DNA from: a virus
Lineage: Duplodnaviria > Heunggongvirae > Uroviricota > Caudoviricetes
Length of the DNA: 64,000 bases
Direction: 5' to 3' (one strand)
Virus record (IMG/VR): IMGVR_UViG_3300032007_003791
Part shown: one piece after another, positions 1 to 64,000 of the stretch
How the letters are laid out: each line of letters starts with the position of its first letter
Numbering within the stretch: the stretch's first letter is position 1
The notes under the pieces: model-generated
Told to the model about the DNA's origin: nothing
Seen by the model: the letters and a program-made list of their open reading frames with translations, nothing else
Database searches by the model: none
Program-made: the position numbers and the translations under genes

Positions 1-1137
1 AAAACAGACTTCTAAGTCGTTCCATACTTCTGGCTCATATTTGATTTCTGAGATATTTTTGACATTTTCAATAAATTGTTGTCTTGTCTCTGAGTTAGTT
101 TGCGTATCAATATGTAAATTGAAAAAATCAATATAAGCTGTTTCTATTTTATCTTCTTGTGGAAGAGATGAGAGAATTTCAAGGAAATTTACTTTTCCTT
201 GTTGTGATTTTTTGTGAATAAGTTTTTTTGCAATAGATGTTTTAAATACTTTAGTTGCAAACTTTATAGCTTTATCTTTTTCTTGTGTTTCAAAATATAA
301 ATCTATTTTGAATTCGTCAATGTATTTTTCAATATAGTTTATACAGAAATCTGTATAATCTTCTTTGTCAAGGAACTTATACGCGAGGTGGTGTAGCATT
401 TCTGGTGACTTGTCTATTAAGTCCTTTCCTATTCTTTCTTCAAGTTTTAACTCAAAAAAGTTGATTTTTATATGTTTGTTTCTTATGTCAAACTCAGGAA
501 TTGGACCTTCCCATTCTATATCTTTTCCATTAAGGATATCTACGATATTTTGTATAATATATTGATGTAATTCTTTGATATAAGGATGATTGATACTTTC
601 CAATGATAATACAGGTCCGAATCGATCGTTGATTCCGCCTAATGAAAATCTGCCACTATTTGTACAATCTTTAAATGGTCCTTGATAGGCATCATATAGT
701 AAGGGATATGAAGTGGTTTCTTCTATTGAAGTTTGTATAGCGTCTTCCTCTAATGTGTTGTCTTCATTATATTCTTCATCGACATCATGAATGTCAATGT
801 CATTATCTTCGTATTTTGGTATAGCTTCCTTTAATATACTGTCCAGTTTTGGAAGTGGTTGTTCTGATTCGAATTCATCATGGTTTTCATCGACATCATG
901 ATTGTCGATGTCATTATTTTTATATTCCATATGTTCGAATACGAAATCATCTATTTGTTCTATACTTTCTAGTATTTCTTCAGCCAGTTGACAAGGATAT
1001 GACATTAATAATGTTCTTTCCTGTTCGTTGGAGAGAATAAGTTCATTTTTTTGTTGATGTTGAAGGTAATTTATTAGGTGAGATGTTTTTCTTTTAAGTT
1101 CTCCAAGAGAAGCAAATATTGAAATTGGGTAAGACAT
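1..1137 (-). CDS. hypothetical acidic-repeat protein, 5'-partial in window (runs off window start)
   Basis: Manual minus-strand translation from ATG at 1137 gives MSYPISIFASLGELKRKTSHLINYLQHQQKNELILSNEQE... with no stop for the first ~40 codons checked. The ORF track is empty for the minus strand here, consistent with one long edge-truncated ORF. About 30% GC, well below the rest of the window. Confidence 0.5.
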   Translation of the reverse strand, partial: MSYPISIFASLGELKRKTSHLINYLQHQQKNELILSNEQERTLLMSYPCQLAEEILESIEQIDDFVFEHMEYKNNDIDNHDVDENHDEFESEQPLPKLDSILKEAIPKYEDNDIDIHDVDEEYNEDNTLEEDAIQTSIEETTSYPLLYDAYQGPFKDCTNSGRFSLGGINDRFGPVLSLESINHPYIKELHQYIIQNIVDILNGKDIEWEGPIPEFDIRNKHIKINFFELKLEERIGKDLIDKSPEMLHHLAYKFLDKEDYTDFCINYIEKYIDEFKIDLYFETQEKDKAIKFATKVFKTSIAKKLIHKKSQQGKVNFLEILSSLPQEDKIETAYIDFFNLHIDTQTNSETRQQFIENVKNISEIKYEPEVWNDLEVCF

Positions 1138-1151
1138 AATTTAAATGTTTA

Positions 1152-3356
1152 TTATTTTTTTGAATTGCCTTCAAAGTTCAGCCTTGCATTGGCATACCTG
1201 CGCCCGTCTTTTTCGCTCAATTCGAGTTTCAGCCAGGCGTTGAAGGGTTTCCCTGTCTTGGTAGAGATAAAGCCCTTGACAAGCCCCGTATAGCCTTTTT
1301 CGAGGAGGTGCTTGACGGTAGAGGTGGAGAGGTGCTTACGGAAGACTGTACGGTTGAAGTACAGCCCGCATTCCCTGTTGGAGCAGATGGCCTTATCGTC
1401 CCATACGCGGATGACCGAGTGGCACAGAGGGCACGTGATGGCGTCTGCCGCGGCAGCACGTACCATCTCGTTCCCGATAGAGAGGCCGAAGAGTTGCGAG
1501 GTGATCTTCGATGTGTAGGTGCGGATGTTCTTGTCGAAGTCGGCGGGGTTCATCTTGCCGTCCGCGATTGCGGACAGGGCAATCTCCCAGCGGCCGGTCA
1601 TCTCCACATCGGAGATAGTCATGTCTTTGACGAGCATGTAGGTCTCCAGGCCCACTTCGGTAGGTACGATTTTCTTGCCTTCCTTCTTGAGGAAGTGGCG
1701 CTGGTTGACAAGGATGGAAAGGATGCTGGCGCGGGTGGCGACAGTGCCGATACCGCACTCCTGGAGCGTGCTCTTGATTTCCTCGTCGTCAACCTCCTTA
1801 CCGGCGTACTTCATCGCATCGACAAGGGTGTCGTAGGTATAGAGGGGCTTGGGCTTGGTCTTGCCTTCCAGCGTTTCTACTTTCTTTGCGCTGAGTATGG
1901 CCCCTTCCTTGAGGTCCGGGAGTTTTTCTTCCGGAACCTTGTCAGGGTCGTTGTTGTCTTCATTTGTCTTTTTACCCGTGTCCTTCTCCCCTTCACCCTG
2001 CACGGCTTTCCAGCCGGGCTTTTCCACGAGAGTGGAAGAAGCGGAGAATTCTTCTCCGCCACAGGTGAAGCGGTAGGAGGACACGATGGTTTCGCACGAC
2101 GGAGAGAAGGCTTCCATCATTCGTTCAGCGACGAGCATGTAGATGTTCGTTTCCCTTTGATTGAGTCCGTCCGCTCCTTTCCCTTCCAGGAGGAGGGCGT
2201 GGTGGTCGGTCACCTTGCCGTCATTGACACTACGGCGGTTGAGCCCACCGAAAGGGGTGGCTGCGAGGGACTGAGCGACGTCCTTGAGGTGACCCTGGGG
2301 AAGGGACGAAGCGAGCTGTGCGAGCCGCCTGGGGATGGTCTTCATCATGTCGTAGGGGATGAACTGCGACCCGGTACGCGGATAGGTTACGAGTTTCTTT
2401 TCGTAGAGGTCCTGGAGGATGGAAAGAGTCTCGTCCGGCGAGTAGTCGTAGCGGCGCGACGCTTCTTTTTGCAGGGAGGTCAGGTCGTGAAGGAGCGGGG
2501 CTTTGACCTCGCGCGGCTCGTGCTTGGCTTCCGTCACGGTAACGAGGGAGATACTGCACCGTTTGGCGACGGAAGACGCCTCTTCGTAGGTGTCGTATCT
2601 CTTGACGGACTGGATATGGAAGGGCTTACCCTGACTTTCGGTCAGGATCCGTACATTCCAGAACGGGGTCGGGACGAAGTTCTTATTCTCCAGGTAGCGC
2701 TTGCAAACGAGCGCGAGGGTGGGTGTCTGAACCCTGCCAAGGGAGAAGACACGGCGGTCGACGGGGTTGGCCTTGCGGATGGCGAGCGTGAGGGCCTCCG
2801 TGGCGTTCAAACCGACAAGCCAGTCGGCTTCGTTGCGGGCCTTACCCGCAAGGAAGAGCGAATCGTATTCGCTTGAAGGGCGGAGCGAAGCGAGCCCTTT
2901 GCGGATGGCTTCGTCGGTATTGGAGGACACCCACAGGCGGAGGACGGGTTTGCGACAGCGCGGGTTGAGGTTACAGACGTACTCGTAGATATAACGCTGG
3001 ATAAGCTCTCCCTCGCGTCCGGCATCACCGCAGTTCACGATGGTGGATGCGTTGGCGAACAGCGTCTCGATAGTCTTGAGCTGTTTCTGTTTCCCAGCGT
3101 CGGGTTTGCCATCCTTGGTCGCCACCCTGAGACCGAACGATGAGGGCAGGACGGGAAGGTTCCCGGCCTGCCAGTGGAGGGAACGGTTGTGATCGCCTTC
3201 GTCTATCTCAAGGAGATGACCGAAGGCCCAGGTGACGGCAGCGGCTTCCCCGTTGACCGTCCCACCGTCGATATAACCGTCATGGCGCTGCTTAGCGCCG
3301 ATGATACGTGCGAGGTCCGCACCGAATGAGGGTTTTTCCGCGATGAGTACTATCAT
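1152..3356 (-). CDS. topB: DNA topoisomerase III (type IA; Exc-like of conjugative transposons)
   Basis: 734 aa; Toprim N-terminus (VLIAEKPS), DAGREGE acidic motif, active-site Tyr context TYPRTGSQ; typical type IA length. Confidence 0.9.
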   Translation of the reverse strand: MIVLIAEKPSFGADLARIIGAKQRHDGYIDGGTVNGEAAAVTWAFGHLLEIDEGDHNRSLHWQAGNLPVLPSSFGLRVATKDGKPDAGKQKQLKTIETLFANASTIVNCGDAGREGELIQRYIYEYVCNLNPRCRKPVLRLWVSSNTDEAIRKGLASLRPSSEYDSLFLAGKARNEADWLVGLNATEALTLAIRKANPVDRRVFSLGRVQTPTLALVCKRYLENKNFVPTPFWNVRILTESQGKPFHIQSVKRYDTYEEASSVAKRCSISLVTVTEAKHEPREVKAPLLHDLTSLQKEASRRYDYSPDETLSILQDLYEKKLVTYPRTGSQFIPYDMMKTIPRRLAQLASSLPQGHLKDVAQSLAATPFGGLNRRSVNDGKVTDHHALLLEGKGADGLNQRETNIYMLVAERMMEAFSPSCETIVSSYRFTCGGEEFSASSTLVEKPGWKAVQGEGEKDTGKKTNEDNNDPDKVPEEKLPDLKEGAILSAKKVETLEGKTKPKPLYTYDTLVDAMKYAGKEVDDEEIKSTLQECGIGTVATRASILSILVNQRHFLKKEGKKIVPTEVGLETYMLVKDMTISDVEMTGRWEIALSAIADGKMNPADFDKNIRTYTSKITSQLFGLSIGNEMVRAAAADAITCPLCHSVIRVWDDKAICSNRECGLYFNRTVFRKHLSTSTVKHLLEKGYTGLVKGFISTKTGKPFNAWLKLELSEKDGRRYANARLNFEGNSKK

Positions 3357-4657
3357 GATAAATGCTCAAGGATACTCCCGTCTTTAGACGGGGGAGGAAT
3401 TGAGCATTGATTCCTCTTTTTTGTGTCAATCAAAAAAGAACCGCTATGCCTTACCAGCCTCAGTGATTTGTATGAGGTGGAGTTGGACAGGGTGTGTCCT
3501 TCGAAGTCTTTGACGACGAAGTATCCGGAGTTACGTCTGCCGTGTATGTAGGCAGGAATGTTGTTATACAGGACTATATCAAAGAGTCTGTAGCCCTTAA
3601 TTTCGCGTGGAGCCTGGTTCCGCTTCCAGTGTCCGCCCTTGAGCAGATTAGACTTCATTATCTTGCGGTTGTGCCGACGCAGTTGTTTGAAGCGGAACAG
3701 TTCGCCGGCAGGCCTTGCGTCCGCATTTCCGCTGATGCAGCGCGCGTCAACTGCATGTGATTTTTCCAGTCCGTGTCCAATGCGCGTGTATTTAGTCAGA
3801 TAGTCATAGGTGAGATGAACCGGAACATCAAGCGTTTGCTTCAGTTCGTTGTACACTTTCCATCGCATGACGGACATAAACGCTGCGTCACGGAGCGATT
3901 GACCGGTCCGTTTGACTTTCAGTTCAATCTCTCCGCGATGATAAGCTTTGTGGCAAGTCTCGCACATCGTGACGAGGTTGTCCGGGCTGTCACCGCCAGT
4001 CTTCCGGGACTCAAGATGATGGACGTTCAGGATCCGGTCCTTGCTCTTGCCGTGGCAGTGCTGACACTCGTGATTGTCCCGGAACAGGACATATTCGCGT
4101 ACGTTCCAGAAGCCGAGTTGTGGTCCTTGCTGATACTGTTCACCCGCGATACTGTGGTTCTTCAAAAGCTGTGTATCAAACTGCGCTACTTCAACGGTCA
4201 CGGAGGTGACAGGAAGGAGACGACAGATGTCCTGCGCGGCTTTGACATGTGAATGCACTTTTTGTTGCACGGACGGTGCGAGCCAGCCTGCTCTTTTGGA
4301 CGCCCTTCGGTTCAGGAACCGCGGAGCGTGGTAGCGGATGGAGCGTTTGCCGCGCCTTATGCGTCTGGCCTCTCTGCGTGTGGACAGGTTGTTGACGATG
4401 TCGGAGCGAAGTTCAATTTCCGCTGCATAGAGTTCCTTGTGCTCTGTGGTGGCCGAGAGCCCGATGTGCTTCGAGCCCGCGTCCACGCCGAGACTTACGG
4501 GCTGCGTGTGGTGCGTCGTGTCATACGTGAGTCGGATAGTGAACGGCGTATGTGAGACGATGACGGCTTTTCCGTCACGGAGCATGCGTCGCATCTTGCC
4601 GGCGCGTTGTGTCGGCATCAGCGGAGTTCCGTCTTGTGCTTGAACGTAGATGTACAT
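3353..4657 (-). CDS. iscB: IscB, OMEGA RNA-guided nuclease (Cas9 ancestor)
   Basis: 434 aa; N-terminal PLMP motif (DGTPLMPTQRAGKMRRML), RuvC-I (LGVDAGSKHIGLS), Arg-rich bridge helix (RREARRIRRGKRSIRY), HNH (CQHCHGK...NVHHL...TMCETCH), RuvC-III (HAVDA). Stop overlaps the topB start (ATGA). Confidence 0.85.
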   Translation of the reverse strand: MYIYVQAQDGTPLMPTQRAGKMRRMLRDGKAVIVSHTPFTIRLTYDTTHHTQPVSLGVDAGSKHIGLSATTEHKELYAAEIELRSDIVNNLSTRREARRIRRGKRSIRYHAPRFLNRRASKRAGWLAPSVQQKVHSHVKAAQDICRLLPVTSVTVEVAQFDTQLLKNHSIAGEQYQQGPQLGFWNVREYVLFRDNHECQHCHGKSKDRILNVHHLESRKTGGDSPDNLVTMCETCHKAYHRGEIELKVKRTGQSLRDAAFMSVMRWKVYNELKQTLDVPVHLTYDYLTKYTRIGHGLEKSHAVDARCISGNADARPAGELFRFKQLRRHNRKIMKSNLLKGGHWKRNQAPREIKGYRLFDIVLYNNIPAYIHGRRNSGYFVVKDFEGHTLSNSTSYKSLRLVRHSGSFLIDTKKRNQCSIPPPSKDGSILEHLS

Positions 4658-4978
4658 ACGTCGTTTTGTTTTGTCGTTTCCGCAGGTCCGCTGCGTTGCC
4701 GGATGGTGTCGTAACTCCTTACGGAGTAGTGCAGGCGTAAAGCCTGTGGGTCTCCCGCGCCGATGTTGAATGAGGTTTTGTATGGCAGTGACACTGAACC
4801 TACTCCACAGTTCTTTTAATCACTGTCCGCAGAGCAGAGGGCTGGAAGGAACACCCCCTGGTGCCTATGTATTCTCAATCAACGTAGTTCAAAGGCGTGA
4901 GCCTTATCACTGGGGCTGATCAGCCTGGAGCGTTGGCCTTACGGCATGCTCCCTGTCTTTAGACGGGAGTGGCTGACG
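3358..4978 (-). mobile_element. IS200/IS605-family non-autonomous element carrying iscB only (no tnpA)
   Basis: Same-orientation subterminal palindromic hairpins: RE ctcccgtctttagacggggga at 3374-3396 (nested in the outer inverted repeat aatgctcaa...ttgagcatt at 3361-3409) and LE ctccctgtctttagacgggag at 4949-4969. Confidence 0.6.
4658..4948 (-). ncRNA. predicted IscB omegaRNA (HEARO-type) scaffold, upstream of and abutting the iscB start
   Basis: 290-nt ORF-free region between the iscB ATG and the LE hairpin, on the iscB strand and hairpin-rich. Position matches the known IscB/omegaRNA architecture. No covariance model was run. Confidence 0.5.
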
Positions 4979-4980
4979 GT

Positions 4981-5490
4981 TTACTTGTTTTCGTTAAGGG
5001 CCTTGTTTACGATATGCTGGGTGAAGTTGCTCTCGATATCAAAAGCATTTTCGATATTTGGGAGTTCTTCAATCAAGTCGTTTTTCTTGATGACGGTTAT
5101 TTCGCCGCTCTTGTCGTTGAATATGTCGTTTTTGTAGAGATACTTGATCTGGTTGACAGGGATTTCTATGTTCTTGGCATTGATGCCGGACTGCATGTAC
5201 ACGAACCGCTGGTCGGTGAGTATGACGCGGGTAGTTGCCGTCTTGATGATATCGTTCAGATAAAGACAGAAGAGCGTTACGGCGATAGCTTCGCCTATTG
5301 CAACGAAGATTTTGCTGACGTTGGAGGATACGTTCGAGAGGAGGAAATCGTCGCTGTGTGTCCCGCACATCAGCACGATGGCGAGTGCTGCTGTGGCGAT
5401 GATGCCGATGGACTGCTTCACGAGTTTCTGCTTGGAACCTTTCTGGAAGGAAAGAATGTTTTCGTCTTTGTTGATGTCGAACTGTTTCAT
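4981..5490 (-). CDS. hypothetical membrane protein
   Basis: 169 aa ORF with hydrophobic segment IGIIATAALAIVLMCG. The IscB element LE lies immediately after its stop codon. Confidence 0.45.
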   Translation of the reverse strand: MKQFDINKDENILSFQKGSKQKLVKQSIGIIATAALAIVLMCGTHSDDFLLSNVSSNVSKIFVAIGEAIAVTLFCLYLNDIIKTATTRVILTDQRFVYMQSGINAKNIEIPVNQIKYLYKNDIFNDKSGEITVIKKNDLIEELPNIENAFDIESNFTQHIVNKALNENK

Positions 5491-5503
5491 ATGTGTAATG
5501 TAT

Positions 5504-7759
5504 TTAGTTGTTATTTACTTCTTTCGCGTTTTCCATCATTTTTTTGATGGCGTCGTTATTGTTATCGTCGTCTTCTTCTTCCTCGTCGTCTTCCTCGTTT
5601 TCTTCGTCAAGAGGGAGTTCTTCGCGGATGAGTTCGCGGATATCTCTTTTGATTCCGTCGTAGTTCTGCTGGACGACTTCCTTTACGTTTTCTTCAATCC
5701 TCGCTTCGGCCTCTTTCATGAGGATGTCTTCAATCTGGTCGTCATCGAGCATCAGGATAAGGTCCTTCTTTCTCATTTCCATTTCTTCCGGGTCGGCGAT
5801 GATGCCTTCGGACATCAGGGACTGGGTGGCCCAGTCATCAAGGATAATCGCCTTCTCGTCCTCTTCGTGTACCTGGGCAATGATTTCATCGTCATTGAAG
5901 GAGGTGATACGCGGGAGTTTTTTGAAGTTTTTTTCCTTTTCGAGCCAGCCTTTCACGTCGATTTTGATTTCGCCGCAGAAGAATTTTCTCTTGATACGTT
6001 CACTTTTCTTGTTGTTGTCGGCCACCTTCCCGAAGAAGATACCCTGTGAGAGGGTTTCAATCTTTGAGGCCGGCATGATTTCCTCCTGGTGGTAGGAAAT
6101 CTGTACGGAGTCGTGGTCGAGGTTCTGCGTCAGGGACTGCGATTCGCGGTACTCTTTACCCATCGAGTGGGAGAGGTCTTGTGCCGTCTTGCCGTTGACC
6201 TGTCCGGCGATGATGGTGCCGACGGTGTTGAAGATAACGTCCGCTTCTTTCTGCGTGTAGTCACGGATGAGCTGTGTCTTATCCTGGGCGCCGAAGACGA
6301 TGGCTACCTTATTGGAACGCGCTGTGGCGATAAGGTTGTCGAGGCCTTTGAGGAAGATGGTCGGAAGCTCGTCGAGGAGGATACCGCATTTGAGCTTATG
6401 CTTACGGTTAGCGAGTTTGAACAGGCGGCTCGTGTAGAGCGCGAGCACCGTACCGTAGATAGCCTGGCGGTTGGGGTCGTTACCGAGACACAGAATCTTC
6501 GGAGCGTCGGGCTCGTTGATGTCAAGCGTGAAGTCGTCACCGGAAAGCACCCAATAGAGTGCGGGCGAGGACATTTTGTTGAGGACGATTTTCGCCGAGG
6601 CAAGCTGGCCCTGAAGCTGATCCTGTGCGCCACCTTCGAGAGCATCGATGAAGGGACCGATTTTTGTCTCCAGTTCACGGTACTGCGAGACGATGGCGAA
6701 CACTTTCTTATAGTCCTGTCCGAGCAGTTCGATAAGGTGCGGGAAGGTGCAGTAGATACCTCCCTTATAGATAGAGAGGAAGTAAATCAGGATATCTACG
6801 AACAGGGTTGCCGAGCGTGAGAAGAAGTCGGGCTTCTCCAGGGACTCAGGTGACACGTTGGACCAGATGACTTCCGCGATTTCAGCGGTATCGGCGGGGT
6901 CGGTGATGTAACTGCGGTGGATAGGGTTACACCTGTGGGAGTAACGGGGGTTGTTGAAGTTGAGGACGAAGAATTCCGGCGACTTGGGGTCACGGATATA
7001 TTTCGGAAGTTCAGAACCTCTCCTGTAGGCGGGGTTCTTTATCGGAGGGTATTTCTCCAGGTACTCGTTGTAAAGTATCGTAGACAGGTCCGGGAACTTA
7101 TAATCGTACACGCACATGGTGTAGTTCTTCTGCATCATCTGGTGTATGAACGGATTGTACACGGAGAATGATTTACCGGAACCGGGGGTTCCGAGAATCA
7201 TGACGGCACGGAACGGATTGACTACGTTAATCCATCCGTTGTGCATCTTCTGTTTGTACTGGAACTGTGTCGGGAGGTTGATGCTGTCAGGCGTGTCGAT
7301 GAGGTATTCGGTCTGCTCGAAGGTTTCATCCACATCGTTGAGGGGTCTGGTGAAACCCCTCATATTACGGCTGATAGCCGCAATAGCCCAGCTGCAGAGG
7401 ATGTATCCCAGGACCGTGGTCATGAAATACATGTAAGGGTTCTGCGGCCAGACAAAGAAGAGGCCGAGGCCAGCAGCCAGTCCTACGATGATTGCCGCCC
7501 AGGGAGTCTCCTTACCTGTTCCGTTCCGTACGATATGCGTCATGATGACGAGAAGGAGGATGATTGATTTCGATTTGAACGGAGTGGAGAAGACGCCGCT
7601 CTTATGCAGCCTGAGCATAATCGAGTCCCCTATGGGATGACTTATCCCGTAGGCCGCGAAGACCGGGTGGCAATAATAATAAATATTGAACAACAGTATC
7701 ACCATCGCGAAGACAATGATATAGTTGAACGTCTTTTCGTATTCCTGTTTGCTGGCCAT
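5504..7759 (-). CDS. mobC: type IV coupling protein (TraG/TraD/VirD4 family; MobC of Bacteroides-type mob operons)
   Basis: 751 aa; N-terminal TM helices; Walker A GTPGSGKS; acidic C-terminal tail (EENEEDDEEEEDDD). Confidence 0.8.
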   Translation of the reverse strand: MASKQEYEKTFNYIIVFAMVILLFNIYYYCHPVFAAYGISHPIGDSIMLRLHKSGVFSTPFKSKSIILLLVIMTHIVRNGTGKETPWAAIIVGLAAGLGLFFVWPQNPYMYFMTTVLGYILCSWAIAAISRNMRGFTRPLNDVDETFEQTEYLIDTPDSINLPTQFQYKQKMHNGWINVVNPFRAVMILGTPGSGKSFSVYNPFIHQMMQKNYTMCVYDYKFPDLSTILYNEYLEKYPPIKNPAYRRGSELPKYIRDPKSPEFFVLNFNNPRYSHRCNPIHRSYITDPADTAEIAEVIWSNVSPESLEKPDFFSRSATLFVDILIYFLSIYKGGIYCTFPHLIELLGQDYKKVFAIVSQYRELETKIGPFIDALEGGAQDQLQGQLASAKIVLNKMSSPALYWVLSGDDFTLDINEPDAPKILCLGNDPNRQAIYGTVLALYTSRLFKLANRKHKLKCGILLDELPTIFLKGLDNLIATARSNKVAIVFGAQDKTQLIRDYTQKEADVIFNTVGTIIAGQVNGKTAQDLSHSMGKEYRESQSLTQNLDHDSVQISYHQEEIMPASKIETLSQGIFFGKVADNNKKSERIKRKFFCGEIKIDVKGWLEKEKNFKKLPRITSFNDDEIIAQVHEEDEKAIILDDWATQSLMSEGIIADPEEMEMRKKDLILMLDDDQIEDILMKEAEARIEENVKEVVQQNYDGIKRDIRELIREELPLDEENEEDDEEEEDDDNNNDAIKKMMENAKEVNNN

Positions 7760-7768
7760 GGCTAATTG

Positions 7769-8185
7769 TTATTTTTCTTCTTTGTTCCTCGGGCAGATGA
7801 AGATGTCAAGCTGCTCGTTGCCGTTCTGGGCCTTTCCTTCTTCGTTCCAGCAGCACGGCATATTGTCGGGGTCGAGGCCGACGATGGGATAATCGCCTGC
7901 TGCTCCCGCCGTGTAAATCTTCACGCTGCGATTGTCACGGGTGACGATTTTCATATCGGAGGAGATGGGCTGCTTCCTGGCGAGGATCTGCTTTGCCTTG
8001 TTGATGTCGAAGTCAGGTTCGGCTTTGCCGTCATCGGCAAGGATGAGGCACATGAGCTGTTCGCCTTCGGAGAGGGCGTACTTTTGGGCGAGGTACTTCT
8101 TGATAGGAAGCTCTTTCCCCTCTTTGTCGAGGAGGATGGATTTTTTATCCTTTATGGTAAGGATGGCTTGGATTTTTACTTTCAT
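7769..8185 (-). CDS. hypothetical protein
   Basis: 138 aa ORF in operon context. No recognisable motifs. Confidence 0.4.
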   Translation of the reverse strand: MKVKIQAILTIKDKKSILLDKEGKELPIKKYLAQKYALSEGEQLMCLILADDGKAEPDFDINKAKQILARKQPISSDMKIVTRDNRSVKIYTAGAAGDYPIVGLDPDNMPCCWNEEGKAQNGNEQLDIFICPRNKEEK

Positions 8186-8493
8186 ATGCTTTCAATAATT
8201 TTGGTTAATTCTCTTGTGTCGAGATGTTCGGTAGAGTACCCATGTCCGATATCGAAGTCCATAGAGTTTTCGTTATCGGTCTGGTAGCGCTTGACGATAC
8301 GGACTATCACGGGGATTTCACCGAAGAGATCATCTGCAAAGACCGTGACGGGTTTTTTGAGACATACACTGCCGTCGTTATCCTTGATGGCTCCGGATAG
8401 GATGTTGAGCATTTCATAACGGGGACAGGTGCACAGAAGGCGTTGGCGCCTCCTGTGCTTCCTGCTATTGATTATCTTTGAAATGAAAGACAT
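8182..8493 (-). CDS. hypothetical protein (not NrdG: lacks CxxxCxxC)
   Basis: 103 aa ORF immediately downstream of nrdD, 4-nt overlap with the next ORF. Confidence 0.35.
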   Translation of the reverse strand: MSFISKIINSRKHRRRQRLLCTCPRYEMLNILSGAIKDNDGSVCLKKPVTVFADDLFGEIPVIVRIVKRYQTDNENSMDFDIGHGYSTEHLDTRELTKIIESI

Positions 8494-8502
8494 ACGCTTA
8501 TA

Positions 8503-10845
8503 TTATTTATGGACTACACGGTCATGCAGCTCGGCTTTCTTGCCGCTGTTCCAGCGCTCGGTAGTGCCGACGAGGTAGCCGGTGATGCGCTGCAGCAGGT
8601 CGAGTCTGGTGCTGCCACAGCGCGGGCATTCTTTGAGTCCGCTCTGGCCGGTTTCGTAACCGCAATCCAGGCAACGTATGCGGTTGTGGTTAACGCTGCC
8701 GTAGCCGATGTTGTATTTATCCATGAGGTCTACGACACGCATGATTGCTTCCGGGTTATGGGTGGCATCGCCGTCCATTTCAATATAGAAGATATGTCCG
8801 GCACGGGTGAGCTCGTGGTACGGGCCTTCAATGGCGGCTTTTTCTTCCGGCGTGCAGTGGTAGTAGACCGGGACGTGATTGGAGTTGGTGTAGTAATCCT
8901 TGTCGGTAACGCCTTTGATGATGCCGAATTTCTTCTTGTCAATTTTTGTAAAGCGACCGGCGAGGCCCTCTGCGGGCGTGGCGAGGACGGAATACTGGTG
9001 TTGATAGAGGTCGCAGTACTTACTGGACTGGTCACGGAAGAATGTGATTATCTTGAGACCGAGGGCCTGTGCTTCCTTACTTTCGGCATGGTGTTTCCCG
9101 ATGAGGGCGATGAGGCATTCGGCGAGCCCGATGAAGCCGATGCCGAGCGTCCCCTGTTTGAGGACCGGGGCGACGGTATCGTTCGGGCCGAGTTTTTCAC
9201 TGCCTATCCACATTCCGCTCATCAGCAGCGGGAACTGCTTGGCAAGGGCGGTAGCCTGGAACTCGTAACGCTGATGGAGCTGCAGCGCCGTAGTATCGAG
9301 GAGATTCTCAAGGTTGGTAAAGAAACGTTCGATGGTTTTCTCGTCAGCGTTGCCGTATTCCAATCCGGCTTCTTTCATGGTCTTCATGGCGAGGCCGGGG
9401 AGATTCAGCGTCGAGAAACTGAGGTTCCCGCGGCCAATAGAGGTCTTCGGACCGAAGCGGTTCTCATAGACACGGGTACGGCAACCCATGGTCGCTACCT
9501 CGTGCTCGAAGCGACGGGGATCGTCCGCCTTCCAGGCTTCGTCCTGGTTATAGGTTGCATCGAGATTGAGGTAGTTCGGGAAGAAACGCTTGGCCGTAAC
9601 CTTGCAGGCGAAGCAGTAAAGGTCGTAGTTGGGGTCACCGGGGAGGTACGACACGCCGCGTTTTTTCTTCCAAATCTGGATGGGGAAGATAGCTGTCTCG
9701 CCGTTGCCCACCCCTTCGTAGGTGGTGTTCAGTATTTCCCGGATGATGCAGCGGCCTTCCGGGGAGGTATCGGTCCCGTAGTTGATGGAGGAGAAGACCA
9801 CCTGGTTACCACCGCGGCTGTGGATGGTATTCATATTGTGCACGAACGACTCCATCGCCTGATGGACACGCCTGACAGTCCGATTGATGGCAATCTGTTG
9901 AATCCGGACAAGGGGTTCATTGGCGTGTTCATCAAAGAATTTTGACAACTCATATCCTTTAATTTCGATGTAATCCTTGATATTCTCATTACCCATTGTA
10001 ATCACGTCACCGTAATCACAACCGATAATATCATCCTTCCCTAGTTCAATAGCGAAAGCACGCATATCATCAGCAAGTTTCATAAGTTCTTCCTGATAAG
10101 CCATTCTTACATACGGTGCTAAGTAAAAATCAAAGGCCGGGATGGCCTGTCCGCCATGCATCTCGTTCTGCACAGCCTCCATAGTGATACAGGCGACGGT
10201 AGCCGCCGTCTCGATACGCTTGGCGGGACGTACGGAAGCATGGCCGTCCACGAAGCCGTTTTTAAGCAGCTTGTCTGTCGGATGCTGGATACAGGTGAGG
10301 CTCTTTGTCGGGTAGTAATCCTTGTCGTGGATATGAAGGAGGTTATCCTTGACAGCCTCCCGAACTTGTTCTGAAAGGAGGTTTTCGTCCACGTAGGTCT
10401 TGGTAGTCTCGGATGCGAATTTCATCATCATGCCGGCGGGCGTATCGGCGTTCATGTTCGCGTTCTCGCGGGTGATGTCGTTGGCCTGGGCTTGGATGAT
10501 TGAGTCGAAGATCTCTTTGGTGTCCGCTTTACGGGCGATATTGCGTTTCTCGCGGTAGCGGATATACTGCTTGGCGACAGCGGGACGGGAGGACCGCATG
10601 AGCACCGTTTCCACCATCTCGTGGATACGGTTCACGGGAAGGGTTTCGATGTTCTCGGAGATGCAGATTTCCTCCAGGCAGTCAACTACTGTCTGGGTGA
10701 GCTCGTGGGCGGTGGCGGTATTGGCGCCTATTTCGTCGTCAGCGCTGGCCATAGCCTTGAGGATGGCCGTTTCTATGCGCTGTGGGTCGAAGGCCCGGAT
10801 TCTGCCGTCACGCTTGCGGACGGACTGGATGGTAAACTGTTTCAT
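8503..10845 (-). CDS. nrdD: anaerobic ribonucleoside-triphosphate reductase (class III RNR)
   Basis: 780 aa; N-terminal ATP-cone (VRKRDGRIRAFDPQRIETAI), C-terminal Zn-ribbon (CLDCGYE...CPRCGS) followed by glycyl-radical motif RITGYL. Confidence 0.9.
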   Translation of the reverse strand: MKQFTIQSVRKRDGRIRAFDPQRIETAILKAMASADDEIGANTATAHELTQTVVDCLEEICISENIETLPVNRIHEMVETVLMRSSRPAVAKQYIRYREKRNIARKADTKEIFDSIIQAQANDITRENANMNADTPAGMMMKFASETTKTYVDENLLSEQVREAVKDNLLHIHDKDYYPTKSLTCIQHPTDKLLKNGFVDGHASVRPAKRIETAATVACITMEAVQNEMHGGQAIPAFDFYLAPYVRMAYQEELMKLADDMRAFAIELGKDDIIGCDYGDVITMGNENIKDYIEIKGYELSKFFDEHANEPLVRIQQIAINRTVRRVHQAMESFVHNMNTIHSRGGNQVVFSSINYGTDTSPEGRCIIREILNTTYEGVGNGETAIFPIQIWKKKRGVSYLPGDPNYDLYCFACKVTAKRFFPNYLNLDATYNQDEAWKADDPRRFEHEVATMGCRTRVYENRFGPKTSIGRGNLSFSTLNLPGLAMKTMKEAGLEYGNADEKTIERFFTNLENLLDTTALQLHQRYEFQATALAKQFPLLMSGMWIGSEKLGPNDTVAPVLKQGTLGIGFIGLAECLIALIGKHHAESKEAQALGLKIITFFRDQSSKYCDLYQHQYSVLATPAEGLAGRFTKIDKKKFGIIKGVTDKDYYTNSNHVPVYYHCTPEEKAAIEGPYHELTRAGHIFYIEMDGDATHNPEAIMRVVDLMDKYNIGYGSVNHNRIRCLDCGYETGQSGLKECPRCGSTRLDLLQRITGYLVGTTERWNSGKKAELHDRVVHK

Positions 10846-10851
10846 AGTGCA

Positions 10852-12282
10852 CTATTTATTAATGAATTTTCTTTTGTATTTCCTTGGTTTTCTGGTGAGA
10901 TCTCTCCAGATTTCCTTGCCGATATTTTGGAACTCGTTTATTTCATCCCTCTTGAGTTGACGTTCTATCGTATCGAGGAACATGTCACGTTTCTTCTGGA
11001 CGTAATCCTGGTGCCTCTTTTCGTATTCTTCTTTCTTTTCCTGTGATGTCTGCCAAATCTCAGCCCTTTCCTTGATGTCTTCGACGCGGAGGGCCGGGAG
11101 GAGGTCGGATGCCTTGTAGGCCGCTTTCGTCCGCTGGTCCACGATTGTGACACCGAAGAGTTCTCCGTTCACGTTGAAGGAGAAACAGGCATGGAGTCCT
11201 TTCTTTTGCAGCATCTTCTCGAAGTGGCGCTGCGATTTGGAAATCCCCAGGAAGTAGGAAGCCGTGCGCCCTATTCTTGCGCGGTCGGGCCGCGTTGATG
11301 ATTTGATGGCGGATGCTTCTTCGGAGTATTTCTTTATGGACTCTTCCATTATCTGATGGGAGTCCATTTTCAATTCCGTTTCCTTGATAGGCGTCGTGAC
11401 GTTCTCTTCGTTTTCGTTGAGTCCCTGAAAAGACAGATGGATTCCTTTCTTATTGGTATACTCCGTGACTCTAAGGCCCATCATTTCACATACGGCGGCG
11501 AACTGGTTAAAGGTCGTGAAGCGGTATTTCAGTGCTTCATTGAAGATATCTTTAACCTGCTGTTTTACCTTTCCTTTATCCCTTTCGAAACGAACAGGTA
11601 TATTCGTTTTTTCGGTGAAAACCTCTTCCCTTTCGGGTTTTTCCGTTTGGCTGTAATCGTATACAGGTTCGGGGTCCGGGAGCATGCTCCCTACTGAGGA
11701 CATTCCGTCAAAGTCCAGAATGGGTTCCATGATAGGTTCGTAGATTGGTCCGGTAGGAACCGTTTCAATATTTCTGTTATTTAACGAAGTCTGTTCTACT
11801 GTTTTCTTTTTGTTCGAGGGACTGCCAAGTGTATAATGGTATTTGGTTTCAAGACGCTTGGTGATTTTCTCCAGGCGTCTTTTTTCGAACTTGTCGCTAA
11901 TCTTCTTCCCTTTTGCGTCGACACGGCACGAAACGACATGGTAGTGGGTGCGTTCAATATCGTGGTGCTTATAGACTACGAAGGGCTGTTTGCCGTAGCC
12001 CATTTTTTCCATGATTTCCGTGGCAAGAGCGAAAGCCTCCTGGTCGGAGAGCGCTTCCGCTTCTATCTCCGGATTCGGATTGATAGAGAGCTGGAACGTC
12101 AGGTTATCTGTACGGATATTCGCTCTTTCAAGTCTTCCGAAGACAAGGCGGGTAAAAGGAGGGTCAGCCTTCGGCATGCCGCTGAATCCAATGACGGAAG
12201 CAACGCCCTTCTTTACTTTGCTTTCGTTGTAAACAAGGGTGCCGTTCATTGCCGGGCGGCTTTTATGTATTTTTACTACCAT
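10852..12282 (-). CDS. mobB: MOB-family relaxase (MobB-like)
   Basis: 476 aa; relaxase His-triad motif HHDIERTHYHVV (HxDxxxxHxH); adjacent to the MobA-like and coupling protein genes. Confidence 0.8.
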   Translation of the reverse strand: MVVKIHKSRPAMNGTLVYNESKVKKGVASVIGFSGMPKADPPFTRLVFGRLERANIRTDNLTFQLSINPNPEIEAEALSDQEAFALATEIMEKMGYGKQPFVVYKHHDIERTHYHVVSCRVDAKGKKISDKFEKRRLEKITKRLETKYHYTLGSPSNKKKTVEQTSLNNRNIETVPTGPIYEPIMEPILDFDGMSSVGSMLPDPEPVYDYSQTEKPEREEVFTEKTNIPVRFERDKGKVKQQVKDIFNEALKYRFTTFNQFAAVCEMMGLRVTEYTNKKGIHLSFQGLNENEENVTTPIKETELKMDSHQIMEESIKKYSEEASAIKSSTRPDRARIGRTASYFLGISKSQRHFEKMLQKKGLHACFSFNVNGELFGVTIVDQRTKAAYKASDLLPALRVEDIKERAEIWQTSQEKKEEYEKRHQDYVQKKRDMFLDTIERQLKRDEINEFQNIGKEIWRDLTRKPRKYKRKFINK

Positions 12283-12341
12283 ATTTAACTATACTGGTCG
12301 GAAAGTTTGCGGAAGGCGAAGGAGATTTCTTTGAGTGGCAG

Positions 12342-12680
12342 TCACCACTCGCCCGGCTGGGTAGGACTATCTCCTTTCTTGGGCGGGAGTTCGACCTTCC
12401 AGGCGGAGACGCTGTTATGCAGGTATTCCTTCCCGTCTTGGCTGCGGCTGGTTGTCTGGCGGAAGTTACCGAAAACGGAGACGTATTGTCCTTTCTTAAG
12501 GAAAGGGAATACGCCGGACTTGGAACAGGTTACCTCGTAGTAGGTGGTAATACGGCCCGTCTTGGTCTGTTCGTTACAGGCCATATTGAAACTGATGAAT
12601 TCAGCGGTTACTCCGTTCTCGTTCGAGGTGCGGATTACTGCATCTCTTGTAAGGTTGCCTGTTAAAAAGATAATCTGCAT
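12342..12680 (-). CDS. ssb: short single-stranded DNA-binding protein (OB-fold)
   Basis: 112 aa; SSB-like N-terminus IIFLTGNLTRDAVIRTSNENGVTAEFISFNMACNE and a YVSVFGNFR-type beta strand. Confidence 0.55.
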   Translation of the reverse strand: MQIIFLTGNLTRDAVIRTSNENGVTAEFISFNMACNEQTKTGRITTYYEVTCSKSGVFPFLKKGQYVSVFGNFRQTTSRSQDGKEYLHNSVSAWKVELPPKKGDSPTQPGEW

Positions 12681-12684
12681 ATCT

Positions 12685-13095
12685 CTATTCGTTGTTAATC
12701 GTACTCATTTCATCAATGTTGTCTATGATCTGCGTCTGGAGGTCATAGACCTTTTCCGTGAGGAGTTCCAGGCGGTGGATGTGTTCATCCACGATGGGAA
12801 TGGTCAGGGCCCTTGCCTGGTGGAGCCGGTTGTAACTGGCGACGACCTGGTTGTAGTTACGTCCGATTTCCTGAATCCGGCGGGAAAGGATGTCTACCCT
12901 GTTAAGGACCTCGCGGTCCTTTACCTTGCCACGTGATTTGTACTTCGTCTTACGGAGTACGGTATCACGGATATAACGGGCAAATGACATGTAACCGAAA
13001 GCAGCCATTTCGGATAATATTTGTTCGTTTTCATCCACTGTGAGTTTTATGGTGTGACATATAACTCTTGGATTTTTGCTTTTCGGTCTTCCCAT
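12685..13095 (-). CDS. mobA: mobilization relaxosome accessory protein (MobA-like RHH)
   Basis: 136 aa, basic N-terminus. First gene of the mob operon, divergent from the ParA operon across the candidate oriT. Confidence 0.65.
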   Translation of the reverse strand: MGRPKSKNPRVICHTIKLTVDENEQILSEMAAFGYMSFARYIRDTVLRKTKYKSRGKVKDREVLNRVDILSRRIQEIGRNYNQVVASYNRLHQARALTIPIVDEHIHRLELLTEKVYDLQTQIIDNIDEMSTINNE

Positions 13096-13513
13096 TTTTT
13101 CGTTGTCTACCTTTTATTCAAAGCATTCAATTGTCCCATATAGAAGAACGCGACTCCGGAGCGGTCTTCCCCCTCCCCTGTAGTGGGAGGGCCAGTGAGC
13201 ACCACTGTGGGGTGCGTTGTTTTCAGGAACCTGAAAACACATCTGGCAGTTACATGAACACCTGCCAGAAGGGGGCCCACATTACAAAGGTAGTGGTTTT
13301 TATTTAAATCGCAATATTTTTTGCGGAAAAAGAAATGTTTTTCTATATTTGTGGTGTGTAAGAAACTATAAGGGGTTATAAATCGCTTTATAAAAACAGA
13401 AACTTATACATGGTTGTAAAAGACATTATAACCTTATAAGCGTCTATAAAGTGTTTTATAGAGTTATACGTAGTTATAAGGCTCCTTATAATTAAGGTGA
13501 AAGAGGAATAGTT
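13096..13513. promoter_or_regulatory. candidate oriT / divergent promoter region with iteron array
   Basis: Intergenic region between divergent mobA (-) and DUF3408/ParA (+) operons. Perfect inverted repeat gttttcagg-aa-cctgaaaac (~13213-13235); inverted repeat ctggcag...ctgccag (~13243-13271); 7-bp hairpin ccctccc/gggaggg (~13170-13190). At least 11 TTATAA/TTATAC-type repeats between 13365 and 13494 at roughly helical spacing. Confidence 0.5.
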
Positions 13514-13972
13514 TTGCGGCCGCCGTGTGCGGACGATTTTAAAAGGATTTTTATGGCGAAAAGAGAACCTTTAAAGGAAGGCATGTTTAAGAACGGGTTT
13601 AATTTTTCGGAGCCCGTTGCGGCTCCTGTTGAGGAGTCGGTCAAGGTCGAAGTTGAGGAGACGGTTTCTGATTCTTCTGCCGGTGAGGTTTCCCCTCCCC
13701 CGGAGGAGGTTTCCGTTTCGGAACCCGTACCTGCGAAGATTGTAAGGAAAGGGCGTCGTGCTTCTGGTCGTAACGCGGAGAAGGTTGATAAGGTCACTTC
13801 GAAGGAAGGGGGCAAGACGCACTTTATAATCCAGACGCGGGTTGTGAAGAGGGTCCGTTTGCTTCATATGGTATGGAATAACTGCCAGGGGCTTAATATG
13901 AGTATAGATGATTTTGTTGAGCTTCTGGTGGACAGTTTTTCTGATATTCACAAGTCTGAGATTCGTATTTGA
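13514..13972 (+). CDS. DUF3408-like conjugative-element protein
   Basis: 152 aa; C-terminal domain RLLHMVWNNCQGLNMSIDDFVELLVD, duplicated in the next ORF. Sits before the ParA-like gene as in CTn tra operons. Confidence 0.5.
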   Translation: MRPPCADDFKRIFMAKREPLKEGMFKNGFNFSEPVAAPVEESVKVEVEETVSDSSAGEVSPPPEEVSVSEPVPAKIVRKGRRASGRNAEKVDKVTSKEGGKTHFIIQTRVVKRVRLLHMVWNNCQGLNMSIDDFVELLVDSFSDIHKSEIRI

Positions 13973-13994
13973 TAATTTGATAGAATAAGAAGTT

Positions 13995-14219
13995 ATGGAA
14001 AGTAAAGAGTGCAAGAAAAATCAAAAGAGTGCATCTAAGGAAGATAGTCGTACTCATCTTTTTGTTCGTACCAGGAGTATTAAGAGAATACGTCTGTTAC
14101 GTCTGTTATGGAATAACTGTCAGGGAACGGATATGAGTCTGGATGATTTTTTTGAGGTTTTAGCAGATGATTTCTGCGTTAAGCATAAGTCTGATTTACA
14201 AGGTTTATTAAATATTTGA
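13995..14219 (+). CDS. DUF3408-like protein, paralog of the preceding ORF
   Basis: 74 aa; RLLRLLWNNCQGTDMSLDDFFEVLADDF aligns with the C-terminus of 13514..13972. Confidence 0.45.
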   Translation: MESKECKKNQKSASKEDSRTHLFVRTRSIKRIRLLRLLWNNCQGTDMSLDDFFEVLADDFCVKHKSDLQGLLNI

Positions 14220-14223
14220 TATT

Positions 14224-14985
14224 ATGGCTGTTTTTTCATTCTTTAACGAGAAGGGAGGTTCTGGTAAGAGCCTTCACAGTGTGCTTTTCGGTAGTTACCT
14301 GGCGTACGCCCGTGGCGCGAGGGTCTGCCTGTTGGATTTCGAGTTTGTTCCCCGCCTCGAGAAGACACGGAAGAACGAGGACAATTTTCTTTCGGATGAG
14401 AAATCCGTTCTTTCGCGTTACCTCGCTTCGCACCCCCAGGAGGACGGCGTACTGGATATTGTGAACGTCCCGAAGGAGATTCTTACGGAGCGCGTCAACC
14501 AGCGTGAGAAGATTAGTGATTATGTCAGCGACATGTCGACGAAGTACGATTATGTCATCATGGACCTCCCGGCGGAGTTCAGTACGGCACAGTCCCTTTC
14601 GTTTATCGCCTTGCAGTGTATCGTGGATATGGTTGCGGTTCCTTTTGATTATACTCCGACGGTCTTTACCTGTGCGGCCAATACTGCTGAGGTCCTGCGG
14701 AATATCAGTGTTCCGACGGTGATGTTTTGGAATAAAGTCTCTGCCCGCTACTTGAAGCGTGACGATTTCCTGGATCGCCTTGAGGTTCGTCTTATTGATA
14801 TGGGGTTCGACGTTCTTCCGCACCGTATCAAGTACTTCCAGAAGGCGATGCGTGAGTCCAAGGAGCAGTTCTTTGTGGTTTCCACTTATTGCTGGCCGCG
14901 TCGTTATGTGGAGATGTCCTGTCCGGCGCTTGAGCTGCTTTACAGCTGCTTGAAGGAACGGTTGGATGCTATTGTTGCGGAGTAG
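14224..14985 (+). CDS. ParA-family ATPase (TraA-like of conjugative transposons)
   Basis: 253 aa; deviant Walker A NEKGGSGKS at the N-terminus. Confidence 0.8.
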   Translation: MAVFSFFNEKGGSGKSLHSVLFGSYLAYARGARVCLLDFEFVPRLEKTRKNEDNFLSDEKSVLSRYLASHPQEDGVLDIVNVPKEILTERVNQREKISDYVSDMSTKYDYVIMDLPAEFSTAQSLSFIALQCIVDMVAVPFDYTPTVFTCAANTAEVLRNISVPTVMFWNKVSARYLKRDDFLDRLEVRLIDMGFDVLPHRIKYFQKAMRESKEQFFVVSTYCWPRRYVEMSCPALELLYSCLKERLDAIVAE

Positions 14986-14988
14986 TAT

Positions 14989-15381
14989 ATGTATTATTTG
15001 GATAAGGACGGGTTTTATGACGAGCTCTTGGAACTGAATGGCCGCCGGCTTTCTTGTATCAGCGGTTATTGTAGTTCCATGAGTGTCCGTTGGGTTAACA
15101 TCGACGGGCGCAGGGTGTATGGTCATGAGTTGAGGATGTTCAATATGAAGGGGCATGCCTTTACGGTTTTTCTTCCCCCTGAAAAGGACGTTATTCGTGA
15201 TGCGATGGGTTTCCTTTGGAATTTTATAAGCACGAAGCCTCATTCGTCCTTGTTTAGTTTTATCTACCGTGCTGGGCCGGATAAGCGTTGTACTTTCATT
15301 ATCATGTATGATGGCAATGTGGTTTTTCCGGTTTATCATCGGTTGAATTTTAATAAGGAGGATTCTCATGGCAAGAAGTAA
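14989..15381 (+). CDS. hypothetical protein (tra-operon small protein)
   Basis: 130 aa ORF, 14-nt overlap with the next ORF. Confidence 0.4.
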   Translation: MYYLDKDGFYDELLELNGRRLSCISGYCSSMSVRWVNIDGRRVYGHELRMFNMKGHAFTVFLPPEKDVIRDAMGFLWNFISTKPHSSLFSFIYRAGPDKRCTFIIMYDGNVVFPVYHRLNFNKEDSHGKK

Positions 15382-15757
15382 GAAAGTCGTAAGTGAGGAA
15401 CAGCGTTCCGAGGCTTCTGTTTGTGGTGATTGTGAGGAGGCGTACGGTTACTGTTGGCCGGTGCTTGATGGCGCTCCGTATTTCTGTCGTTGTCCGCTTC
15501 ACCCGTATGGTCTCCTATGCGTGTCTAAGGCTGCATGCGGGGTTTTCAGGAAACGTATATCTCCACGTCCGAAGGTGGTGACCGAACGCGTGTCGCCAGG
15601 GATGGAGACTTCCCCTGCTCCGGAGAAGGTTGTTCCGTTGTTCCGCATCGGTGAGCGCCGTCCCTGGAAGACCGTTCCTGTTTCGGAAATCCCCGTAGGT
15701 GGCATCAGTTGGGACGGCACTCCCTCCGTGAAACCGCAAGAGGACACAGAGTGGTAA
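15368..15757 (+). CDS. hypothetical Cys-rich (zinc-ribbon-like) protein
   Basis: 129 aa; CGDCEE...YCWP...FCRCPLHPYGLLC...ACG cysteine pattern. Confidence 0.4.
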   Translation: MARSKKVVSEEQRSEASVCGDCEEAYGYCWPVLDGAPYFCRCPLHPYGLLCVSKAACGVFRKRISPRPKVVTERVSPGMETSPAPEKVVPLFRIGERRPWKTVPVSEIPVGGISWDGTPSVKPQEDTEW

Positions 15758-15788
15758 TTAGATAATTGACATAATAGAGTTAATAGAC

Positions 15789-16424
15789 ATGGCAAAGAGT
15801 ATTATTGGCAATGGTGGTTTCAGTTCCACTTTCAAGTTATGGAATGCGTGCGACGGTGATAGTGGGAACGAAGCTTTGGCATACGTTCATTTTTCTGGCG
15901 GGTACGCCTATGCTTCCAATGCGCATATTCTTGTGCGTATTCCCTTGGACAGGTGTACGGGTTTCGACGAAGAGGAGCGTTCGCGTCTTGCAGGGAAGTC
16001 CATACACATGGACCTTTTGAAGTACCTCTCGAAGTACGACAATCTTTCGGTCGTGGACCACGAGTACGTGGATGAGGACGGGGAGGAAGTGAAGACGGCA
16101 TGTATAGAGGGTTGGATAGAGAAGTGTCGCGTAAGTGTAGACCTTGCGACGCAGGATATGGTCCGCCGTCCGGACTTTGAGAAAGTGTTGTCGGTGGGCA
16201 GCGGTACACGGAAGCGTATTGAGGACATTGGTGTCAATGCGGGTTTGCTGTCGAAGTTTGTCTCCGCGATGGGTGCGGAGAATATCAAGATGCAGTTCAC
16301 GAAGGCGGATGGCAAGATTTTCATTGAGCCTGTGAGTGATGTTGAGGCTTCGGGCGGTGTCCTGGGTCTTATTATGCCGATAGCGGTGACGGGTACGCTT
16401 GATGGGTTTGATGAGGTTGAATGA
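15789..16424 (+). CDS. hypothetical protein
   Basis: 211 aa ORF. Last gene of the + operon before the G-rich noncoding tract. Confidence 0.45.
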   Translation: MAKSIIGNGGFSSTFKLWNACDGDSGNEALAYVHFSGGYAYASNAHILVRIPLDRCTGFDEEERSRLAGKSIHMDLLKYLSKYDNLSVVDHEYVDEDGEEVKTACIEGWIEKCRVSVDLATQDMVRRPDFEKVLSVGSGTRKRIEDIGVNAGLLSKFVSAMGAENIKMQFTKADGKIFIEPVSDVEASGGVLGLIMPIAVTGTLDGFDEVE

Positions 16425-16439
16425 TTTAGGGACCATCCT

Positions 16440-17683
16440 TGAGGGTGGTCTTTTTTGTTGAATGTCCGTTTGTTGGTTGTTGAGGGTGGTTAGGGGTGTT
16501 GTTTTTGTCCGCGAAAGATTCGATGTCCGTTCCTCCTTCCGTGCCAATGGGTTAGCACGGAAGAAAAGAACTGACTGTAGTCCGCGAATGTTTCATAGTC
16601 CGTTTCCCGATAGAGTCCGCGACGTTGATAAGGCGGGTTGGGACGTGCGGCCCGCGGGCCCCTTTTGTGGGTGGGATATATTGAACTCCTGGAGACGGAG
16701 GCCTGAAGTGGCCGGAGTCCCCAGGAGTTTGCGGAAAAAAGGGAAGCGGGCTTTGATTCGGTGTCCCTTGAGCCCTTGGGCTTTCAAGTGCGTTGGGAGG
16801 GCTCACGCGGGGCCCCGTGCAACGCCTCCGGCATCTCTGATGGCGAAGGCGTACGGGGAGGCGTGAGCCCGTGCGGGGAGGGAAAAGCGCGTGGAGGAAT
16901 TGGGTCAAGGTTGTGGGTAGGATGAGGAAAACTGTGTGCGTGTGTGGGGAGGCGAAAAGGGCCCCGTATGTGGGTATATCCATATGCGGTGTAAGGCGGG
17001 AGCCGAAAGGCGCAAAGCCTGGAACAGGTATATGGATATGGGTTTGTGCAGGAGTGGATAGACCCCGTAACCCTTGTGGTGAGGGGTCGGTCCTGGCATT
17101 TTTGAGCACCGGAGTTATGAAAAATATGCCCTTGGGCGTATTTTTTTACGGAGGGCGCAGGAACATGACAGGAATCCACTCCAGGTATACGGGAAAATGC
17201 GGGAGGAAAGGTTGCCGTAAAGGTGTATTGGGGGTTCATTGTTTTTGGTGGTGTTGGGCTTTGGGCGTGTCCGCGAAGGAATCGGTGTCCGTTAAACCTG
17301 CTGGTTCCTGCGAGTGTGTAGGCTATAGAGTGGAGAGAATTGCTGGAGCGGAGCCGGGCGTAGCCCAGCATATCTCCAAGGATAGCAGGATGCAGGTTTT
17401 GAATGTGCGTTTGCGTTTTATATTTTTTTTTGTTTCGGTGCAGGCCGGCCGGCAGGCCGGACTGTTGTGCGGTAGGAAGGGAAGAAAAAACGGTAGGCGA
17501 AAATAGAAAGTTGGGTTCTGTTCTTTAATGGATGCTGTTATTTTTTTCGAAGGGTGGCTGTTTGCGTTGCGTCGAAGGGGTGGAAAAAAGGCGGATGGAA
17601 ATCGTATGCCTGAGCATACGAGACACATCCGCCGTAAAGAAGGGATGCAAACGCAAAGGGCTTTTATGAAATTCGCCCGGGAA
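16440..17683. other. G-skewed gene-free tract 1 (left part; continues at 19326-19760 after the IS605 insertion)
   Basis: No credible ORF; only Gly/Arg/Cys/Trp-rich artefactual frames. Many hairpins and recurring GGGCCCC boxes. Internal direct repeat gtccgcgaa(a/g)ga(t/a)tcg(a/g)tgtccgtt at ~16503 and ~17270. Confidence 0.6.
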
Positions 17684-17766
17684 AACCCACGATTTCAATC
17701 GTGGGATGAAAGGGCGCAAAATTCTTGGAATTTCGGGAAATAATCGTTACATTTGTATGTAACGAA

Positions 17767-18162
17767 ATGAAGAAACTGGCACATCATATCACTTCAGTAG
17801 TGAACATCAGTTACCATATCATCTGGTGTCCAAAGTACCGTCGTAAAGTACTTGTTGATGATGTGGAGCAAAGATTAAAAGAAATACTTCCGCAAATTGC
17901 GGAAGAGATGGGCTGCAGGATTGAGACGATGGAAGTGATGCCAGATCACGTGCGTATATTCATGCGCGGGACGCCAACACTTCCTGTGCATTTGATTGTC
18001 AAGAATCTTAAAGCGGTCAGTGCGAGGATACTACGCTCAGAATTTCCTGAATTGAAACGTCGGATGAATACGATGTGGACCAGGAGTTACTATTGTGAGA
18101 CCGTCGGCAGCATTTCCGAGCAAACCATACAGAAGTACATCGAGAACCAGAAGAATGCTTAG
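17767..18162 (+). CDS. tnpA: IS200-type Y1 (HUH) transposase TnpA, with the HUH motif changed to HVR
   Basis: N-terminus [29 protein letters not shown]; catalytic Tyr region [23 protein letters not shown]; HUH position reads PDHVRIF (cgt codon). Start chosen at MKK (17767) rather than the track start. Confidence 0.8.
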
Positions 18163-19297
18163 GGCAATCAAATACGAACTCCGCCCGAACGCCACACAGC
18201 GCTCGCTCATCAACCGTACCTGCGGATGCTGCCGGTTCGTATACAACAGAGCCCTTGCATTTGCGAAAGAGAACCGTGTCAGCAATTACGACCTTGTGAA
18301 GCGGCTACCCGGTCTTAAGTCCGAGTTCGACTGGCTGAAAGAAGTGCCGTCTCAAGCCTTGCAACAAGCGGTGATAGATCTCGGTAAGGCGTTCAAGAAC
18401 AAGTGGAACGGACACAACGACTGGCCGGTGTTCCACAAAAAAGGTCGGAAGGATTCGTACCGCATCCCGGCCGGTTGCGAGATTGACTACACGCACTATA
18501 AGGTCAAGCTTGCCAAACTGGGGTGGGTCAAGTTTTACAAGGACAAACCTATAGACCAGGCGAAAATACATTCATATACTGTCAGCAGGTCGTCAACCGG
18601 ACGATACTACATATCGCTATTGTACGAAGCGCCTGACCGTTTACCTCTTGCCAACGGGAAGTCCGTCGGTATAGACGTGGGCGTCAAGGAGTTCGCCGTC
18701 TGTTCGGACGGGGTGGTGTTTGAAAACCAAAAGCACTACCGGCGTCAGATGCGGCGTCTTCGCGTCCTACAGAGGACGATGGCTCGGCGTTACGACAAAG
18801 GCAGGGATATTTACGATGCAAACGGGCGGAAAATCGGCGAGAACGGTCCTCAGTCAAGGAACTGGTACAAAGCCAAGGCGGCCGTTGCCAAATGCCATGA
18901 GAAAATCAGGAACCAGCGGAACGACTATCTCAACAAGGTAAGTTCCCTGATTGCTTCTCAATATAGCATCGTCTGTGTCGAAGACCTGAACGTCAAGGGC
19001 ATGGTGAAGAACCGCCATTTGTCAAAAGCAATATCCGACTGCGGCTGGACCGCATTCAAGACGATGCTGAAATACAAGTGCGACACGCTCATCGAGGTGG
19101 ACAGGTTCTTCGCGTCCAGCCAGACGTGCCATTGCTGCGGCTATAAGAACGTTCGTGTCAAAAACCTGTCCGTACGTGACTGGGTCTGTCCCGAATGCGG
19201 GACACACCACGACAGGGACGAAAACGCCGCACAGAACATACTCCGGGAAGGACTGTCTCGGTATTCCATAAGCGCTTCAGTGGAAGCGCTGGGATAG
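18157..19297 (+). CDS. tnpB: TnpB (OrfB; RuvC-like RNA-guided nuclease of IS605)
   Basis: ~380 aa from [12 protein letters not shown]; split RuvC (GIDVGVKEF...; [11 protein letters not shown]), C-terminal zinc finger CHCCGY...CPECG. Overlaps the tnpA 3' end. Confidence 0.9.
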
Positions 19298-19325
19298 AAC
19301 CCCACGAATTCATTCGTGGGAGCAG

Positions 19326-19760
19326 TCAGGATGCGGTGTTTTTACTGCGCCGGGCCCCGTGAAAGGGATTCTCAGAGCGTCTCTGAGTACCGAACGGGAA
19401 GCGCAGATATGAGAAAGCGTCGGGTCCCGGGGAGCGTGCGGCGGAGTGTTCCTCCGCCGCAAGTCTCAACGGGTGACGCGAATTGGGGAAAAGTCGGGCC
19501 CCGTGAAAGCAAGCGATGAAAATCTGATACGAATAGTATCAGAGGGTCATCGCAAAATTGAACGGGTGACGAGTGGGATGGGTGAAGGAAGTGGGTGTTT
19601 GTTTTATGGCTGAGAGGGAGGTCGGGGGCACTGAAAAGAAATGGGGAAGGAACCGTAGTCCCCTCCCCCGTATAAGGATACTTGGATGTTGTCTGTTTAG
19701 GATTTAACCACTTTTTGCGTTTACCCGGTAAGGGGCTGACTGCAATTTGAGGTTGAAAAC
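19326..19760. other. G-skewed gene-free tract 1 (right part) / likely TnpB guide-flank region
   Basis: No ORF; repeated gggccccgtgaaag boxes at ~19352 and ~19496. Composition matches 16440-17683. Confidence 0.5.
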
Positions 19761-19762
19761 CG

Positions 19763-20458
19763 TTATTTGTCAGCGTTTTTCCGGTAGGGCGATGAGGTGC
19801 CGGATTCGAAGTGTATCTCATGCTTGCCGTCCAGGGTTTCACGGACGGATGTGAAGTGGAAGGTGCTCCGCTGGATGCCGGACAGGAACTGTTCGCGTCC
19901 AAGGAGTTCAAGGGCCTCTTCGAGCGTGATGGCTGTTTCGTAGTCCAGGAGATAGACGGACTGGTTGGCACAGGTCTCGATGTATTTTAGGTCTTCTTCC
20001 CTTTCGCCCCAGTTCATCAGAAGGGTCTTGTCTTCTTCTGTGAGGATAAAGGGGGTCTTTGGTTTGAAGTACTTGCACTTCGCCTTGTAGGCTTTATTAA
20101 GGCGGGCGGCAAGGACGGCGTTGCTGTAGCGTGGACCGTCTATGTCGTTTACAAGGACGGCGGGGTCTTTGAACGAGTCGCCGTAATGAGGTTTGGAGAG
20201 CATTGAATCGACTACCTCCATTGCGGACTTGATGGTGAAGTGCTCCTGGCCAAGGATATGTCGGAGTATTTTTCCTTGGTACTGCAGTTGGAGGTTGCCT
20301 TCTTTGTTGTTGAGGCCGCGTGTTGTCACTGCGAGCATGAGGTTGCGGCCGTTCGTGGGATGTTTGAAGACTGCAACGATTTCGTTGAAATAGTTTTTGT
20401 AGAATTCCGGCTGTGTTTCGTATCTGGCCGGTATGAAATTGGGTCTGTTCTTAATCAT
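19763..20458 (-). CDS. hypothetical protein
   Basis: 231 aa ORF. First gene of the long minus-strand block. Confidence 0.45.
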   Translation of the reverse strand: MIKNRPNFIPARYETQPEFYKNYFNEIVAVFKHPTNGRNLMLAVTTRGLNNKEGNLQLQYQGKILRHILGQEHFTIKSAMEVVDSMLSKPHYGDSFKDPAVLVNDIDGPRYSNAVLAARLNKAYKAKCKYFKPKTPFILTEEDKTLLMNWGEREEDLKYIETCANQSVYLLDYETAITLEEALELLGREQFLSGIQRSTFHFTSVRETLDGKHEIHFESGTSSPYRKNADK

Positions 20459-20532
20459 GGGTTTCAGGATTTTTGGATTAATCTTGATAGATGCGGATGA
20501 AGTGGCACGTCGGTACCGGGCGATAAGCGGAT

Positions 20533-21186
20533 TTAGAAGGCTGCTGCCTTGATTCTCTCATCTGTTATAAGGCCTTCGGCTTCTTCCTCCATGGTGAGCC
20601 AGAAGTCCTTTTCGTTCCAGTCGGTGTTCCAGTATTTCTTGGTCAGTTTCCATGCACATTTTTGGATGGTGGTGCTAACCCAGACTCCGTCGTTGTTGAT
20701 GGCATAGAGCTCTTTGTAGGCGAGCATGGTAAGTTCCACGAGGATTTCCGGGTCAACGCTTTCCGGTTCGAGTGGTTTCGGTTTATTGACCGGTTTACCG
20801 TTGATACTGTAAGGTGTGACGGATTGCAGGTTCTCTTCATTGATGTAATCGTCAGGATTGGCCATGATTTTCTCTATGGCTTGGCTGATGATGGTTTCCA
20901 TCTCGGCTTCAGTCGGCTTGGCAGGGTTGGCCACCTCAATCTCAACGTTAGTCATTGGACAGAAGGCTACGTCATAGGTGGCCTTGATCAGCTCGTTTGA
21001 TTTCTTCTGGCCCTGGTTTTTCTGATACTTCTCACCTCCGTTCTGCAGCAGGGCGAGCATTTCATCTGTGGAGCGTTTGTAGTTGCGGGCCATGTCTTTG
21101 ATGTTCCAGTTCCACTCGTTGATGAGTTCCTGGCGGATCTCCTCCGGAGAGCGGAGGGAGATGCCTTTGAGTTTGGTTTCGTTCAT
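20533..21186 (-). CDS. hypothetical protein
   Basis: Start trimmed to MNETKLKG to remove the overlap with the upstream gene. Confidence 0.4.
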   Translation of the reverse strand: MNETKLKGISLRSPEEIRQELINEWNWNIKDMARNYKRSTDEMLALLQNGGEKYQKNQGQKKSNELIKATYDVAFCPMTNVEIEVANPAKPTEAEMETIISQAIEKIMANPDDYINEENLQSVTPYSINGKPVNKPKPLEPESVDPEILVELTMLAYKELYAINNDGVWVSTTIQKCAWKLTKKYWNTDWNEKDFWLTMEEEAEGLITDERIKAAAF

Positions 21187-21248
21187 AGTTTTTTGGAGTA
21201 GGAAAGGGAGTGTCTCTCCGTTGAAGGAGAGGCACTCCCGGAGGATAA

Positions 21249-22091
21249 TTATTGTTTTTGAATATTGATGAATGGCATGGCGCCGCTGCCATTGTAGGTC
21301 GGCATTTGGCCGTTCCATTTTTCGATGGCGTATTGCTGTACGAGGAGGCTGTTGAGTGAGGCGGCCACGACGCGGTTATAGTAGGCTTCGCCGTCGCCCT
21401 GGATTTTCTGGGCTTCTGCTTCACCCCTTGCTTTTGCAATTGCTATCTTGGCTTCCGCTTCGGCTTCCTTGACCTTGTTCTCGGCCTTGAGTGCATTTTG
21501 TACGGCTTCATTCTTGGCGTTGATTGCTGCTGTCAATGACTCCGGCGGGTCAATCTTGGTGGTGAATTCCCTGACGATGAATCCTTCCTGGTTCATTGAT
21601 TCGTCGAGACGTTGTCGTACTTCGCTTTCGAATTTGGCCCTGTTTGCCATGAGTTCGTCGGAGGTGTAGTTGTTGGCGCAGGTGCGGTAGGCTTCGAAGA
21701 TACATGTACTGATATAGCCTTGTTCTAACTCCTTGACTGGCTTTCTGTATTTGACGAAGATGTCGACGGCTTTCTTTTCGTCAATCTGGTATGCCAGCGT
21801 CGGTTTCATTGAGAAGATGGCAGCATCCTTCGGATTGACGGTGAAGGCGTCGTAGGTGACGCGCTGGATGTAGGTTGGATACTCGAACACGTTCTCGGTG
21901 ATCATGTTGTACCAGACCCAGCCTCGGCAGGTGCCTTCGACACCGCCTTTCAGGTTCTCGTCAGATGACCATTTCTTGAACTTGATTCCGACCGATGCGG
22001 AGTCAATGGTTGTGCATGCGCAGGAGGAGGCGAAGGCCGTGATGGCCAGGAGAGCTGCCAGAAGCAGCAGGATGGATTTTGCTTTTTTCAT
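21249..22091 (-). CDS. SPFH/band-7 domain lipoprotein (HflC/prohibitin-like)
   Basis: 280 aa; lipoprotein signal LLAITAFASSC; band-7 core plus Ala/Glu-rich coiled coil AEAEAKIAIAKARGEAEAQKI. Confidence 0.75.
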   Translation of the reverse strand: MKKAKSILLLLAALLAITAFASSCACTTIDSASVGIKFKKWSSDENLKGGVEGTCRGWVWYNMITENVFEYPTYIQRVTYDAFTVNPKDAAIFSMKPTLAYQIDEKKAVDIFVKYRKPVKELEQGYISTCIFEAYRTCANNYTSDELMANRAKFESEVRQRLDESMNQEGFIVREFTTKIDPPESLTAAINAKNEAVQNALKAENKVKEAEAEAKIAIAKARGEAEAQKIQGDGEAYYNRVVAASLNSLLVQQYAIEKWNGQMPTYNGSGAMPFINIQKQ

Positions 22092-22133
22092 AGAAATTGT
22101 TTTTGAGTGTTTATTTATGGGTGTTTTTATTTC

Positions 22134-23054
22134 TTATTTGATGATTGTGTTATTTTCGTTCCAAGAGATAGAGATATTGCCGGAAACAAGGCACTTGAAC
22201 GTGTTAATCCGGCGGTTCTCAATGTCGTTTTCGCAGACTTGCTCCGCCACTTTTGAACCGATATTCCAGTTGACGATAACCGGTAATTTCGCCGGAATGA
22301 GCACATACCGTACAAATCCGAGCGTAAGAGGGTTTTCAATGCAGGTAATCTGGCCGCCCAGGTATTCAATCAAGTTCTCGAAAAAGCTATTGTACTCTGC
22401 GTCCGAAAGAATCATTTTCGCCGCCTCGTCGTTGTTTTGAGGGTTTACGGAAAAAGAGTCTTTCGGAATGATATTGGAAACGCGCACCTCGTCGCAAGCT
22501 CCTTTCAGCGTTTCGTAGAACCGCATAAAAGAATCCAGGTTATCGTGATTCTCACGCCAGATATTCGTGTTTACACGGACCTTTATGCCGTTATCGTGCG
22601 CAATATCGTAGATTTCTTTCAGCCTTGAACGTAAGATAAAGTCCTCGTTATGATAGGAAATGTTCAGCCCGTAAAGACCGGCACGAATCATGTCGATTAA
22701 AAGCTGGTTAGTAAGCGCTATTCCGTTGGTGGTTAAGCGCACCTTTTGAATGCCGGCGTCGTAGAGCCCGGTTATCATTTCGCAAATATCCGGGTGGAGA
22801 GTAGGCTCGCCGCCAAGAATGATTGCTTCCTTGATGCCGTATTTTTCAACCGCCTCTTTAACTGTCCTGCGCATCTTTTTTACGGACAGTTGAAGCGTAT
22901 GGTCGGTTTCGCTATTGATGCAATAAGGGCAAGCCCTATTACATTTATTTGTTGCCACTACCGATAAATAGGCGTTGTTCGATACAAGACCTATTTCGGT
23001 AGGATAATAAACGTTTTGCTTGAAGATTTCAAGCGAGTCTTTTTGAATGATCAT
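22134..23054 (-). CDS. radical SAM enzyme (CxxxCxxC; MoaA/activase-like, specific function unknown)
   Basis: 306 aa; CNRACPYC cluster, GGEPTL motif, TTNG motif. Confidence 0.75.
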   Translation of the reverse strand: MIIQKDSLEIFKQNVYYPTEIGLVSNNAYLSVVATNKCNRACPYCINSETDHTLQLSVKKMRRTVKEAVEKYGIKEAIILGGEPTLHPDICEMITGLYDAGIQKVRLTTNGIALTNQLLIDMIRAGLYGLNISYHNEDFILRSRLKEIYDIAHDNGIKVRVNTNIWRENHDNLDSFMRFYETLKGACDEVRVSNIIPKDSFSVNPQNNDEAAKMILSDAEYNSFFENLIEYLGGQITCIENPLTLGFVRYVLIPAKLPVIVNWNIGSKVAEQVCENDIENRRINTFKCLVSGNISISWNENNTIIK

Positions 23055-23087
23055 TTTAAGTTTCGCAAGTGGTAAAGTGGATATGGA

Positions 23088-23408
23088 TTATTGTCTGGAA
23101 AAGACATAGTCCGGATTCTTGTCGAATCCAGAAATGGAAATCTTGTAATCGTCGAAATCTTGTCTGTTAGCAATCCGGAATCTTCCCTTGGGGGCTAAGA
23201 TGATTTTATCAAGCAATGTCGGTTCGCCTCCTTTTATGTGCTGGATTGCCAGCACAACGAGTTTACAGAAAGGCTCCGAGATGTCATCGTCGGTATAGCC
23301 GAAGGTGTTTTCGTCTAAAACGATGAAGGTCGTTTTACTCGTTTTATGCATATTCGTCAAATTGATGTTTATTGGCATTTTGAAAATGCTCCGGCCGGTA
23401 GCATCCAT
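23088..23408 (-). CDS. hypothetical small protein (shares the heptapeptide GGEPTLL with the adjacent radical SAM protein; possible gene remnant)
   Basis: 106 aa ORF, overlaps the next ORF by 40 nt. Confidence 0.3.
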   Translation of the reverse strand: MDATGRSIFKMPININLTNMHKTSKTTFIVLDENTFGYTDDDISEPFCKLVVLAIQHIKGGEPTLLDKIILAPKGRFRIANRQDFDDYKISISGFDKNPDYVFSRQ

Positions 23409-24340
23409 TGTTTTTCGTCAGGGACAATGACAGGAGCGGTATATCCGAAGGAGGTTGCAAGGGTGGCCAGTTCTGGGGTTATGGCCTCATAAGGTTTCCC
23501 TTTTGCGATGAGAGAAGTAAGGTCGGTGTCCCGTTTGAGCGTGACGCCGAAATCCTTTTCAAAGGCAACGAGCTTGTCGAACTTGTGTCTGGAGATGCAG
23601 GCTGCGCTGGCGAACTGATGCTGGTTGCCGAAGACACAGAATTTGCAGGAACATCGTCCGAAGCCCATGAAGTAACAGGGGTGTGGCCGGATGCGGTATT
23701 TCTCCAGGAGGTCCCAGACCTGTTGTTCCTTCCAGTCTCGGATGGGACGGAACCGGTCGATGTGGCGGAAGGAGTGTTTGCCGCTGCGGAGGTCGGCCTT
23801 GTCGGGTTCCAGGATGGCATAGCCTGCCCGTTGCTTGCTCTCTTCTCCGCGTTCGCCGGAGAGGACCAGCGTGCGGATATTCTGGAATCTCGGGTCATGA
23901 CGGAGTGCCGTGGTACAGACGTCGATTTTCAGGTAAGCCGAGCACCAGCGCACACGGAGGTCCGGGGATGGCTGAGGGAAGCGGCGTCTGGTGGAAGGTT
24001 TGCCACGTTCTCCGCCAACGCTTTCTGTGGTTCCGTCAGGAAGTTCAAAGTGGACGGGTGCCGTGAGGCTGTTGTCGCGGAGCATTTCTCTTGTAAATCC
24101 GCCTTCTTTCCACTGAAAGAGGACGGAAATACCGAGGGCTTCGCCAAGCTTGCGGCAGTAGTCCGGGGTTACTTCCCAGTCGAAGAGGCTGGGGCCGCGT
24201 CCGTCTATCTCCTGATGCCAGAGCTCGATTTTCTCTTTCGGAACGCCGTTGTCAAGGAGGTACAACAGGCAGGCTGTGGAGTCTTTTCCGCCAGAAAAGG
24301 AGACAATGTATTTGTCGTACGAAAGAAGGTCAAATTCCAT
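23369..24340 (-). CDS. PAPS-reductase-like PP-loop ATPase family protein
   Basis: 323 aa; PP-loop VSFSGGKDSTACLL; C-terminal Cys cluster CSCKFC. Confidence 0.75.
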   Translation of the reverse strand: MEFDLLSYDKYIVSFSGGKDSTACLLYLLDNGVPKEKIELWHQEIDGRGPSLFDWEVTPDYCRKLGEALGISVLFQWKEGGFTREMLRDNSLTAPVHFELPDGTTESVGGERGKPSTRRRFPQPSPDLRVRWCSAYLKIDVCTTALRHDPRFQNIRTLVLSGERGEESKQRAGYAILEPDKADLRSGKHSFRHIDRFRPIRDWKEQQVWDLLEKYRIRPHPCYFMGFGRCSCKFCVFGNQHQFASAACISRHKFDKLVAFEKDFGVTLKRDTDLTSLIAKGKPYEAITPELATLATSFGYTAPVIVPDEKQWMLPAGAFSKCQ

Positions 24341-24406
24341 TTTCTTGAGAGCGTTTATAGATGGAATATGAACTGCAGTAATTTCTTGTACATCACTATT
24401 TTTGCA

Positions 24407-24796
24407 TTATGGTAGTGGATTAAGGCCCTCCGCTATTTCGATTATTTTGTTGATGTCTCCCGGCCCTGTCTGCCAGATGGTGGAATTACCATGTTCTTTG
24501 ATTGCGGAGTTTTCCGCATTGTTGAGTTTGTCGAATTCTTTGATATCGCCGTTGAATGGATCCATGTACCAGAACTTCGCCTTGGGCCGGAAAATCATCT
24601 TTGCTTTTTTCTGGCAGGTTTCGCAGAGGCCTTCGTATGGAGTCTCATAATGGAGATTGTCCCAAGTGACTTCTATTCCTTCTTTTACAGGTTTTTTGTA
24701 AGCGCAAAGGGGCACTCCATTGGGGGTTCCGATATGTGTCCTTGTTTTTGCTCCAATCTGGTGGGAACTTTGTGGGAGGTATATCAGTTTTTCCAT
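24407..24796 (-). CDS. hypothetical protein
   Basis: 129 aa ORF. Confidence 0.4.
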   Translation of the reverse strand: MEKLIYLPQSSHQIGAKTRTHIGTPNGVPLCAYKKPVKEGIEVTWDNLHYETPYEGLCETCQKKAKMIFRPKAKFWYMDPFNGDIKEFDKLNNAENSAIKEHGNSTIWQTGPGDINKIIEIAEGLNPLP

Positions 24797-24880
24797 AAGG
24801 TTTTGTGATTCGAAAAGTCCTAAAACTCAAGAAAAATACGGGGTTTTACTCAAGATTTAGGACTTTTTATCTGAAATGTT

Positions 24881-25810
24881 TTATGCTCCTGGGACGCAGA
24901 TGAAATCTACGGTAGCGGTGTATCCTTTTCCGCTGTCGGTGAATGATGCGTCGATGGTAATGTCGCATCGGGAGTTGGCGTCGAACCGTATCTGTCCGGT
25001 CGTCTCAACCCGTGCGCTTTCACCGTTTTCATCGGGCACATCGAAGCAGCACCAGAAGACGGTATTCTCTTCGTCTATCCAGTGCCACTCGCCGACGTAG
25101 GGGTCAATCTTTTCAAAAGAGATGATGAAAGTGCCAAGCTTTGTAAAGGTGAGGCTCGTGACCCGCATGTTCTCTGCCCGTTCGCAGTAGTTGTCATGGA
25201 TTTCTACGGCCCTTCGTGCGAGGTTGGCGAACTTGGTTTTGCTGAGCTTCTGGAGGTCTGCACCGTACCAGACGATTCGGTCGAGGATTTCTGCAAGGTC
25301 GCATCCCGTGAAGGATTCTCCTATCCGTGTAGCTTGTCCTGTTCGCAGTATGATGATGGTCTTTTCCGGTATCCAACTGTGGCAGAGGCTTTCGGTGAAG
25401 GGAGAGAGGGGTGCCGGTTCGGCGACATAGTCGTTCAGCTGTGCGGTCTGTTCTTTATTGAGCACGGGTGTACTGTTGAGCACGGGTGTGCGGAGCGTAT
25501 CTCCGGGTGTCACGATGATATCGGGCATGGTTATGGAATCACTCTCGGCGCGGTAATCACCGAAGGTGTATTTCCTGTTTCCTTTCTCCGTCACCTTGTA
25601 TATGAGGTAGCGGCCGTCTTCCGTCAGTTCGACGAACAGGGAGTCTCCGTCGTGCAGGAACGAGTATCTTTCGTTGACGTATGCGGCGGCCGAAGGGATG
25701 GCCGGTATGCCTTCTTCGGCCTTGAAGTCGATTTCCGGAGCGCAAGACATGCAGGACATGATTGCGGCTGCAATGAGCCACAGGGCGGTTTTGATATTCT
25801 TCTGGTGCAT
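24881..25810 (-). CDS. hypothetical lipoprotein
   Basis: 309 aa; signal peptide plus lipobox LIAAAIMSCMSC. Confidence 0.5.
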   Translation of the reverse strand: MHQKNIKTALWLIAAAIMSCMSCAPEIDFKAEEGIPAIPSAAAYVNERYSFLHDGDSLFVELTEDGRYLIYKVTEKGNRKYTFGDYRAESDSITMPDIIVTPGDTLRTPVLNSTPVLNKEQTAQLNDYVAEPAPLSPFTESLCHSWIPEKTIIILRTGQATRIGESFTGCDLAEILDRIVWYGADLQKLSKTKFANLARRAVEIHDNYCERAENMRVTSLTFTKLGTFIISFEKIDPYVGEWHWIDEENTVFWCCFDVPDENGESARVETTGQIRFDANSRCDITIDASFTDSGKGYTATVDFICVPGA

Positions 25811-25820
25811 AAGTATTGGT

Positions 25821-26534
25821 TTAAATGTTATTGTTTTCGGAGGTTAGCGCTTCCCAGCGTGGGAACGCATGGGCTATCCCTTCTTCGATGAGGTTGTTGC
25901 AGCCTTCGCGAAGAGGGTCGTCCGCTTCACCCGGAACGGCGTAGAGCGGGATGTCTACCGCCTGGGTGAACATCGCCACCTGATGTGCTCTGCTGTCTTT
26001 TTTCGCTGTGACGACATTGACCACATCGCTTACGAGGGCAATCACGGCATCGCGGTCGTAGTAGTTGTTTCGCGTCACGGTGACGGAGTCCTCGAACTGG
26101 GTGAGAAGGCCGCAGCCGGGTGTCTGGATTATCCTTTCTGCGAGTTCTTTGTATCGCTTGGGGTAATTGCCTTCAAGGCCTTCCGAAAGGACGGCGACTA
26201 CCGGAATGCCGTTGTCCAGTGCCGCCTGCAGTGCGGTGATATCCACACCGGCTGAGAAGCTGGATACAAGGATGACGTTCCGGTGATTGAGTTGGCTTGC
26301 TTCCTTCATCCTTTCGATTATGGAAGAAATCTGTTCCTTTGCCTTGCAGTCAATGCTGCGGTCACCGATGACGGCGAAGCGGACGGTTTGTTCGTTAAGG
26401 AAGACCGACAGGTCGCCGGAGAAGCGGAGGGAGTCGATGGGACTGACGTAGAACCGTATCTTCTCTGCGATGTCTTTCGTTTTCCTGAAGACGCGGCTCC
26501 AGATGGGATGCTGTTTCTTGATGTAGTAGAGCAT
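25821..26534 (-). CDS. DprA/Smf-like (SLOG-type Rossmann) protein
   Basis: Start trimmed to MLYYIKKQ; DprA-like core VILVSSFSAGVDITALQAALDNGIPVVAVLSEGLEGNYPKRY. Confidence 0.6.
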   Translation of the reverse strand: MLYYIKKQHPIWSRVFRKTKDIAEKIRFYVSPIDSLRFSGDLSVFLNEQTVRFAVIGDRSIDCKAKEQISSIIERMKEASQLNHRNVILVSSFSAGVDITALQAALDNGIPVVAVLSEGLEGNYPKRYKELAERIIQTPGCGLLTQFEDSVTVTRNNYYDRDAVIALVSDVVNVVTAKKDSRAHQVAMFTQAVDIPLYAVPGEADDPLREGCNNLIEEGIAHAFPRWEALTSENNNI

Positions 26535-26577
26535 TTCTTTGATAAGTATGTTGATTTCCGGTCGGGTGGAATTAGAC

Positions 26578-26946
26578 TTAGATGTTGGCAGATTCCTCGG
26601 GCCAGTAGCCGTAGTCGCTTCCGTCCCCAGGATGAGAGCCGAAGTAGTAGCCTTCAGGGGCGTAGGATTCCATGATTTCCCATAATTCTTCATTAAAGAA
26701 GTAGGAAATATCCTCGGAATCCCAGCGTTCGTCCTTGTCGCTTGCGCCGGCATCCGTAATCACGCACATGTTCCAATTCGTTCCGTTGATACTTTGCATT
26801 ATTTGGGCGTACTCCGCAGTGTCGCGGATTGCGTTGAGAAATGCGGGGATAAGGTCGCAAGGACGCATCGTGGCGTGGATAAGGGTTGCGCCAAGCGGAG
26901 CGTAAATCACGCATCCGGTGCGCTCGTCTTTAAATTGTCTTTCCAT
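26578..26946 (-). CDS. hypothetical protein
   Basis: 122 aa ORF. Confidence 0.4.
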   Translation of the reverse strand: MERQFKDERTGCVIYAPLGATLIHATMRPCDLIPAFLNAIRDTAEYAQIMQSINGTNWNMCVITDAGASDKDERWDSEDISYFFNEELWEIMESYAPEGYYFGSHPGDGSDYGYWPEESANI

Positions 26947-27001
26947 AATGATTGTTGATTGGTTTGTAGCGGTTAGAGGGGAGGTGTTGCCTCCCCGTCA
27001 A

Positions 27002-27469
27002 TCAAATGCCAGAAGCGACCGCTTTGGCCACGGCCCGTGCATCCTCTGCAAATCGCTCGAAGTCTGCCTTCATCTGCGGTATATCCTTCACCTCGTTCTC
27101 GGAAATCGCTTTCATTTTATTCGCCTCTGCATACATTGCACTTTTGATGCGGAACATCTGGTCGAAGGTCAAACCGTAGATTGCATAGCGGGGTCCGTCG
27201 TTGGTGGCCCGCTTTGTTACTTTGATACCTTTTCTCTCTTTTTTGGATTTTGCCTTGGCCAAGGCATGCACATAGGCTTCGTTGATTACTTCACCCAGTT
27301 CATCCTCGTAGTACCCTTCGGCAAAGCACTCGGATTGCCCGTTCTTGCTTTTGATAATCACGGAGTAAGCATCGCAATCGTCCTTTTGGAGTTCGATTTG
27401 CATTCCGTACTTTTTGAGGCCCGCATTGGCAAGTTTCCAAATATCGGTGTAATCGTTTCTTTTGTTCAT
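27002..27469 (-). CDS. hypothetical protein
   Basis: 155 aa ORF. Confidence 0.4.
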   Translation of the reverse strand: MNKRNDYTDIWKLANAGLKKYGMQIELQKDDCDAYSVIIKSKNGQSECFAEGYYEDELGEVINEAYVHALAKAKSKKERKGIKVTKRATNDGPRYAIYGLTFDQMFRIKSAMYAEANKMKAISENEVKDIPQMKADFERFAEDARAVAKAVASGI

Positions 27470-27486
27470 GGTGTTTTGCGAAAAGT

Positions 27487-27957
27487 CTAAGTCGGTTTGA
27501 TGTCGGTTATTTTTATTTGTTCCGGGTTGAAGACGATGAAATCGTCAACGCAGAGAAGGGTGTCTCCTTCGTCTATATCCTTGATGATTACTCCGTCGTA
27601 TCCCATGTTGAGGTTCATGACCAATTGGGGAATTTCGTCCGTACAGTACTCTTGATCGTCGTAGTAGACATGTTCCCAGAATGCGAACGGACAGCCCATG
27701 TAACCGTCGTATTTGTCTTTGGTAAACTCCGTTTCCGGGATAAGGAAACCTTTGCTGTCTGCGAGGTAACGCCACAGCGGGTATCCCCAGGAGAAGGACT
27801 GGCCGAAGACAAATGGTTTTCCGATGGTCAGCTCGCAGGTGTACAGGTACCTCGTTCCGGACAGCTTGATGGGTTTGCTTGAGAAGAAAACGTACGGGAA
27901 CCTGATGTCGGTTCGGAACCGGTCGAAGAGGTCCGGTGAGATATGAAAGGCTTTCAT
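27487..27957 (-). CDS. hypothetical protein
   Basis: Start trimmed to MKAFHIS so it abuts the methyltransferase stop. Confidence 0.4.
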   Translation of the reverse strand: MKAFHISPDLFDRFRTDIRFPYVFFSSKPIKLSGTRYLYTCELTIGKPFVFGQSFSWGYPLWRYLADSKGFLIPETEFTKDKYDGYMGCPFAFWEHVYYDDQEYCTDEIPQLVMNLNMGYDGVIIKDIDEGDTLLCVDDFIVFNPEQIKITDIKPT

Positions 27958-29768
27958 CAAGCTACTGCGCTTTTCGTGTTTTTGCTCAGGGTTGGAACAA
28001 TAGCCTCGCACCAGACCTTGGCCATGATGGTCACGACGGCGTTGCCGAGGTATTTCTTCTGCTCTTCCTGGGTTCCCACGAGGATGTAGTCCTTCGGGAA
28101 GCCCTGGATAAGCTTCAGTTCGTCGATGCGGAGCATCCGCATGGAGATGTCCACGATGCCGAAGACGAACATGAAGCGCTTGATTTCCTTCATGATTTCG
28201 CTGTCGCTCTCATAGAAGAGGTAGATGAGGGTATCACCCTCTCTTCTGATGAACGACGGCAGATGACCATCCATGGTGACGGAGGCCATTTGGAGCGGCA
28301 GCTTGTCCTGCCGGGCGATGACGGTTGGACAGGGAGCGTCTACGCTGTTTCCCGGGCAGGAAAATTGCGGATTGACAAGGTACTGCCACTTACGGTTGGC
28401 TGTGACCACTCGTGCAGGCTCGTTCACGGAGGCACCGACGTTGTTGAAGTTCGTGTCAAGCACCCAGGGTTTCTTGATATGGACAAGCTTCTGCTTGGGA
28501 TTGTTCAGGACCGTCCCGCAGGGTTTCTCGACGGAAGAAGGGCCACTGGCCCCATACTGGTTGTCAAGGAAGACCATCGCAAGGCGGTCACGGGTCGTTA
28601 CCGTCGGTGCCGGAGCATCGATGGACTGGGCTCCGCCCTTGCCATAGTAGGCCGTGATGAACTGGTGATGATCCCTTGTGGTGATGGTCCCGGCCGGGAA
28701 ATCGATACTTGTCTGCTTCCCTTCCGGATCGCCGCTGTAAGCTTTGGACAGGAACCGGGCACTGCCGACGCCTATACGGTTCTGCGTCGTGACCGTCGGG
28801 CAGGGGTCCTCCATGTCGGGTGCGATATAGGTCCCGTCCTTCATTCCGTTCCACTTAATGAGGAAGTTTTCCTTTCCTCCGGCGACGAATTTTACGAGTC
28901 CAGCATGGATGCGCTTGAGCGTTGCATCAACGAGGGGTTTTTTCCGGTCGAAGATGGACTGTCCTTCGTCGTTGAGGTCCAGGACGTCGCGTACCGGGAG
29001 CCAGGGTTTGAGGTGGCCGCCGAAGAGGTCATCCCCGCCCTCTCTGGCGTGCGTAGGCTGCGGGAAGACGATGTCTATTCCTCGTTTGGCGAACATGCCA
29101 AAGAAACGTCTGCGGGACGTATAGGCCCCGTAATCGGCGCTGTTGAGGATGCGGCTCTCGAAACGATAGCCGTAGGAGCACATTTCCTCAACCCAACGGT
29201 GATAGTACTCTCCCTTGTGTTCTGGATCCGGAAGCATGGCCGGTTCCGTCCACGTCTTGCGGTCCTTTCCCTTGCCGGAGGATTTCTTTATCATCACGAC
29301 GGTCCCGTCGGCCTTGCGTTTTTCCACGAGCGGGCCCCAGGTTTGGAACTCGTCCACGTTCTCAATTTGGACGATGTCCGGGTTGAGGGCTTCCACATAA
29401 CGGAAGAGATGCTCGGCGAGTGTCCTGGAGTCTGCGTCGCGGGACATGCCGCCCTTGGCGCGGCTGAAATTGGTGCATTCCAGGGATGCCCAGAGGACGA
29501 CCTTCGCCTGGGGGTAGGTTCTCCGGGCCAGTTCGATGTGCCTGACCATCGGGCCCAGTTCCAGCGTGCGAATGTCCTCCGTGTAGTGGATAGCCTCCGG
29601 ATGGTTGGCCTTATGGGAGGCGATAGCGTTCTTGTCGTGGTTGACGCATGCGATGACCTTGGCAATCTTCTTGCCGTTGATGACAGCGTTCTCAACGCCG
29701 GTTGAGGTCCCTCCGGCTCCGCAGAAGAGGTCAATGTAAAGGAGTCGGATATCTTCGTTAGGCTTCAT
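27957..29768 (-). CDS. DNA (cytosine-5)-methyltransferase, orphan (no adjacent restriction endonuclease)
   Basis: 603 aa; motif I DLFCGAGG, catalytic-Cys region ASLECTNFSRAKGG, ENV motif (IVQIENVDEF). Confidence 0.85.
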   Translation of the reverse strand: MKPNEDIRLLYIDLFCGAGGTSTGVENAVINGKKIAKVIACVNHDKNAIASHKANHPEAIHYTEDIRTLELGPMVRHIELARRTYPQAKVVLWASLECTNFSRAKGGMSRDADSRTLAEHLFRYVEALNPDIVQIENVDEFQTWGPLVEKRKADGTVVMIKKSSGKGKDRKTWTEPAMLPDPEHKGEYYHRWVEEMCSYGYRFESRILNSADYGAYTSRRRFFGMFAKRGIDIVFPQPTHAREGGDDLFGGHLKPWLPVRDVLDLNDEGQSIFDRKKPLVDATLKRIHAGLVKFVAGGKENFLIKWNGMKDGTYIAPDMEDPCPTVTTQNRIGVGSARFLSKAYSGDPEGKQTSIDFPAGTITTRDHHQFITAYYGKGGAQSIDAPAPTVTTRDRLAMVFLDNQYGASGPSSVEKPCGTVLNNPKQKLVHIKKPWVLDTNFNNVGASVNEPARVVTANRKWQYLVNPQFSCPGNSVDAPCPTVIARQDKLPLQMASVTMDGHLPSFIRREGDTLIYLFYESDSEIMKEIKRFMFVFGIVDISMRMLRIDELKLIQGFPKDYILVGTQEEQKKYLGNAVVTIMAKVWCEAIVPTLSKNTKSAVA

Positions 29769-29896
29769 GATTTTTGATGAAAAAACCCACTACCGAAGCA
29801 GCGGGTCTAAATGTCTTTGGACAAGCATTTTTTCTACTGCAAAGGTAGTGATTTTTTTGTTTAAAAGCAATATTATTTGTTTAAAAACAATATTTT

Positions 29897-30436
29897 TCAG
29901 TTTTTGGCGGCTTCTGTGCAGATGTCGCTTGTGATTTTATTCATGTATTTTGTCAGTTGGATGAAGGTTTCTTTTGCGTCTTCCTGGGAAATCCTCGTAT
30001 TTTTTGCGTCGTATATCGTTGATACAGGATAGTTGGTGGCTGGATTGTACGAATACTTGATGTCGGTTAAAGGAAAGTAGATATCAATCTGGTTGCATTT
30101 TGCAGTTATCTTGTTGACTCCGTTTTCGTATCTGACGTCAAGGGTGATGCGGGCTCCCATCTGGCTGTATTTGCCTTCGTTGATATTGGGAACGTCGATG
30201 TCGGCGGAAGCGTGAGAGCTCTTGCAGGAAAGCGTTCCGCTTACTAGTCCGTTTTTCTTGATGAATTCCAGGAAGGCCGAAATGACGTTTTCCGTCTGCA
30301 CGAAGGCAGACGTGTTTTTCGTCACGATGACGGTTTCGTTGTCAACGACATAGGGTGAGGCCTGTGCATGGAGGGTGGCGGTGCTGAGCACCAGCATGGC
30401 GATGATGGTGATGAGGGTTTTAATGGTGTTTTTCAT
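29897..30436 (-). CDS. hypothetical secreted protein
   Basis: 179 aa; N-terminal signal peptide IIAMLVLSTATLHAQA. Confidence 0.5.
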   Translation of the reverse strand: MKNTIKTLITIIAMLVLSTATLHAQASPYVVDNETVIVTKNTSAFVQTENVISAFLEFIKKNGLVSGTLSCKSSHASADIDVPNINEGKYSQMGARITLDVRYENGVNKITAKCNQIDIYFPLTDIKYSYNPATNYPVSTIYDAKNTRISQEDAKETFIQLTKYMNKITSDICTEAAKN

Positions 30437-30489
30437 GGGTGTGGGGTTTTGATGTTTGACTTTTCAGGGTTGTGTCGGTTCACTGTTGT

Positions 30490-30735
30490 TTATATGAATT
30501 TTTCCAGGTTTTTGGCTTCTTCCATGTTTTCTTTTGAAAGTGGTCTAATCTGGAAAGCTGCATCTTGAAGGAGTACGTAGGCAATTATTCTTGGTAGTGC
30601 GTAATCGTCCTCCCACTGTTTAAGGTCGATAGCGCCACTGTTAATAGCACTTTCAATTTTCTTTGTGGCGGTTTTGCATGCCAGGGAAATCATCTCCCGG
30701 GTTTTCTTCTTGCATTGGGCTTTAGTTATTGGCAT
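30490..30735 (-). CDS. hypothetical protein
   Basis: 81 aa ORF. Confidence 0.3.
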   Translation of the reverse strand: MPITKAQCKKKTREMISLACKTATKKIESAINSGAIDLKQWEDDYALPRIIAYVLLQDAAFQIRPLSKENMEEAKNLEKFI

Positions 30736-30754
30736 ATGATGATTTTTATGATAT

Positions 30755-31594
30755 TTATTGAGCTGGAACGGTTATCACTCGTACGTTGCTGAACTGCGGG
30801 AAGCGCTTGATGATGCGTTCCCGGGCGTTTTCTGCAAGTTTACGGGAGTCGTATCTGTATGCAGAGTCTTTGAACGGACTGAAGAAAATCTTCCGTGACT
30901 TGAGGTTGGTCATGTACCGTTCACATGATTGATAGGTGAAGGAGATGATATGCTGCTCCGTGGGGGCCTTGCGTTCGGGGCGTGCTTTTGTGGTCCGCGC
31001 CTTCATGGCCTGCCAGGCGATTTCGCCGGAATACTCCGAAAAGCCAATCCAGGGAGTCCGTCCTTGACTGAGGTGTTCGGCCCATTTGTCGGCGAGTTCC
31101 TTTTCGTCGCGGGCGTGGTCGGTATGGTATTTCGAAGATTCTCCGTCTTCGCTCACTTCGTACCAGGACAGGCGGACTCCGCCGGCCTCTTCCATGGTGA
31201 CGGCATGGCGGAACCCGGATTTGAAGAAGCTGAGGTACTGCGCAGCGCTCGTGACAGAGTGACCGTAGACGGTCATGGCTGTGAAGTAACTGAGTTCCTT
31301 GAGGATGAGTTCCTCTGTGTATGGCTCTTTCGCGTAGGAGGGCTGCTGCCCGGCGTACTGGGTAATGACGTCCTGGATCTGCTGCTGGACGGAGCAGATG
31401 ATTTCCTGTTGCGTGAGCGCGTAGCGTCTTTTCTGCTCGTCGGTGCGATGGAGCCACCGCTCGTTGCTCCAGTTGCGGGAACGGCGGTTCCGGCCGACGT
31501 CCCAGACGTTGTTGTCGCCGCTTTCGGTGATGGGGATGAACGTGCCGTCGCTGAGCTTGACGAACATGGCACGGTAGAAGATTGCGTAACTCAT
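30755..31594 (-). CDS. hypothetical protein
   Basis: 279 aa ORF. Confidence 0.45.
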   Translation of the reverse strand: MSYAIFYRAMFVKLSDGTFIPITESGDNNVWDVGRNRRSRNWSNERWLHRTDEQKRRYALTQQEIICSVQQQIQDVITQYAGQQPSYAKEPYTEELILKELSYFTAMTVYGHSVTSAAQYLSFFKSGFRHAVTMEEAGGVRLSWYEVSEDGESSKYHTDHARDEKELADKWAEHLSQGRTPWIGFSEYSGEIAWQAMKARTTKARPERKAPTEQHIISFTYQSCERYMTNLKSRKIFFSPFKDSAYRYDSRKLAENARERIIKRFPQFSNVRVITVPAQ

Positions 31595-31894
31595 TATCGT
31601 TGGCTGTTTGATTTGATTGTGAAGGTTGTGTTGGTTCGCTATCTTGCGTGGATTTTACAGCCTGGGAGGCATGCCGACCAATTGGGCTGTAAAATCTTCG
31701 CAAAGAAAAGCGGACCAACTTCTTCCGAGCAAGGGTTCCTGGCGGAACACGACCACAAGGCCCCCTTGTGGGGCCGAAGCCCGTAGCCCGTAGGGCAAGG
31801 GGGCTGCTGCCTGGTGGAGGTTCCGTCAGGAAGCGGAAGCTTGCCCTTGCGAGGAAGAACCGTTGCTTGTTGTATCATACTGAGATTGTCTCAT

Positions 31895-32854
31895 TTAGAG
31901 AAGCTTCACTCTTATTTTTTTAGCCTTTAGGATTTCTTTGGAAGACAAAAACCCGCCGTATACTTCTCCGGACGAGTAGCCGTTGGCGTCTTTGAATTTC
32001 TCATCAACATAGATGGACGGCTTGTCGTATTGTGTTCTTGCTTTTCTCTTGAGTTCTTTGATGGTCACATCACGGAGGGTTTCGGTGAAATCACAAGAGC
32101 CGCCGCCAACCCAGCTGTTGAAGATGGTACAGGTTGTACCTGCAGGAATAACGAGATTGTCGAATTGCTCTTTTTGAGGAGTATCGTATAATCCGGTATT
32201 CCAGAGAGCATCCATGTCGAATAGACCGAAGAAAGTGAAGAGGCCGTAATTGGGGCATTCTATGAGACAGTCGAGAAATCCTTTATAGGAGATAATTTCT
32301 TTACCTTCTCTGTTTTTGTAGTTCGGGAAAGAGCCGAAGCATGCGACTCCCCTTTTGATGGCTTCTTTTTTTACCTTGGCCGGATTAAGGCAGAGCGCTG
32401 TCATCATCCCCTCCAGTGCGTCTTCTTTACCATAGAGTCCTTTGCTGGCATAGAGGGGTTTCCAGGCGTCGTAGTTGGAGTGTAGAGTCACCCTTGCATG
32501 GATTCTGCTGCGGCAGAAGATTTCTTTCTCGGCTTCGGAGTCATCCCTGTTTTTGATTTCGAGGATGAGCTGGTCGTACTCGTCTGTGTTTTTAAACAGT
32601 TCTTTTTCGTCGTCACTAAGCTCTTCCAGCTCATCGAGAAGGTTGTTAAGCTCTTGTACGGCGTAGTAATGCGCCTGTTCAGAGAAAATCTCCCAGAGGT
32701 TATCCTCTAAGCCTTCTTTCAGGATTTTCTTAAGGGTGGCCGGTTGGATCTGGTCGTCATAGCCGACATGAGTCAGCGTGTAGGAGTCATCAAGGCGGGA
32801 GTACAACTCGTTATAAATTTTGTTTTCGTCAATGACGGTATGCTTTTCGGTCAT
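31895..32854 (-). CDS. hypothetical protein
   Basis: 319 aa ORF. Confidence 0.45.
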   Translation of the reverse strand: MTEKHTVIDENKIYNELYSRLDDSYTLTHVGYDDQIQPATLKKILKEGLEDNLWEIFSEQAHYYAVQELNNLLDELEELSDDEKELFKNTDEYDQLILEIKNRDDSEAEKEIFCRSRIHARVTLHSNYDAWKPLYASKGLYGKEDALEGMMTALCLNPAKVKKEAIKRGVACFGSFPNYKNREGKEIISYKGFLDCLIECPNYGLFTFFGLFDMDALWNTGLYDTPQKEQFDNLVIPAGTTCTIFNSWVGGGSCDFTETLRDVTIKELKRKARTQYDKPSIYVDEKFKDANGYSSGEVYGGFLSSKEILKAKKIRVKLL

Positions 32855-32887
32855 GGCTAATTTTTTTCGTGTTGGTAATGTTGAGGA

Positions 32888-33403
32888 TTAAGATTTTGTT
32901 TCCCAGTAATTGCCGAGCCACACGTCATGCATGCTGAGGAGTTCGATGCAATTATCTCTGTCTTTTTCAGTGGAGAACTCGTATGAGGCATAGCTGCCAT
33001 CAATCTCTCCCTTCTTGATGGCGTTGATGGTTTTCTTGATTCCTTCGTCTACAGCCATTCTGGATGCAGTCTCACCGAAAATCACATCGAGGCGGAATTT
33101 CTTTTTCACGGGAGAGAAGACGTTACCGTCGTAATCGAGGTAGTCTTCTTTCTTCGCTTTCTTTTTGAGTGGTTTCCTCGTGTAAAGAGTGTCGGATTCC
33201 GGTAAGAATTCTGCATAGGGTTCAATGTCGCCGCAGTGGTGGTATACCTTGAAGGTATCTTCGTTGGTCGTTACCCATTGGGTCGTGGAGTCCTTGTAGT
33301 TGAGTACGCCGAGGATGTAATCTTCGACGTTGTTCTCGTAGGATTCGGGGATGGTGGTAGTCACCAGTTTCCCGCTTTCGTGGTCAATGATGAGGGCTTT
33401 CAT
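32888..33403 (-). CDS. hypothetical protein
   Basis: 171 aa ORF. Confidence 0.4.
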   Translation of the reverse strand: MKALIIDHESGKLVTTTIPESYENNVEDYILGVLNYKDSTTQWVTTNEDTFKVYHHCGDIEPYAEFLPESDTLYTRKPLKKKAKKEDYLDYDGNVFSPVKKKFRLDVIFGETASRMAVDEGIKKTINAIKKGEIDGSYASYEFSTEKDRDNCIELLSMHDVWLGNYWETKS

Positions 33404-33722
33404 TTTTTAAAAAATTAAAGAACCATTCAAGAGCTTCGTCCAGCGGTGAGTATTCATCACCCCAGTCTTCTTCGTCAAGGTGGCTTTCCGGAACGAGAAG
33501 GGCTTTCGTCCAGTCGCCGTCTGTGTCGTAGTGGACTACGATTCCGTCTTCGATGTGTGTCGCGTAGAGCGGTTCGCAGATGCTGTTAATCTCATTCAGT
33601 TCGTCTTCTGTGAGATATTGTTTGGTTTCTCCTACTTTGGTTTGTTTGCAGAGGTTGGTGAGTTTGGCGCCGAGGGGCCGTAATTCGTTGAGTGTAAGTT
33701 CTTGCATGATAATGAGTATCAA
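33384..33722 (-). CDS. hypothetical protein
   Basis: 112 aa ORF, overlaps the upstream ORF. Confidence 0.4.
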   Translation of the reverse strand: MILIIMQELTLNELRPLGAKLTNLCKQTKVGETKQYLTEDELNEINSICEPLYATHIEDGIVVHYDTDGDWTKALLVPESHLDEEDWGDEYSPLDEALEWFFNFLKNESPHH

Positions 33723-33732
33723 TGATATTTTC

Positions 33733-34203
33733 TCAATATTCGCATTCAGTTTCGTTCTGAAAAGAGAAGTACCGGTTGGTGTCCGTTATAATAACGGAGT
33801 CGAGCAGTTTGATATCCAGGCATGCGAGAGCCTTGCGGAGCTTACTCATCTGTTCTATGTCCTGCTGTGAAGGAAGAGGGTTCCCAGATGGGTGGTTATG
33901 GACGGCGACTACGCTGTCGGCCATCATCTGGACGGCTGTGCGACAGACCATTTTCGGTTCGAAACTGCAGGTATTCGGTCCTCCGATGGATAAAACCTCG
34001 TAACCGAGGATTTTGTTCGATTTTGATAGATAGATGGCAATAGCCTTCTCTCTCCACATCTCGTCCTCGTCGTAGATGGTCTCGTGGCAGAAGCGGGCCA
34101 CTTGGGCCCCGTTGCGTAGGGTGTCCTCATTAGCTGTGACTCGCTTCCGGTGAACGATAAATTCGTACACTGAGACGATGTTTTTTTCTTTGTTTTTGTT
34201 CAT
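33733..34203 (-). CDS. radC: RadC-like JAB/MPN domain protein
   Basis: 156 aa; JAMM motif HNHPSGNPLPSQQD. Confidence 0.8.
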   Translation of the reverse strand: MNKNKEKNIVSVYEFIVHRKRVTANEDTLRNGAQVARFCHETIYDEDEMWREKAIAIYLSKSNKILGYEVLSIGGPNTCSFEPKMVCRTAVQMMADSVVAVHNHPSGNPLPSQQDIEQMSKLRKALACLDIKLLDSVIITDTNRYFSFQNETECEY

Positions 34204-34209
34204 GATAAC

Positions 34210-34728
34210 TTAAAAGTTTTTCCAGGCACCGGTATCGCCAAGGGCAAGGACGGACACTTTGTCGATGTTAAGTGCTGCAATGGCTGCTCTGGCTGTCGTA
34301 CCGGTGTCTACTACGTTGTCAATCAAGATTACTTCCCACCCTAATTCAACAAGAGCCTTTACTCTTTTATCGGCTCTGTCCCGGTAGACGAAGCCGAATT
34401 CGATGTCGTCGAAGGGTTCCCCCTTCGCCTTGCGTCCGCAGACGCTGTCGTGGACGTAGCCGCAGAGGCCGTCAAGGACGACTGCGGTTTTGTCAGTTCC
34501 CAGATTGTTACAGTGTTCGGCGATGGCAAATGCCAGTTTCTTGGTGTATTCGGCTTTTCCCGACGACTGTGGCATCGGAATAAGCAGACTCTTGGTCGGG
34601 AGCGCATCGGCGATTTTGTTAAGGAACGGGTTGATTACAGAGGTGTCCCCGCGTTTTATTTCATAACAGAGGTCGCGGACTTCCGTGTACTTCTTTGCGA
34701 AAACGATATTTAGTTCCATTGTACTCAA
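34210..34728 (-). CDS. phosphoribosyltransferase-domain protein (ComF-like PRTase)
   Basis: 172 aa; PRPP-binding motif VILIDNVVDTGTTARAAI. Confidence 0.7.
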   Translation of the reverse strand: MSTMELNIVFAKKYTEVRDLCYEIKRGDTSVINPFLNKIADALPTKSLLIPMPQSSGKAEYTKKLAFAIAEHCNNLGTDKTAVVLDGLCGYVHDSVCGRKAKGEPFDDIEFGFVYRDRADKRVKALVELGWEVILIDNVVDTGTTARAAIAALNIDKVSVLALGDTGAWKNF

Positions 34729-34737
34729 AAGCTTGGA

Positions 34738-35322
34738 TTAAATTTTATGGCAAGCACCCGGATAATGTTCATGTTCCGGAACACTGTCCGGGCCGGTGAA
34801 TTCTGCACATTCTTCGCATCGGATTTCCGGGAACATGTATGTTTTTATTTCTGTTGCTTTCCTGGCGCATTCCCATTTTCCTTTTTCATGATCCAGTTCC
34901 GGTTTTTCATAAAACAGATGGATTTTCCCATATTGGATTTCTGTTTCAGGGTGGCGCCTTACCCAGTTTTCTGCCGCCTCGTCATCGAAGACGGCTCGGT
35001 CACGAGCAATATAGATTTTCATATCTTTTTTAGGAAAAAACACTTCTTTTTCGGTGATTTCCCACGTCACAAGGTTATAGCTGCAGCCGGAGCCGATTTC
35101 ACCCTGCTGGTAGCTGGCGCTCTTTTCTTCGATTTTCGTTGAGAAGTTGTCGTAACCGCCGGCTTTGGCTTCTTCCTTTTCGGTTTGAAGCTCGTTTTTC
35201 ATCTGCACTTGTGCTTTTTGGAGCGAAGGGTGCACACTCACGCTTACGCTCGGGTTATCGAGCGAGTCAAGGTCGCCGTACTCTGCGAAGAGGGCGACTG
35301 AGGTAAGGATGTAGATTTTCAT
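34738..35322 (-). CDS. hypothetical secreted protein
   Basis: 194 aa; N-terminal hydrophobic signal-like segment. Confidence 0.45.
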   Translation of the reverse strand: MKIYILTSVALFAEYGDLDSLDNPSVSVSVHPSLQKAQVQMKNELQTEKEEAKAGGYDNFSTKIEEKSASYQQGEIGSGCSYNLVTWEITEKEVFFPKKDMKIYIARDRAVFDDEAAENWVRRHPETEIQYGKIHLFYEKPELDHEKGKWECARKATEIKTYMFPEIRCEECAEFTGPDSVPEHEHYPGACHKI

Positions 35323-35331
35323 GGTGTGAGT

Positions 35332-35688
35332 TTATTCTTCAGGAATGGTGAGGGTGTCTTCGTCGATGATGTGGATTTCGTTTGCGATAGCTTCGACTAC
35401 CGAGCGACGGTTTCCTTCGGCGTCAGTGTAGTTCAGGTTTCTGAGTCGTCCGACGATTTCGATTTTGGTTCCTTTTTTGACATTGAGGATGTCTTCTTCG
35501 GAAATCTTTTTCCCTTCGTAGGCGATGACGTTGATCCAGAAAGTCTCGAGGATGTTTTCATTGTTCCGGTTTATGTAAGCGTATTCGGTTACGACCGAAC
35601 AGCGGATGTATTTTTTCCCTTGGAAATCTTTTACGTCGGATGTTCCGACGATGCCACGGAGGTGGACTTTGTTTAAGAATTCAAGCAT
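35332..35688 (-). CDS. short SSB-like OB-fold protein (paralog of 46442..46783)
   Basis: 118 aa; MLEFLNKVHLRGIVG aligns with MYEFINIVEIQGIVG of the paralog. Preceded by repeat A copy 1. Confidence 0.55.
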   Translation of the reverse strand: MLEFLNKVHLRGIVGTSDVKDFQGKKYIRCSVVTEYAYINRNNENILETFWINVIAYEGKKISEEDILNVKKGTKIEIVGRLRNLNYTDAEGNRRSVVEAIANEIHIIDEDTLTIPEE

Positions 35689-35734
35689 TGCTTTCTATTT
35701 TATAATTAAGGTTGTTATTTCTGTTTTTAGATTT

Positions 35735-35968
35735 TTTTTGTTGTAGCTTCGCGTGATTTCCCCACGCGGACGCTTGCGTCCATAAGTGGGTGAAATCTAA
35801 GCAAGAAGGCACAACAAAAAATTCCCTTTCTGCAAGGGTTTTCCATAAAACACGACCACGAGGCTCCTTGGGGGCCGAAGCCCGCAGCCCGCAGGGCAAG
35901 GGGGCTGCTGCCTGGTGGAGGTTTTTGGAAAACGAGCGTAGCGAGCTCGCCACTTGCGGAAAGGGAAT
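35735..35968 (-). repeat. intergenic repeat family A, copy 1 (terminator + promoter + structured leader cassette)
   Basis: ~235 bp matching 46982-47213 and 54993-55229. Hairpins cgcgtg/cacgcg, ggacgc-tt-gcgtcc, ccctt-tctgc-aaggg flanked by A- and T-tracts, ggctcc/ggggcc, gagctc palindrome. Confidence 0.7.
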
Positions 35969-36006
35969 ACGTTTCAGCGATGAACTCCTGATGGGTTCTG
36001 TTTCAG

Positions 36007-36399
36007 TTAACAGGAAACAGTGGATAGGATGGCGTTGATTTTCGCCAGTTGGTTGAATGAAAATTCGTTGATGGAGGTACTGGTTCCGAAATGGAAGAAA
36101 TCAAGGAAGCACTTGATATATTCGTTTCCGTTGATGTCGGTGGAGCGGGTGATTGCTTCCAGTTGGAATTTTCCGACATCGTTCCAGAAGAAGTCGGTCC
36201 TTTTCCTTTTGGGTATTATGACGGTATTGCCCCTTGGGGGCAGTTTTGCCGTGATTTGCCGGATGAGTGTCTGCTTTGTCATAGGATAATAATGAAAAGG
36301 GAACGGGAAAACCCAGAAGCGGGCTATACACACATGCGAAGAATTCGCAAGTCCCGTTCCCTTGGATAGGTATTGAACGACGTTTTTCCCCTTCACCAT
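36007..36399 (-). CDS. hypothetical protein
   Basis: 130 aa ORF. Confidence 0.4.
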   Translation of the reverse strand: MVKGKNVVQYLSKGTGLANSSHVCIARFWVFPFPFHYYPMTKQTLIRQITAKLPPRGNTVIIPKRKRTDFFWNDVGKFQLEAITRSTDINGNEYIKCFLDFFHFGTSTSINEFSFNQLAKINAILSTVSC

Positions 36400-36785
36400 A
36401 TTTCTACGAGTTCCTTATCATATTCTTTAAGAAACTCATCAAGGTTGAGGTATTTTCTGACGGGCATCATCTTGCGGTCGTCAGGGGTGAAGAAGGAGGG
36501 ATAGAGGGCGAACCCCCTGCGCAGGTATTCCCTTGTCAGGGCCTCCTCCGGGACAGGCGAATTGTCCGGTTCGATGATGAGGTGTCTTCCGTGTGAACCC
36601 GGGGTCGCGTTGCAGATGGCGACATTGAACCCCGGCCGGAACTCGTTCACCTGGATATAGGCGACGTTCTTCTCGTCGGAGTAGTAGCCGTAGGCGTTTT
36701 CCTTGTTGCTGGAGAGGAAGACGCGGAAGTCCATGTTGCGGAGTGTTTCCGCAATCCTCTCAAGGGTTTGTCTGGGTGTTTCCAT
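36393..36785 (-). CDS. hypothetical protein
   Basis: 130 aa ORF. Confidence 0.4.
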   Translation of the reverse strand: METPRQTLERIAETLRNMDFRVFLSSNKENAYGYYSDEKNVAYIQVNEFRPGFNVAICNATPGSHGRHLIIEPDNSPVPEEALTREYLRRGFALYPSFFTPDDRKMMPVRKYLNLDEFLKEYDKELVEIW

Positions 36786-36866
36786 TTCTTTTCTGAAGGG
36801 AGGGCAGCCGTGAGGGCAAGGAGCCCGAAAATAATGAGTAAAAGTGTTGTCATGGTTGATGGTGGC

Positions 36867-37148
36867 TTACAGATAAACCTTAGCATGGAGGTGGATCTTG
36901 TCGCCACGGGGATCGACACGTGTGGTGTCGATATAGAAGGTGGCACGGGCGAGGGCGTCGAGCCAGCCTTCGCGGCCGAGGCGTTCTTCGGTCTCCTGGC
37001 GGGTGATGGTGAGCTTTTCGCCGCTCTTGCCGATGAGGTGGTATTCGGTCTTGGAGGCGGCGTAGTCCACCTCATGGATGTCGTTGAGCGAGTAGCCTCG
37101 GCTTGCGAGGTATTCGCGATCTTTCTTGCTGAGTTTGAATTTAGCCAT
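36867..37148 (-). CDS. hypothetical protein
   Basis: 93 aa ORF. Confidence 0.4.
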   Translation of the reverse strand: MAKFKLSKKDREYLASRGYSLNDIHEVDYAASKTEYHLIGKSGEKLTITRQETEERLGREGWLDALARATFYIDTTRVDPRGDKIHLHAKVYL

Positions 37149-37227
37149 GGTATTGTCTGATTTTGATTTTCTGTTTTTTCGGGCCGGCCGGGCCTTGTGC
37201 CCGGCCGGCTTATTCTTAAAAGTGTGA

Positions 37228-39072
37228 TTATGCTGTGTAAGAGCGTCGTACGGTTTTCATTACGATATTTTTCACGACAGTCGAGATTCCTTTGACAAGG
37301 TTCTGGATGCTTGCCATATCAATCCATGTATCATACATGGCTGCAAGGTGGTCCTTGGTCAAGTTGCTGTCGACTGAGATTCCGATTACTTCCATTCCCT
37401 GTTGTTTTGCTTCATCCACGGCTTTCCGTACATTCGATAACGGACCGTTAGGATAACCGTCGGAGATAACGAGAAGGACTGCCTTGCTTTTGCTTTTCTG
37501 CCGGACACGGCTGACAACTTCCTGGATAGCTTCGGCTGTCGGAGTGCCTGATATGGCCTCGATGCTTCCAAGGGTGTACTTATCGTAAGGTTTGCCCCAT
37601 TCGCGGTAAGCGAAAAGCGCATTCAGGTTATAGTCCGTGTATCCGTAGATATTCAGTTCCACATTGGGGATATTACCGACAGCCTCGTTGATGAGGATTG
37701 CGGCCTGGCGTGCGAGCACGAATTTGCGACCATTCATTGACCCGCTTTCATCAATGAGAATGCTGAGGTTCACCCTGTCAGGGCGTGTCACTTCCTTGCG
37801 GCAATAGACGTTCTTGTTTCCCTGTACGGCTTCGGCAATCTTGTTGCCGTCAAGCATACCTCGTTTGAGGCCTGTTTGAACGGAAGTGATTTCCGCTCCG
37901 TGGGTAATAAGGGACCTTTGTACGGTGGGAATGAATTTCTTGACTGCCCGCAGGTCGGACATGTAAATAGCCTTGTTGGGCTCTTTCTTGAGGATAATGG
38001 CATTTTTGCCTATTTCCAGTTGACCGTCCATTTCTTTTGCAAGAAGGTGGTCGTTTTCTTTCAGGTCTTTGGACATGTCATCCTCGGAGATTGTGGTATC
38101 TGCGGACTTGATATTCTTTTCGATTGCATCAAGAATCTTTTCAAGGATTTCTTCCAACTCTTCATCACTGAGTTTGCGGCTGCTGCTTCCTTTTCCGTTG
38201 CCGGAACCGGCTTGCTTACCACTGCCTTGGTCGTCGCCTTCTTCGCCTTCGCCTTCGCCTTGGCCCTGACCCTCGTCGTCTTCGTCCATGTTGTCTTCCG
38301 CGTACTGCTTGAGCAGTTCGTAGATTTTCTTGGCCGTTTCGTAGGTCTCTTCGGTGTTCTCCGGATACGGGGTGAGGATTTCCCGTGTTTCGAGAAGGAG
38401 GTCCGCAAAGTCGTGGACTTCTTCCTGGGTGAGGGTTGCCGGATAACGAACGAGTTTCAGGATGGCGTTGAACGCCTTGGTGAGGTCGTTCTGGTTTTGA
38501 GGCATGTCGTCCTGTACCTTACCGAAATAGAAGTATTTCGTTGCCTTCAGGAAGTTTGCAAGTCCGGGGTTCTCTTCGCCGGTATGGCGTTCAATCATTT
38601 CGTCTTCCACTACATTGTGAATGGCGTGCAAAATCCGTGACTTATCATTTTGTCCGATAGTGAAGTCGGTGTACAAGAGGTGTGAACCTTCGTGCACGGC
38701 AGCCCCTATGAAAACATCGAGTCTCTTGCCAAGTGGAAGCGACTCGTCGTCGAACACCTTGGTTGCCACCCAGAGGGTGTGGCTGTCGGTTGCGTTCCGT
38801 TCGGCGTCCACCTTCACGGTTACCTTGTACGGGTGTCCCATGGAAATGACCATATTACGGGCAATGCTGAGCGCATTCTTGTAAAGGTCCCTGGTGGTGG
38901 CGGGGTTCAGGATTATCGACGAATAGGCGGAATCTTCCGGAAGGGTGTCTTCCCAGCCAAGGCGGTCGGTGGTGCGGATACGCACGTAGGTCTCACCGTC
39001 CCTTTCAAGCCAGTCCTTTTCGAGAAGGGCAACCTTCTCTTCAATGGTCATATTTTTGTAGTTCTGTTTCAT
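37228..39072 (-). CDS. VWA-domain protein (CobT/NorD-like partner of the MoxR ATPase)
   Basis: 614 aa; C-terminal VWA with MIDAS DESGSM; central acidic/Gly-rich linker; N-terminal HEGSH (HExxH-like). Confidence 0.75.
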   Translation of the reverse strand: MKQNYKNMTIEEKVALLEKDWLERDGETYVRIRTTDRLGWEDTLPEDSAYSSIILNPATTRDLYKNALSIARNMVISMGHPYKVTVKVDAERNATDSHTLWVATKVFDDESLPLGKRLDVFIGAAVHEGSHLLYTDFTIGQNDKSRILHAIHNVVEDEMIERHTGEENPGLANFLKATKYFYFGKVQDDMPQNQNDLTKAFNAILKLVRYPATLTQEEVHDFADLLLETREILTPYPENTEETYETAKKIYELLKQYAEDNMDEDDEGQGQGEGEGEEGDDQGSGKQAGSGNGKGSSSRKLSDEELEEILEKILDAIEKNIKSADTTISEDDMSKDLKENDHLLAKEMDGQLEIGKNAIILKKEPNKAIYMSDLRAVKKFIPTVQRSLITHGAEITSVQTGLKRGMLDGNKIAEAVQGNKNVYCRKEVTRPDRVNLSILIDESGSMNGRKFVLARQAAILINEAVGNIPNVELNIYGYTDYNLNALFAYREWGKPYDKYTLGSIEAISGTPTAEAIQEVVSRVRQKSKSKAVLLVISDGYPNGPLSNVRKAVDEAKQQGMEVIGISVDSNLTKDHLAAMYDTWIDMASIQNLVKGISTVVKNIVMKTVRRSYTA

Positions 39073-39075
39073 GGT

Positions 39076-40287
39076 TTATCGTGCTAAAATCATATTGTGA
39101 ACGATAGCGCGTTCGCCTTCGATGTCCGTCCCTTCGAAGAGTTCGAGGTAGATTGTCTCCATTGCGTATCTTGCGGTGCGTCCGCATTCTACATATCTTG
39201 CGCAGCGCATCGTCTCACGCGTGGTTACCGTATTGGAAATGTTCCCGTCGGTGTAATTCTTGCGAATCTTGTTCGCAACGCTGACGATATTCACTGCGTC
39301 CGAGTTCATCAGGTGCGGGTACTTGCTCATTAGCAGGTTTATTTCTTCCTGTTCCGGAAGATACTCGAGTGTCCTTTCAAGGAACCTGTCCCGAAGGGCC
39401 TTGTCGAGCGGGTTGGTGAGGTACTCGGGTCCTTCGTTGATTGTCGCTATGAAGCGGCATTTGGGGTGGACCTTGATTTCTCTCTGACCCTTGCTGGTTG
39501 CCAGTTCGCAGAACATCGTCTTTCGCCAGTCCAGAATGGACATGAGGCTTGTTGCAGCGTCCTTGGACGCTCTGTTGAGTTCGTCGAGGACGATAATGCA
39601 TTCGGTCTGGATTTGTTTTGCGAAGCGTGCCTGGTCGTAGACTGACTCTCCGTTCTCGATACGGTGTACACCCTGCATCTGAGCCACGGCGTCGAACATA
39701 GTCGCCATGTCGTAGATATAGACTGGTACATTGAAGACGGTGCCAAGTAAAGTAGCCAGTGTCGTCTTACCTGTTCCGGCGGGGCCTTTAAGGAGAATGT
39801 TTTCTCCACAGGTAAGGTCCATTATCGTGTCTAACCACTTGTCGTGGTTGATGTAGAACCCGTCCTTGTCGATTGTCGGCGTTGCGAAGTTTGGATTTGC
39901 CTGAATTTTGTCAATCAGGCGGTTTCCTGTTGACTTTACTTTCGTCTGCTGGCCGTCGGCGTTGAAGTTGTTGTCCACTTTGTATTTGAGCCACTCATTT
40001 TTCATTTCGTCGGATGGGCTATTATTCAGAGGTACCTGCTGGGTGGTTTCAACCACCTTTACGTCGTCCCCGATTGCGTAGAACGGCTGGGTGCCTGTTG
40101 TGGCTCTTAACTCACAGACGTCAGAGACGAATATCGTTCCGAGGGGGAAATTCTTCCGAATATCGGAAGGTCCCTGGCAGTTGAGGTCAGGGTTGATGGG
40201 CTGTCCGGCGCTTGTTTTCTGATTCGGAAGAGGACGGAAGCGGACTTTCTTGGTTTCGTCTTGGACGGATTTGAAAAAGTAGAACAT
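39076..40287 (-). CDS. MoxR/CbbQ-family AAA+ ATPase
   Basis: 403 aa; Walker A LLKGPAGTGKTT. Separated from the VWA gene by a 4-nt gap (operon). Confidence 0.8.
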   Translation of the reverse strand: MFYFFKSVQDETKKVRFRPLPNQKTSAGQPINPDLNCQGPSDIRKNFPLGTIFVSDVCELRATTGTQPFYAIGDDVKVVETTQQVPLNNSPSDEMKNEWLKYKVDNNFNADGQQTKVKSTGNRLIDKIQANPNFATPTIDKDGFYINHDKWLDTIMDLTCGENILLKGPAGTGKTTLATLLGTVFNVPVYIYDMATMFDAVAQMQGVHRIENGESVYDQARFAKQIQTECIIVLDELNRASKDAATSLMSILDWRKTMFCELATSKGQREIKVHPKCRFIATINEGPEYLTNPLDKALRDRFLERTLEYLPEQEEINLLMSKYPHLMNSDAVNIVSVANKIRKNYTDGNISNTVTTRETMRCARYVECGRTARYAMETIYLELFEGTDIEGERAIVHNMILAR

Positions 40288-40289
40288 AG

Positions 40290-41477
40290 TGTCTTTTTAT
40301 TTATTTGTCGTTTGTTTCTTGGGTTGGGGCGTTAACTTTGTGTAGGAATTTTCCCACCATGTAGAGAGCTCCGCGAACGGAGTGGTGGGGAAATTTCGGA
40401 ACAATAGTAACACCCTAACCCTCCAATGCGGCAAGCACGAAGGGGAAAAAAAATGACCACAAGGACCACTCGTGGTCCGCAGCCCGCAAGGGGCGCCTTC
40501 CACTCGTGGAAGGCGATGGTCCGTTATTTTTTCCACGAGTGCGCGTGCATTGGAAGGGAAAAGAAATTGCCGTCAGGCTTTTTGTAGGCGTGCTGTTTTG
40601 TATCGGTGGTCACGGTTTATGCGGTACGGGCGGTATGGGCGTGGTTCAGTGGTTAGGATAGGGAATATAGTTTGGTGTGAAATTGGGATTGGCGGATATT
40701 TGTCCGAATTTGGTTGAATTGTCCGTTTACAGGTTGCTCTGGGTGGTTTGGGGCTAATCCGGGGCGCTCTCTCCAGGCTCTGAGCGCCCCAGGTCCGGGA
40801 ATGAATCGGGGTCGTGTCGTGATTTTGGATTCTTCCAAAATCACGATGTTGTTCGAACCCTTCCGGGGGAGGGGCCCTGGAAGGGAAGGACTGTGGCAGG
40901 GTGCTTTTTAGTTCTGTTGCAGGTGTTTTAATGAGCCTGTCCGTTTTACTGCGCATGACGGAATCCGCTGGGCCCCTTGGAAACCGTCTTGAGGCTCATA
41001 GCGTCAAGACGGCAAGGGAAAGCGGATAAGTGGGTGGAAGGGCGTTCAGGGCCCCCCGCGTAGCATTTCCTGAATAGGGCCTGTTCAGGAAATGTGGGAG
41101 CAAGGGGAAGGAACGCCGTGGGTCTCGTGCGTTGGCAAGGCACCCCGCAGGGCCCCTGTTCCCGATAGGGTAGGGGCCGCCAGTTGTATCCTGTAAGGTA
41201 AACTGGCTGCTCCGTTCAGGGAAAGGCGGGGTGCCGTGTGGGGGTTTCTTCTCTTTCTGGGCCCCATGTGCGAAAAGACGATCACGGACGCCTGAAGGGG
41301 CGGACGGGATCGTGGATTTGTGGGTGGATTGGGGAATGAAAGAGAGGAATGGAAGAATGTCCTTTTCTTGGGAAAAAGGGTGGGTGTGGGGTGGTGGTAC
41401 CGTACCACTCGCATGAGTGGTGCGGTACCACCGCTTAGGTGTCCAATAAAAAAGGGAGGTCCTGTATGGAACTTCCC
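40290..41477. other. G-skewed gene-free tract 2 (includes repeat family B copy 1)
   Basis: 1.2 kb without a credible ORF. GGGCCCC boxes at ~40870, 40970, 41050, 41150, 41262. Hairpins at 40815-40845, 40985-41012, 41062-41092. G-tract gggtgggtgtggggtgg followed by an 18-bp hairpin at 41388-41428. Confidence 0.6.
40360..40578. repeat. intergenic repeat family B, copy 1
   Basis: Aligns with 63520-63746: gggaaatttcggaacaa...ccaatgc.g.aagcacga.gg..aaaaaatgacc.caagg.cc...cgcagcccg..aggggcgc...cgagtgcgc...ttggaaggg..aaga.attgccgt.aggc. Closing stem ccaatgc/gcattgg. Confidence 0.65.
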
Positions 41478-42227
41478 TTATAAATTTTTTTTACTTTTTG
41501 ATTTTTTCCGTGTGCTGGTGGACTTGAAAGAATTATATATTTCAAGGCTTGCTTTTTGTTTTGTATACAATTCAACTTGATGAATAATATCTAACTTGAT
41601 AACATCCCAATCTTTTCCAAGTAGACATTTGGGGTTTGGCTCTAAATCAGCTTTTGAAAAATCAACAAGAGCATCTAAAATCTTATCTTCCTCGTGTACC
41701 CATGGCTGCCATTTTTTGTGAAGAGACATTAATTTTTCAAACGGATAAATTTCCAATAGTTTATCAATATCCCACCAATCTTTTTTACGTCCACCGTTAT
41801 TGATAGCTTCCATTTTCATGGCTGCTATCTGATTGACTGATTCAAATCTTATTCCCTCTATGAGCTCTGGACCAGAAATAAATTGGTCAGTATACATAAG
41901 GTCAAGTTTGACAGCATTTTCTTTATTCAGGCCGACATAGTACATTCTACCAAAACCGACAATCCCGGATTTATCCGGACTATCAAAATATGGAAACATT
42001 CTTTGCAATTCATTTTCCAATTTTACAAAGTCTATGCTTCCGTATTCAGCATCCGTAAATAAATCAATATCATCTGAACAACGATGACCAAATCTTAAGC
42101 TAAGATTGGTACCTCCAACAAGGTTAAAGTTATTAAAAACCGGATTTTTCATCAAGGCATTAAGTGTATTGATAAGAACCGGTTTTACAGTTTCATAATG
42201 AAGAAGTTCGTCCTTAATATTTGTCAT
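41478..42227 (-). CDS. AbiEii/AbiGii-family nucleotidyltransferase toxin (DUF1814)
   Basis: 249 aa; N-terminal NTase motif LVGGTNLSLRFGHRCSDDIDLF; AT-rich island. Confidence 0.75.
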   Translation of the reverse strand: MTNIKDELLHYETVKPVLINTLNALMKNPVFNNFNLVGGTNLSLRFGHRCSDDIDLFTDAEYGSIDFVKLENELQRMFPYFDSPDKSGIVGFGRMYYVGLNKENAVKLDLMYTDQFISGPELIEGIRFESVNQIAAMKMEAINNGGRKKDWWDIDKLLEIYPFEKLMSLHKKWQPWVHEEDKILDALVDFSKADLEPNPKCLLGKDWDVIKLDIIHQVELYTKQKASLEIYNSFKSTSTRKKSKSKKNL

Positions 42228-42651
42228 AAAATTTGTTTATAGAATTGATTTCTTCAGCGTTTCCTCTTTCTCTAACCCTGTTTATAATAAAATCCTTATT
42301 TAAAGTCCAATCCAAAGAATTAATATCAATGTCCCAAAATACAACTTTCCTAATATTGGGATATGTTTGGGAAGGAACTTTAATCTGTTTTTTTTGTTGG
42401 AGAAGATAATAAGTTTGTATTATCGCGAAGAAACCATGCTCAAAATGTAATGCATTATCAAGTTTTAATGAAAGAGGAATTGAAATTAGTCTTTTTCCCT
42501 TGATAATTGCATTTAAAGTTTGGTAATGCTCTCCAATATTGGCTGCAAGTTCCCGTTGTGTCATATTGCCATTTTTTAGGCAAGACACAATAATTTTTCC
42601 TGGAGCAATACCTTTATATGCATTTATCTTATTCACGTTGTAAAGGTACAA
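42214..42651 (-). CDS. HTH (XRE-like) putative antitoxin/regulator paired with AbiEii
   Basis: 145 aa; HTH MTQRELAANIGEHYQTLNAIIKGKR; 14-nt overlap with the toxin gene. Confidence 0.55.
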   Translation of the reverse strand: MYLYNVNKINAYKGIAPGKIIVSCLKNGNMTQRELAANIGEHYQTLNAIIKGKRLISIPLSLKLDNALHFEHGFFAIIQTYYLLQQKKQIKVPSQTYPNIRKVVFWDIDINSLDWTLNKDFIINRVRERGNAEEINSINKFYDKY

Positions 42652-42757
42652 AAAAACATAGAAATAAACAAATTTGTTTATTATACAGTTTCCAGAAGGG
42701 TGGTCCCGTTTTCGGGTCCGCCCTTCTGGAAACTGTAAATTGGAAATATAGCTGTTT

Positions 42758-43321
42758 TTAGCTGTTCACGAGTTCATAGACATCAACGAACCAGGGGCAG
42801 TCGCCCTGGGTGATGGTTTCTTCGTCTTTAGGATATTTCCCGAAGACGGAAATTTTTACGACATAGCGGCCACCTTCAAGGAAGGTGACGTTTTTCTCGT
42901 TTTCGAGGTCTTCGAAGAGTTCGTCATTGTCCGGATCGTAGAAGGCATAGTTGTTTTTGCCTACGGCTTTCTTTTTCCAGTCATTGAGGACGGTTTCCGG
43001 TCCGCGCATCGAGGCGTCGTAGCAGTCGCTGTAGTTGTTGATATAGGCGACATGCTTATACTGGGCTTTGATTGCCTTGACTTCTTTGATAGTATGAAGT
43101 CCCCAGTAGGGTGTTCGTTCCGGGACCATGCTGCGGGTGACCATCTGTCCTTTCTTGCCGATGGCATAGAAGATGGGATAGAGGGCGTACTCCATGCACG
43201 AATGGCTTCCTTCGAAGCACTTGTATCCTCCGAAGTATCCTTCGTAGGTGCGTTCCCCAAGAGTGACCTGTACTCTCTGGCCGTATTGCAGATTGAGGTT
43301 GATGAATTCTAATGCGTCCAT
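42758..43321 (-). CDS. hypothetical protein
   Basis: 187 aa ORF. Confidence 0.45.
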   Translation of the reverse strand: MDALEFINLNLQYGQRVQVTLGERTYEGYFGGYKCFEGSHSCMEYALYPIFYAIGKKGQMVTRSMVPERTPYWGLHTIKEVKAIKAQYKHVAYINNYSDCYDASMRGPETVLNDWKKKAVGKNNYAFYDPDNDELFEDLENEKNVTFLEGGRYVVKISVFGKYPKDEETITQGDCPWFVDVYELVNS

Positions 43322-44862
43322 GTGCGTTGTGTTTCAGTTAGGTTTGACATTCTGTCGAGGAAGCGGTAGCTGGCCGCCTCTGCCAGGTGATGTGTCCGTA
43401 TATTGTCGGAACCGTCCAGGTCGGCGATGGTCCTTGCGATCTTGAGGATGCGGCTGTAACTCCGTGCGGAGAGGCCGAGCTGGTTGATGAGTTTTTCCAT
43501 GAGGTCCTTGCAGTCCTCGTCAAGGTTGGCGTAGCGTTCGAGGTCCTTGGCGGTCATCTGGTCGTTGACCTTGAAAGCCTCGTTTTCAAAGCGTTTCTTC
43601 TGGATTTCTCGTGCGGCGACAACCCGCTTGGCGACGGTTGCTGCGTTGTCATAGGTGACGGCATTCTTTTCTATGACCGTATCGGGTACGGGGTGAACCC
43701 ATATCTGGACGGCGATGGAATCGAAGACCGGTCCGCTGATGCGGCTGAGGTAAGCCGCCCTCTGGCCGGGCGTACAGGTGCACCGGTCGCCTTCACCGTA
43801 GTATCCGCACGGGCACGGGTTGCTGGAAGCGACGAGCTGGAAATTGGCCGGGAATTCAACTACTCCCTTGAGGCGGCTGATGACTACTTTCTTGTCTTCC
43901 ATGGGACCCCGAAGGGCATCTAGCTTGTTTTTTGGAATGTCACAGAATTCGTCAAGATAGAGTACTCCGTTGTTTGCAAGTGACACCTCCCCGGGAAGGA
44001 TATGGGTTGAGGAACCGCCCCCGAGAAGGGCTGCAAAGGAGCACGAAATGTGCGGAGAGCGGAACGGTCTGCGATAGGCGCCGTAACAGGCGTTGTAACC
44101 CCGTCCGGATGCGGAGTAGATTGCAGCGTTCACGAGCGCCTCTTCCCTGGTCATCGGCGGAAGGATTTCCGTGAATGCTTTTGCGAGCGAGGTTTTGCCG
44201 CTTCCGGGTACGCCCATGATGAGGACATGGTGTCCGCCTGCAGCAGCGATTTCGAGGGCCCGCTTGGCGCTTTCCTGACCGATGATGGAATCCCAGACGG
44301 AGTCGTCGTTTGCCTTGTTTTCTTTGAATTCCATCTCTGCAATGGTCGGAAGGCTGGACTGGTCCTTGATGACCTGAACGGCTTCGGCAAGGGCCGCTGG
44401 GGCATAGACGGGCGCATCTCCCACGAAGGCTTTGACCTCTTCGGCATCGGCGAATGGAATGATGCACTTATAGCCGTTTCCAACGGCTGTCATGGCGGCC
44501 TGCAGGCTGCCGGGGACGCTCCTGATGCTACCGTCAAGAGCCAGCTCGCCGAAGATGAGCCACTGGTCGAGGTCGGATACCTGAAGGTCTCCTTGTTCTG
44601 CAAGGAGCGAAATGGCGAAGGGGAGGTCGTATCCGCTGCCACTCTTGTTGAGGTCTGCCGGAGCCAGGTTGATGATGATTTTCTTACCGGTGATATGGTG
44701 TCCGGTTGCCATTAAGGCTGTTATGGTACGCAGCAGGCTTTCTTTCACGGCTTCATCGGCGAGGCCGACTATATGAATTCCGATGCCGTTTGATATTTGA
44801 CATTCGATCGTGACGGGAATGGCGTCGATTCCGATGAGCTTAATTGTGTTGGTGGTAATCAT
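43309..44862 (-). CDS. comM: YifB/ComM-family Mg-chelatase-like AAA ATPase
   Basis: 517 aa; GQESAKRALEIAAAGGHHVLIMGVPGSGKTSLAKA, C-terminal ChlI-like region. Confidence 0.85.
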   Translation of the reverse strand: MITTNTIKLIGIDAIPVTIECQISNGIGIHIVGLADEAVKESLLRTITALMATGHHITGKKIIINLAPADLNKSGSGYDLPFAISLLAEQGDLQVSDLDQWLIFGELALDGSIRSVPGSLQAAMTAVGNGYKCIIPFADAEEVKAFVGDAPVYAPAALAEAVQVIKDQSSLPTIAEMEFKENKANDDSVWDSIIGQESAKRALEIAAAGGHHVLIMGVPGSGKTSLAKAFTEILPPMTREEALVNAAIYSASGRGYNACYGAYRRPFRSPHISCSFAALLGGGSSTHILPGEVSLANNGVLYLDEFCDIPKNKLDALRGPMEDKKVVISRLKGVVEFPANFQLVASSNPCPCGYYGEGDRCTCTPGQRAAYLSRISGPVFDSIAVQIWVHPVPDTVIEKNAVTYDNAATVAKRVVAAREIQKKRFENEAFKVNDQMTAKDLERYANLDEDCKDLMEKLINQLGLSARSYSRILKIARTIADLDGSDNIRTHHLAEAASYRFLDRMSNLTETQRTWTH

Positions 44863-44872
44863 GATGGCTGGT

Positions 44873-45361
44873 TTAAAATGTGTCGTTGAGTTTAATTTTG
44901 TTTTTGAGGACTTCTTTTGCTTTCTCTATGTCAGCATCCTGCAGGCCGACGGATTCGAAGGTCTTGACGAGGTGTTCTTTCTGGTGTACGAAGAAGTCGT
45001 CTTCGTCGTCGAGGATGACATAGCCCACTTCTTTGAAGGTGGCGGTTTTCGCATGGGTCCTGAACCATTCTTCGATTTCCTGCCCCCGCATCCATGCACG
45101 GCAGCGCGGCGTGACGCCGATGATTCTGTCGGTGAAGGGGAAGGGAGAATTGCCGAGTCTCGGATTGAACCTGTCTGTGATGTTCGCTATAGTTGACTGT
45201 AAGTCGCTTCCTCTCCAGGATGAACTGATGACGATGTATGCGTCGGTTTCTTTCAGGAGGCGGCCCAGTCTTTCGATGAGCGTTTTAGACAGTTTGTATC
45301 CTGATTCGGTGCTGGTGATGACCCCGTCGAAGTCGAGGAAGATGATGTTTGCTGTTTTCAT
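44873..45361 (-). CDS. HAD-superfamily hydrolase-like protein
   Basis: Start trimmed to MKTANIIFLDFDGVI (DxDG-type HAD motif I). Confidence 0.5.
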   Translation of the reverse strand: MKTANIIFLDFDGVITSTESGYKLSKTLIERLGRLLKETDAYIVISSSWRGSDLQSTIANITDRFNPRLGNSPFPFTDRIIGVTPRCRAWMRGQEIEEWFRTHAKTATFKEVGYVILDDEDDFFVHQKEHLVKTFESVGLQDADIEKAKEVLKNKIKLNDTF

Positions 45362-46092
45362 AGCGCTTTCCCGTTTAACCATTTGACGTATTTCCATGCG
45401 ATACCGACAGTGACCTCGGATTCGGCCTTGGTGCATCCTGTCTGCTGGAAGCCTCCGTAACAGGGAAGGATTGTTACGACGGTCCCGTTCGAGAGTTTTA
45501 CTCTCACTTGACGTTTGTCGGCGGTATCGTATCCGGAAAGGGTGATTTCCTGGATGACCGGCACGTCGGGTTTCTGCACTTCGTCAAAGAGGTGTGCCTC
45601 TTTTGCGATTGCTTCGTAGTAGGTGTCGGCCTGGTTGGCGTTGATGGGCTGGGAAGCCGCTACGGCGATGCTGTCCACGAAGTTGTTCCTTGGGTCGTCG
45701 GCGTGGCCCTTGACCTTGACGAACTCGATGCTGAAGTTCCACTTGGGGTCCTTTTTCATGCTTTCGAGGGCATCATCCAGTTCTTTCCAGAGGTCGCTGT
45801 TGGTTTTCTTGGACCAGCCCTGGTTCATGGTGTTGATAACCAGCTGCGAGTCGGAGTAAACAGTGACCTTGATGTCGGTGTCTTTACTTTCCAGGTTGAT
45901 GATTGCTTGTGCGAGGTCCTTGAGGCCGTTGGCGACGGCAAGGATTTCCATGCGGTTGTTGGTAGTGACGCGGTATCCGCCGCTGTGCTGCATGATGTTG
46001 TCTCCTTCTTCGTTGAAGGCTACTGCCGCCCAGCCGCCGCGGCCTGGATTGCCGGAGCATGCTCCGTCGGTGTAGAGTGAATAGTGTTTCAT
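45358..46092 (-). CDS. rnhA: ribonuclease H (RnhA-like) with C-terminal extension
   Basis: Start trimmed to MKHYSLYTDGACSGNPGRGGWAAV; RNase H catalytic residues in YTDGA, NNRMEL, YSDSQ, GHAD. Confidence 0.8.
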   Translation of the reverse strand: MKHYSLYTDGACSGNPGRGGWAAVAFNEEGDNIMQHSGGYRVTTNNRMEILAVANGLKDLAQAIINLESKDTDIKVTVYSDSQLVINTMNQGWSKKTNSDLWKELDDALESMKKDPKWNFSIEFVKVKGHADDPRNNFVDSIAVAASQPINANQADTYYEAIAKEAHLFDEVQKPDVPVIQEITLSGYDTADKRQVRVKLSNGTVVTILPCYGGFQQTGCTKAESEVTVGIAWKYVKWLNGKAL

Positions 46093-46118
46093 GATTGTTT
46101 TTTTGTTGATTTTGAGTT

Positions 46119-46439
46119 TCACAATGCGGAAAGTTTTTCTTCTGAGATACTTGATACAAGGTAGAAGGCTTCGTACAACCCGCTCGGACATTGTGATGTG
46201 CAGAGGGCGTAGTTCCCTTTGGTTGCTATGATGTGGTCGCAGGTGGATTTATTGTCGAGGATGGTGTCTCGCATGGTACCGAGCGCCATTGCCGTGTCGA
46301 TGTTTTCGTTTCCGTAGTCCCAGTCGGAGAGGAAATCGATTGCTTTGCGTGTCCAGCCGCGTCGGACCATCTTCTTGATGGTTTCGAATTCTTCGTAGGC
46401 CGGTTGATTGTCTATACGGATGATTTCGTAGAAGAGCAT
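46119..46439 (-). CDS. hypothetical protein
   Basis: Start trimmed to MLFYEIIRIDN to remove an Arg-rich artefactual extension. Confidence 0.4.
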   Translation of the reverse strand: MLFYEIIRIDNQPAYEEFETIKKMVRRGWTRKAIDFLSDWDYGNENIDTAMALGTMRDTILDNKSTCDHIIATKGNYALCTSQCPSGLYEAFYLVSSISEEKLSAL

Positions 46440-46441
46440 GG

Positions 46442-46783
46442 TCAGATTTCTTGTGGTTGTTTTTCGAGGATACTCAGTTCGGTTGCGAGCACGTCGTAGA
46501 TTTGAACGACGTTTTCGTCTTCGTCGATGGCGCGGCATTGGCGGAGCCTTCCTTTGGCGTGGATCCAGTCGTCTTTTTGAGGGATGACAAGTTTGTCTTT
46601 ATTTTCTTTGGTCCACACGACGATGAGGAACCATGTCGTGTCGATGCAGATGGTTTTGTCGGAACGGAGGTGTGTGTAATTGGTTGCGACGCTCAGGGTG
46701 ATTTTGATTGCGCCGTTCACTTTTTGGACATTCGCTTGTCCGACGATACCCTGGATTTCGACGATGTTGATGAATTCGTACAT
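46442..46783 (-). CDS. short SSB-like OB-fold protein (paralog of 35332..35688)
   Basis: Start trimmed to MYEFINIVEIQGIVG; homologous to the SSB-like protein at 35332. Confidence 0.5.
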   Translation of the reverse strand: MYEFINIVEIQGIVGQANVQKVNGAIKITLSVATNYTHLRSDKTICIDTTWFLIVVWTKENKDKLVIPQKDDWIHAKGRLRQCRAIDEDENVVQIYDVLATELSILEKQPQEI

Positions 46784-46981
46784 GTTATATGTGTTATGTT
46801 GATTATGTCTGTTATTGACCAGGGTCTTTTTTCCTGGCGATATGGTATTTGGCCTTGGGGATTTTCTCAATGGCTTTTGTCAGGACGCGGTATGCGTCGC
46901 TTTCGTGAAAGAATGCTCCGAACTGGTGCATCTCCTGTTGTTTTTCATTTTCAATGATCCACATGTTGATAAGAATTGTTT

Positions 46982-47213
46982 TTGTGTTGTACCTTCGCGT
47001 GATTTCACCACGTGGACGCTCGCGTCCATAAGTGGATGAAATCTAAGCAAGAAGGCACTACACAAAATCCCTTTCTGCAAGGGTTTTTCAGGTAATTACG
47101 ACCACGAGGCCCCCTTGTGGGGCCGAAGCCCTCGCCAGGGGCGAGGGGGCTACTGCCTGGTGGAGAATTCCTGAAAAAAGAGCTCAACGAGCTCACCACT
47201 TGCGGAAAGGGAA
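46982..47213 (-). repeat. intergenic repeat family A, copy 2
   Basis: Near-identical blocks to copies 1 and 3 (cgcgtgatttc.ccacg.g, ggacgc..gcgtcc, ataagtgg.tgaaatctaagcaagaaggcac, ccctttctgcaagggtttt, ctgcctggtggag, gagctcaacgagctc, cacttgcggaaaggga). Confidence 0.7.
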
Positions 47214-47589
47214 CCGGTACAAAGTTGACAGAAAGGGGATAGAAGGGTTGTTATTGGAATGAAGAAGCCCGTTCCCACCGGAAGGCGGGGACGGGCTATA
47301 GAGGAAAAGAATTCTCCGATGAGGTTTCAAAAAGGAGGCCCGGTGAGGGGTCTCCTGAAGGTGATTATTTCTTTTTGATTGTCATTTCCTTAATGGCTTT
47401 TTTCCATTTCAGGAAGAGTCTTTGGGCTTTTGATTTTCTTTTCTTTCTTTCGAAGTTTAGCGGTAATTCTGGAAAGATAAGGTCAGGATTGAGCACCATG
47501 TCCTTGAGCCTTTGTTGGATTAAACTCCATTCAAACTTGCCATGTAGCATGTTTATCGATTCGAAGTTATCGATAGACTTAAAATAGAG

Positions 47590-47676
47590 CAATTTCTTTG
47601 TTGCGAACATCGCGCTGTCTGTGTTTTGACGTACTCCCGCCGGCTAAAGCCGGGGGATTCTTAGATGCTAACGCAT
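47590..47676 (-). ncRNA. putative TnpB RE / omegaRNA 3' region of the solo TnpB
   Basis: Hairpin ccggc-taaa-gccgg within gtactcccgccggctaaagccgggggat (47636-47656), 20-40 nt past the tnpB stop. Same tactcccg-hairpin-gggga layout as the IscB RE. Confidence 0.45.
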
Positions 47677-48803
47677 CAGCCTGCAGTCGCTACGCTCGTG
47701 CAGGTCTTACAAATGCTCTCTAACTCGGCGACGCCCCGTCGATAGATATTCATGGCTGCATGTGCATCACGGAGATGATGCTGTCCACAGACCGGACAGG
47801 TCCAGTCCCTGTCACTTAACTGCAGCCCGGTGTTCTTGTATCCGCAGTCACAGAGTTTCGAGGAAGGGTACCACCGGTCAATCTTGTGGACGGTGGTGCC
47901 ATACTTCGAAGCGATGTATCCCAGCACTTTGACAAAGCCTGTCCAGCCGAGGTCGTTGACTTTCCGTCCCCAATGTTTCATCTTGGCCATGCCGGAGATA
48001 CCGAGGTCCTCGATAAACAGATAATCATACTCCCTGCAGAGCATATGCGCTGTCTTATAGAACCAGTCCGTCCGCTTATTAGCCAGTTCGGCATAGACAT
48101 GGTTTAGTTGTCGGCGATACGCCCAATAATGTGCAGAACCCTTTTCGGACTTAGACAGCAAGCGCTGCCACTTCTGCACCTTGCGAAGAAGTTTCTTATA
48201 GAACTGCGGCGCTTCTATTTCCCGTCCGTCCGAGAAGGTCATGAAGGTCTTGAGTCCGAAGTCTATACCCGCGGATGCACCTGTGTGTGACTTTCCGCAG
48301 GGCTTGGGTTTCGCATCCGTTACGACGAGGATAAACCAGTCGCCGTGTGAACGGAATACCCGGACAATCTTGACCTTGCCCTCCCAGTCCCGTGACTTGA
48401 AGAATTTGAAGCGTTTGGATATCTTGTTGATGATGAATTCGTTGCCGTATAGCTTATACCCGTCTTGTTTGAAGACGAACGAGGTGAAATCCTTTGCTTT
48501 TCTGAACTTCGGCGGACGTTTGTTCGTATGGTTGAAAAACAGATGGAAAGCATTGTCCTGTCGCTGCAAAATTTCCTGTACGGTCTGTGCGCCAAGTCTT
48601 GTTCTTGCAACATGCATTTTAAAGTGGTGTTGTATTCTTTTGCAGCTGATGTATTTTACTTCCCACCCAAAAGTCTTTGCCAGGGAGTAATAGCGTTTTT
48701 GCAGGGCGAGAGCATGATTCCAAACAAACGCAGCCTCAGACATCATGTGTTCAAGGGCGATGAGTTTCTTGCTATGGCAGAGTTTGTACTTGTTTGAAAT
48801 CAT
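47676..48803 (-). CDS. tnpB: TnpB (solo; no tnpA)
   Basis: 375 aa; RuvC-I GIDFGLKTF, RuvC-II FIEDLGISGM, zinc finger CDCGY...CPVCG, RuvC-III DAHAAMNI. Confidence 0.85.
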   Translation of the reverse strand: MISNKYKLCHSKKLIALEHMMSEAAFVWNHALALQKRYYSLAKTFGWEVKYISCKRIQHHFKMHVARTRLGAQTVQEILQRQDNAFHLFFNHTNKRPPKFRKAKDFTSFVFKQDGYKLYGNEFIINKISKRFKFFKSRDWEGKVKIVRVFRSHGDWFILVVTDAKPKPCGKSHTGASAGIDFGLKTFMTFSDGREIEAPQFYKKLLRKVQKWQRLLSKSEKGSAHYWAYRRQLNHVYAELANKRTDWFYKTAHMLCREYDYLFIEDLGISGMAKMKHWGRKVNDLGWTGFVKVLGYIASKYGTTVHKIDRWYPSSKLCDCGYKNTGLQLSDRDWTCPVCGQHHLRDAHAAMNIYRRGVAELESICKTCTSVATAG

Positions 48804-49512
48804 ACGTTATTCATCTGACACAAAGTCAAGGTCAATGCTTTTTCTGTGTCCTATCTGGAGGGACAGGGCGGTTCCCCCGACCAGAAGGTAGTCTTTTAGT
48901 GCTGGTTCGGAGCTCAGGCGTTTCAGCAGTTCCAACGTGTAGGGTTCTACTGTGGTATAATGGAGCATTTCAGGTCTTTGTCTTTTAGATTGAAAGCAAA
49001 TTTCACGAAGTTTTTATCTACATCGGACATTTGTGGGATTTGTCGGATGAGTTTGATAATCTTTCTTGGTCCTCCATAGAGCTGCAGCAGGGCGTATCAG
49101 TCGTTCCTGTTTCCGAGTTCAATGACCCTTCGGGTGACAGTTATGGAAATGTTGTTCCATTGGTTTTCAGTGAATCCGTCAGTGTCGTATTCCCAGAGGA
49201 GTTTCTTTGGGATGACTTGATGTGGATATGTTTTCCAATCGTTGAAGAGCATGACAGATTGTCGTATTATTTGTTGCAAATATAGTGTTTCTTGTCCAAT
49301 TCAAAAAATGTGCTGGTTGTTCCTACTGTCATATCAGTAATAAAAAGTGCGACCTTTTTGCACTTTATCTTCAAAAATTTCCGAGATAAAGTACGTTTAG
49401 CTCGCACTTTTTTAGGATAATAAGTGGGAATCCTCCCTGGTTTTAACCGGGAGATGAAAGCGTCTTTGATTTTTGAGAGGTGATATATTTCACCACGGTC
49501 TTTTCCGATACG

Positions 49513-49537
49513 GATGCTCCCTGTCTTTAGACGGGAG
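49513..49537 (-). repeat. solo copy of the IscB-element LE hairpin sequence
   Basis: atgctccctgtctttagacgggagt is identical over 25 nt to 4945-4969; flanking sequence differs. Lies directly after the stop of ORF 49557..49853. Confidence 0.7.
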
Positions 49538-49556
49538 TATATCACGTCTGTGTAGT

Positions 49557-49853
49557 TCACAAATCCTTGAACCAGACTGTAATCACCTGCGGAATATCGT
49601 TCATCTTGACGCATCCTCCGCAGGTGATTCCCGCGACGCTCAGCGGCGTTTCTTTTGGGTTTTCTACGATTCCTCCGTCTTTGTCGATGTGACGGAATCC
49701 CCAGTCGTACAGGACGTCGGATGGATAATAGTTTGCCCCGCCGTATTGGTATTTGTATTTCTCTGGACATCCAAGTAGTACTGCCGTGAAGTATGAAAGT
49801 GCGAGATGGACTTTGCATTCCATTTCGTTTACCTGTTTCTGCAGTTTTTTCAT
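49557..49853 (-). CDS. hypothetical protein
   Basis: 98 aa ORF. Confidence 0.4.
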   Translation of the reverse strand: MKKLQKQVNEMECKVHLALSYFTAVLLGCPEKYKYQYGGANYYPSDVLYDWGFRHIDKDGGIVENPKETPLSVAGITCGGCVKMNDIPQVITVWFKDL

Positions 49854-49870
49854 GGCATGATGAATTCTAA

Positions 49871-50308
49871 TTATTTCCGGTTGAAGGCTTCTTCCAGGAA
49901 AGAGGCGAGCGTCTCGGTTGCGAAGGCTTTAGCCTCATCTTCGGGCAGTTCGGGAAGCTCGATGTCGCAGTATTCACTGTTTAGGATGTCGCCGTTCCGG
50001 TCGTAGATGAAGACCTCATACCAGTTGTTGTTGATGATATCGGTGTTTTCCGGCCAGGAGGACTGGTCATTCATCTTGCCGGAGCGGATGAATTCGGTCA
50101 GTTCGTCCGGGTACTGGGAAGCGTCTTTGTAGATTTGGTCTTTCCAAAGGATACGGACGTCACCTATGACGCGGACGATGACCGTCCATAGACCGTTGTC
50201 GAACTTGGCTTCGATGACTTTCTGATTCTTGGAGAGGAGGAGTGAGTCCGTGATGGTCTTTCGGATGTTTTCAGGGAGCATCCAGAAGGAGTCGATGGTG
50301 TGTTTCAT
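49871..50308 (-). CDS. hypothetical protein
   Basis: 145 aa ORF. Confidence 0.45.
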   Translation of the reverse strand: MKHTIDSFWMLPENIRKTITDSLLLSKNQKVIEAKFDNGLWTVIVRVIGDVRILWKDQIYKDASQYPDELTEFIRSGKMNDQSSWPENTDIINNNWYEVFIYDRNGDILNSEYCDIELPELPEDEAKAFATETLASFLEEAFNRK

Positions 50309-50526
50309 GGCTAAAGTTCTTCTGTGATTTCGGCAATGCCGTGTGCGGTTTCGTATTCCATATCATCTTTGGGAGATTCTTCATAGACGGAAGCGAGTTC
50401 CCGGAGAAAGTCCGCGACGTGTCCTTTGTCGCAGGTGATTTCGATTCTCATTTGTTCCATAGGCGTGTGGTGATTTTGTGTTTATACCTGCACTCTATGA
50501 ATGAGCGCAGGCGGTTGTCAATGGTG

Positions 50527-51402
50527 TCAATGTGATTCTTTGCAAGGACGCACGGAGAAGCTATAGGAGCGGTAGACTTTGTACAGGGGGTACACGTCGC
50601 CCGAGTCGAAGGCCAGGTAGTGCGCGCTGGACTGGCCGTGTGGCATCCGTGTCCAGTAGTTTCCCTCGTCATCCTTAGCTGTTGCTTCCGGAGAGTGCAA
50701 GGTGTAACCTGCAGCTGGGAGGAAGATGTTGTTACCGTTGGGCCCAGTAATGTCTAGGCCCTTCTTCTCGTCGTTCCAGGCGCATTTGCATTCTTCGATG
50801 AGCTCCGCCATGGCTAAGCCCTTGGGAAGCAGCTCGCCGAAGGTGTCTACGGCCTCGTCGAAAGTATAGTAGCCAGGGGCGTTATCTGTGGCCCAGATGC
50901 GGCCGGAAGGGAGACCGAGGTCGATGAAGGTGAACGCTTCGGGATCAAAGGTGCTCTTTGTGAGTTTCACCGGGTTCAAAACAGCGGAGTCGTCATTGAG
51001 TTTCTTTTCGGCCTCATCATAGATGAGCTTGAGAAGGGCGAGGTTCTGGAATGCCCACGAATGGTCAATAGGCTCAAGCCGCATGGTTTCGGTTTTGTCA
51101 AGAAGGAAACAGGTGTTTGTGTTTTCGTCGATCTCCGTTACATCGTGGATGGTCTGGTCAAGGTGGTCGTAATCGACTCTCTGGATGGTGGCTTCCACGT
51201 AGTGGCCGTCTTCGGTCAACGTGACGCTTTTCACGAGGAACCCGTCAGGAAGGTCCGAATCGGGATTGAGGAAATAGTGCATCTTGTTGATGACTATGGT
51301 CCTGTTTTCCCAAGGGATGAGACGGAGGAGACCGCAGATGATTTCTCTCTGGGCGCGGTTAAGGACTTCCGTTGTGGAAATGATTTGTTTGGATTTTGCC
51401 AT
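50527..51402 (-). CDS. hypothetical protein
   Basis: 291 aa ORF. Confidence 0.45.
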   Translation of the reverse strand: MAKSKQIISTTEVLNRAQREIICGLLRLIPWENRTIVINKMHYFLNPDSDLPDGFLVKSVTLTEDGHYVEATIQRVDYDHLDQTIHDVTEIDENTNTCFLLDKTETMRLEPIDHSWAFQNLALLKLIYDEAEKKLNDDSAVLNPVKLTKSTFDPEAFTFIDLGLPSGRIWATDNAPGYYTFDEAVDTFGELLPKGLAMAELIEECKCAWNDEKKGLDITGPNGNNIFLPAAGYTLHSPEATAKDDEGNYWTRMPHGQSSAHYLAFDSGDVYPLYKVYRSYSFSVRPCKESH

Positions 51403-51423
51403 GGTGTTGTTTATAGGTGGGTT

Positions 51424-51975
51424 TTACACTGATTCTCCGCAGTCGGTGACGTCCGTGATTTCGATGCCGTCTTCGATGGTGTGACGGTGTGCCAGGGCGT
51501 CGTTGATGACTTTGTTGACGGCCGCCTCGACGGCATCATCAACACTGTCGTTCTTGGAGGTGTCGAATTGACCGTCGATACGGATGACACGGTAAATGGT
51601 GAAAGATTGTTTCTTGTCTTCTTTCCAGGCGGAAAGAAGTTCCTGCATCATGTGCTTGCACTCTTCCATGTCCTTGATGACATCCATGGGGTCGTTCGGT
51701 GCTCCTTTCTGGCCATGTCCGTTTCGAATCCAGAGCTGGGCTTCTTCGAACGGGCTGTATCCTTCGATGTAGTTTTCAAGGGACTCGATGAGTGTTTCTG
51801 CTTTTTCTTCTCCTTCTTTTCCACTTTCCAGAGAAGGGCAGAAATCCTGTCCGGCGGAAGAAAACTTTGCGATTTGATAACCTGTCTGGTTGCCCCCGAA
51901 GTCTTCTTTGGTTACTTCCCAGCCAAGGTCTTCTGCGATCTTGATGAGGTCTTTGATGGTGAATTTCTTTTTCAT
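51424..51975 (-). CDS. hypothetical protein
   Basis: 183 aa ORF. Confidence 0.45.
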   Translation of the reverse strand: MKKKFTIKDLIKIAEDLGWEVTKEDFGGNQTGYQIAKFSSAGQDFCPSLESGKEGEEKAETLIESLENYIEGYSPFEEAQLWIRNGHGQKGAPNDPMDVIKDMEECKHMMQELLSAWKEDKKQSFTIYRVIRIDGQFDTSKNDSVDDAVEAAVNKVINDALAHRHTIEDGIEITDVTDCGESV

Positions 51976-51987
51976 GGGTGATAGTGG

Positions 51988-52329
51988 TTATTTTTCAAGG
52001 GAGAATCTGTAACATTTTTCCTGGTAGGAATGACTGTTGCACCAGGGATTGCGTTTGAAACGGTTCTTGCACCGTGCGCAGCAAGGTCCGGAGTGATATA
52101 CTCTTTTTTCGTTGTCGAATACAGGATATGGGTTTGTGAATAGTTGCGGAGGCGGATTGTTGGTGCCGAGCATTACCTGGCGGAGCTGTGCATCATCGGG
52201 CTTTTCGCATTCTTCGTATTCATATCCGGCTTTGGAGAGCGCCTGTTGAGCTTTTTCAACCTGGTCGTCTTCGACGGCGATAACGACGTTGATGTTCTTT
52301 CCGTTCTGTGTAAGTCTGTAGTATTTCAT
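51988..52329 (-). CDS. hypothetical protein
   Basis: 113 aa ORF. Confidence 0.4.
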   Translation of the reverse strand: MKYYRLTQNGKNINVVIAVEDDQVEKAQQALSKAGYEYEECEKPDDAQLRQVMLGTNNPPPQLFTNPYPVFDNEKRVYHSGPCCARCKNRFKRNPWCNSHSYQEKCYRFSLEK

Positions 52330-52340
52330 ACGAGTTGTGG

Positions 52341-53045
52341 TTAGTCCTCATCCAGGCAATTCCCGACATTGCCATAGATGCAGTCCATGAAGTCATTGAG
52401 GGTGATGAGGTCCTGGGACATGCTTTCCCAGTCGAGGACATGAGTGTTGTCGTTCGGGTCGTTGGTCTCTCCGGCTTCGACTCTCAGTTTTCCATCTTCT
52501 CCGAGCATGGCTTTGTGGCAATAAAGCATTGCTTCCGGACCGATGAAGAAATAAGGGTTCTTGCCGAAATCGTACTCCGTGAGGTCGATAGGAGATTCTT
52601 TAAGGCGTTTTAAGGTATCCTGATGTGCCGTAGTCTCTTGGAAATCGAGCCACGTCTTCAGGGCTTTTTGGAAGCGTTGGTAACGGGCTTTCGGCGTAGC
52701 TTCTTCCGGGGTAAGGATGTCTTTGAATTCCGGCCACTCGATGTCGGCTTCTATGGTTTCGCGTTTATCACCGCAGAAGCGGGCGACCCAGTTATCGTCT
52801 CGGTTTTCGCCTTCCCCAATGAGTTCGATGACTACTCCAGGGTGTTTTTTAGCAACGAATGCAACATCTTCGACAGCGTTGCTCCATTTACACTCATCAA
52901 GCCGGGCTTCATCATCGTTGATAGAATCGAAAGTATAGCCGGACTTGGTTTCAATCTCATCGAAGATACGTTTGTTTTCGTTAAGTGTTTCTGCAGATTC
53001 GATTTCCCTGCAGATGTTTATTACAAAGTTTGTAAGGTATCCCAT
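52341..53045 (-). CDS. hypothetical protein
   Basis: 234 aa ORF. Confidence 0.45.
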   Translation of the reverse strand: MGYLTNFVINICREIESAETLNENKRIFDEIETKSGYTFDSINDDEARLDECKWSNAVEDVAFVAKKHPGVVIELIGEGENRDDNWVARFCGDKRETIEADIEWPEFKDILTPEEATPKARYQRFQKALKTWLDFQETTAHQDTLKRLKESPIDLTEYDFGKNPYFFIGPEAMLYCHKAMLGEDGKLRVEAGETNDPNDNTHVLDWESMSQDLITLNDFMDCIYGNVGNCLDED

Positions 53046-53060
53046 GATGTTTGTTTTTTT

Positions 53061-53534
53061 TTAGATAGAGGCCCAATAGGGTTGAAGTTCTTTGTAGAGT
53101 TCCTTGTAGGTTTTGCCGTAGAGGTGGTCCCACAAGGTTCTGAAGGCTTTGCCGGTTTTTGCGGCAAGGAATGCGGTGATGTCCTGAACGCACTGGAAAG
53201 TGGCTTTACTGTCGAACTGGTGTCTCAGCCGGTCAACGGTGTACTGTGTGAGCCTCTTTGTCGGGTCGTAGGCGGAACCGTCGAAGAAGGTTAGGCAGGA
53301 AAGGATTTCCTGTTCTTCGAGGTAGTCTCCGTTTTCGTCGATGAAATTGTCAACGGCCTCTTCTTTGATGGAATTATCGAAGATGATGTTTGCGTCGGGG
53401 TCGTTTCGTTTTGCCGTTTTTATTGCCGTGTTGAGACGGCGATGCGTTGACAGAAGGAGGAAAGGGCGTCCGAGTCTCCGGTCGGTGATGAGAAGCTCGT
53501 AGTAGCCCGCATAGAGGTAAAACTTACGTTTCAT
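53061..53534 (-). CDS. hypothetical protein
   Basis: 157 aa ORF. Confidence 0.4.
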   Translation of the reverse strand: MKRKFYLYAGYYELLITDRRLGRPFLLLSTHRRLNTAIKTAKRNDPDANIIFDNSIKEEAVDNFIDENGDYLEEQEILSCLTFFDGSAYDPTKRLTQYTVDRLRHQFDSKATFQCVQDITAFLAAKTGKAFRTLWDHLYGKTYKELYKELQPYWASI

Positions 53535-53731
53535 TTTCGGCTTTTTTTGAGTTGTTTTTCGAGGGCGTAACCTTTTTTCTTGGGAAGGGTGATGGTTTCT
53601 CCAGTCACAAGCGTCAGTTTGTAGTCGTACACGAGTTGGTTCTTTTCTTTGCGTACGTTCTGAAACGCTTCAAGTGTCTTGATGTTTTCGGGTTCGATGT
53701 TACGGTTGCCGATTTTTAATGGTTTTGTCAT
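53531..53731 (-). CDS. hypothetical small protein
   Basis: 66 aa ORF with a 4-nt overlap with the upstream gene. Confidence 0.3.
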   Translation of the reverse strand: MTKPLKIGNRNIEPENIKTLEAFQNVRKEKNQLVYDYKLTLVTGETITLPKKKGYALEKQLKKSRK

Positions 53732-53749
53732 GGAGCTAATTTATTTCGT

Positions 53750-54334
53750 TTATGAAACAGTTTCCACTTCGTGAACCCAGATATAAGATTCGTTCTCGGA
53801 GACCTCCTGCAGTTCGTTGCGTTCCTTGCAGAGTTTCATCGCCTGTTCCCAGGTGGTTGTCTCCGGGTCGAGGTCGAGCTTGTCGCAGAGGACGTGGAGG
53901 GCCTCTTCGTAGGTATAGTATTCCGTCCCTTCGTCCTCAGTGTCGATGATGACGCGCTCGGGGAAAATCTCGCCCGTGGCGTCGTTCGTTTCGAAGATTC
54001 CGTTACCGATTTCTTCAGAAATGAAAACGATTTCCAGGTCGGGGTACTTGTTCCTGATAAGGTCTTCGACTTCGTTGCACCGGCTCCAGGCGGTCGAGGT
54101 GTTGAAGTGGAGGTCACCGCCTTTTATCCTGAGGTTCGACCATTCGCCCCGGCAGTAGACGGTGTGCCAGTCGACACCCAGGCGGCTGACGAGGTTTCCG
54201 AGCCAGGTTTCGCCGAAGCCGTTCGGAAGGAGGGATTCTTTTCTGTTCTGGAGGCGTTTCATGCGGTCGTAGAGGCTGCGGACGTCGTTTTTAGGACCAG
54301 AGATTACATACGAGGTTGTACACCAGTTGGGCAT
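53750..54334 (-). CDS. hypothetical protein
   Basis: 194 aa ORF. Confidence 0.4.
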   Translation of the reverse strand: MPNWCTTSYVISGPKNDVRSLYDRMKRLQNRKESLLPNGFGETWLGNLVSRLGVDWHTVYCRGEWSNLRIKGGDLHFNTSTAWSRCNEVEDLIRNKYPDLEIVFISEEIGNGIFETNDATGEIFPERVIIDTEDEGTEYYTYEEALHVLCDKLDLDPETTTWEQAMKLCKERNELQEVSENESYIWVHEVETVS

Positions 54335-54352
54335 AATTGTTAGGATTTGATG

Positions 54353-54982
54353 TTACATCTCCATCCAGCGGTACTTCCGGAAGGTGACGGTTTCAATTTC
54401 CGGGTGGTCTTTCAGGATATTGGAAATGGTGTTGGAGATGTAGGCTGTTTCTTTTTTTGATTCTGCATTGAAACCGTCAGTTTTCAGTGATTCGACGTTT
54501 TCGTGGTTGATGACGGGATAGTTGATAAATCGGCCGGGCATTTCATGGTAGCATTTTTCCATTTCCTCGTTTGTGGTGAAGGAAAAATCTATTGTATTAC
54601 CCCTGCGGCGGAATCCGACGAAGACGAAGTCACGTTCATCGACGTCATTCAGTGTGTATCCTGGATAGGGTTCGTTATTGTCGCAGCACAGTTCCGAGCC
54701 GTACATGTATCCTGTCTGTCCGTCAGGGAGTTTTACTTCCGAGAGGAGTTTCGTTCCGTCTGTACGGCAAGAGTGCCAGAGACAGGTTGCGTCATTTTTT
54801 TCGATTGCGGGGTCCCAGCCAAAGTTCCATGTCAGGTGTTCAAAAAAGTCCTGAATCATTTCATCGTCCAGAACTTTTTTGCCTGGGTATTTCTGCTGGC
54901 AAAATTTGTCCAGTATTGTCTGTTCTCCTTCTTTGGTGTTCGTGTTGGCGTATGCCAGGATGGGTATAATCGTTCCAGCCAT
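54353..54982 (-). CDS. hypothetical protein
   Basis: Start trimmed to MAGTIIPILAY; the longer track ORF runs into repeat A copy 3. Confidence 0.45.
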   Translation of the reverse strand: MAGTIIPILAYANTNTKEGEQTILDKFCQQKYPGKKVLDDEMIQDFFEHLTWNFGWDPAIEKNDATCLWHSCRTDGTKLLSEVKLPDGQTGYMYGSELCCDNNEPYPGYTLNDVDERDFVFVGFRRRGNTIDFSFTTNEEMEKCYHEMPGRFINYPVINHENVESLKTDGFNAESKKETAYISNTISNILKDHPEIETVTFRKYRWMEM

Positions 54983-54992
54983 GATTAAATGT

Positions 54993-55229
54993 TTTTTGTT
55001 GTACCTTCGCGTGATTTCCCCACGCGTGGAAGCTTGCTTCCCAAAGTGGGTGAAATCTAAGCAAGAAGGCACTACAAAAAATCCCTTTCTGCAAGGGTTT
55101 TTCAGGTAATTACGACCACGAGGCCCCCTTTGGGGCCGAAGCCCTCGCCACCTTGGGGCGAGGGGGCTACTGCCTGGTGGAGAATTCCTGAAAAAAGAGC
55201 TCAACGAGCTCACCACTTGCGGAAAGGGA
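54993..55229 (-). repeat. intergenic repeat family A, copy 3
   Basis: Same conserved blocks as copies 1 and 2. The ggaCgc..gcGtcc hairpin is replaced by ggaAgc-tt-gcTtcc, a compensatory double change. Confidence 0.7.
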
Positions 55230-55252
55230 TACCGATGCAGCGATAGCCCTTG

Positions 55253-55999
55253 TCAGGCTTCGTTGTGACAGAAGAGCATGTACTCGTTGATGGCATCGAC
55301 AAGGACTTTGAGCTCACGTGTCTTGAGGTCCTTGAGCCAGAACCAGTGGGGTTCTCTTTTGTCGTCCGGGGTGTATGTCTGGACTTCTTTTGGGGTGATC
55401 TGTATGACCACCTCGTTGTTCTGCAGTCTCGGCCGGGGGAACCCGTGTTCGAAGGCGAAGTTGCCGTCTTTCCCGATGAAGTTCCTGATGGCCGCCTGAA
55501 GCGTAGCTGAGGAATAATCGGAACAGGTTATCTGGTTGTTTTTCTGGAAGCGTTCGACGTAATCCGTCACTTTGCAGAGGAGGATGTCCGGGCTCGACAG
55601 CGTGTAGTTGTCCTGGCCGTTTTCATCCTTTCCCAGGAAGAATTCCGTCCCGGAATCATCGTAGGCCGTCAGGGCGCCGGACTCTTTGTCAAGGGATACC
55701 TTGACGATGAGGAAGGCGCCGTATTCGCCGGAGATATTGTTGACGTTGTAACAGCGGGGTTCCAGGATGTCATAGGTGAGGTCGATGAAATCCAGGCGGG
55801 ATTTCTTCATCAGGTCGATGATGGCCTTGATGCAGGCCCCATAGGCTTTGAGGAAGTCCTTACGGGCGTTCTTTGCGGTTTGGATAGGAAGGTTCGGCAT
55901 GTCGTGAGTGATATTTGGTTGGTTTTCTAATTGCTTGCCCAGATTTTGGGCTTGTCTATAAGCTCGCTTAAAAGAATTCTTTAGTTGGTTTAATTGCAA
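55253..55999 (-). CDS. hypothetical protein
   Basis: 248 aa ORF. Confidence 0.45.
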   Translation of the reverse strand: MQLNQLKNSFKRAYRQAQNLGKQLENQPNITHDMPNLPIQTAKNARKDFLKAYGACIKAIIDLMKKSRLDFIDLTYDILEPRCYNVNNISGEYGAFLIVKVSLDKESGALTAYDDSGTEFFLGKDENGQDNYTLSSPDILLCKVTDYVERFQKNNQITCSDYSSATLQAAIRNFIGKDGNFAFEHGFPRPRLQNNEVVIQITPKEVQTYTPDDKREPHWFWLKDLKTRELKVLVDAINEYMLFCHNEA

Positions 56000-56074
56000 A
56001 TTACACGTTATTCGCTGATAATCAGTATATTAACGCGTTGTTTCATTTAATTAAACTACAATTTCGCTTAAAAG

Positions 56075-57640
56075 TTATTCGCTTGCGCCGACAAGGTTTT
56101 TCTCTTTGTTCGCGACCTGGTTGAATTTAGCCCAGAGGGCTTCATCCTTGAATTCCAAGTGTACCGTGCCTTTCTTGAAGGTCTTGATGCGGAAGAAGGC
56201 GCTGTCGTGCCATCCCTGGTCGCCAACGCGGATGGTCGTAATGGCTGCATTGATGGTGTGGTTGGGTCCGGACTCTGCACGGAAATCATTTCCGTAGTGT
56301 CCCATGTTGTCGAGACTGTCAAAGTTCTTTCCAGAGAGCCAGCACATTGCTTTGTCGATGTCTTCGAGGCTGTTTCTTCGATAAGAAGATACAGAGAAAT
56401 AAGAGTTATAACCATATTTCTGCGGCATAAAGCCAGCGTCTACGCAGTTCGGAACGATAATCTTCCTGTTCGCCTTGTAACGTTTGTTGGTCTTCCAGCC
56501 TTCTTCGCAGTTGGTGTTACCTTCGTAGAATTTCGTGAAGAGGTCATATACGTCGGAGATGTTGTGGTCCATGATGTCTGAGAGGTTGAGCATGATGAAC
56601 TCGAAGAGTTTCATGATGTTCTCTTTCGTCAGGGCCATGGAGGATTGGGCGTCACGAAATTTGAAGAGGTTGTCACGGAGCGACGACGTCATGTATTTTC
56701 CAAGGTTGATTTCTTGGAAAATCATGTTCCATGCCTGTCGTTTTCCTTCCTCAACGAAAAAGTTGTAGGAATCCTCGATCGGTTCCCGGTCGTTCAGATG
56801 CAGGTGTTTCTCCAGCTCGGCCACGATGTCCGTCGACCTCTTATTCTTGTCGGCCTGCAGGAAAGACGACATGTAGAGTTTCAGCATCGTCCGCGCCTTG
56901 AGGTAATTGATGGCGGCTGCTTTCGCGAGGTCCCAGGAACGGATGAAGGCGTCCAGCCGGCTGGATTGCATGAGTGCGCCCTGCTCGCTGGCCATGGCAC
57001 CGAAATCCGGCATAGCCTCTTTCGTGAATCCGTCAAGGTCAATCTTGAATGGATCCTCCTTGGCTTCCTTGTGAAGGCGTATCATGGCGACGTCCACGTC
57101 GGTAGGGTTGTCCGCATTATGGAACACAGGACCGAGGAATTCGACGGAGCCGTTGGCTTCGATGAGGGAATGGAGGCGCTCACGTTCGCCGGTGCAAGTG
57201 TTGCGGACGGTCTCTGCGTTGAGAAGACAGACGATATCTCCGTTTTGAAGGATATCCCACGCATGGAGAAGATGTCTTGCGCCGGTCTTGAATGGCGGGT
57301 TCATTACCGCCAGGTCAAAGTGCGTATCCGGGTGAAAGGACAGGAAGTCCTCCGCCACCAGGCGATAGCCTTTACCGATGAGTAGGCTCTGCAGCTCCGG
57401 GTTGTGTTCGCAGGTGTAGATTTTCTCCCTGCGGGCTTTCATTTCCAGTTGCAGTGTTTCTCCGCGTTTGTTGGTGAACGGCTTCTTGACGCCTTCCTCT
57501 GTCAGGAAATCGACGATGGCTCCGCTCCCGGCGGATGGCTCGAGGATGGTCGCTTTTGGAAGGATGTCTGCATAGGGTTCCACCATCTTGGCGATGACGT
57601 CTTTCGGGGTGGGATAGAATTCGGGGTCAAATACGTTCAT
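56075..57640 (-). CDS. amino (N6-adenine or N4-cytosine) DNA methyltransferase with extended C-terminal domain, orphan
   Basis: 521 aa; motif I ILEPSAGSGA, motif IV NPPF (AVMNPPFK). Confidence 0.8.
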   Translation of the reverse strand: MNVFDPEFYPTPKDVIAKMVEPYADILPKATILEPSAGSGAIVDFLTEEGVKKPFTNKRGETLQLEMKARREKIYTCEHNPELQSLLIGKGYRLVAEDFLSFHPDTHFDLAVMNPPFKTGARHLLHAWDILQNGDIVCLLNAETVRNTCTGERERLHSLIEANGSVEFLGPVFHNADNPTDVDVAMIRLHKEAKEDPFKIDLDGFTKEAMPDFGAMASEQGALMQSSRLDAFIRSWDLAKAAAINYLKARTMLKLYMSSFLQADKNKRSTDIVAELEKHLHLNDREPIEDSYNFFVEEGKRQAWNMIFQEINLGKYMTSSLRDNLFKFRDAQSSMALTKENIMKLFEFIMLNLSDIMDHNISDVYDLFTKFYEGNTNCEEGWKTNKRYKANRKIIVPNCVDAGFMPQKYGYNSYFSVSSYRRNSLEDIDKAMCWLSGKNFDSLDNMGHYGNDFRAESGPNHTINAAITTIRVGDQGWHDSAFFRIKTFKKGTVHLEFKDEALWAKFNQVANKEKNLVGASE

Positions 57641-57654
57641 GGTCGTGTGATTTT

Positions 57655-58935
57655 TTATTGTTCGTCGGGGCCTTCGTTCGCTTCCCTTCGTGCGCGGGCT
57701 TCTTCGAAAGCGGCCTTCATCGTAGGGTTCCCACGGGTGAGCCGTTTGATGGTGAGGTCCTCGGCCTTGTTGTTGGCAAGGCGGAGGTTGTTTTCTGATT
57801 TCATGAGGTTCTCCTTGATGGCCTCCAGGTGTTTGATGGACACGTCGATCTCTTCGATGGCTTTCTTGAACTGGCGGCTTGCAAGGTCGTAGTTCCTGCC
57901 AAACCCGTCCCGGAAGGCGAGGAGCTGCTCTTCGAAGTTGGTCACGTCGACGGACTGCTGCCGTGCGGCGAAGAGCTGCTTCTTTGCGTCGGCGGCGTTC
58001 TTGGAGGTCTGCACGAGGAGGGTGATGATGGAGATGAAGTTATCAGGACGGATGACGTACATCTTCTGATACCCGGGAGCGACGACGATGCCGTTGTTGT
58101 ACAGGTCGTTGTCGGGTTCCAGCATGGAAACGAGGATGGCGTATTCACACTTCTTCTTTTTCCTGTCACGGTCCAGCTTCTCGAAGAAATCCGCGTTGTG
58201 GTGCCTGGTGGAGGAGGTTTCGCTTTCATTCTTCATCTCGAACATGATGGAGAGATATTCCACTTCTCCGTCTTTAGCTCGGAAGATGAAGTCACCCTTG
58301 GTTCCTTTCGCTTCACCTTCTTCCCGGATGGCGTCGTTGTCTTTTTCGAATGTCGCATCCGGCATGACGGGAAGGAGTGTCTGGTTGTACAGGGTGAAGC
58401 AGTGCTGCTCCAGGTCTTCGCCCAGAAGCTTGACGGTCCGTTTGGCCTTGAACTCACGGTAGAACGCCACTTCCTTGTCTTTGGCTTCCAGTTCGAGCCG
58501 GTGCTGCTCGATGAGGGCGTTTTCCTTGTTCTGGGCCTCTTTCTTGAAAAGCTCGATGTCGGCGTTCAGGCGGAAAATCGTCTCTGCCTTTTTCTGAATC
58601 TCGTTATCCTTGATCTGGAGAGCCTGGACGGTTTTTTGACGTTCATCCAGGCGTGCGAGTTCGATTTCGTTTTGCTTTGCCTTTTCGAGGCCGGCGAGTT
58701 TCTCGCGTAACTGGATATTCTCGGAGGCTTTCTGTGTAAGGACTCTTTCATGTTCGGACCTCAGGGCTGTGAGCTGCTGGGCCTCTTCGGATTCGTAAAG
58801 CCGTTTGGCGTCGGCGACGCGCCGGGAGAGCTCGGCATTGAATTCTTCGTTCCTTACTTGGGTGACGATGGCGGCGTAGTCGGACTCATCGACGGAGATG
58901 GAGCAGCCGCACTTGGGACATTTGATTTCTTTCAT
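57655..58935 (-). CDS. DUF2130-like protein (N-terminal zinc ribbon, long coiled coil)
   Basis: 426 aa; CPKCGC at the N-terminus, extended Glu/Lys/Leu-rich coiled coil, C-terminal globular domain. Confidence 0.55.
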
Positions 58936-58945
58936 GGTGTCAATT

Positions 58946-60634
58946 CTACGATGCGTTGAGTTGCCGGTGCCAGCGTTCGATGAATTCGGTCATGGCGCGG
59001 TTGCGGATGACCTGGTTATGGGCAAGGTACTTCTGCCGGATGGTCTTGCAGTCGGGCGACAGCTCGATGGTGACAAGGCTTCTTTCTGGATGGGCCGTCT
59101 CGCGCATGGTGAAGATACGGCTCTGGCCGGAGGCGATGCGGTCGGCGTAGGACGCTACGCAGTTATCTTGCTGGATAGCTTCGTCCAGGAGGTCGTTGTA
59201 CTCGGTGATAGGCCGCACGAAATAGATGTTCTCGTGGTACTCGGCACGGGCGAGCTTGGAGTTGCCCTCCTCGATTTCACGCTGTTCCTGCTCCTTGCGT
59301 TTGCGCATCTTTTCTTCTGCTTCGCGGTTGCGCTGCTCCCGGATGAGCCGGGCTGCGATGTCGTGCTCCCGTTTGAGGGAGTCGCCGTCGATACGGGGCG
59401 GCATGTTGAGGGAGTGGCACATGTGCAGGTAGTCGTTCAGCAGTTGCAGCGCTTCGGTGGTGGAGATGGCTTCGTACATGTCCAGCCGGTTGAGGTAATT
59501 GACAAGTGAAGCGACGGTGAAGATGGGCTTGTCGTTCCTCTTCTGGCCAAGGATACTGTTGAGCGTATCGAGGTCCTTGGGACTGAGGCCCATCTGATAG
59601 ACCATCAGGATGGAGTCGCCGGTAATTTGGTCCTTCTTGTCCAGACGGCGGATGGTATCCCATATCTGCAGGTCCTTCTCGTCCTTGAGAACGGTATAGA
59701 CCGTCTTGGAGCATTTGAAGATGTCCTTCGGCTTGGTGCCGGGACCGCACAGACGGTTGAAGTTGTCAATGGCTTTTTCGTCAATGAACTGGGTGGGGTT
59801 GAGGAACCTTTCCGCCACGGCAGTGAAGCCTGCCTTGTAAAGCGTTTCCAGCCAGGGGGCGGCAAGGTATCGTTTGAGGTTGAAGGAGGGGTTCTGCAGA
59901 AGCCAGTCTTTAATCCACGGGCGCACGGAAAGGACAATCTGGTGGAGCTTGCCTTCCGGCTGGATGAATTGAAGGTCTTTGATGAACTTGGCGGGAATGA
60001 AGGCTTTTCCGCTGGAGATTTCATCCACTATGCCTACACCCTGGTCGTTGCTACTCTTGATAACGGACAGTTTGATATTGACCGGAGTGATTAGCAGCTC
60101 AGCATTCTGTTCGGAGATGTAAGCGAAGTTGATGTCGATTTTCTGTGAATAATTGGTGTCGTAGTACCGTTGATAATCTTGTTTGCTGTATAGGGTTTTC
60201 GCTTCGTCCCTTGTCTCCCAGTCATGGGTAGTGAACTGGATCCTGTCTTTGGTGGCGCAGGACCAGGCGGCGTAGTTTGTTCGGTTTCCGTATGGGCTGT
60301 ATGGATGTTCTTCTCGGTTGATGTTGAATACATTTACACCGATGCATTCGAGAAGGGACCGGAAGTCCTTGTTTTCGATGGCGTCGTTGAGCGTTCTGCG
60401 GAATGCTGCGTAGGCGGGTTCCGCAGTGATTGCGGCGATACGCTCCTTGGGGGTAAGCTGTTTCGGTTTCGGCTTGGCGGTATTGATTACCACCGGTTTC
60501 GCCTGAACCGCAGCGGGGACGTTTACCGGAATAGTGATTGTGATTGGGGCTTCAGCCGTTTCAGGGCTGGCCGTGGGTTCGAACAAATCGAAAAGCGAGA
60601 GCTGTTCAGGCTCTCTTGTTGCGATTGTAGGCAT
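58946..60634 (-). CDS. PcfJ-like protein
   Basis: Start trimmed to [11 protein letters not shown]; C-terminal block [39 protein letters not shown]...SLVTIELSP typical of PcfJ-like proteins of conjugative elements. Confidence 0.55.
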
Positions 60635-60669
60635 GTTGTTTTGGATTTGGATTGTTTGATGTGAAGACT

Positions 60670-61383
60670 CTATTCTGATTTTACATCGTCGAAGTCCTGG
60701 TTCTCGGCGAGGACGGGGATACCTTCTCCTTTGGAGTATTCGATAACTCCGGTGAGCATTTCCAGGACATAGACACACTCGTTAGTCGATAGTTCGTCAA
60801 GAGAGCTTTGTCCATAATAGCCGGCTTCGTTCTCGGACATACTGAGCATGACTTTCTCGTTTTCAAAGGTCAGACTATCCAGTTCCAACGCTATTCCGTA
60901 ACCGTTTTTGTCGCAGTTGTAGAATAGGTAATTGTCGACATACCCCTCGCCAGTATACGGCAGAAAGTTCACCGACGTAAGGTTGTTTTCTTTCAGGAGG
61001 TTGATGATGGATTCACGGGTTTTCTTTGCCAATTGGTTGAGTTGGTCATAATAGTTTTCAATAAGGGAGTCCGTTTCATCAGGTGCTGGTTCTGCTGCAT
61101 TTTGTGGTTTGTTGTTCATGCGATGGATGAAAATCAACATCGGAGTGAATAACACGGCTTCGATTATCAGGAGTATCACTCCCACGATGATGGGCTTGTC
61201 AAGGAAAAGACTGAAAACGGTTGCGAACGCTGTCAGCATGAACAGTCCTAAAAGGAGGAAGAGGTTCCCCATAAAACGGATTTTGTTTTTCAGGAACGTA
61301 ATCCCGGATGTGATTCCGTCGTAAGAGAGAGCGAACAGGATGAGGAGTGTAATAAACTGGATGGGTGTGAATGAAAGAATCAT
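60670..61383 (-). CDS. hypothetical membrane protein
   Basis: 237 aa; 3-4 predicted N-terminal TM helices. Confidence 0.5.
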   Translation of the reverse strand: MILSFTPIQFITLLILFALSYDGITSGITFLKNKIRFMGNLFLLLGLFMLTAFATVFSLFLDKPIIVGVILLIIEAVLFTPMLIFIHRMNNKPQNAAEPAPDETDSLIENYYDQLNQLAKKTRESIINLLKENNLTSVNFLPYTGEGYVDNYLFYNCDKNGYGIALELDSLTFENEKVMLSMSENEAGYYGQSSLDELSTNECVYVLEMLTGVIEYSKGEGIPVLAENQDFDDVKSE

Positions 61384-61494
61384 GGTTTTGTGAAGTTGGA
61401 GTTGGTTGTTTTACATGAGACATTTTTCTGCGCATTCCTGCAGGATGGATTTGTTCTTGTGCTCGAAACCTCTTGCAAAATCTTCCACGAGTGT

Positions 61495-61917
61495 TTAATA
61501 TTCGATTTGCGGGAGCTTGTACAGGACAAGTTCCGCTGTGACGGATTCCATATCGGGAAGGAGTTCGTGGAGAACGAGACCAAGGTACTCCTTGAGTTCC
61601 GGGAGGCCCTGTTTCTTTCCAATCTTGAAATAATGTCGTTCACGGGGCTTGCTGTCAAAGATGCCGTAAGTCACTTTGTCGTGGAACTTGAATTTCTCCG
61701 CTCCTGATGGGATGTATGCGACATCGAAGTTATGCCCTTTGCTTTCTTCTTCCGGGCAGCTGATTTCAATGGAGACCGACGTCTTGGTTTGATGGCGAAC
61801 AACGAAGCTGACCGTCCCGGTTCGCCGGATGCCTTCTTTCAGTTTTCCTACGTTGGCAAAGACGTAGGAAGAGACGCAGAGGCTGTTTTCTCTTCGGGTG
61901 TTCCAGGTGATATTCAT
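61495..61917 (-). CDS. hypothetical protein
   Basis: 140 aa ORF. Confidence 0.4.
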   Translation of the reverse strand: MNITWNTRRENSLCVSSYVFANVGKLKEGIRRTGTVSFVVRHQTKTSVSIEISCPEEESKGHNFDVAYIPSGAEKFKFHDKVTYGIFDSKPRERHYFKIGKKQGLPELKEYLGLVLHELLPDMESVTAELVLYKLPQIEY

Positions 61918-61932
61918 TTCTTGTCAGTTTGT

Positions 61933-62448
61933 TTAGTTGATGATTGGTATATTGTTTTTCTTTGCGAAACTGCAAAGTTTTTGGATTAGTTCGCCGTCAG
62001 CGATGTCGTAGCAGAAGGCACACGAGTACTTGTCGAGATTGCCGTGGAAACGGCCCTGACCGTCTTCGTTAAGGATGATTTCCGTCATGTCATTAAAGGC
62101 GTAGCCTTTTGATTTGACCCAGTCGATGAATTCCAGTGGGCTCAGGCCGTGTACTTCTTTTGACTGCCAGAACCATGTGTGGTTTCTGTCAAACCATTTA
62201 CCGTCATGCGCCTTGAGCTGTTCAACAAAATTTTCGATTTCTTTGGATTGTTCTTCGATGTCTCTGACGATGTAATGGTCGTTCTTTTTGTGGGTTTCCA
62301 TCACGTCGGAAATCTTGCCGAGAAGGAAGACCTCTTTCCCGTTAGGAAGAAGGCAGTAGACAGGTGTCCGTATGATTGTTGCTCCGTACCATCCGGAGTA
62401 ATCAGGAGCGCAAGGGGCTTTTTCGATGATTTTATACATAGAAATCAA
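61933..62448 (-). CDS. hypothetical protein
   Basis: 171 aa ORF. Confidence 0.4.
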   Translation of the reverse strand: MISMYKIIEKAPCAPDYSGWYGATIIRTPVYCLLPNGKEVFLLGKISDVMETHKKNDHYIVRDIEEQSKEIENFVEQLKAHDGKWFDRNHTWFWQSKEVHGLSPLEFIDWVKSKGYAFNDMTEIILNEDGQGRFHGNLDKYSCAFCYDIADGELIQKLCSFAKKNNIPIIN

Positions 62449-62764
62449 TGAGTTTCAGGTTGTTAACGCGTTCCATGTTGAACTGCATTTCGTCTTTGTC
62501 TTTCGTGCAGGTGATGCGGTAGTTGAACCGGTTGCCCCAGAGGTTTTTTGCTGAGTCCAGCCCTTTGTCACGGAGTTCGTTTCCAGAGTAGATGTAGGAA
62601 TGCATTCCGCTGACCATCCAGTAGAGGGTGTCGCCTTTGTGCATTTTTCCGACAATCGTGCAGTCTAAGAAAAGGTCGCTTTCCATGCTCTCCATGTATT
62701 TAGCACCGTAACGGATGATGAACATGCGGAGCTGAGACAAGGTGATGTCGTTGTGGTTTTCCAT
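62432..62764 (-). CDS. hypothetical protein
   Basis: 110 aa ORF. Confidence 0.4.
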   Translation of the reverse strand: MENHNDITLSQLRMFIIRYGAKYMESMESDLFLDCTIVGKMHKGDTLYWMVSGMHSYIYSGNELRDKGLDSAKNLWGNRFNYRITCTKDKDEMQFNMERVNNLKLIDFYV

Positions 62765-62765
62765 T

Positions 62766-63485
62766 TTAAATGATGTCTTTTAGGAATATTTCAATATCGA
62801 AGTAGTCTTTTTCATTGGCGAGTTGAAAGAAGATTTTCCTTATCTTTTTCAAGGCTTTATCCATTATTTGTCTCGTCCTTTCTTTTGTCAGTCCGAAATA
62901 AAATCCTATATCTTCGAAGCATTCCGGCATGATGTGTCTTTCTTCGTTTCCGAAATAGTACCATTCGATGATAGCTGCTTCCCGGTCAGAAAGGAAATAG
63001 TGAATGTATCGGAGAAGTTGTTCTTTGTCTACGGATTGTTCCGTCTCTTGCGGAAACATTTCTTCATCAAACTGTATGAAAGAGCATTTGTTCTCGATGA
63101 TACTGAGTTTGCTTGCAGCTCCTACTTGTCCCAGCATCTTGAAATACATACCGTTTTGAAAATTCGCCTGACGGTAATCGTCTTCATCTTGAAGGGAGAG
63201 GATGTGCTTCGCGAGAGCCGAAAGACAAATCTGATAGTACTCTTCCTTTCTATTGCCAAGGCCGTAGTAGTCACAATAGATTTCGGAAATATACTTTGCA
63301 TACGGAAGGTTGTTCTCCGCAAGGAGGTTCTGCAACCTTTTTCTTTCTTCCCCTTGGGCACTTTGAAGACGCTTGAGGAGTTTGCGGTTCCTGGACCGCA
63401 TTCCCCTCAGTCCGTATTTTTCTTTGTAGCCCGGTACAAGGGATGAGTAATAAACCCAATCGGTTTTGACAACAGTTGTAGGCAT
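62766..63485 (-). CDS. sigma-70-family (ECF-like) RNA polymerase sigma factor
   Basis: Start trimmed to MPTTVVKTD; C-terminal region-4-like HTH ERTRQIMDKALKKIRK. Confidence 0.5.
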   Translation of the reverse strand: MPTTVVKTDWVYYSSLVPGYKEKYGLRGMRSRNRKLLKRLQSAQGEERKRLQNLLAENNLPYAKYISEIYCDYYGLGNRKEEYYQICLSALAKHILSLQDEDDYRQANFQNGMYFKMLGQVGAASKLSIIENKCSFIQFDEEMFPQETEQSVDKEQLLRYIHYFLSDREAAIIEWYYFGNEERHIMPECFEDIGFYFGLTKERTRQIMDKALKKIRKIFFQLANEKDYFDIEIFLKDII

Positions 63486-63519
63486 AGATGCAGTAACTTT
63501 GTAAAGAAATTTACCCCTG

Positions 63520-63746
63520 CGCAGTGAGCTTGCGAACGAAGTCTGGGGGAAATTTCGGAACAAAATGTACTGCATCGGACTTCCAATGCAGTAAGCACGA
63601 CGGAAAGAAAAAATGACCGCAAGGCCCCTTGTGGGGCCGCAGCCCGTCAGGGGCGCAGGACACGGCTCTGCCGTGGACGGCGACGGCCCGTTATTTTGTT
63701 TCCGAGTGCGCAGCGCGTTGGAAGGGGGAAGACATTGCCGTTAGGC
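63520..63746. repeat. intergenic repeat family B, copy 2
   Basis: See copy 1 (40360-40578). The closing stem is partly compensated (ccaatgcag.../...gcgcgttgg). Confidence 0.65.
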
Positions 63747-63779
63747 ATAGGCTCAAAGGGGTTCAAGCTTGCTCATCGT

Positions 63780-64000
63780 CCAGGTTTTCGTGTTCGATGT
63801 CACCCCATTCTTCTTCGTTGAGCTCGGCGATGGTTTTGTTTACTTCGTCCAGTTGCGCGTATTGGCGGGCAATCTGGTTTTCTTTCTTGGTGATCTGGTC
63901 ATTGAGGACCTTAATCTCGTTTTCAAGTGTCCGAATGGCTTTCCTGATGACGGCGGCAGCGTTTTCTTGCTTGTTGATTTTCTTGCGGAGCTTCTTGTTC
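63780..64000 (-). CDS. hypothetical coiled-coil protein, 5'-partial (truncated by window end)
   Basis: Open minus-strand frame to the window edge; C-terminus ...LNEEEWGDIEHENLDDEQA. Confidence 0.4.

Follow-up and report, generated by a model that had tools for sequence, protein, structure and literature searches.

Repeated structured intergenic elements as candidate single-stranded-DNA promoters or priming sites in a Bacteroidota conjugative element

A stretch of 64,000 nucleotides from IMG/VR virus record IMGVR_UViG_3300032007_003791, called the window in the following, contains six copies of a non-coding element in two subtypes, families A and B, which probably serve a Bacteroidota conjugative element as single-stranded-DNA promoters and/or priming sites. 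Computational analysis of these copies and their relatives reveals a structure that forms preferentially on one strand, a promoter box within one of its helices, a constant position relative to genes and membership in a family that spans the phylum. Each of the six copies occupies the space directly ahead of a minus-strand gene within a co-oriented block of roughly 45 kb, at a distance of 1-46 nt from the start codon (6/6 copies).

The window is part of a Bacteroidota conjugative element and its conjugative context is clear, as Pfam models identify topoisomerase III, a TraG-like coupling protein, a relaxase (10852-12282, minus strand, Pfam Relaxase) and MobC (12685-13095, minus strand, Pfam MobC_2). 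Beyond the mob genes extends a block of about 45 kb with minus-strand genes, among them those for SSB, DNA methylases, PcfJ, DprA and RNase H (Pfam). A large phage genome had been the first guess and was dropped because of the presence of relaxase, coupling protein, MobC and PcfJ. A blastn search of window positions 36500-44000 against phages gave no match, and a search of the MoxR protein against genome contigs gave no relatives. The sole Rfam match above the gathering threshold in the whole window is HEARO, at positions 4746-4977.

Family B had been proposed in an earlier note on this DNA as a repeat of about 200 nt in two copies. Both copies are real, lie on the plus strand, extend over about 250 nt and align with 83% mean column identity; the 18-mer GGGGAAATTTCGGAACAA occurs exactly twice in the window, and two or more matches were obtained in 0 of 100 shuffles. 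Their true starts are 40321 and 63487, about 40 nt to the left of those first given, which adds a hairpin domain that had been left undescribed. In copy 1 (40321-40578), this domain 1 is a long imperfect hairpin (40321-40421; DNA-parameter fold, helix list) with an outer stem of GGGTTGGGG.GTTA (40321-40334) and TAAC.CCCTAACCC (40408-40421) that covaries across 13 copies. Its 5′ arm carries the box TAACTTTG (40333-40340), which corresponds to the Bacteroidota -7 box TAnnTTTG, and immediately 3′ of the box lies a 3x3 internal loop (40342-40344 with 40398-40400), followed by an inner stem of 15 bp (40345-40359 with 40383-40397) and an apical hairpin (40369-40382). The multibranch domain 2 (40422-40554, predicted fold) comprises a closing stem of TCCAATGC (40422-40429) and GCATTGGA (40547-40554), a GCAC/GTGC stem (40435-40438 with 40539-40542), an A/T stem plus GACCA/TGGTC that represents the B variant of the family core (40444-40459 with 40517-40534) and three hairpins (40463-40478, 40483-40492 and 40494-40515). 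A conserved 3′ tail with the small hairpin GCC-GTCA-GGC, AGGGAAAAGAAATTGCCGTCAGGC (40555-40578), is apparent from the two-copy alignment.

Copy 2 follows the same plan on the plus strand. Its domain-1 hairpin (63487-63576, DNA-parameter fold) consists of an outer stem of GATGCAGTA (63487-63495) and TACTGCATC (63568-63576), the box TAACTTTG (63494-63501) and an inner stem (63506-63517 with 63545-63556); the outer-stem sequence is wholly unlike that of copy 1, with the complementarity kept. On the plus strand of the window, TAACTTTG is present at 40333 and 63494 only, and the -7 box motif recurs at the equivalent place in 19 related hairpins. Domain 2 (63580-63724, predicted fold) contains the core-variant stem (63601-63619 with 63684-63704), hairpins at 63623-63638, 63643-63652 and 63654-63682, and a closing stem of CTTCCAATGC (63580-63589) and GCGTTGGAAG (63715-63724). 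The long-range closing stem noticed earlier is present in both copies and is partly compensated in copy 2, where an A-to-G change yields one T.G wobble that is tolerated on the plus strand only. The internal hairpin of copy 2, GGCCCC/GGGGCC at 63623-63638, likewise has its counterpart in GGACCA/TGGTCC at 40463-40478, with two base pairs compensated. The predicted folds of copies 1 and 2 are far more stable than those of shuffled sequences, with z = -6.3 and z = -3.1, respectively.

As the earlier note had stated, both copies lie immediately 5′ of minus-strand genes. Copy 1 would serve an AAA_5/MoxR-like ATPase gene (39076-40287, minus strand, Pfam), which is followed by the gene for a vWA protein (37228-39072) and whose start codon is 33 nt from the base of domain 1. 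Orthologues of this ATPase in related elements have an upstream element of the same family too, the slot being filled by A-like or B-like versions. Copy 2 would serve a gene for a sigma-70 region-4 protein (62766-63485, minus strand; Pfam Sigma70_r4, E = 1.9e-8), the ATG of which, at 63485, is 1 nt from the base of domain 1. Other parts of the first description were not confirmed. At the supposed diverged relative at 16538, nhmmer --max found nothing with E up to 200, and the 36-nt local alignment there was equalled or exceeded by 8 of 300 shuffles. The suggested tie to G-rich tracts was not borne out, as no such tract adjoins copy 2. The G-rich tracts contain no repeats and no box. Nor is the element limited to two copies, since the four copies of family A are elements of this kind too.

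Within a larger family, B forms one subtype, whose two-domain design is common to the four A copies, all on the plus strand. The first of these (31630-31868) scores 44.6 bits with the covariance model R1, which was built on the canonical core of the family (see below). The second (35733-35973) lies directly upstream of the SSB gene (35332-35688, minus strand), the third (46980-47217) upstream of a small ORF and of a gene that weakly resembles SSB genes (46442-46783, minus strand), and the fourth (54992-55236) upstream of a gene for 209 amino acids (54353-54982, minus strand). A T-rich run at the left edge was at one time taken for the box of family A and then dropped; the box is TACCTTCG, 10 nt further in. 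Model R1 detects the second A copy with E = 0.003 and the third and fourth weakly, and leaves both B copies undetected even with filters off. In B, ATGACCA..TGGTCCGTTAT stands in place of the canonical apical hairpin. An nhmmer profile of B matches the A copies (E = 2e-5 to 1.5e-3) as well as related elements at locus L083 (8e-11) and locus L082 (1.5e-7 and 3e-5), and the L082 copies carry the canonical core. It is these profile matches to A and to the L082 and L083 copies, together with the shared architecture, that suggest the membership of B in the family.

The domain-1 hairpin was examined for covariation in a cleaner set of 13 hairpins, both B copies included. The 8-bp stem flanking the box shows compensatory changes at 7 of 8 pairs, and 89% of its cells are paired, vs 64% after shuffling (a value of 89% was reached in 0 of 500 shuffles) and 33-51% in slid controls; its covariation score is 0.65, vs 0.23 in shuffles. 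When stem arms were exchanged among copies, the own partner was bound with -10.3 kcal/mol and a foreign one with -6.1 kcal/mol, the own partner being better in 19/19 copies. RNAalifold on a MAFFT alignment of 20 domain-1 hairpins returned no consensus. The absence of further homologues with compensatory changes had been named as an outcome that would speak against the repeat; such homologues were found in large numbers.

The structure is also strand-specific. In all 17 copies of the window type, the strand antisense to the genes folds better (mean difference -6.6 kcal/mol, p = 3e-4). In a set of 28 sequences, two pairs are (near-)invariant T.G wobbles, with UG in 28/28 and 25/28. Domain 1 meets domain 2 without a linker in 11 of the 17 copies, and a TTG is found 23-25 nt from the box in 9 of them. 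For the B copies, the -33-like TTG in the stacking model lies 14-17 nt from the box, which is too close for a normal promoter.

Outside the window, the canonical domain-2 core AAATACTACC..GGTGGAGATTT, defined as an apical hairpin AAATACTACC-N(3-20)-GGTGGAGATTT closed by CAAGG/CCTTG, is found across Bacteroidota. In 144 of 208 canonical copies, an exact TAnnTTTG follows the core at 40-80 nt in the 3′ direction on the same strand, compared to 5 copies with such a box on the other strand. TTG is over-represented at -24/-25, which corresponds to the customary -33 spacing, and about half of the copies have a TTG at the expected distance. The 26 nt after the box bind the copy's own 5′ arm with -14.5 kcal/mol vs -8.3 kcal/mol for non-cognate arms, and the own arm is bound better in 93% of the canonical copies (p = 7e-24, 92 distinct arm sequences). 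The box itself is paired in 33-57% and its flanks in 70-89% of the canonical copies. As in the window, the strand antisense to the genes gives the better fold in 90% of the 144 copies (mean difference -4.3 kcal/mol, p = 3.5e-22). In this canonical form the conserved core forms the apex of a single large hairpin, whose 3′ arm contains the box; the window type resembles a circular permutation of this arrangement.

The canonical copies share their genomic setting as well. Of the nearest ORFs on the left, 166 are antisense and 38 sense, the median distance to the start codon is 126 nt, and the antisense neighbours include DUF6943, SSB, LPD11, ArdA, ArdC, RadC and DUF932; the coding strand of the served genes is itself almost free of boxes. 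Members occur throughout the phylum on plasmids and integrative elements, beside the same gene classes, and complete canonical elements occur on plasmids of 2.7-4.9 kb. Strand relations could be checked on five annotated replicons only, since tblastn found no relaxases in 240 canonical loci. In four of the five contexts examined, the element is on the template strand of the mob operon; one Bacteroides ovatus plasmid has four elements on the strand that the relaxase-orientation rule predicts to be non-transferred. Blastn of the A and B copies against PLSDB gave no match, and pattern scans of viral contigs with GGGAAATTTCGGAACAA and GACCRCRAGG..CCGMAGCCC returned 76 loci, all of them chance or coding matches.

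These data point to a fold of the DNA itself and can be accommodated by a mechanism in which the plus strand, presumed to be the transferred one because of the orientation of relaxase and MobC, would enter the recipient single-stranded at conjugation, where it would be the template of the co-oriented minus-strand genes. Each element would fold on this strand, and the 5′ arm of the domain-1 duplex would expose the -7 box TAnCTTTG; immediately downstream of the box would come a small internal loop, followed by about 20 bp of duplex. Domain 2 adjoins domain 1 and probably stacks on it; in A-type copies, such stacking would put the -33-like TTG at a normal spacing from the box. We infer that host RNA polymerase could start at this site, beginning on the 3′ arm of domain 1, reading the plus strand 3′ to 5′, going round the loop and through the 5′ arm and then into the gene at the left. 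The outcome would be an early mRNA, and possibly also a primer for complementary-strand synthesis, prior to the double-stranded state. Several observations count against this explanation, among them the four oppositely placed elements of the B. ovatus plasmid, the lack of R1 matches in the B copies and the short distance between TTG and box in B. In addition, several plus-strand genes (13554-16424) separate the presumed oriT from the co-oriented block, and in the window type the polymerase would have to transcribe toward and around a hairpin loop, which is known for the ssoA primer RNA but not for an mRNA.

It is rather unlikely that the elements are priming sites only, comparable to sso or ssi, which would give a short primer RNA, and perhaps stall complementary-strand synthesis, and would yield no mRNA of the neighbouring gene. 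Such a role would fit the complete canonical elements on tiny plasmids without a gene to serve, among them a 2.7-kb RepL plasmid of Elizabethkingia whose sole annotated gene is on the other side of the element, and it would fit the transcription proposed for the window type, which would run into the hairpin loop like that of the ssoA primer RNA. It would also agree with the F plasmid promoter ssp2, which is a roadblock to conversion to double-stranded DNA (bioRxiv 10.64898/2026.01.09.698686). For priming, any gap would do, yet the elements keep close to start codons, both in the window and in the canonical family, and prefer sites upstream of early genes (SSB, ArdA, ArdC); moreover, promoter and priming roles are compatible, and Frpo has both. 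A small ncRNA gene, one of the possibilities raised in the earlier note, would make TAnCTTTG an ordinary double-stranded promoter for a plus-strand RNA of about 230 nt (inner hairpin and domain 2) that acts as antisense or trans regulator. The good -7 box at the 5′ edge points into the structure, copy 1 of B has a TTTG 18 nt upstream and ends in a small hairpin followed by TTTTT, and the predicted RNA fold is strong. This reading is nevertheless improbable, because the promoter box lies inside a covarying helix that an RNA begun there would lack: the helix includes 8-13 nt upstream of the box, and this upstream flank is paired. In the canonical form the structure would not even be transcribed from the box, since the box is 3′ of it. 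Furthermore, neither B copy 2 nor the A copies have a terminator, and no Rfam family matches the element, including a search with E up to 10 around B copy 1.

The proposal of a structured cis-regulatory RNA stands insofar as the element is structured and is predicted to act in cis on the adjacent minus-strand genes; as a leader or intergenic RNA of the minus strand, providing a processing, stability or translation signal in a polycistronic mRNA, it is very unlikely. The location between co-oriented genes, directly before start codons, would suit a leader, and a hairpin on one strand largely forms on the other too. However, only the strand antisense to the genes accommodates the G.T pairs, for which reason a minus-strand leader does not fit: the invariant T.G wobbles become A.C mismatches there, the minus-strand fold is worse in every window-type copy and in nine tenths of the canonical ones, and the -7 box (often with a -33 box) at a fixed place on the opposite strand would be left unexplained. 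Finally, it is very unlikely that the elements are miniature mobile elements, or terminal repeats of such, that invaded the gaps between genes and are of no use to the host element. Several copies per replicon, two subtypes and the A-like and B-like versions sharing the slot upstream of MoxR orthologues might be expected of such an element. Constant strand and gene-relative position, as well as a divergence of the copies that preserves structure, would be the observations arguing against this origin, to which the host-type promoter box at a fixed place and the phylum-wide occurrence on plasmids and integrative elements with the same neighbouring gene classes can be added.

To our knowledge, single-stranded-DNA promoters have been demonstrated experimentally for a few enterobacterial plasmids only. 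They explain how anti-defence and establishment genes are expressed from incoming plasmids before these become double-stranded, and outside enterobacterial plasmids they have mainly been sought by looking for Frpo-like sequences or for boxes of the E. coli type. If the elements are single-stranded-DNA promoters, this strategy would be general and rebuilt on a different promoter grammar. They would then provide a simple computational marker of the transferred strand and of early or anti-defence genes in mobile elements of gut Bacteroidales, with DUF6943, LPD11 and the MoxR/vWA pair as candidates, as well as parts for controlling expression during conjugation into Bacteroides, and would raise the question of how the conserved core hairpin and the permuted, perhaps split, promoter work. 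A wider reading, to which we give about even chances, is that of one phylum-wide family of single-stranded-DNA promoters or origins common to conjugative plasmids, ICEs, mobilizable elements and small plasmids of Bacteroidota. Such a family would be built on the phylum's own -33/-7 boxes, its near-invariant apical hairpin would recruit a factor, e.g., RNA polymerase/sigma-A, primase or SSB, and it would exist in two circularly permuted topologies, the promoter of the window type being split over two stacked helices with the polymerase rounding the loop into the gene. In that case the element would be a marker of the transferred strand and of early anti-defence genes in gut and environmental Bacteroidota alike.

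The elements most likely represent, by analogy, a kind of element that is known from E. coli plasmids; for the Bacteroidota version no description was found in the literature, where a search on single-stranded-DNA promoters in Bacteroides/Bacteroidota and on the core sequence gave nothing relevant. The known counterparts are Frpo/ssi of enterobacterial conjugative plasmids, i.e., Frpo1/Frpo2 (= ssp) of F and ssi of ColIb-P9 (Masai and Arai, 1997; PMC9849209; PMC11541004). The F plasmid carries two such copies, Frpo1 and Frpo2, which share 92% identity and precede ssb and further leading-region genes (PMC9849209; PMC11541004). Like these, the present elements are non-coding repeats of about 250-330 nt with several copies per element, lie on the template strand of co-oriented genes beside transfer genes and directly upstream of ssb and anti-restriction genes, and form a long imperfect hairpin that rebuilds host promoter boxes as a mismatched duplex. 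In contrast to Frpo/ssi, their boxes are the Bacteroidota -33 TTG and -7 TAnnTTTG instead of TTGACA and TATAAT, there is an extra multibranch/apical core domain whose canonical form is conserved phylum-wide, and two topologies exist, the box of the window type being on the 5′ arm of a separate hairpin. Sequence similarity is lacking as well, as blastn of B copy 1 against 20,395 E. coli chromosome and plasmid records (all complete genomes) gave no match.

Single-strand origins (ssoA, ssoU, ssoT, ssoW and sso1 of ICEBs1) are similar in being strand-specific, highly structured and non-coding, in having a hairpin-formed promoter recognised by host RNA polymerase, as predicted for the element of the window, and in occurring on very small plasmids. 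The sso elements, known from Firmicutes plasmids, have RS_B and CS-6 as their defining motifs. In ssoA of pMV158/pLS1, transcription of the primer RNA heads into the hairpin loop, the same direction as proposed for the window type. Unlike sso elements, the window family is systematically in front of genes, and the sso product is a primer of about 20 nt rather than an mRNA.

Sigma-A promoters of Bacteroidota, reportedly characterised by Bayley, Rocha and Smith in 2000 by -33 TTTG and -7 TAnnTTTG, share with the elements the -7 consensus, here TAnCTTTGC, and the TTG at the expected spacing in about half of the canonical copies. In the elements, however, the boxes are on the strand opposite the adjoining gene and inside covarying intrastrand helices, and if used as double-stranded promoters they would direct transcription away from the adjoining gene. 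Candidate structured-RNA motifs near conjugation genes, e.g., STAXI, are said to have been listed by Weinberg and colleagues in 2010 and 2017, perhaps acting as single-stranded DNA. The elements resemble motifs of this type in their conserved structure, their presence in mobile elements of Bacteroidales near SSB, topoisomerase and anti-restriction genes and their suspected role at the DNA level. Unlike these motifs, they match no Rfam 15 model, STAXI included, in the window or in eight canonical loci (E up to 0.01 for the latter), and their architecture is that of a promoter box in a hairpin combined with a conserved core.

The two copies of family B described in the earlier note were borne out: they show 83% identity over about 300 aligned columns and contain the conserved boxes that it listed. 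The 18-mer GGGGAAATTTCGGAACAA has exactly two matches in the 64 kb, a number reached in 0 of 100 shuffles, and the + strand of both copies folds far above the level of shuffled sequence (z = -6.3 for B1, the first copy, and -3.1 for B2, the second). The proposed long-range closing stem, partly compensated in copy 2, was found in both: on the + strand, TCCAATGC (40422-40429) pairs with GCATTGGA (40547-40554) in B1 and CTTCCAATGC (63580-63589) with GCGTTGGAAG (63715-63724) in B2, where an A-to-G change leads to a T.G wobble. An internal hairpin is likewise present in both copies, but the ggcccc/ggggcc sequence ascribed to it is that of B2 (GGCCCC/GGGGCC), B1 having GGACCA/TGGTCC, a difference of two compensated pairs. 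The element boundaries had to be shifted, since the true left end lies about 40 nt further left, at 40321 and 63487, and this extension forms a separate hairpin domain. The diverged relative suggested at 16538 finds no support: even unfiltered, and with E values of up to 200 admitted, nhmmer gave no match at that position, and 8 of 300 shuffles equalled the 36-nt local alignment.

Nor is the family limited to two copies and a relative, as had been assumed. A repeat search revealed four copies of the same kind of element, termed family A, on the + strand at 31630-31868 (A1), 35733-35973 (A2, directly upstream of an SSB gene), 46980-47217 (A3, preceding a small ORF and a gene that weakly resembles SSB) and 54992-55236 (A4). 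Within the window, this search also yielded a core stretch common to both families, and a profile search with B matched the A copies at E = 2e-5 to 1.5e-3; on sequence grounds, the window contains one larger family, of which B is a subtype. On folding, the six copies share a two-domain architecture, namely a long imperfect hairpin of ~90 nt (domain 1) and a multibranch domain of ~135-150 nt with a long closing stem (domain 2). All six lie on the + strand, each filling the gap between two minus-strand genes, and in 6/6 a distance of 1-46 nt separates the base of domain 1 from the left gene's start codon, in agreement with the claim that the copies sit immediately 5' of minus-strand genes. R1, a covariance model of the canonical core (see below), gave a strong match to A1, a moderate one to A2 and weak ones to A3 and A4, and did not detect B1 and B2. 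As R1 misses these two, B is a divergent core variant (ATGACCA..TGGTCCGTTAT), which is tied to the family by profile matches and shared architecture.

The motif TAnCTT(T/C)G is present on the 5' arm of 19 domain-1 hairpins; it is the Bacteroidota -7 promoter box, reported as TAnnTTTG by Bayley, Rocha and Smith (2000). The box of the B copies, TAACTTTG, has no other + strand occurrence in the window. The 8-13 nt upstream of the box are wholly different between copies, yet complementary to the segment after the inner hairpin in every copy. For 13 copies including B1 and B2, RNAalifold recovered this stem at a length of 8 bp, and 7/8 of its pairs carry compensatory double changes; paired cells amounted to 89% versus 64% in shuffles (reached by 0/500) and 33-51% in slid controls, and the covariation score was 0.65 versus 0.23 in shuffles. 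The copies' own stem partners gave -10.3 kcal/mol compared to -6.1 for foreign ones, own being better in 19/19. When folded with DNA parameters, the gene-antisense strand was the better one in all 17 window-type copies (those whose box lies in the 5' arm of a hairpin of its own), with a mean difference of -6.6 kcal/mol.

Domain 2 of several relatives contains the core pattern AAATACTACC-N-GGTGGAGATTT, and scanning genome and metagenome collections for it returned at least 240 loci. Among the matches listed, nearly all belong to Bacteroidota (Bacteroides, Prevotella, Flavobacterium, Chryseobacterium, Sphingobacterium, Cytophagales, Chitinophagaceae and others), and 208 unique copies among them underlie the statistics of this canonical type, in which the box follows the core within one large hairpin. 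Within this set of listed matches, 144/208 copies have an exact TAnnTTTG on the core-bearing strand, 40-80 nt beyond the core in the 3' direction; only 5 have one on the other strand. The box consensus, TAnCTTTGC, is that of the window copies, and TTG is over-represented at -24/-25, the usual distance for a -33 element. A 5' arm upstream of the core pairs with the 26 nt that follow the box (own -14.5 versus foreign -8.3 kcal/mol), the own arm being bound better in 93% of copies (p = 7e-24, 92 distinct sequences). In the folds, the box is paired in only 33-57% and its flanks in 70-89%; 90% of the copies fold better on the box-bearing strand (p = 3.5e-22). The inner stems show compensatory changes at 12/24 pairs as well as near-invariant T.G wobbles. 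Among the matches listed, the closest ORF on the element's 5' flank runs antisense to it in 166 cases and in the sense direction in 38, the median distance being 126 nt. The ORFs found there encode DUF6943, SSB, LPD11, ArdA, ArdC, RadC, DUF932 and a DnaJ-domain protein, the kind of genes that characterise plasmid leading regions (PMC11541004), and the coding strand of these ORFs almost never has a box.

In the window type, the hairpin bearing the box is located between the gene and domain 2. Both domains abut without a linker in 11/17 copies and, with the helices stacked, the 3' strand of the domain-2 closing stem places a TTG 23-25 nt from the box in 9/17, all four A copies included; B1 and B2, with 17 and 14 nt, fall outside the spacing of this stacking model. 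As modelled, the window type resembles a circularly permuted version of the canonical hairpin. In the permuted form, a loop would close the downstream duplex, and of the two stacked helices one would bear the -33 half and the other the -7 half; in the canonical geometry, the box would be on the 3' arm with the 5' arm as template, and transcription would run out of the stem base into the gene. Five loci (L089, L107, L124, L243 and L284) contain a tandem pair of canonical elements at a spacing of ~363 nt, both members having a box and arms of their own; the permuted type could have evolved from such pairs. Once double-stranded, the -33/-7 boxes of canonical and window copies would point away from the served gene and face the 3' end of the upstream gene.

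A classification of the window as a phage genome was rejected, as it carries a relaxase, MobC and a TraG-type coupling protein. Its left part holds minus-strand genes for topoisomerase III, IscB with HEARO RNA, the coupling protein, NrdD, the MobA/VirD2 relaxase and MobC, followed to the right by an AT-rich iteron region, a short + strand operon that includes a ParA-like gene and a co-oriented minus-strand block of ~45 kb encoding two SSBs, C5 and N6 methylases, PcfJ, DprA, ComM, RNase H, a sigma-factor-like protein and a MoxR/vWA pair. The arrangement is that of a conjugative element, in which the origin of transfer separates the transfer genes from an establishment region. The AT-rich intergenic region at 13100-13550, between mobC and the ParA-like operon, has TTATAA-type iterons (13370-13500) and several inverted repeats (13160-13290) and may serve as origin of transfer and/or replication. 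The MoxR-like ATPase has homologues (58-97% identity) on Bacteroidota conjugative contigs carrying TraO, CTnDOT_TraJ, TraG, PcfJ, SSB and methylase genes, and there family elements precede the ATPase gene and other genes, always antisense to them; the copy in the slot ahead of the ATPase gene is B-like in some contigs and A-like in others.

Other features of the window include the minus-strand IscB gene (RRXRR + HNH, 3353-4657) and its HEARO/omega RNA (4746-4977, Rfam 112.6 bits), whose 5' stem (4946-4970) recurs as a 25-nt exact copy at 49514-49538 and a 76% copy at 49430-49454, both far from any IscB gene. A + strand TnpB gene (OrfB_IS605 and Cas12f-like TNB domain, 18095-19297) sits at the left margin of the minus-strand block and directly follows the first of the G-rich tracts. 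These tracts (16437-18094 and 40586-41477) are without convincing genes; the + strand folds 14-18 kcal/mol better than the minus strand at 40586-41477 and 17372-18094, with no asymmetry at 16437-16783. They contain no promoter box or Rfam match, and nothing similar was found elsewhere in the window or the fetched loci. The tract at 40586-41477 comes after B1; nothing comparable lies beside B2.

The template of the relaxase operon is the + strand, which, by analogy with F and RP4, would therefore be the transferred strand. Each element would fold as this strand enters the recipient, and host RNA polymerase would recognise the rebuilt promoter and transcribe the + strand leftwards into the adjacent gene; initiation at the folded elements is, like the identity of the transferred strand, our inference from a wholly computational analysis. 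The rule that elements lie on the template strand of the mob genes was checkable on five annotated replicons and holds in four: the window, Marivirga pFTRAC01 (L330; element at ~4480-4880 on the minus strand, antisense to and upstream of the mobC-relaxase operon), a CTnDOT-like circle (upstream of a PcfK/PcfJ/DUF3873 operon) and an NBU-like insert in the same record. It fails for the B. ovatus plasmid NZ_CP041396 (L332), with elements on the coding strand of the mobC/relaxase genes. This plasmid has four near-identical canonical elements within 6 kb (87.3-93.0 kb), each upstream of a small minus-strand operon.

The same transcription may also prime complementary-strand synthesis, and a role in priming only is plausible and compatible with the promoter reading. 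Complete canonical elements on plasmids of 2.7-4.9 kb suggest that they additionally act as single-strand origin; pFTRAC01 is one of the very small plasmids with such an element, and the 2.7-kb Elizabethkingia RepL plasmid NZ_CP115635 (L329) has one at 1470-1660 with no annotated gene on its 5' side. A + strand ncRNA gene is contradicted by the position of the covarying stem upstream of the box, as a box-initiated RNA would miss the stem's 5' half and the helix is thus not part of it, and by the order of parts in canonical copies, where the box comes after the structure. The reading as a minus-strand mRNA leader is contradicted by the better folding of the antisense strand and by boxes conserved on the opposite strand. 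A selfish miniature element is hard to square with constant position, structure-preserving divergence and an embedded host promoter.

Compared to known systems, the promoter reading has a counterpart in Frpo, whose stem-loop reportedly rebuilds -10 and -35 boxes, a design matched by the canonical Bacteroidota form. According to a recent preprint, the F promoter ssp2 also blocks complementary-strand synthesis and, by analogy, the large domain 2 may possibly act as such a block. Rfam 15 holds no family matching the element, E. coli replicons including Frpo-bearing plasmids showed no sequence similarity to it, a leading-region survey cataloguing Frpo homologues does not mention Bacteroidota, and no paper in the searched literature links ssDNA promoters with this phylum. 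The functional kind, a ssDNA promoter, is already known; the Bacteroidota family, its promoter grammar, conserved core and permuted form appear to be new.

Follow-up and report, generated by a model that had tools for sequence, protein, structure and literature searches.

The Frpo/ssi promoters of F-like and IncI1 plasmids (Masai & Arai 1997; PMC11541004; PMC12672017) are long, imperfect, intergenic hairpins on the template (transferred) strand, located just upstream of leading-region operons; the promoter boxes re-form within their stems and contain mismatches. This class of single-stranded DNA (ssDNA) promoters includes several groups without mutual sequence homology, and they have been proposed to supply primers for the complementary strand as well (PMC12672017). 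Leading-region genes are oriented for transcription from the transferred (T) strand (PMC11541004). The sso sites of rolling-circle plasmids and ICEBs1, which are required for turning transferred ssDNA into duplex, are orientation-specific and redundant, and depend on structure over sequence (PMC4595007); known sso are 150-350 nt long and belong to homologous types (ssoA, ssoU, ssoT, ssoW) with conserved motifs. STAXI (Rfam RF01728; PMC2864571) is a small structured unit repeated in tandem two to three times that adjoins SSB, topoisomerase, antirestriction and integrase genes on mobile DNA, and its authors left open whether it acts as RNA or as ssDNA (PMC2864571). Phages, plasmids and transposons also carry HEARO/omega RNA, GOLLD and ROOL, each of them one RNA whose multi-helix fold is fixed and in which many nucleotides are conserved. 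Integron attC sites are recognised in single-stranded form.

The window analysed here, a stretch of 64,000 nucleotides (IMG/VR record IMGVR_UViG_3300032007_003791), holds two tracts, tract 1 and tract 2 (40290-41477), that share traits with several of these systems. At the left end of tract 2 lies a hairpin (the repeat-B hairpin) that is long, imperfect, intergenic and on the template strand, just upstream of an operon, as in Frpo/ssi; its box, partly paired in the stem, may correspond to their rebuilt and mismatched boxes. Unlike Frpo/ssi, its box is the Bacteroidota -7 TAnnTTTG and not a sigma-70 -35/-10 pair, its -33 element lies outside the stem, it measures ~100 nt vs ~300 nt and it has no sequence similarity to them. 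The likeness is limited to this hairpin; the GGGNCCC modules elsewhere in the tract lack promoter boxes as well as the motifs of all known ssi and sso. The array of these modules is, like sso, an orientation-specific non-coding region with several stem-loops in redundant copies, but the tracts span 0.9-5.5 kb, the repeated module is a different one, and the phylum is another. With STAXI the array shares the tandem repetition of a small structured unit; STAXI, however, consists of pseudoknots with UUCG loops in Enterobacterales, whereas the units of the array are long hairpins that have bulges and a GGGN/AA internal loop. Like HEARO, GOLLD and ROOL, the array has a G-rich sense strand and a secondary structure conserved over hundreds of nucleotides, but it has a variable number of modules and tolerates an insertion sequence (IS), and the models of these RNAs gave no match in it. 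As with attC sites, the hairpins form a strand-specific array with variable stems, conserved flanks and extrahelical bases. The array lacks R''/R' core sites (RYYYAAC / GTTRRRY) and cassettes, its conserved flanks are only GGGNCCC and GGGAA, and no ORFs lie between the units; an integron array was rejected on these grounds. No integron-type integrase was seen among the screened ORFs.

Searches for described relatives were negative. In Rfam 15 at the gathering threshold, the only hit in the whole window was HEARO at 4746-4977; at E<=10 tract 2 gave only chance miRNA-like hairpins far below threshold, tract 1 gave nothing at E<=1, and five related loci gave nothing. The array thus matches no described RNA family, including HEARO, STAXI, GOLLD, ROOL, radC and the Bacteroides/Bacteroidales motifs. 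A DNA similarity search with both tracts against 72,556 plasmid and 50,697 phage records returned no match, which argues against close homology to a known sso/ssi type. Other classes were rejected as well. CRISPR arrays and type III toxin-antitoxin RNA repeats would consist of near-identical regular direct repeats, but the modules differ in sequence and length, TRF reported only three trivial 8-10-nt repeats, and no direct-repeat family lies inside the tract. REP/BIME or MITE copies do not apply, as the module stems are unrelated and share no common palindromic or terminal sequence, and ARAGORN found no tRNA-like units.

Composition and coding status of tract 2

Tract 2 is non-coding, G-skewed and hairpin-rich, as an earlier note on this DNA had described it. 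Its GC content is 0.543 and its GC skew +0.256 by composition count, and the skew is +0.303 in the unique part (40580-41440) vs +0.124 for the whole window. The tract is a composite of an intergenic cassette (40290-40578) and a G-rich array of plus-strand stem-loops (40580-41440), with the following features.

40321-40421, plus strand: repeat-B hairpin, a ~100-nt imperfect stem-loop (inverted repeat I1, 39-nt arms at 40321-40359 and 40383-40421)
40446-40541, minus strand: repeat-B terminator cluster, with hairpins 40455-40477, 40480-40493 and 40494-40515 between A8 and T6 runs
40580-40760, plus strand: GT-rich spacer with TGTCCG motifs at 40701 and 40720, ending in the box GGTTG-N4-GGGTGGTTTGGGG (40741-40753)
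40761-40885, plus strand: three stem-loops after the box (inverted repeats I14, I4, I11; minimum-energy fold), at 40761-40790, 40817-40846 (13 perfect pairs) and 40858-40885 (GGGGCCC in the loop)
40817-40846, plus strand: hairpin TCGTGATTTTGGA/TCCAAAATCACGA (inverted-repeat search)
40963-41027, plus strand: module 1, ATCCGCT/GGGC/CCCTTG...hairpin...CAAGGG/AA/AGCGGAT (descriptor score 13; DNA fold -23.2 kcal/mol, z = -6.5)
40984-41012, plus strand: hairpin CCGTCTTGA.../...TCAAGACGG (inverted-repeat search)
41041-41117, plus strand: module 2, GGCGTTC/AGGG/CCCC...15-bp hairpin...GGGG/AAG/GAACGCC (descriptor scan; z = -4.3)
41064-41094, plus strand: hairpin CATTTCCTGAATAGG/CCTGTTCAGGAAATG (inverted-repeat search)
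41139-41235, plus strand: module 3, GGCACCCCGC/AGGGC/CCCTG...two hairpins...CAGGG/AAAG/GCGGGGTGCC (descriptor scan; z = -5.0)
41246-41349, plus strand: module 4, TTCTTCTCTTTC/TGGG/CCCCA...hairpin...TGGGG/AAT/GAAAGAGAGGAA (descriptor scan; z = -5.2; inverted repeat I9)
41370-41434, plus strand: G-quadruplex motif (41370-41391) abutting a near-perfect hairpin (41393-41432, I2)
41393-41410/41415-41432, plus strand: hairpin with 18-nt arms (inverted-repeat search)
41450-41497, minus strand: AbiEii intrinsic terminator, hairpin 41454-41477, with a U-run in minus sense and a T-run on the plus side too

The hairpins had been noted before with coordinates 2-5 nt off, and the GGGCCCC boxes are present at 40970, 41049, 41150 and 41259, while the one at 40871 reads GGGGCCC instead. 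Seven of the 11 plus-strand GGGCCCC occurrences in the 64 kb fall inside the two tracts (an enrichment of ~47-fold), and GGGGCCC occurs only 3 times on that strand. The G-run is real and located at 41370-41391 (GGGAAAAAGGGTGGGTGTGGGG), not at 41366-41385 as first given, but it is a single instance, the only (G3+N1-7)x3 G3+ motif on either strand of the window. Folding of the 941-nt core gave z = -10.2 for the plus and -9.2 for the minus strand.

The flanking genes are, by Pfam, those named in the earlier note: a MoxR-type AAA+ protein (39076-40287), a VWA protein (37228-39072) and AbiEii (41478-42227). A link of the VWA protein to Ro/Y-RNA was rejected, as there is no TROVE match and the pair looks NorQ/NorD- or CbbQ/CbbO-like. 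The terminator at 41450-41497 belongs to the low-GC AbiE island (AbiEii/HTH-DUF6922 by Pfam; GC 0.355 over 42001-43000) and is separate from the array. This island adjoins tract 2, and a low-GC ORF is embedded in the tract of a related element, L132. The public pipeline calls zero genes in tract 2, in agreement with the gene-free claim, and Pfam found nothing significant for its 8 longest ORFs. The ORFs in the L132 tract have neither codon-position bias nor third-position excess, and carry frame-breaking indels relative to another related element, L139. A decayed protein-coding gene was rejected, on the missing Pfam similarity of the 8 ORFs and the lack of codon-periodic substitution between L132 and L139.

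Module architecture and its relatives

The four tandem modules (40963-41349) share one common architecture: an outer stem that varies in sequence, a 5' bulge of 3-5 nt with GGG(N) at its end, a CCC...GGG stem around one or two inner hairpins that also vary, a 3' AA(A)(G) bulge and the closing outer strand. Spacers of 10-21 nt, free of ORFs, separate the units. Folded singly, modules are stable under DNA energy parameters (z = -2.5 to -6.5); G.T makes up 8.4% of the module pairs and some loops are GNRA. The GGGN/AA loop is no K-turn, since tandem G.A pairs are absent on inspection. A descriptor scan for this architecture gave 8 matches on the plus strand and 0 on the minus strand, from 17 palindromic GGGCCC cores each. 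On the plus strand a score of 11 was reached in 8 of 17 cores and a score of 13 in 5 of 17, as compared to 15 and 3 of 380 cores in 0.9 Mb of unrelated control DNA. The box GGTTG-N4-GGGTGGTTTGGGG is similarly one-sided, with 3 copies on the plus strand vs 0.22 expected and 0 on the minus strand. The array stem-loops are meaningful on the plus strand only.

Tract 1 has the same architecture.

16425-17650, plus strand: tract 1, left part, with a box at 16484, TGTCCG motifs and modules 16649-16752 and 16799-16870
19335-19760, plus strand: tract 1, right part, past the IS200/IS605 element, with module 19345-19406 and a second GGGCCCCGTGAAAG unit at 19496

A looser module starts from the GGGCCCC at 16959 (folded as 16940-17060). 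The vocabulary that the two tracts were said to share holds for the architecture, but the tracts are not alignable to each other beyond a 45-nt box region (80% identity), to which self-similarity is limited; the module stems are unrelated in sequence. Both tracts lie on the same absolute strand, and their flanking genes are oppositely oriented. The IS200/IS605 element (genes by Pfam) splits tract 1 and leaves modules intact on both sides, and the same IS type lies inverted, at another position, in the tract of the relative L135; like the low-GC AbiE island and the low-GC ORF of L132, this is consistent with the earlier idea of an insertion platform.

Downstream of the orthologous leader operon the same module was found in five related elements, in tracts of up to ~5.5 kb and with all matches on the same strand, and kilobase-scale non-coding DNA is kept at this position in 5/5 relatives. 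Sub-tracts begin with the box in tract 1, L007, L132, L133 and L134; a GC-rich hairpin of variable sequence follows it in every relative, and L131, a 97%-identical relative, has additional tandem TTTGTCCGAA copies in the spacer. The relatives' tracts are not alignable by blastn, with a flanking protein 76-79% identical. For an orthologous module compared in 5 elements, the unpaired flanks are conserved, and the outer stems are completely different yet complementary. Module 16649 differs between the window and L135 by 10 substitutions and 2 indel columns, among them 2 compensatory double changes, 2 G.T-to-A-T changes and 1 paired insertion. G.T pairs, which the other strand would turn into A.C mismatches, fix the plus strand; one outer stem of L132 has 3 of them. 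Between L132 and L139, one-sided changes keep pairing in 49% (plus) vs 31% (minus), a comparison confounded by composition and mis-predicted pairs, and paired sites change at 4.5-4.8% vs 6.8-7.2% for unpaired sites, a modest difference. Overall divergence from L135 is ~7%, near the third-codon-position rate of the neighbouring gene (8%). Taken together, the primary sequence turns over and the pairing is kept by compensatory changes. This supports the earlier view that the tracts are not junk: one strand-specific stem-loop architecture keeps its position and shape, other elements have related tracts, and coding remnants were not found.

Further relatives were few. A scan of metagenome contigs with a 27-base pattern gave one true relative, L139; no MoxR relatives were found in IMG/VR, where a 17-base module pattern gave three chance matches. 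A genome-contig scan with GGTTG-N3-4-GGGTGGTTWGGGG was too unspecific (120+ chance matches, none related to the window), and its loci served as negative controls. The predicted structure of a linked 211-aa protein had a mean pLDDT of 45 and was unusable.

Host element, transferred strand and repeat-B hairpin

Judged by its genes, the host is a Bacteroidota-type conjugative element. The first protein matches appeared phage-like, but a phage origin was overturned by the relaxase, T4CP, MobC, TopoIII and PcfJ, and the relatives add TraO and DUF3575. An inverted-repeat and iteron region at 13.1-13.5 kb (~10 TTATAA repeats at 13360-13500, upstream of the leader operon) has minus-strand genes for the relaxase, a MobC-like protein, SSB and T4CP to its left and, on the plus strand, the leader operon with its ParA-like gene to its right. 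The leader operon ends in a strong plus-strand terminator at 16430-16460, after which tract 1, 3 kb from the inferred oriT, has no consensus promoter. Beyond the leader operon follow ~45 kb of minus-strand genes (methyltransferases, DprA, RadC, RNase H, ComM-like, toxin-antitoxin). From gene order we infer an oriT near 13.1-13.5 kb with the relaxase operon pointing left, and by this layout the plus strand is therefore probably the T strand, template of the ~45-kb minus-strand leading-region block. As the host is conjugative and the folded strand is probably the transferred one, ssDNA is at least as likely a working form as RNA.

Repeat B, reported earlier, was recovered at 40333-40578 and 63494-63746 with 74% identity; these first 250 nt are, however, not part of the array but an operon-boundary cassette. 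The foot of the repeat-B hairpin is 34 nt from the MoxR start, with the hairpin on the template strand immediately upstream of the operon. Its gene-proximal arm carries the invariant Bacteroidota -7 box TAACTTTG at 40332-40339, with TTTG at 40311-40314, and full TTTG-N-TAnnTTTG matches on the plus strand of the window number only 2 (40311-40340 and the leader-operon promoter at 13320). In relatives the hairpin copies are again on the template strand, and 24-172 nt separate them from the operon starts downstream. The -7 box TA(A/C)CTTTG is invariant across copies, its T and TTTG paired and its middle bases in a bubble; the -33 TTTG is outside the stem and not conserved. Compensatory pairs amount to 14/43 among 3 copies and 14/22 among 8 homogeneous copies from 4 elements, and those flanking the -7 box are upstream of any transcript starting from that box. 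RNAalifold found no consensus for 12 heterogeneous copies and one for the 8 homogeneous copies. A template-strand hairpin that includes its own promoter box just upstream of an operon is the published signature of ssDNA promoters (PMC12672017), and by this analogy the repeat-B hairpin is a candidate Frpo-like promoter for the MoxR-VWA operon. The claim rests on covariation and not on the count of promoter boxes embedded in hairpins, which was dropped as evidence since 18% of control boxes pass this loose test. The excess of TAnnTTTG on the template strand (61 vs 11) was also dropped, being about what base composition predicts.

Read on the minus strand, the neighbouring terminator cluster is an intrinsic terminator for the upstream operon (stem 40477-40455, then ATTTTTTTT; inverted repeats I7, I10, I12 and I13). 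It is a copy of repeat family D4, with others at 31749, 47098, 55112 and 63612.

Working form of the array

Our leading reading, held tentatively and at somewhat below an even chance, is that the array works as folded single-stranded T-strand DNA of the leading region. The plus strand would enter the recipient single-stranded and then fold. The repeat-B hairpin would rebuild a duplex -7 box with a bubble, where RNA polymerase may start on ssDNA and round the loop into MoxR-VWA, in the manner of Frpo in F-like plasmids. The module array would be an orientation-specific, structure-defined single-strand initiation platform (ssi/sso-like), its modules possibly offering duplex landmarks at fixed points of the SSB-coated DNA, from which the complementary strand would be primed. 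Priming at tract 1 would turn the leader operon double-stranded early and so make it expressible early; of the proposed steps, priming is the least supported. In its favour we count the strand specificity, the pairing kept through sequence change, the layout that makes the plus strand the probable T strand, the covarying hairpin with its own promoter box, the likeness to sso, the stability of the modules under DNA energy parameters and the common absolute strand of both tracts. Against this reading we count that the G.T pairs and GNRA loops would suit RNA at least as well; that known ssi, sso and Frpo measure 100-350 nt, as compared to the kilobase scale of the tracts; that promoter boxes and ssi/sso motifs are missing from the modules and the -33 TTTG lies outside the stem; and that the gap between paired and unpaired rates is modest and the L135 divergence near that of third codon positions.

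The main rival, possible if rather doubtful, is that the array is transcribed from the plus strand of the duplex element into one or several structured ncRNAs of a new family, whose shared asymmetric loop (5'-GGGN / 3'-AA(A)G, C-G-closed) would make a multivalent scaffold or sponge for an element or host protein. Strand specificity, covariation and G.U tolerance fit this equally well, several loops are GNRA, the unpaired G-rich linkers are conserved, and large ncRNAs are known on mobile elements, with HEARO in the same window. The consensus promoter at 40311-40340 points into tract 2, the other match being the bona fide leader-operon promoter; a plus-strand T-run follows the hairpin 41454-41477, the L133 tract contains a canonical plus-strand terminator, and one of the boxes in L132, and one in L134, is preceded by a -7 box 45 nt upstream. 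However, transcription from 40311-40340 would run into the repeat-B hairpins and a T-run first, and the second repeat-B copy has the same promoter but no modules after it. Terminator-like sites are not enriched in tract 2 (3 found vs 3.1 expected), and tract 1 follows the leader-operon terminator with no consensus promoter of its own. Most complex RNAs look different from these helices of 12-22 near-perfect pairs, in which little tertiary-type sequence is conserved, and no Rfam family matches even at E = 1-10. One large ncRNA, as the earlier note suggested among other roles, is improbable in tract 1, given that the IS divides the array there and leaves whole modules to its left and right.

That the tracts are functionless, a permissive operon-boundary spacer gathering hairpins, insertion scars and IS in which shared motifs reflect descent and mutation bias, we regard as improbable. 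The near-synonymous divergence from L135 and the frequent indels would suit a spacer, as would insertions that arose independently three times (an IS605 each in the window and in L135, besides low-GC ORFs or islands) and the lack of tract 2 upstream of MoxR in the 58-59% relatives L002, L003 and L006. But neutral DNA would not keep one strand-specific, compensated architecture across unalignable elements, nor kilobase-scale non-coding DNA at the same position in all five relatives, and the module z-scores and control rates speak against chance.

Even less probable is a protein-binding array in double-stranded DNA, either a centromere of the adjacent ParA-like system or a landing pad for a regulator, with the GGGCCC palindromes, the TGTCCG repeats and the GGTTTG-N7-GGTTTG box as its sites. 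In every relative tract 1 immediately follows the ParA-like operon, as sopC follows its par operon in F, TGTCCG pairs are 18 nt apart with copy numbers that vary between near-identical relatives, and GGGCCC is palindromic. Duplex binding sites, however, need no covarying flanking stems; the motif lacks symmetry and keeps to one strand (GGGCCCC 11 vs GGGGCCC 3), the TTATAA repeats upstream of the operon are a better iteron candidate, and tract 2 is 24 kb from the par-like genes.

The least probable reading, to which we give only a very small chance, is that RNA of the minus strand does the work. It would form an extended 3' UTR, structured or rich in C, and end or insulate transcription, first through Rho that loads on the CA-rich stretch and then through the intrinsic terminator 40477-40455; tract 2 would separate MoxR from the upstream operon, and tract 1 the leader operon from the gene block. 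The minus-strand genes flanking tract 2 make read-through plausible, the minus strand of 40580-40740 is CA-rich and G-poor, two transcription directions converge at tract 1, and the window modules fold almost as well on the minus strand; but wobble pairs and conserved bulges are on the plus strand, where the L132 stem and the pairing kept by one-sided changes also place the structure, and AbiEii's own terminator (41454-41477) precedes the array.

Gut Bacteroidota swap resistance and fitness genes mainly via conjugative elements, and to our knowledge essentially nothing is known of how the incoming strand is expressed and converted to duplex in these elements; our literature search found no paper naming both ssDNA promoters and Bacteroid*. 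Returning to folded T-strand DNA, one might, with considerable doubt, extend this reading to a new two-part ssDNA signal system on the T strand of Bacteroidota conjugative elements. Hairpin promoters with a phylum-specific -7 box would fire leading-region operons before a complementary strand exists, and kilobase-scale arrays of GGGN-bulge modules would organise or prime the conversion of the incoming strand. If the ssDNA reading is true, it offers testable signals for both steps, a -7-box hairpin promoter and a repeated stem-loop module that fills 1-5 kb of an otherwise gene-dense element. The two-part system, if true, would be the first ssDNA-promoter class outside the sigma-70 consensus together with a new class of structured DNA element, and if instead the RNA reading is true, the array would be a new modular family of large ncRNAs on mobile DNA, absent from Rfam. 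Under either reading, the motif can serve the annotation of metagenomic Bacteroidota elements as a marker of leading regions and of strand polarity.

Anatomy of tract 2 and its modules

The gene-free tract at 40290-41477 (tract 2) was described in an earlier note as a single homogeneous tract, functional and related to a second such tract (tract 1, 16425-17650 and 19335-19760). Our results support function and relatedness, but not homogeneity, as the tract is composed of several distinct parts.

Features of tract 2 and its borders
39076-40287, minus strand: MoxR-type AAA+ gene, its start bordering the tract
40290-40578: repeat B, a cassette 74% identical to 63494-63746
40321-40359 and 40383-40421: arms of a ~100-nt imperfect hairpin, left half of repeat B
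40446-40541: right half of repeat B, a cluster of three hairpins flanked by an A-run and a T-run, an intrinsic terminator as read on the minus strand
40580-40760: GT-rich spacer with TGTCCG motifs and a terminal box, GGGTGGTTTGGGG
40761-40885: three stem-loops
40963-41349: four tandem modules
41370-41434: G-run and near-perfect hairpin
41450-41497: terminator of the low-GC AbiE island
41478-42227, minus strand: AbiEii toxin gene, its stop bordering the tract

All individual features listed in the note were recovered within a few bases: the boxes (GGGCCCC at 40970, 41049, 41150 and 41259, GGGGCCC at 40871), three named hairpins, a hairpin with 18-nt arms, and a G-quadruplex-like run, which we place at 41370-41391 and which is the sole canonical G-quadruplex motif that either strand of the 64 kb holds. 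The G-skew was also evident (GC skew +0.26 in tract 2 and +0.30 in its unique part, vs +0.12 in the window), and the public pipeline called zero genes in the tract, in line with its description as gene-free; its eight longest ORFs had no significant Pfam match. Screening of the tract gave zero tRNAs, tandem or CRISPR-like repeats and attC cores. Compared with shuffled sequence, the core folds much more strongly on both strands (z = -10.2 and -9.2).

The AbiEii/HTH-DUF6922 toxin-antitoxin pair (41478-42651) forms a low-GC island with its own terminator (GC 0.355 at 42001-43000, vs 0.50 in the window), and looks like a recent insertion beside tract 2. At 40690-40712 a 97% identical relative (L131) has three or four additional tandem TTTGTCCGAA copies, and in tract 1 the GTCCG motif comes in pairs with an 18-nt spacing that flank a small hairpin (GTCCGCGAA.G..TC..TGTCCGTT). 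By their sequence, the GTCCG/TTTGTCCGAA repeats look like a putative protein-binding repeat of varying copy number.

Folding each GGGCCCC neighbourhood gave one common architecture, the module. From 5' to 3' it runs through one side of a variable outer stem (5-12 bp), (N)GGG(N) left unpaired, a second stem opening with CCC, one or two variable hairpins, the matching ...GGG, AA(A)(G), likewise unpaired, and the strand that closes the outer stem. When this architecture was coded as a descriptor and both window strands were scanned, the + strand gave 8 matches and the minus strand 0; the GGGCCC core is palindromic, so the same 17 cores were available on both strands.

Module matches, all on the + strand
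Tract 1: 16649-16752, 16799-16870, 19345-19406
Tract 2: 40963-41027, 41041-41117, 41139-41235, 41246-41349; weak, 40866-40909

Among the + strand cores of the window, 8 of 17 reached score 11 and 5 of 17 score 13, compared with 15 and 3 of 380 cores in a control of 0.9 Mb unrelated DNA. Shuffling tract 2 around its cores left a mean of 0.68 matches vs the observed 5. With DNA parameters the modules keep the same shapes, at -14 to -31 kcal/mol. No Rfam family matched the array, and the modules have no REP- or MITE-type sequence in common.

Conjugation context and conservation

The earlier note overlooked the conjugation context of tract 2. The encoded conjugation genes (relaxase, coupling protein, MobC-like) rule out a phage identity for the window, which also has a topoisomerase III gene.

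Features of the host element
Left of 13.1 kb, minus strand: YWFCY/TraG-type coupling protein, MobA/VirD2-type relaxase, MobC-like protein, SSB
13100-13510: segment from which the mob and leader operons diverge, with four inverted repeats and some ten copies of TTATAA
Right of 13100-13510, + strand: leader operon, driven by a consensus Bacteroidota promoter at 13320-13351
14224-14985, + strand: ParA-like gene inside the leader operon
16430-16460: leader-operon terminator, directly followed by the start of tract 1
17650-19335, + strand: IS200/IS605 splitting tract 1 (tnpA 17768-18160, tnpB 18095-19297)

The closest plasmid homologues of the relaxase are 'MobB' proteins of Bacteroides, Phocaeicola, Parabacteroides and Prevotella. 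The inverted repeats at 13100-13510 include CCCTCCC...GGGAGGG and TCTGGCAG...CTGCCAGA, and the region is likely a putative oriT plus iteron/operator (regulatory) region. From ~19.7 kb to 64 kb all genes are on the minus strand, among them those for DNA methyltransferases, DprA, RadC, PcfJ, MoxR/VWA, RNase H, a ComM-like ATPase and toxin-antitoxin systems. The arrangement is a leading-region layout. From this layout and the published orientation of leading-region genes, which suits transcription from the transferred strand (PMC11541004), we infer that the + strand is the transferred (T) strand.

Several other loci of the element were also recorded. A 377-aa ORF without family match (14236-15369, minus) overlaps the ParA-like gene and the following leader-operon genes, and is probably spurious. 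An IscB gene (RRXRR + HNH, 434 aa) and a full-length HEARO/omega RNA (4746-4977, 112.6 bits; the pair at 3353-4977, minus) are flanked by the genes for topoisomerase III and the coupling protein. The 25 nt at 49514-49538 are identical to the first HEARO RNA hairpin (4946-4970), and a 76% copy at 49430-49454 adjoins a second TnpB gene (47676-48803, minus); these stretches may represent either a fragment of HEARO or a common omega-RNA hairpin. Within the mobilisation operon, between coupling protein and relaxase, is an NrdD-like anaerobic ribonucleotide reductase (8503-10845, minus; PHROG E = 2.6e-196), unusual cargo for that position, for which the radical-SAM gene at 22134-23054 could be the activase.

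Homologues of the 211-aa last leader-operon gene occur in four clusters only (76-98% identity), and on all four contigs the gene is followed by a G-skewed non-coding tract that shares both the modules and their strand with the window. The metagenome contig L139 extends one lineage (L132) through a tract of ~5.5 kb into a minus-strand gene block like that of the window. ORFs called in the L132 tract show frame-breaking indels against L139 and no third-position excess. The exception is a low-GC (0.40) 137-aa ORF (L132 6494-6907, L139 3514-3927), which, unlike the others, has zero indels and a mild third-position excess and is therefore probably a real inserted gene.

At the DNA level only the 98% relative, L135, aligns to the window (87% identity). 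Compared between the two, module 16649 shows two double changes of the compensatory kind, G.T turned into A-T at two pairs and an inserted T-A pair, against one disruptive change. One module can be traced as orthologous through its conserved unpaired flanks GTGCGTTGGGAGGG ... CCGTGCGGGGA, and its outer stem differs by element (CTCACGC/GCGTGAG, AACACCT/GGGTGTT, AATACCT/AGGTGTT, CGGACGC/GCGTCCG, ACGCCGG/CTGGCGT). Wobble pairs fall on the + strand, three of them in a single outer stem of L132.

A candidate promoter in the repeat-B hairpin

The gene-proximal arm of the repeat-B hairpin contains the Bacteroidota -7 box TAACTTTG on the + strand, and with TTTG 18 nt upstream it is one of just two full promoter matches on that strand of the window. 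Eight repeat-B-type hairpins from four elements share a single consensus fold, with compensatory change in 14 of 22 pairs; all carry an invariant box, TA(A/C)CTTTG, in which T and TTTG are paired and the middle bases form a bubble. These hairpins occupy the template strand and hold the box in the arm nearer the gene; in the relatives, an operon starts 24-172 nt downstream. A looser count of boxes in hairpins lacks specificity. As the box-flanking pairs are upstream of any transcript starting there, the conserved fold cannot be that of the transcript.

This geometry agrees with published ssDNA promoters, some classes of which show no sequence homology and which may also be a source of primers (PMC12672017). 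The repeat-B hairpin is a candidate ssDNA promoter; its -33 element, however, lies outside the stem. On single-stranded template DNA the proximal arm would provide the non-template box, and RNA polymerase would read the distal arm toward the loop, round it and into the gene. The terminator cluster in the other half of repeat B belongs to a repeat family present at five operon boundaries.

A second intergenic cassette family (35733-35966, 46979-47212, 54993-55229 and 31749-31822), with 81-100% identity across 140-230 nt, combines a ~100-nt hairpin of its own (GTACCTTCGCGTGATTTCCCCAC ... GTGGGTGAAATCTAAGCAAGAAGGCAC) with a GGCCCC..GGGGCC terminator hairpin after it, and may be a further hairpin-promoter class. 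The gene that immediately follows the second repeat-B hairpin (62766-63575, minus) codes for a protein with sigma-70 region 4 (E = 2.4e-8). Behind the candidate ssDNA promoter, this element-encoded sigma-like factor could drive element-specific promoters.

Folded DNA or RNA

We tentatively favour an array that works as folded T-strand DNA. Gene orientation and the candidate hairpin promoter point independently to the + strand as the functional single strand, and both tracts lie on the same absolute strand despite oppositely pointing flanking genes. This reading is further supported by the lack of a consensus promoter in tract 1 after a strong terminator, by the long, near-perfect helices and by the likeness to known single-strand origins (sso), which are structure-defined, orientation-specific and redundant (PMC4595007).

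A new structured RNA is a somewhat less probable explanation. It is consistent with the + strand consensus promoter directed into tract 2, some + strand terminators in related tracts, the share of wobble pairs (8.4%), GNRA in some loops, the kept unpaired linkers and a tract length far beyond any known ssi or sso. The modules of tract 1 resume past the IS200/IS605 (19345-19580), whose end hairpins match near 17690 and 19301; since the array tolerates this insertion, one contiguous functional RNA is unlikely. In L135 (2560-2627) an IS of this type adjoins the G-rich box with its right end, inverted and at a different site; the two insertions into this non-coding tract are independent. A neutral spacer, a duplex protein-binding array and a minus-strand RNA share the remaining probability.

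The closest analogues of tract 2 are Frpo/ssi promoters, single-strand origins and the tandem STAXI motif, whose authors likewise left RNA vs ssDNA undecided (PMC2864571). The analysis bears out tract 2 as a real structured element, conserved, strand-specific and previously undescribed, which may act as folded T-strand DNA.
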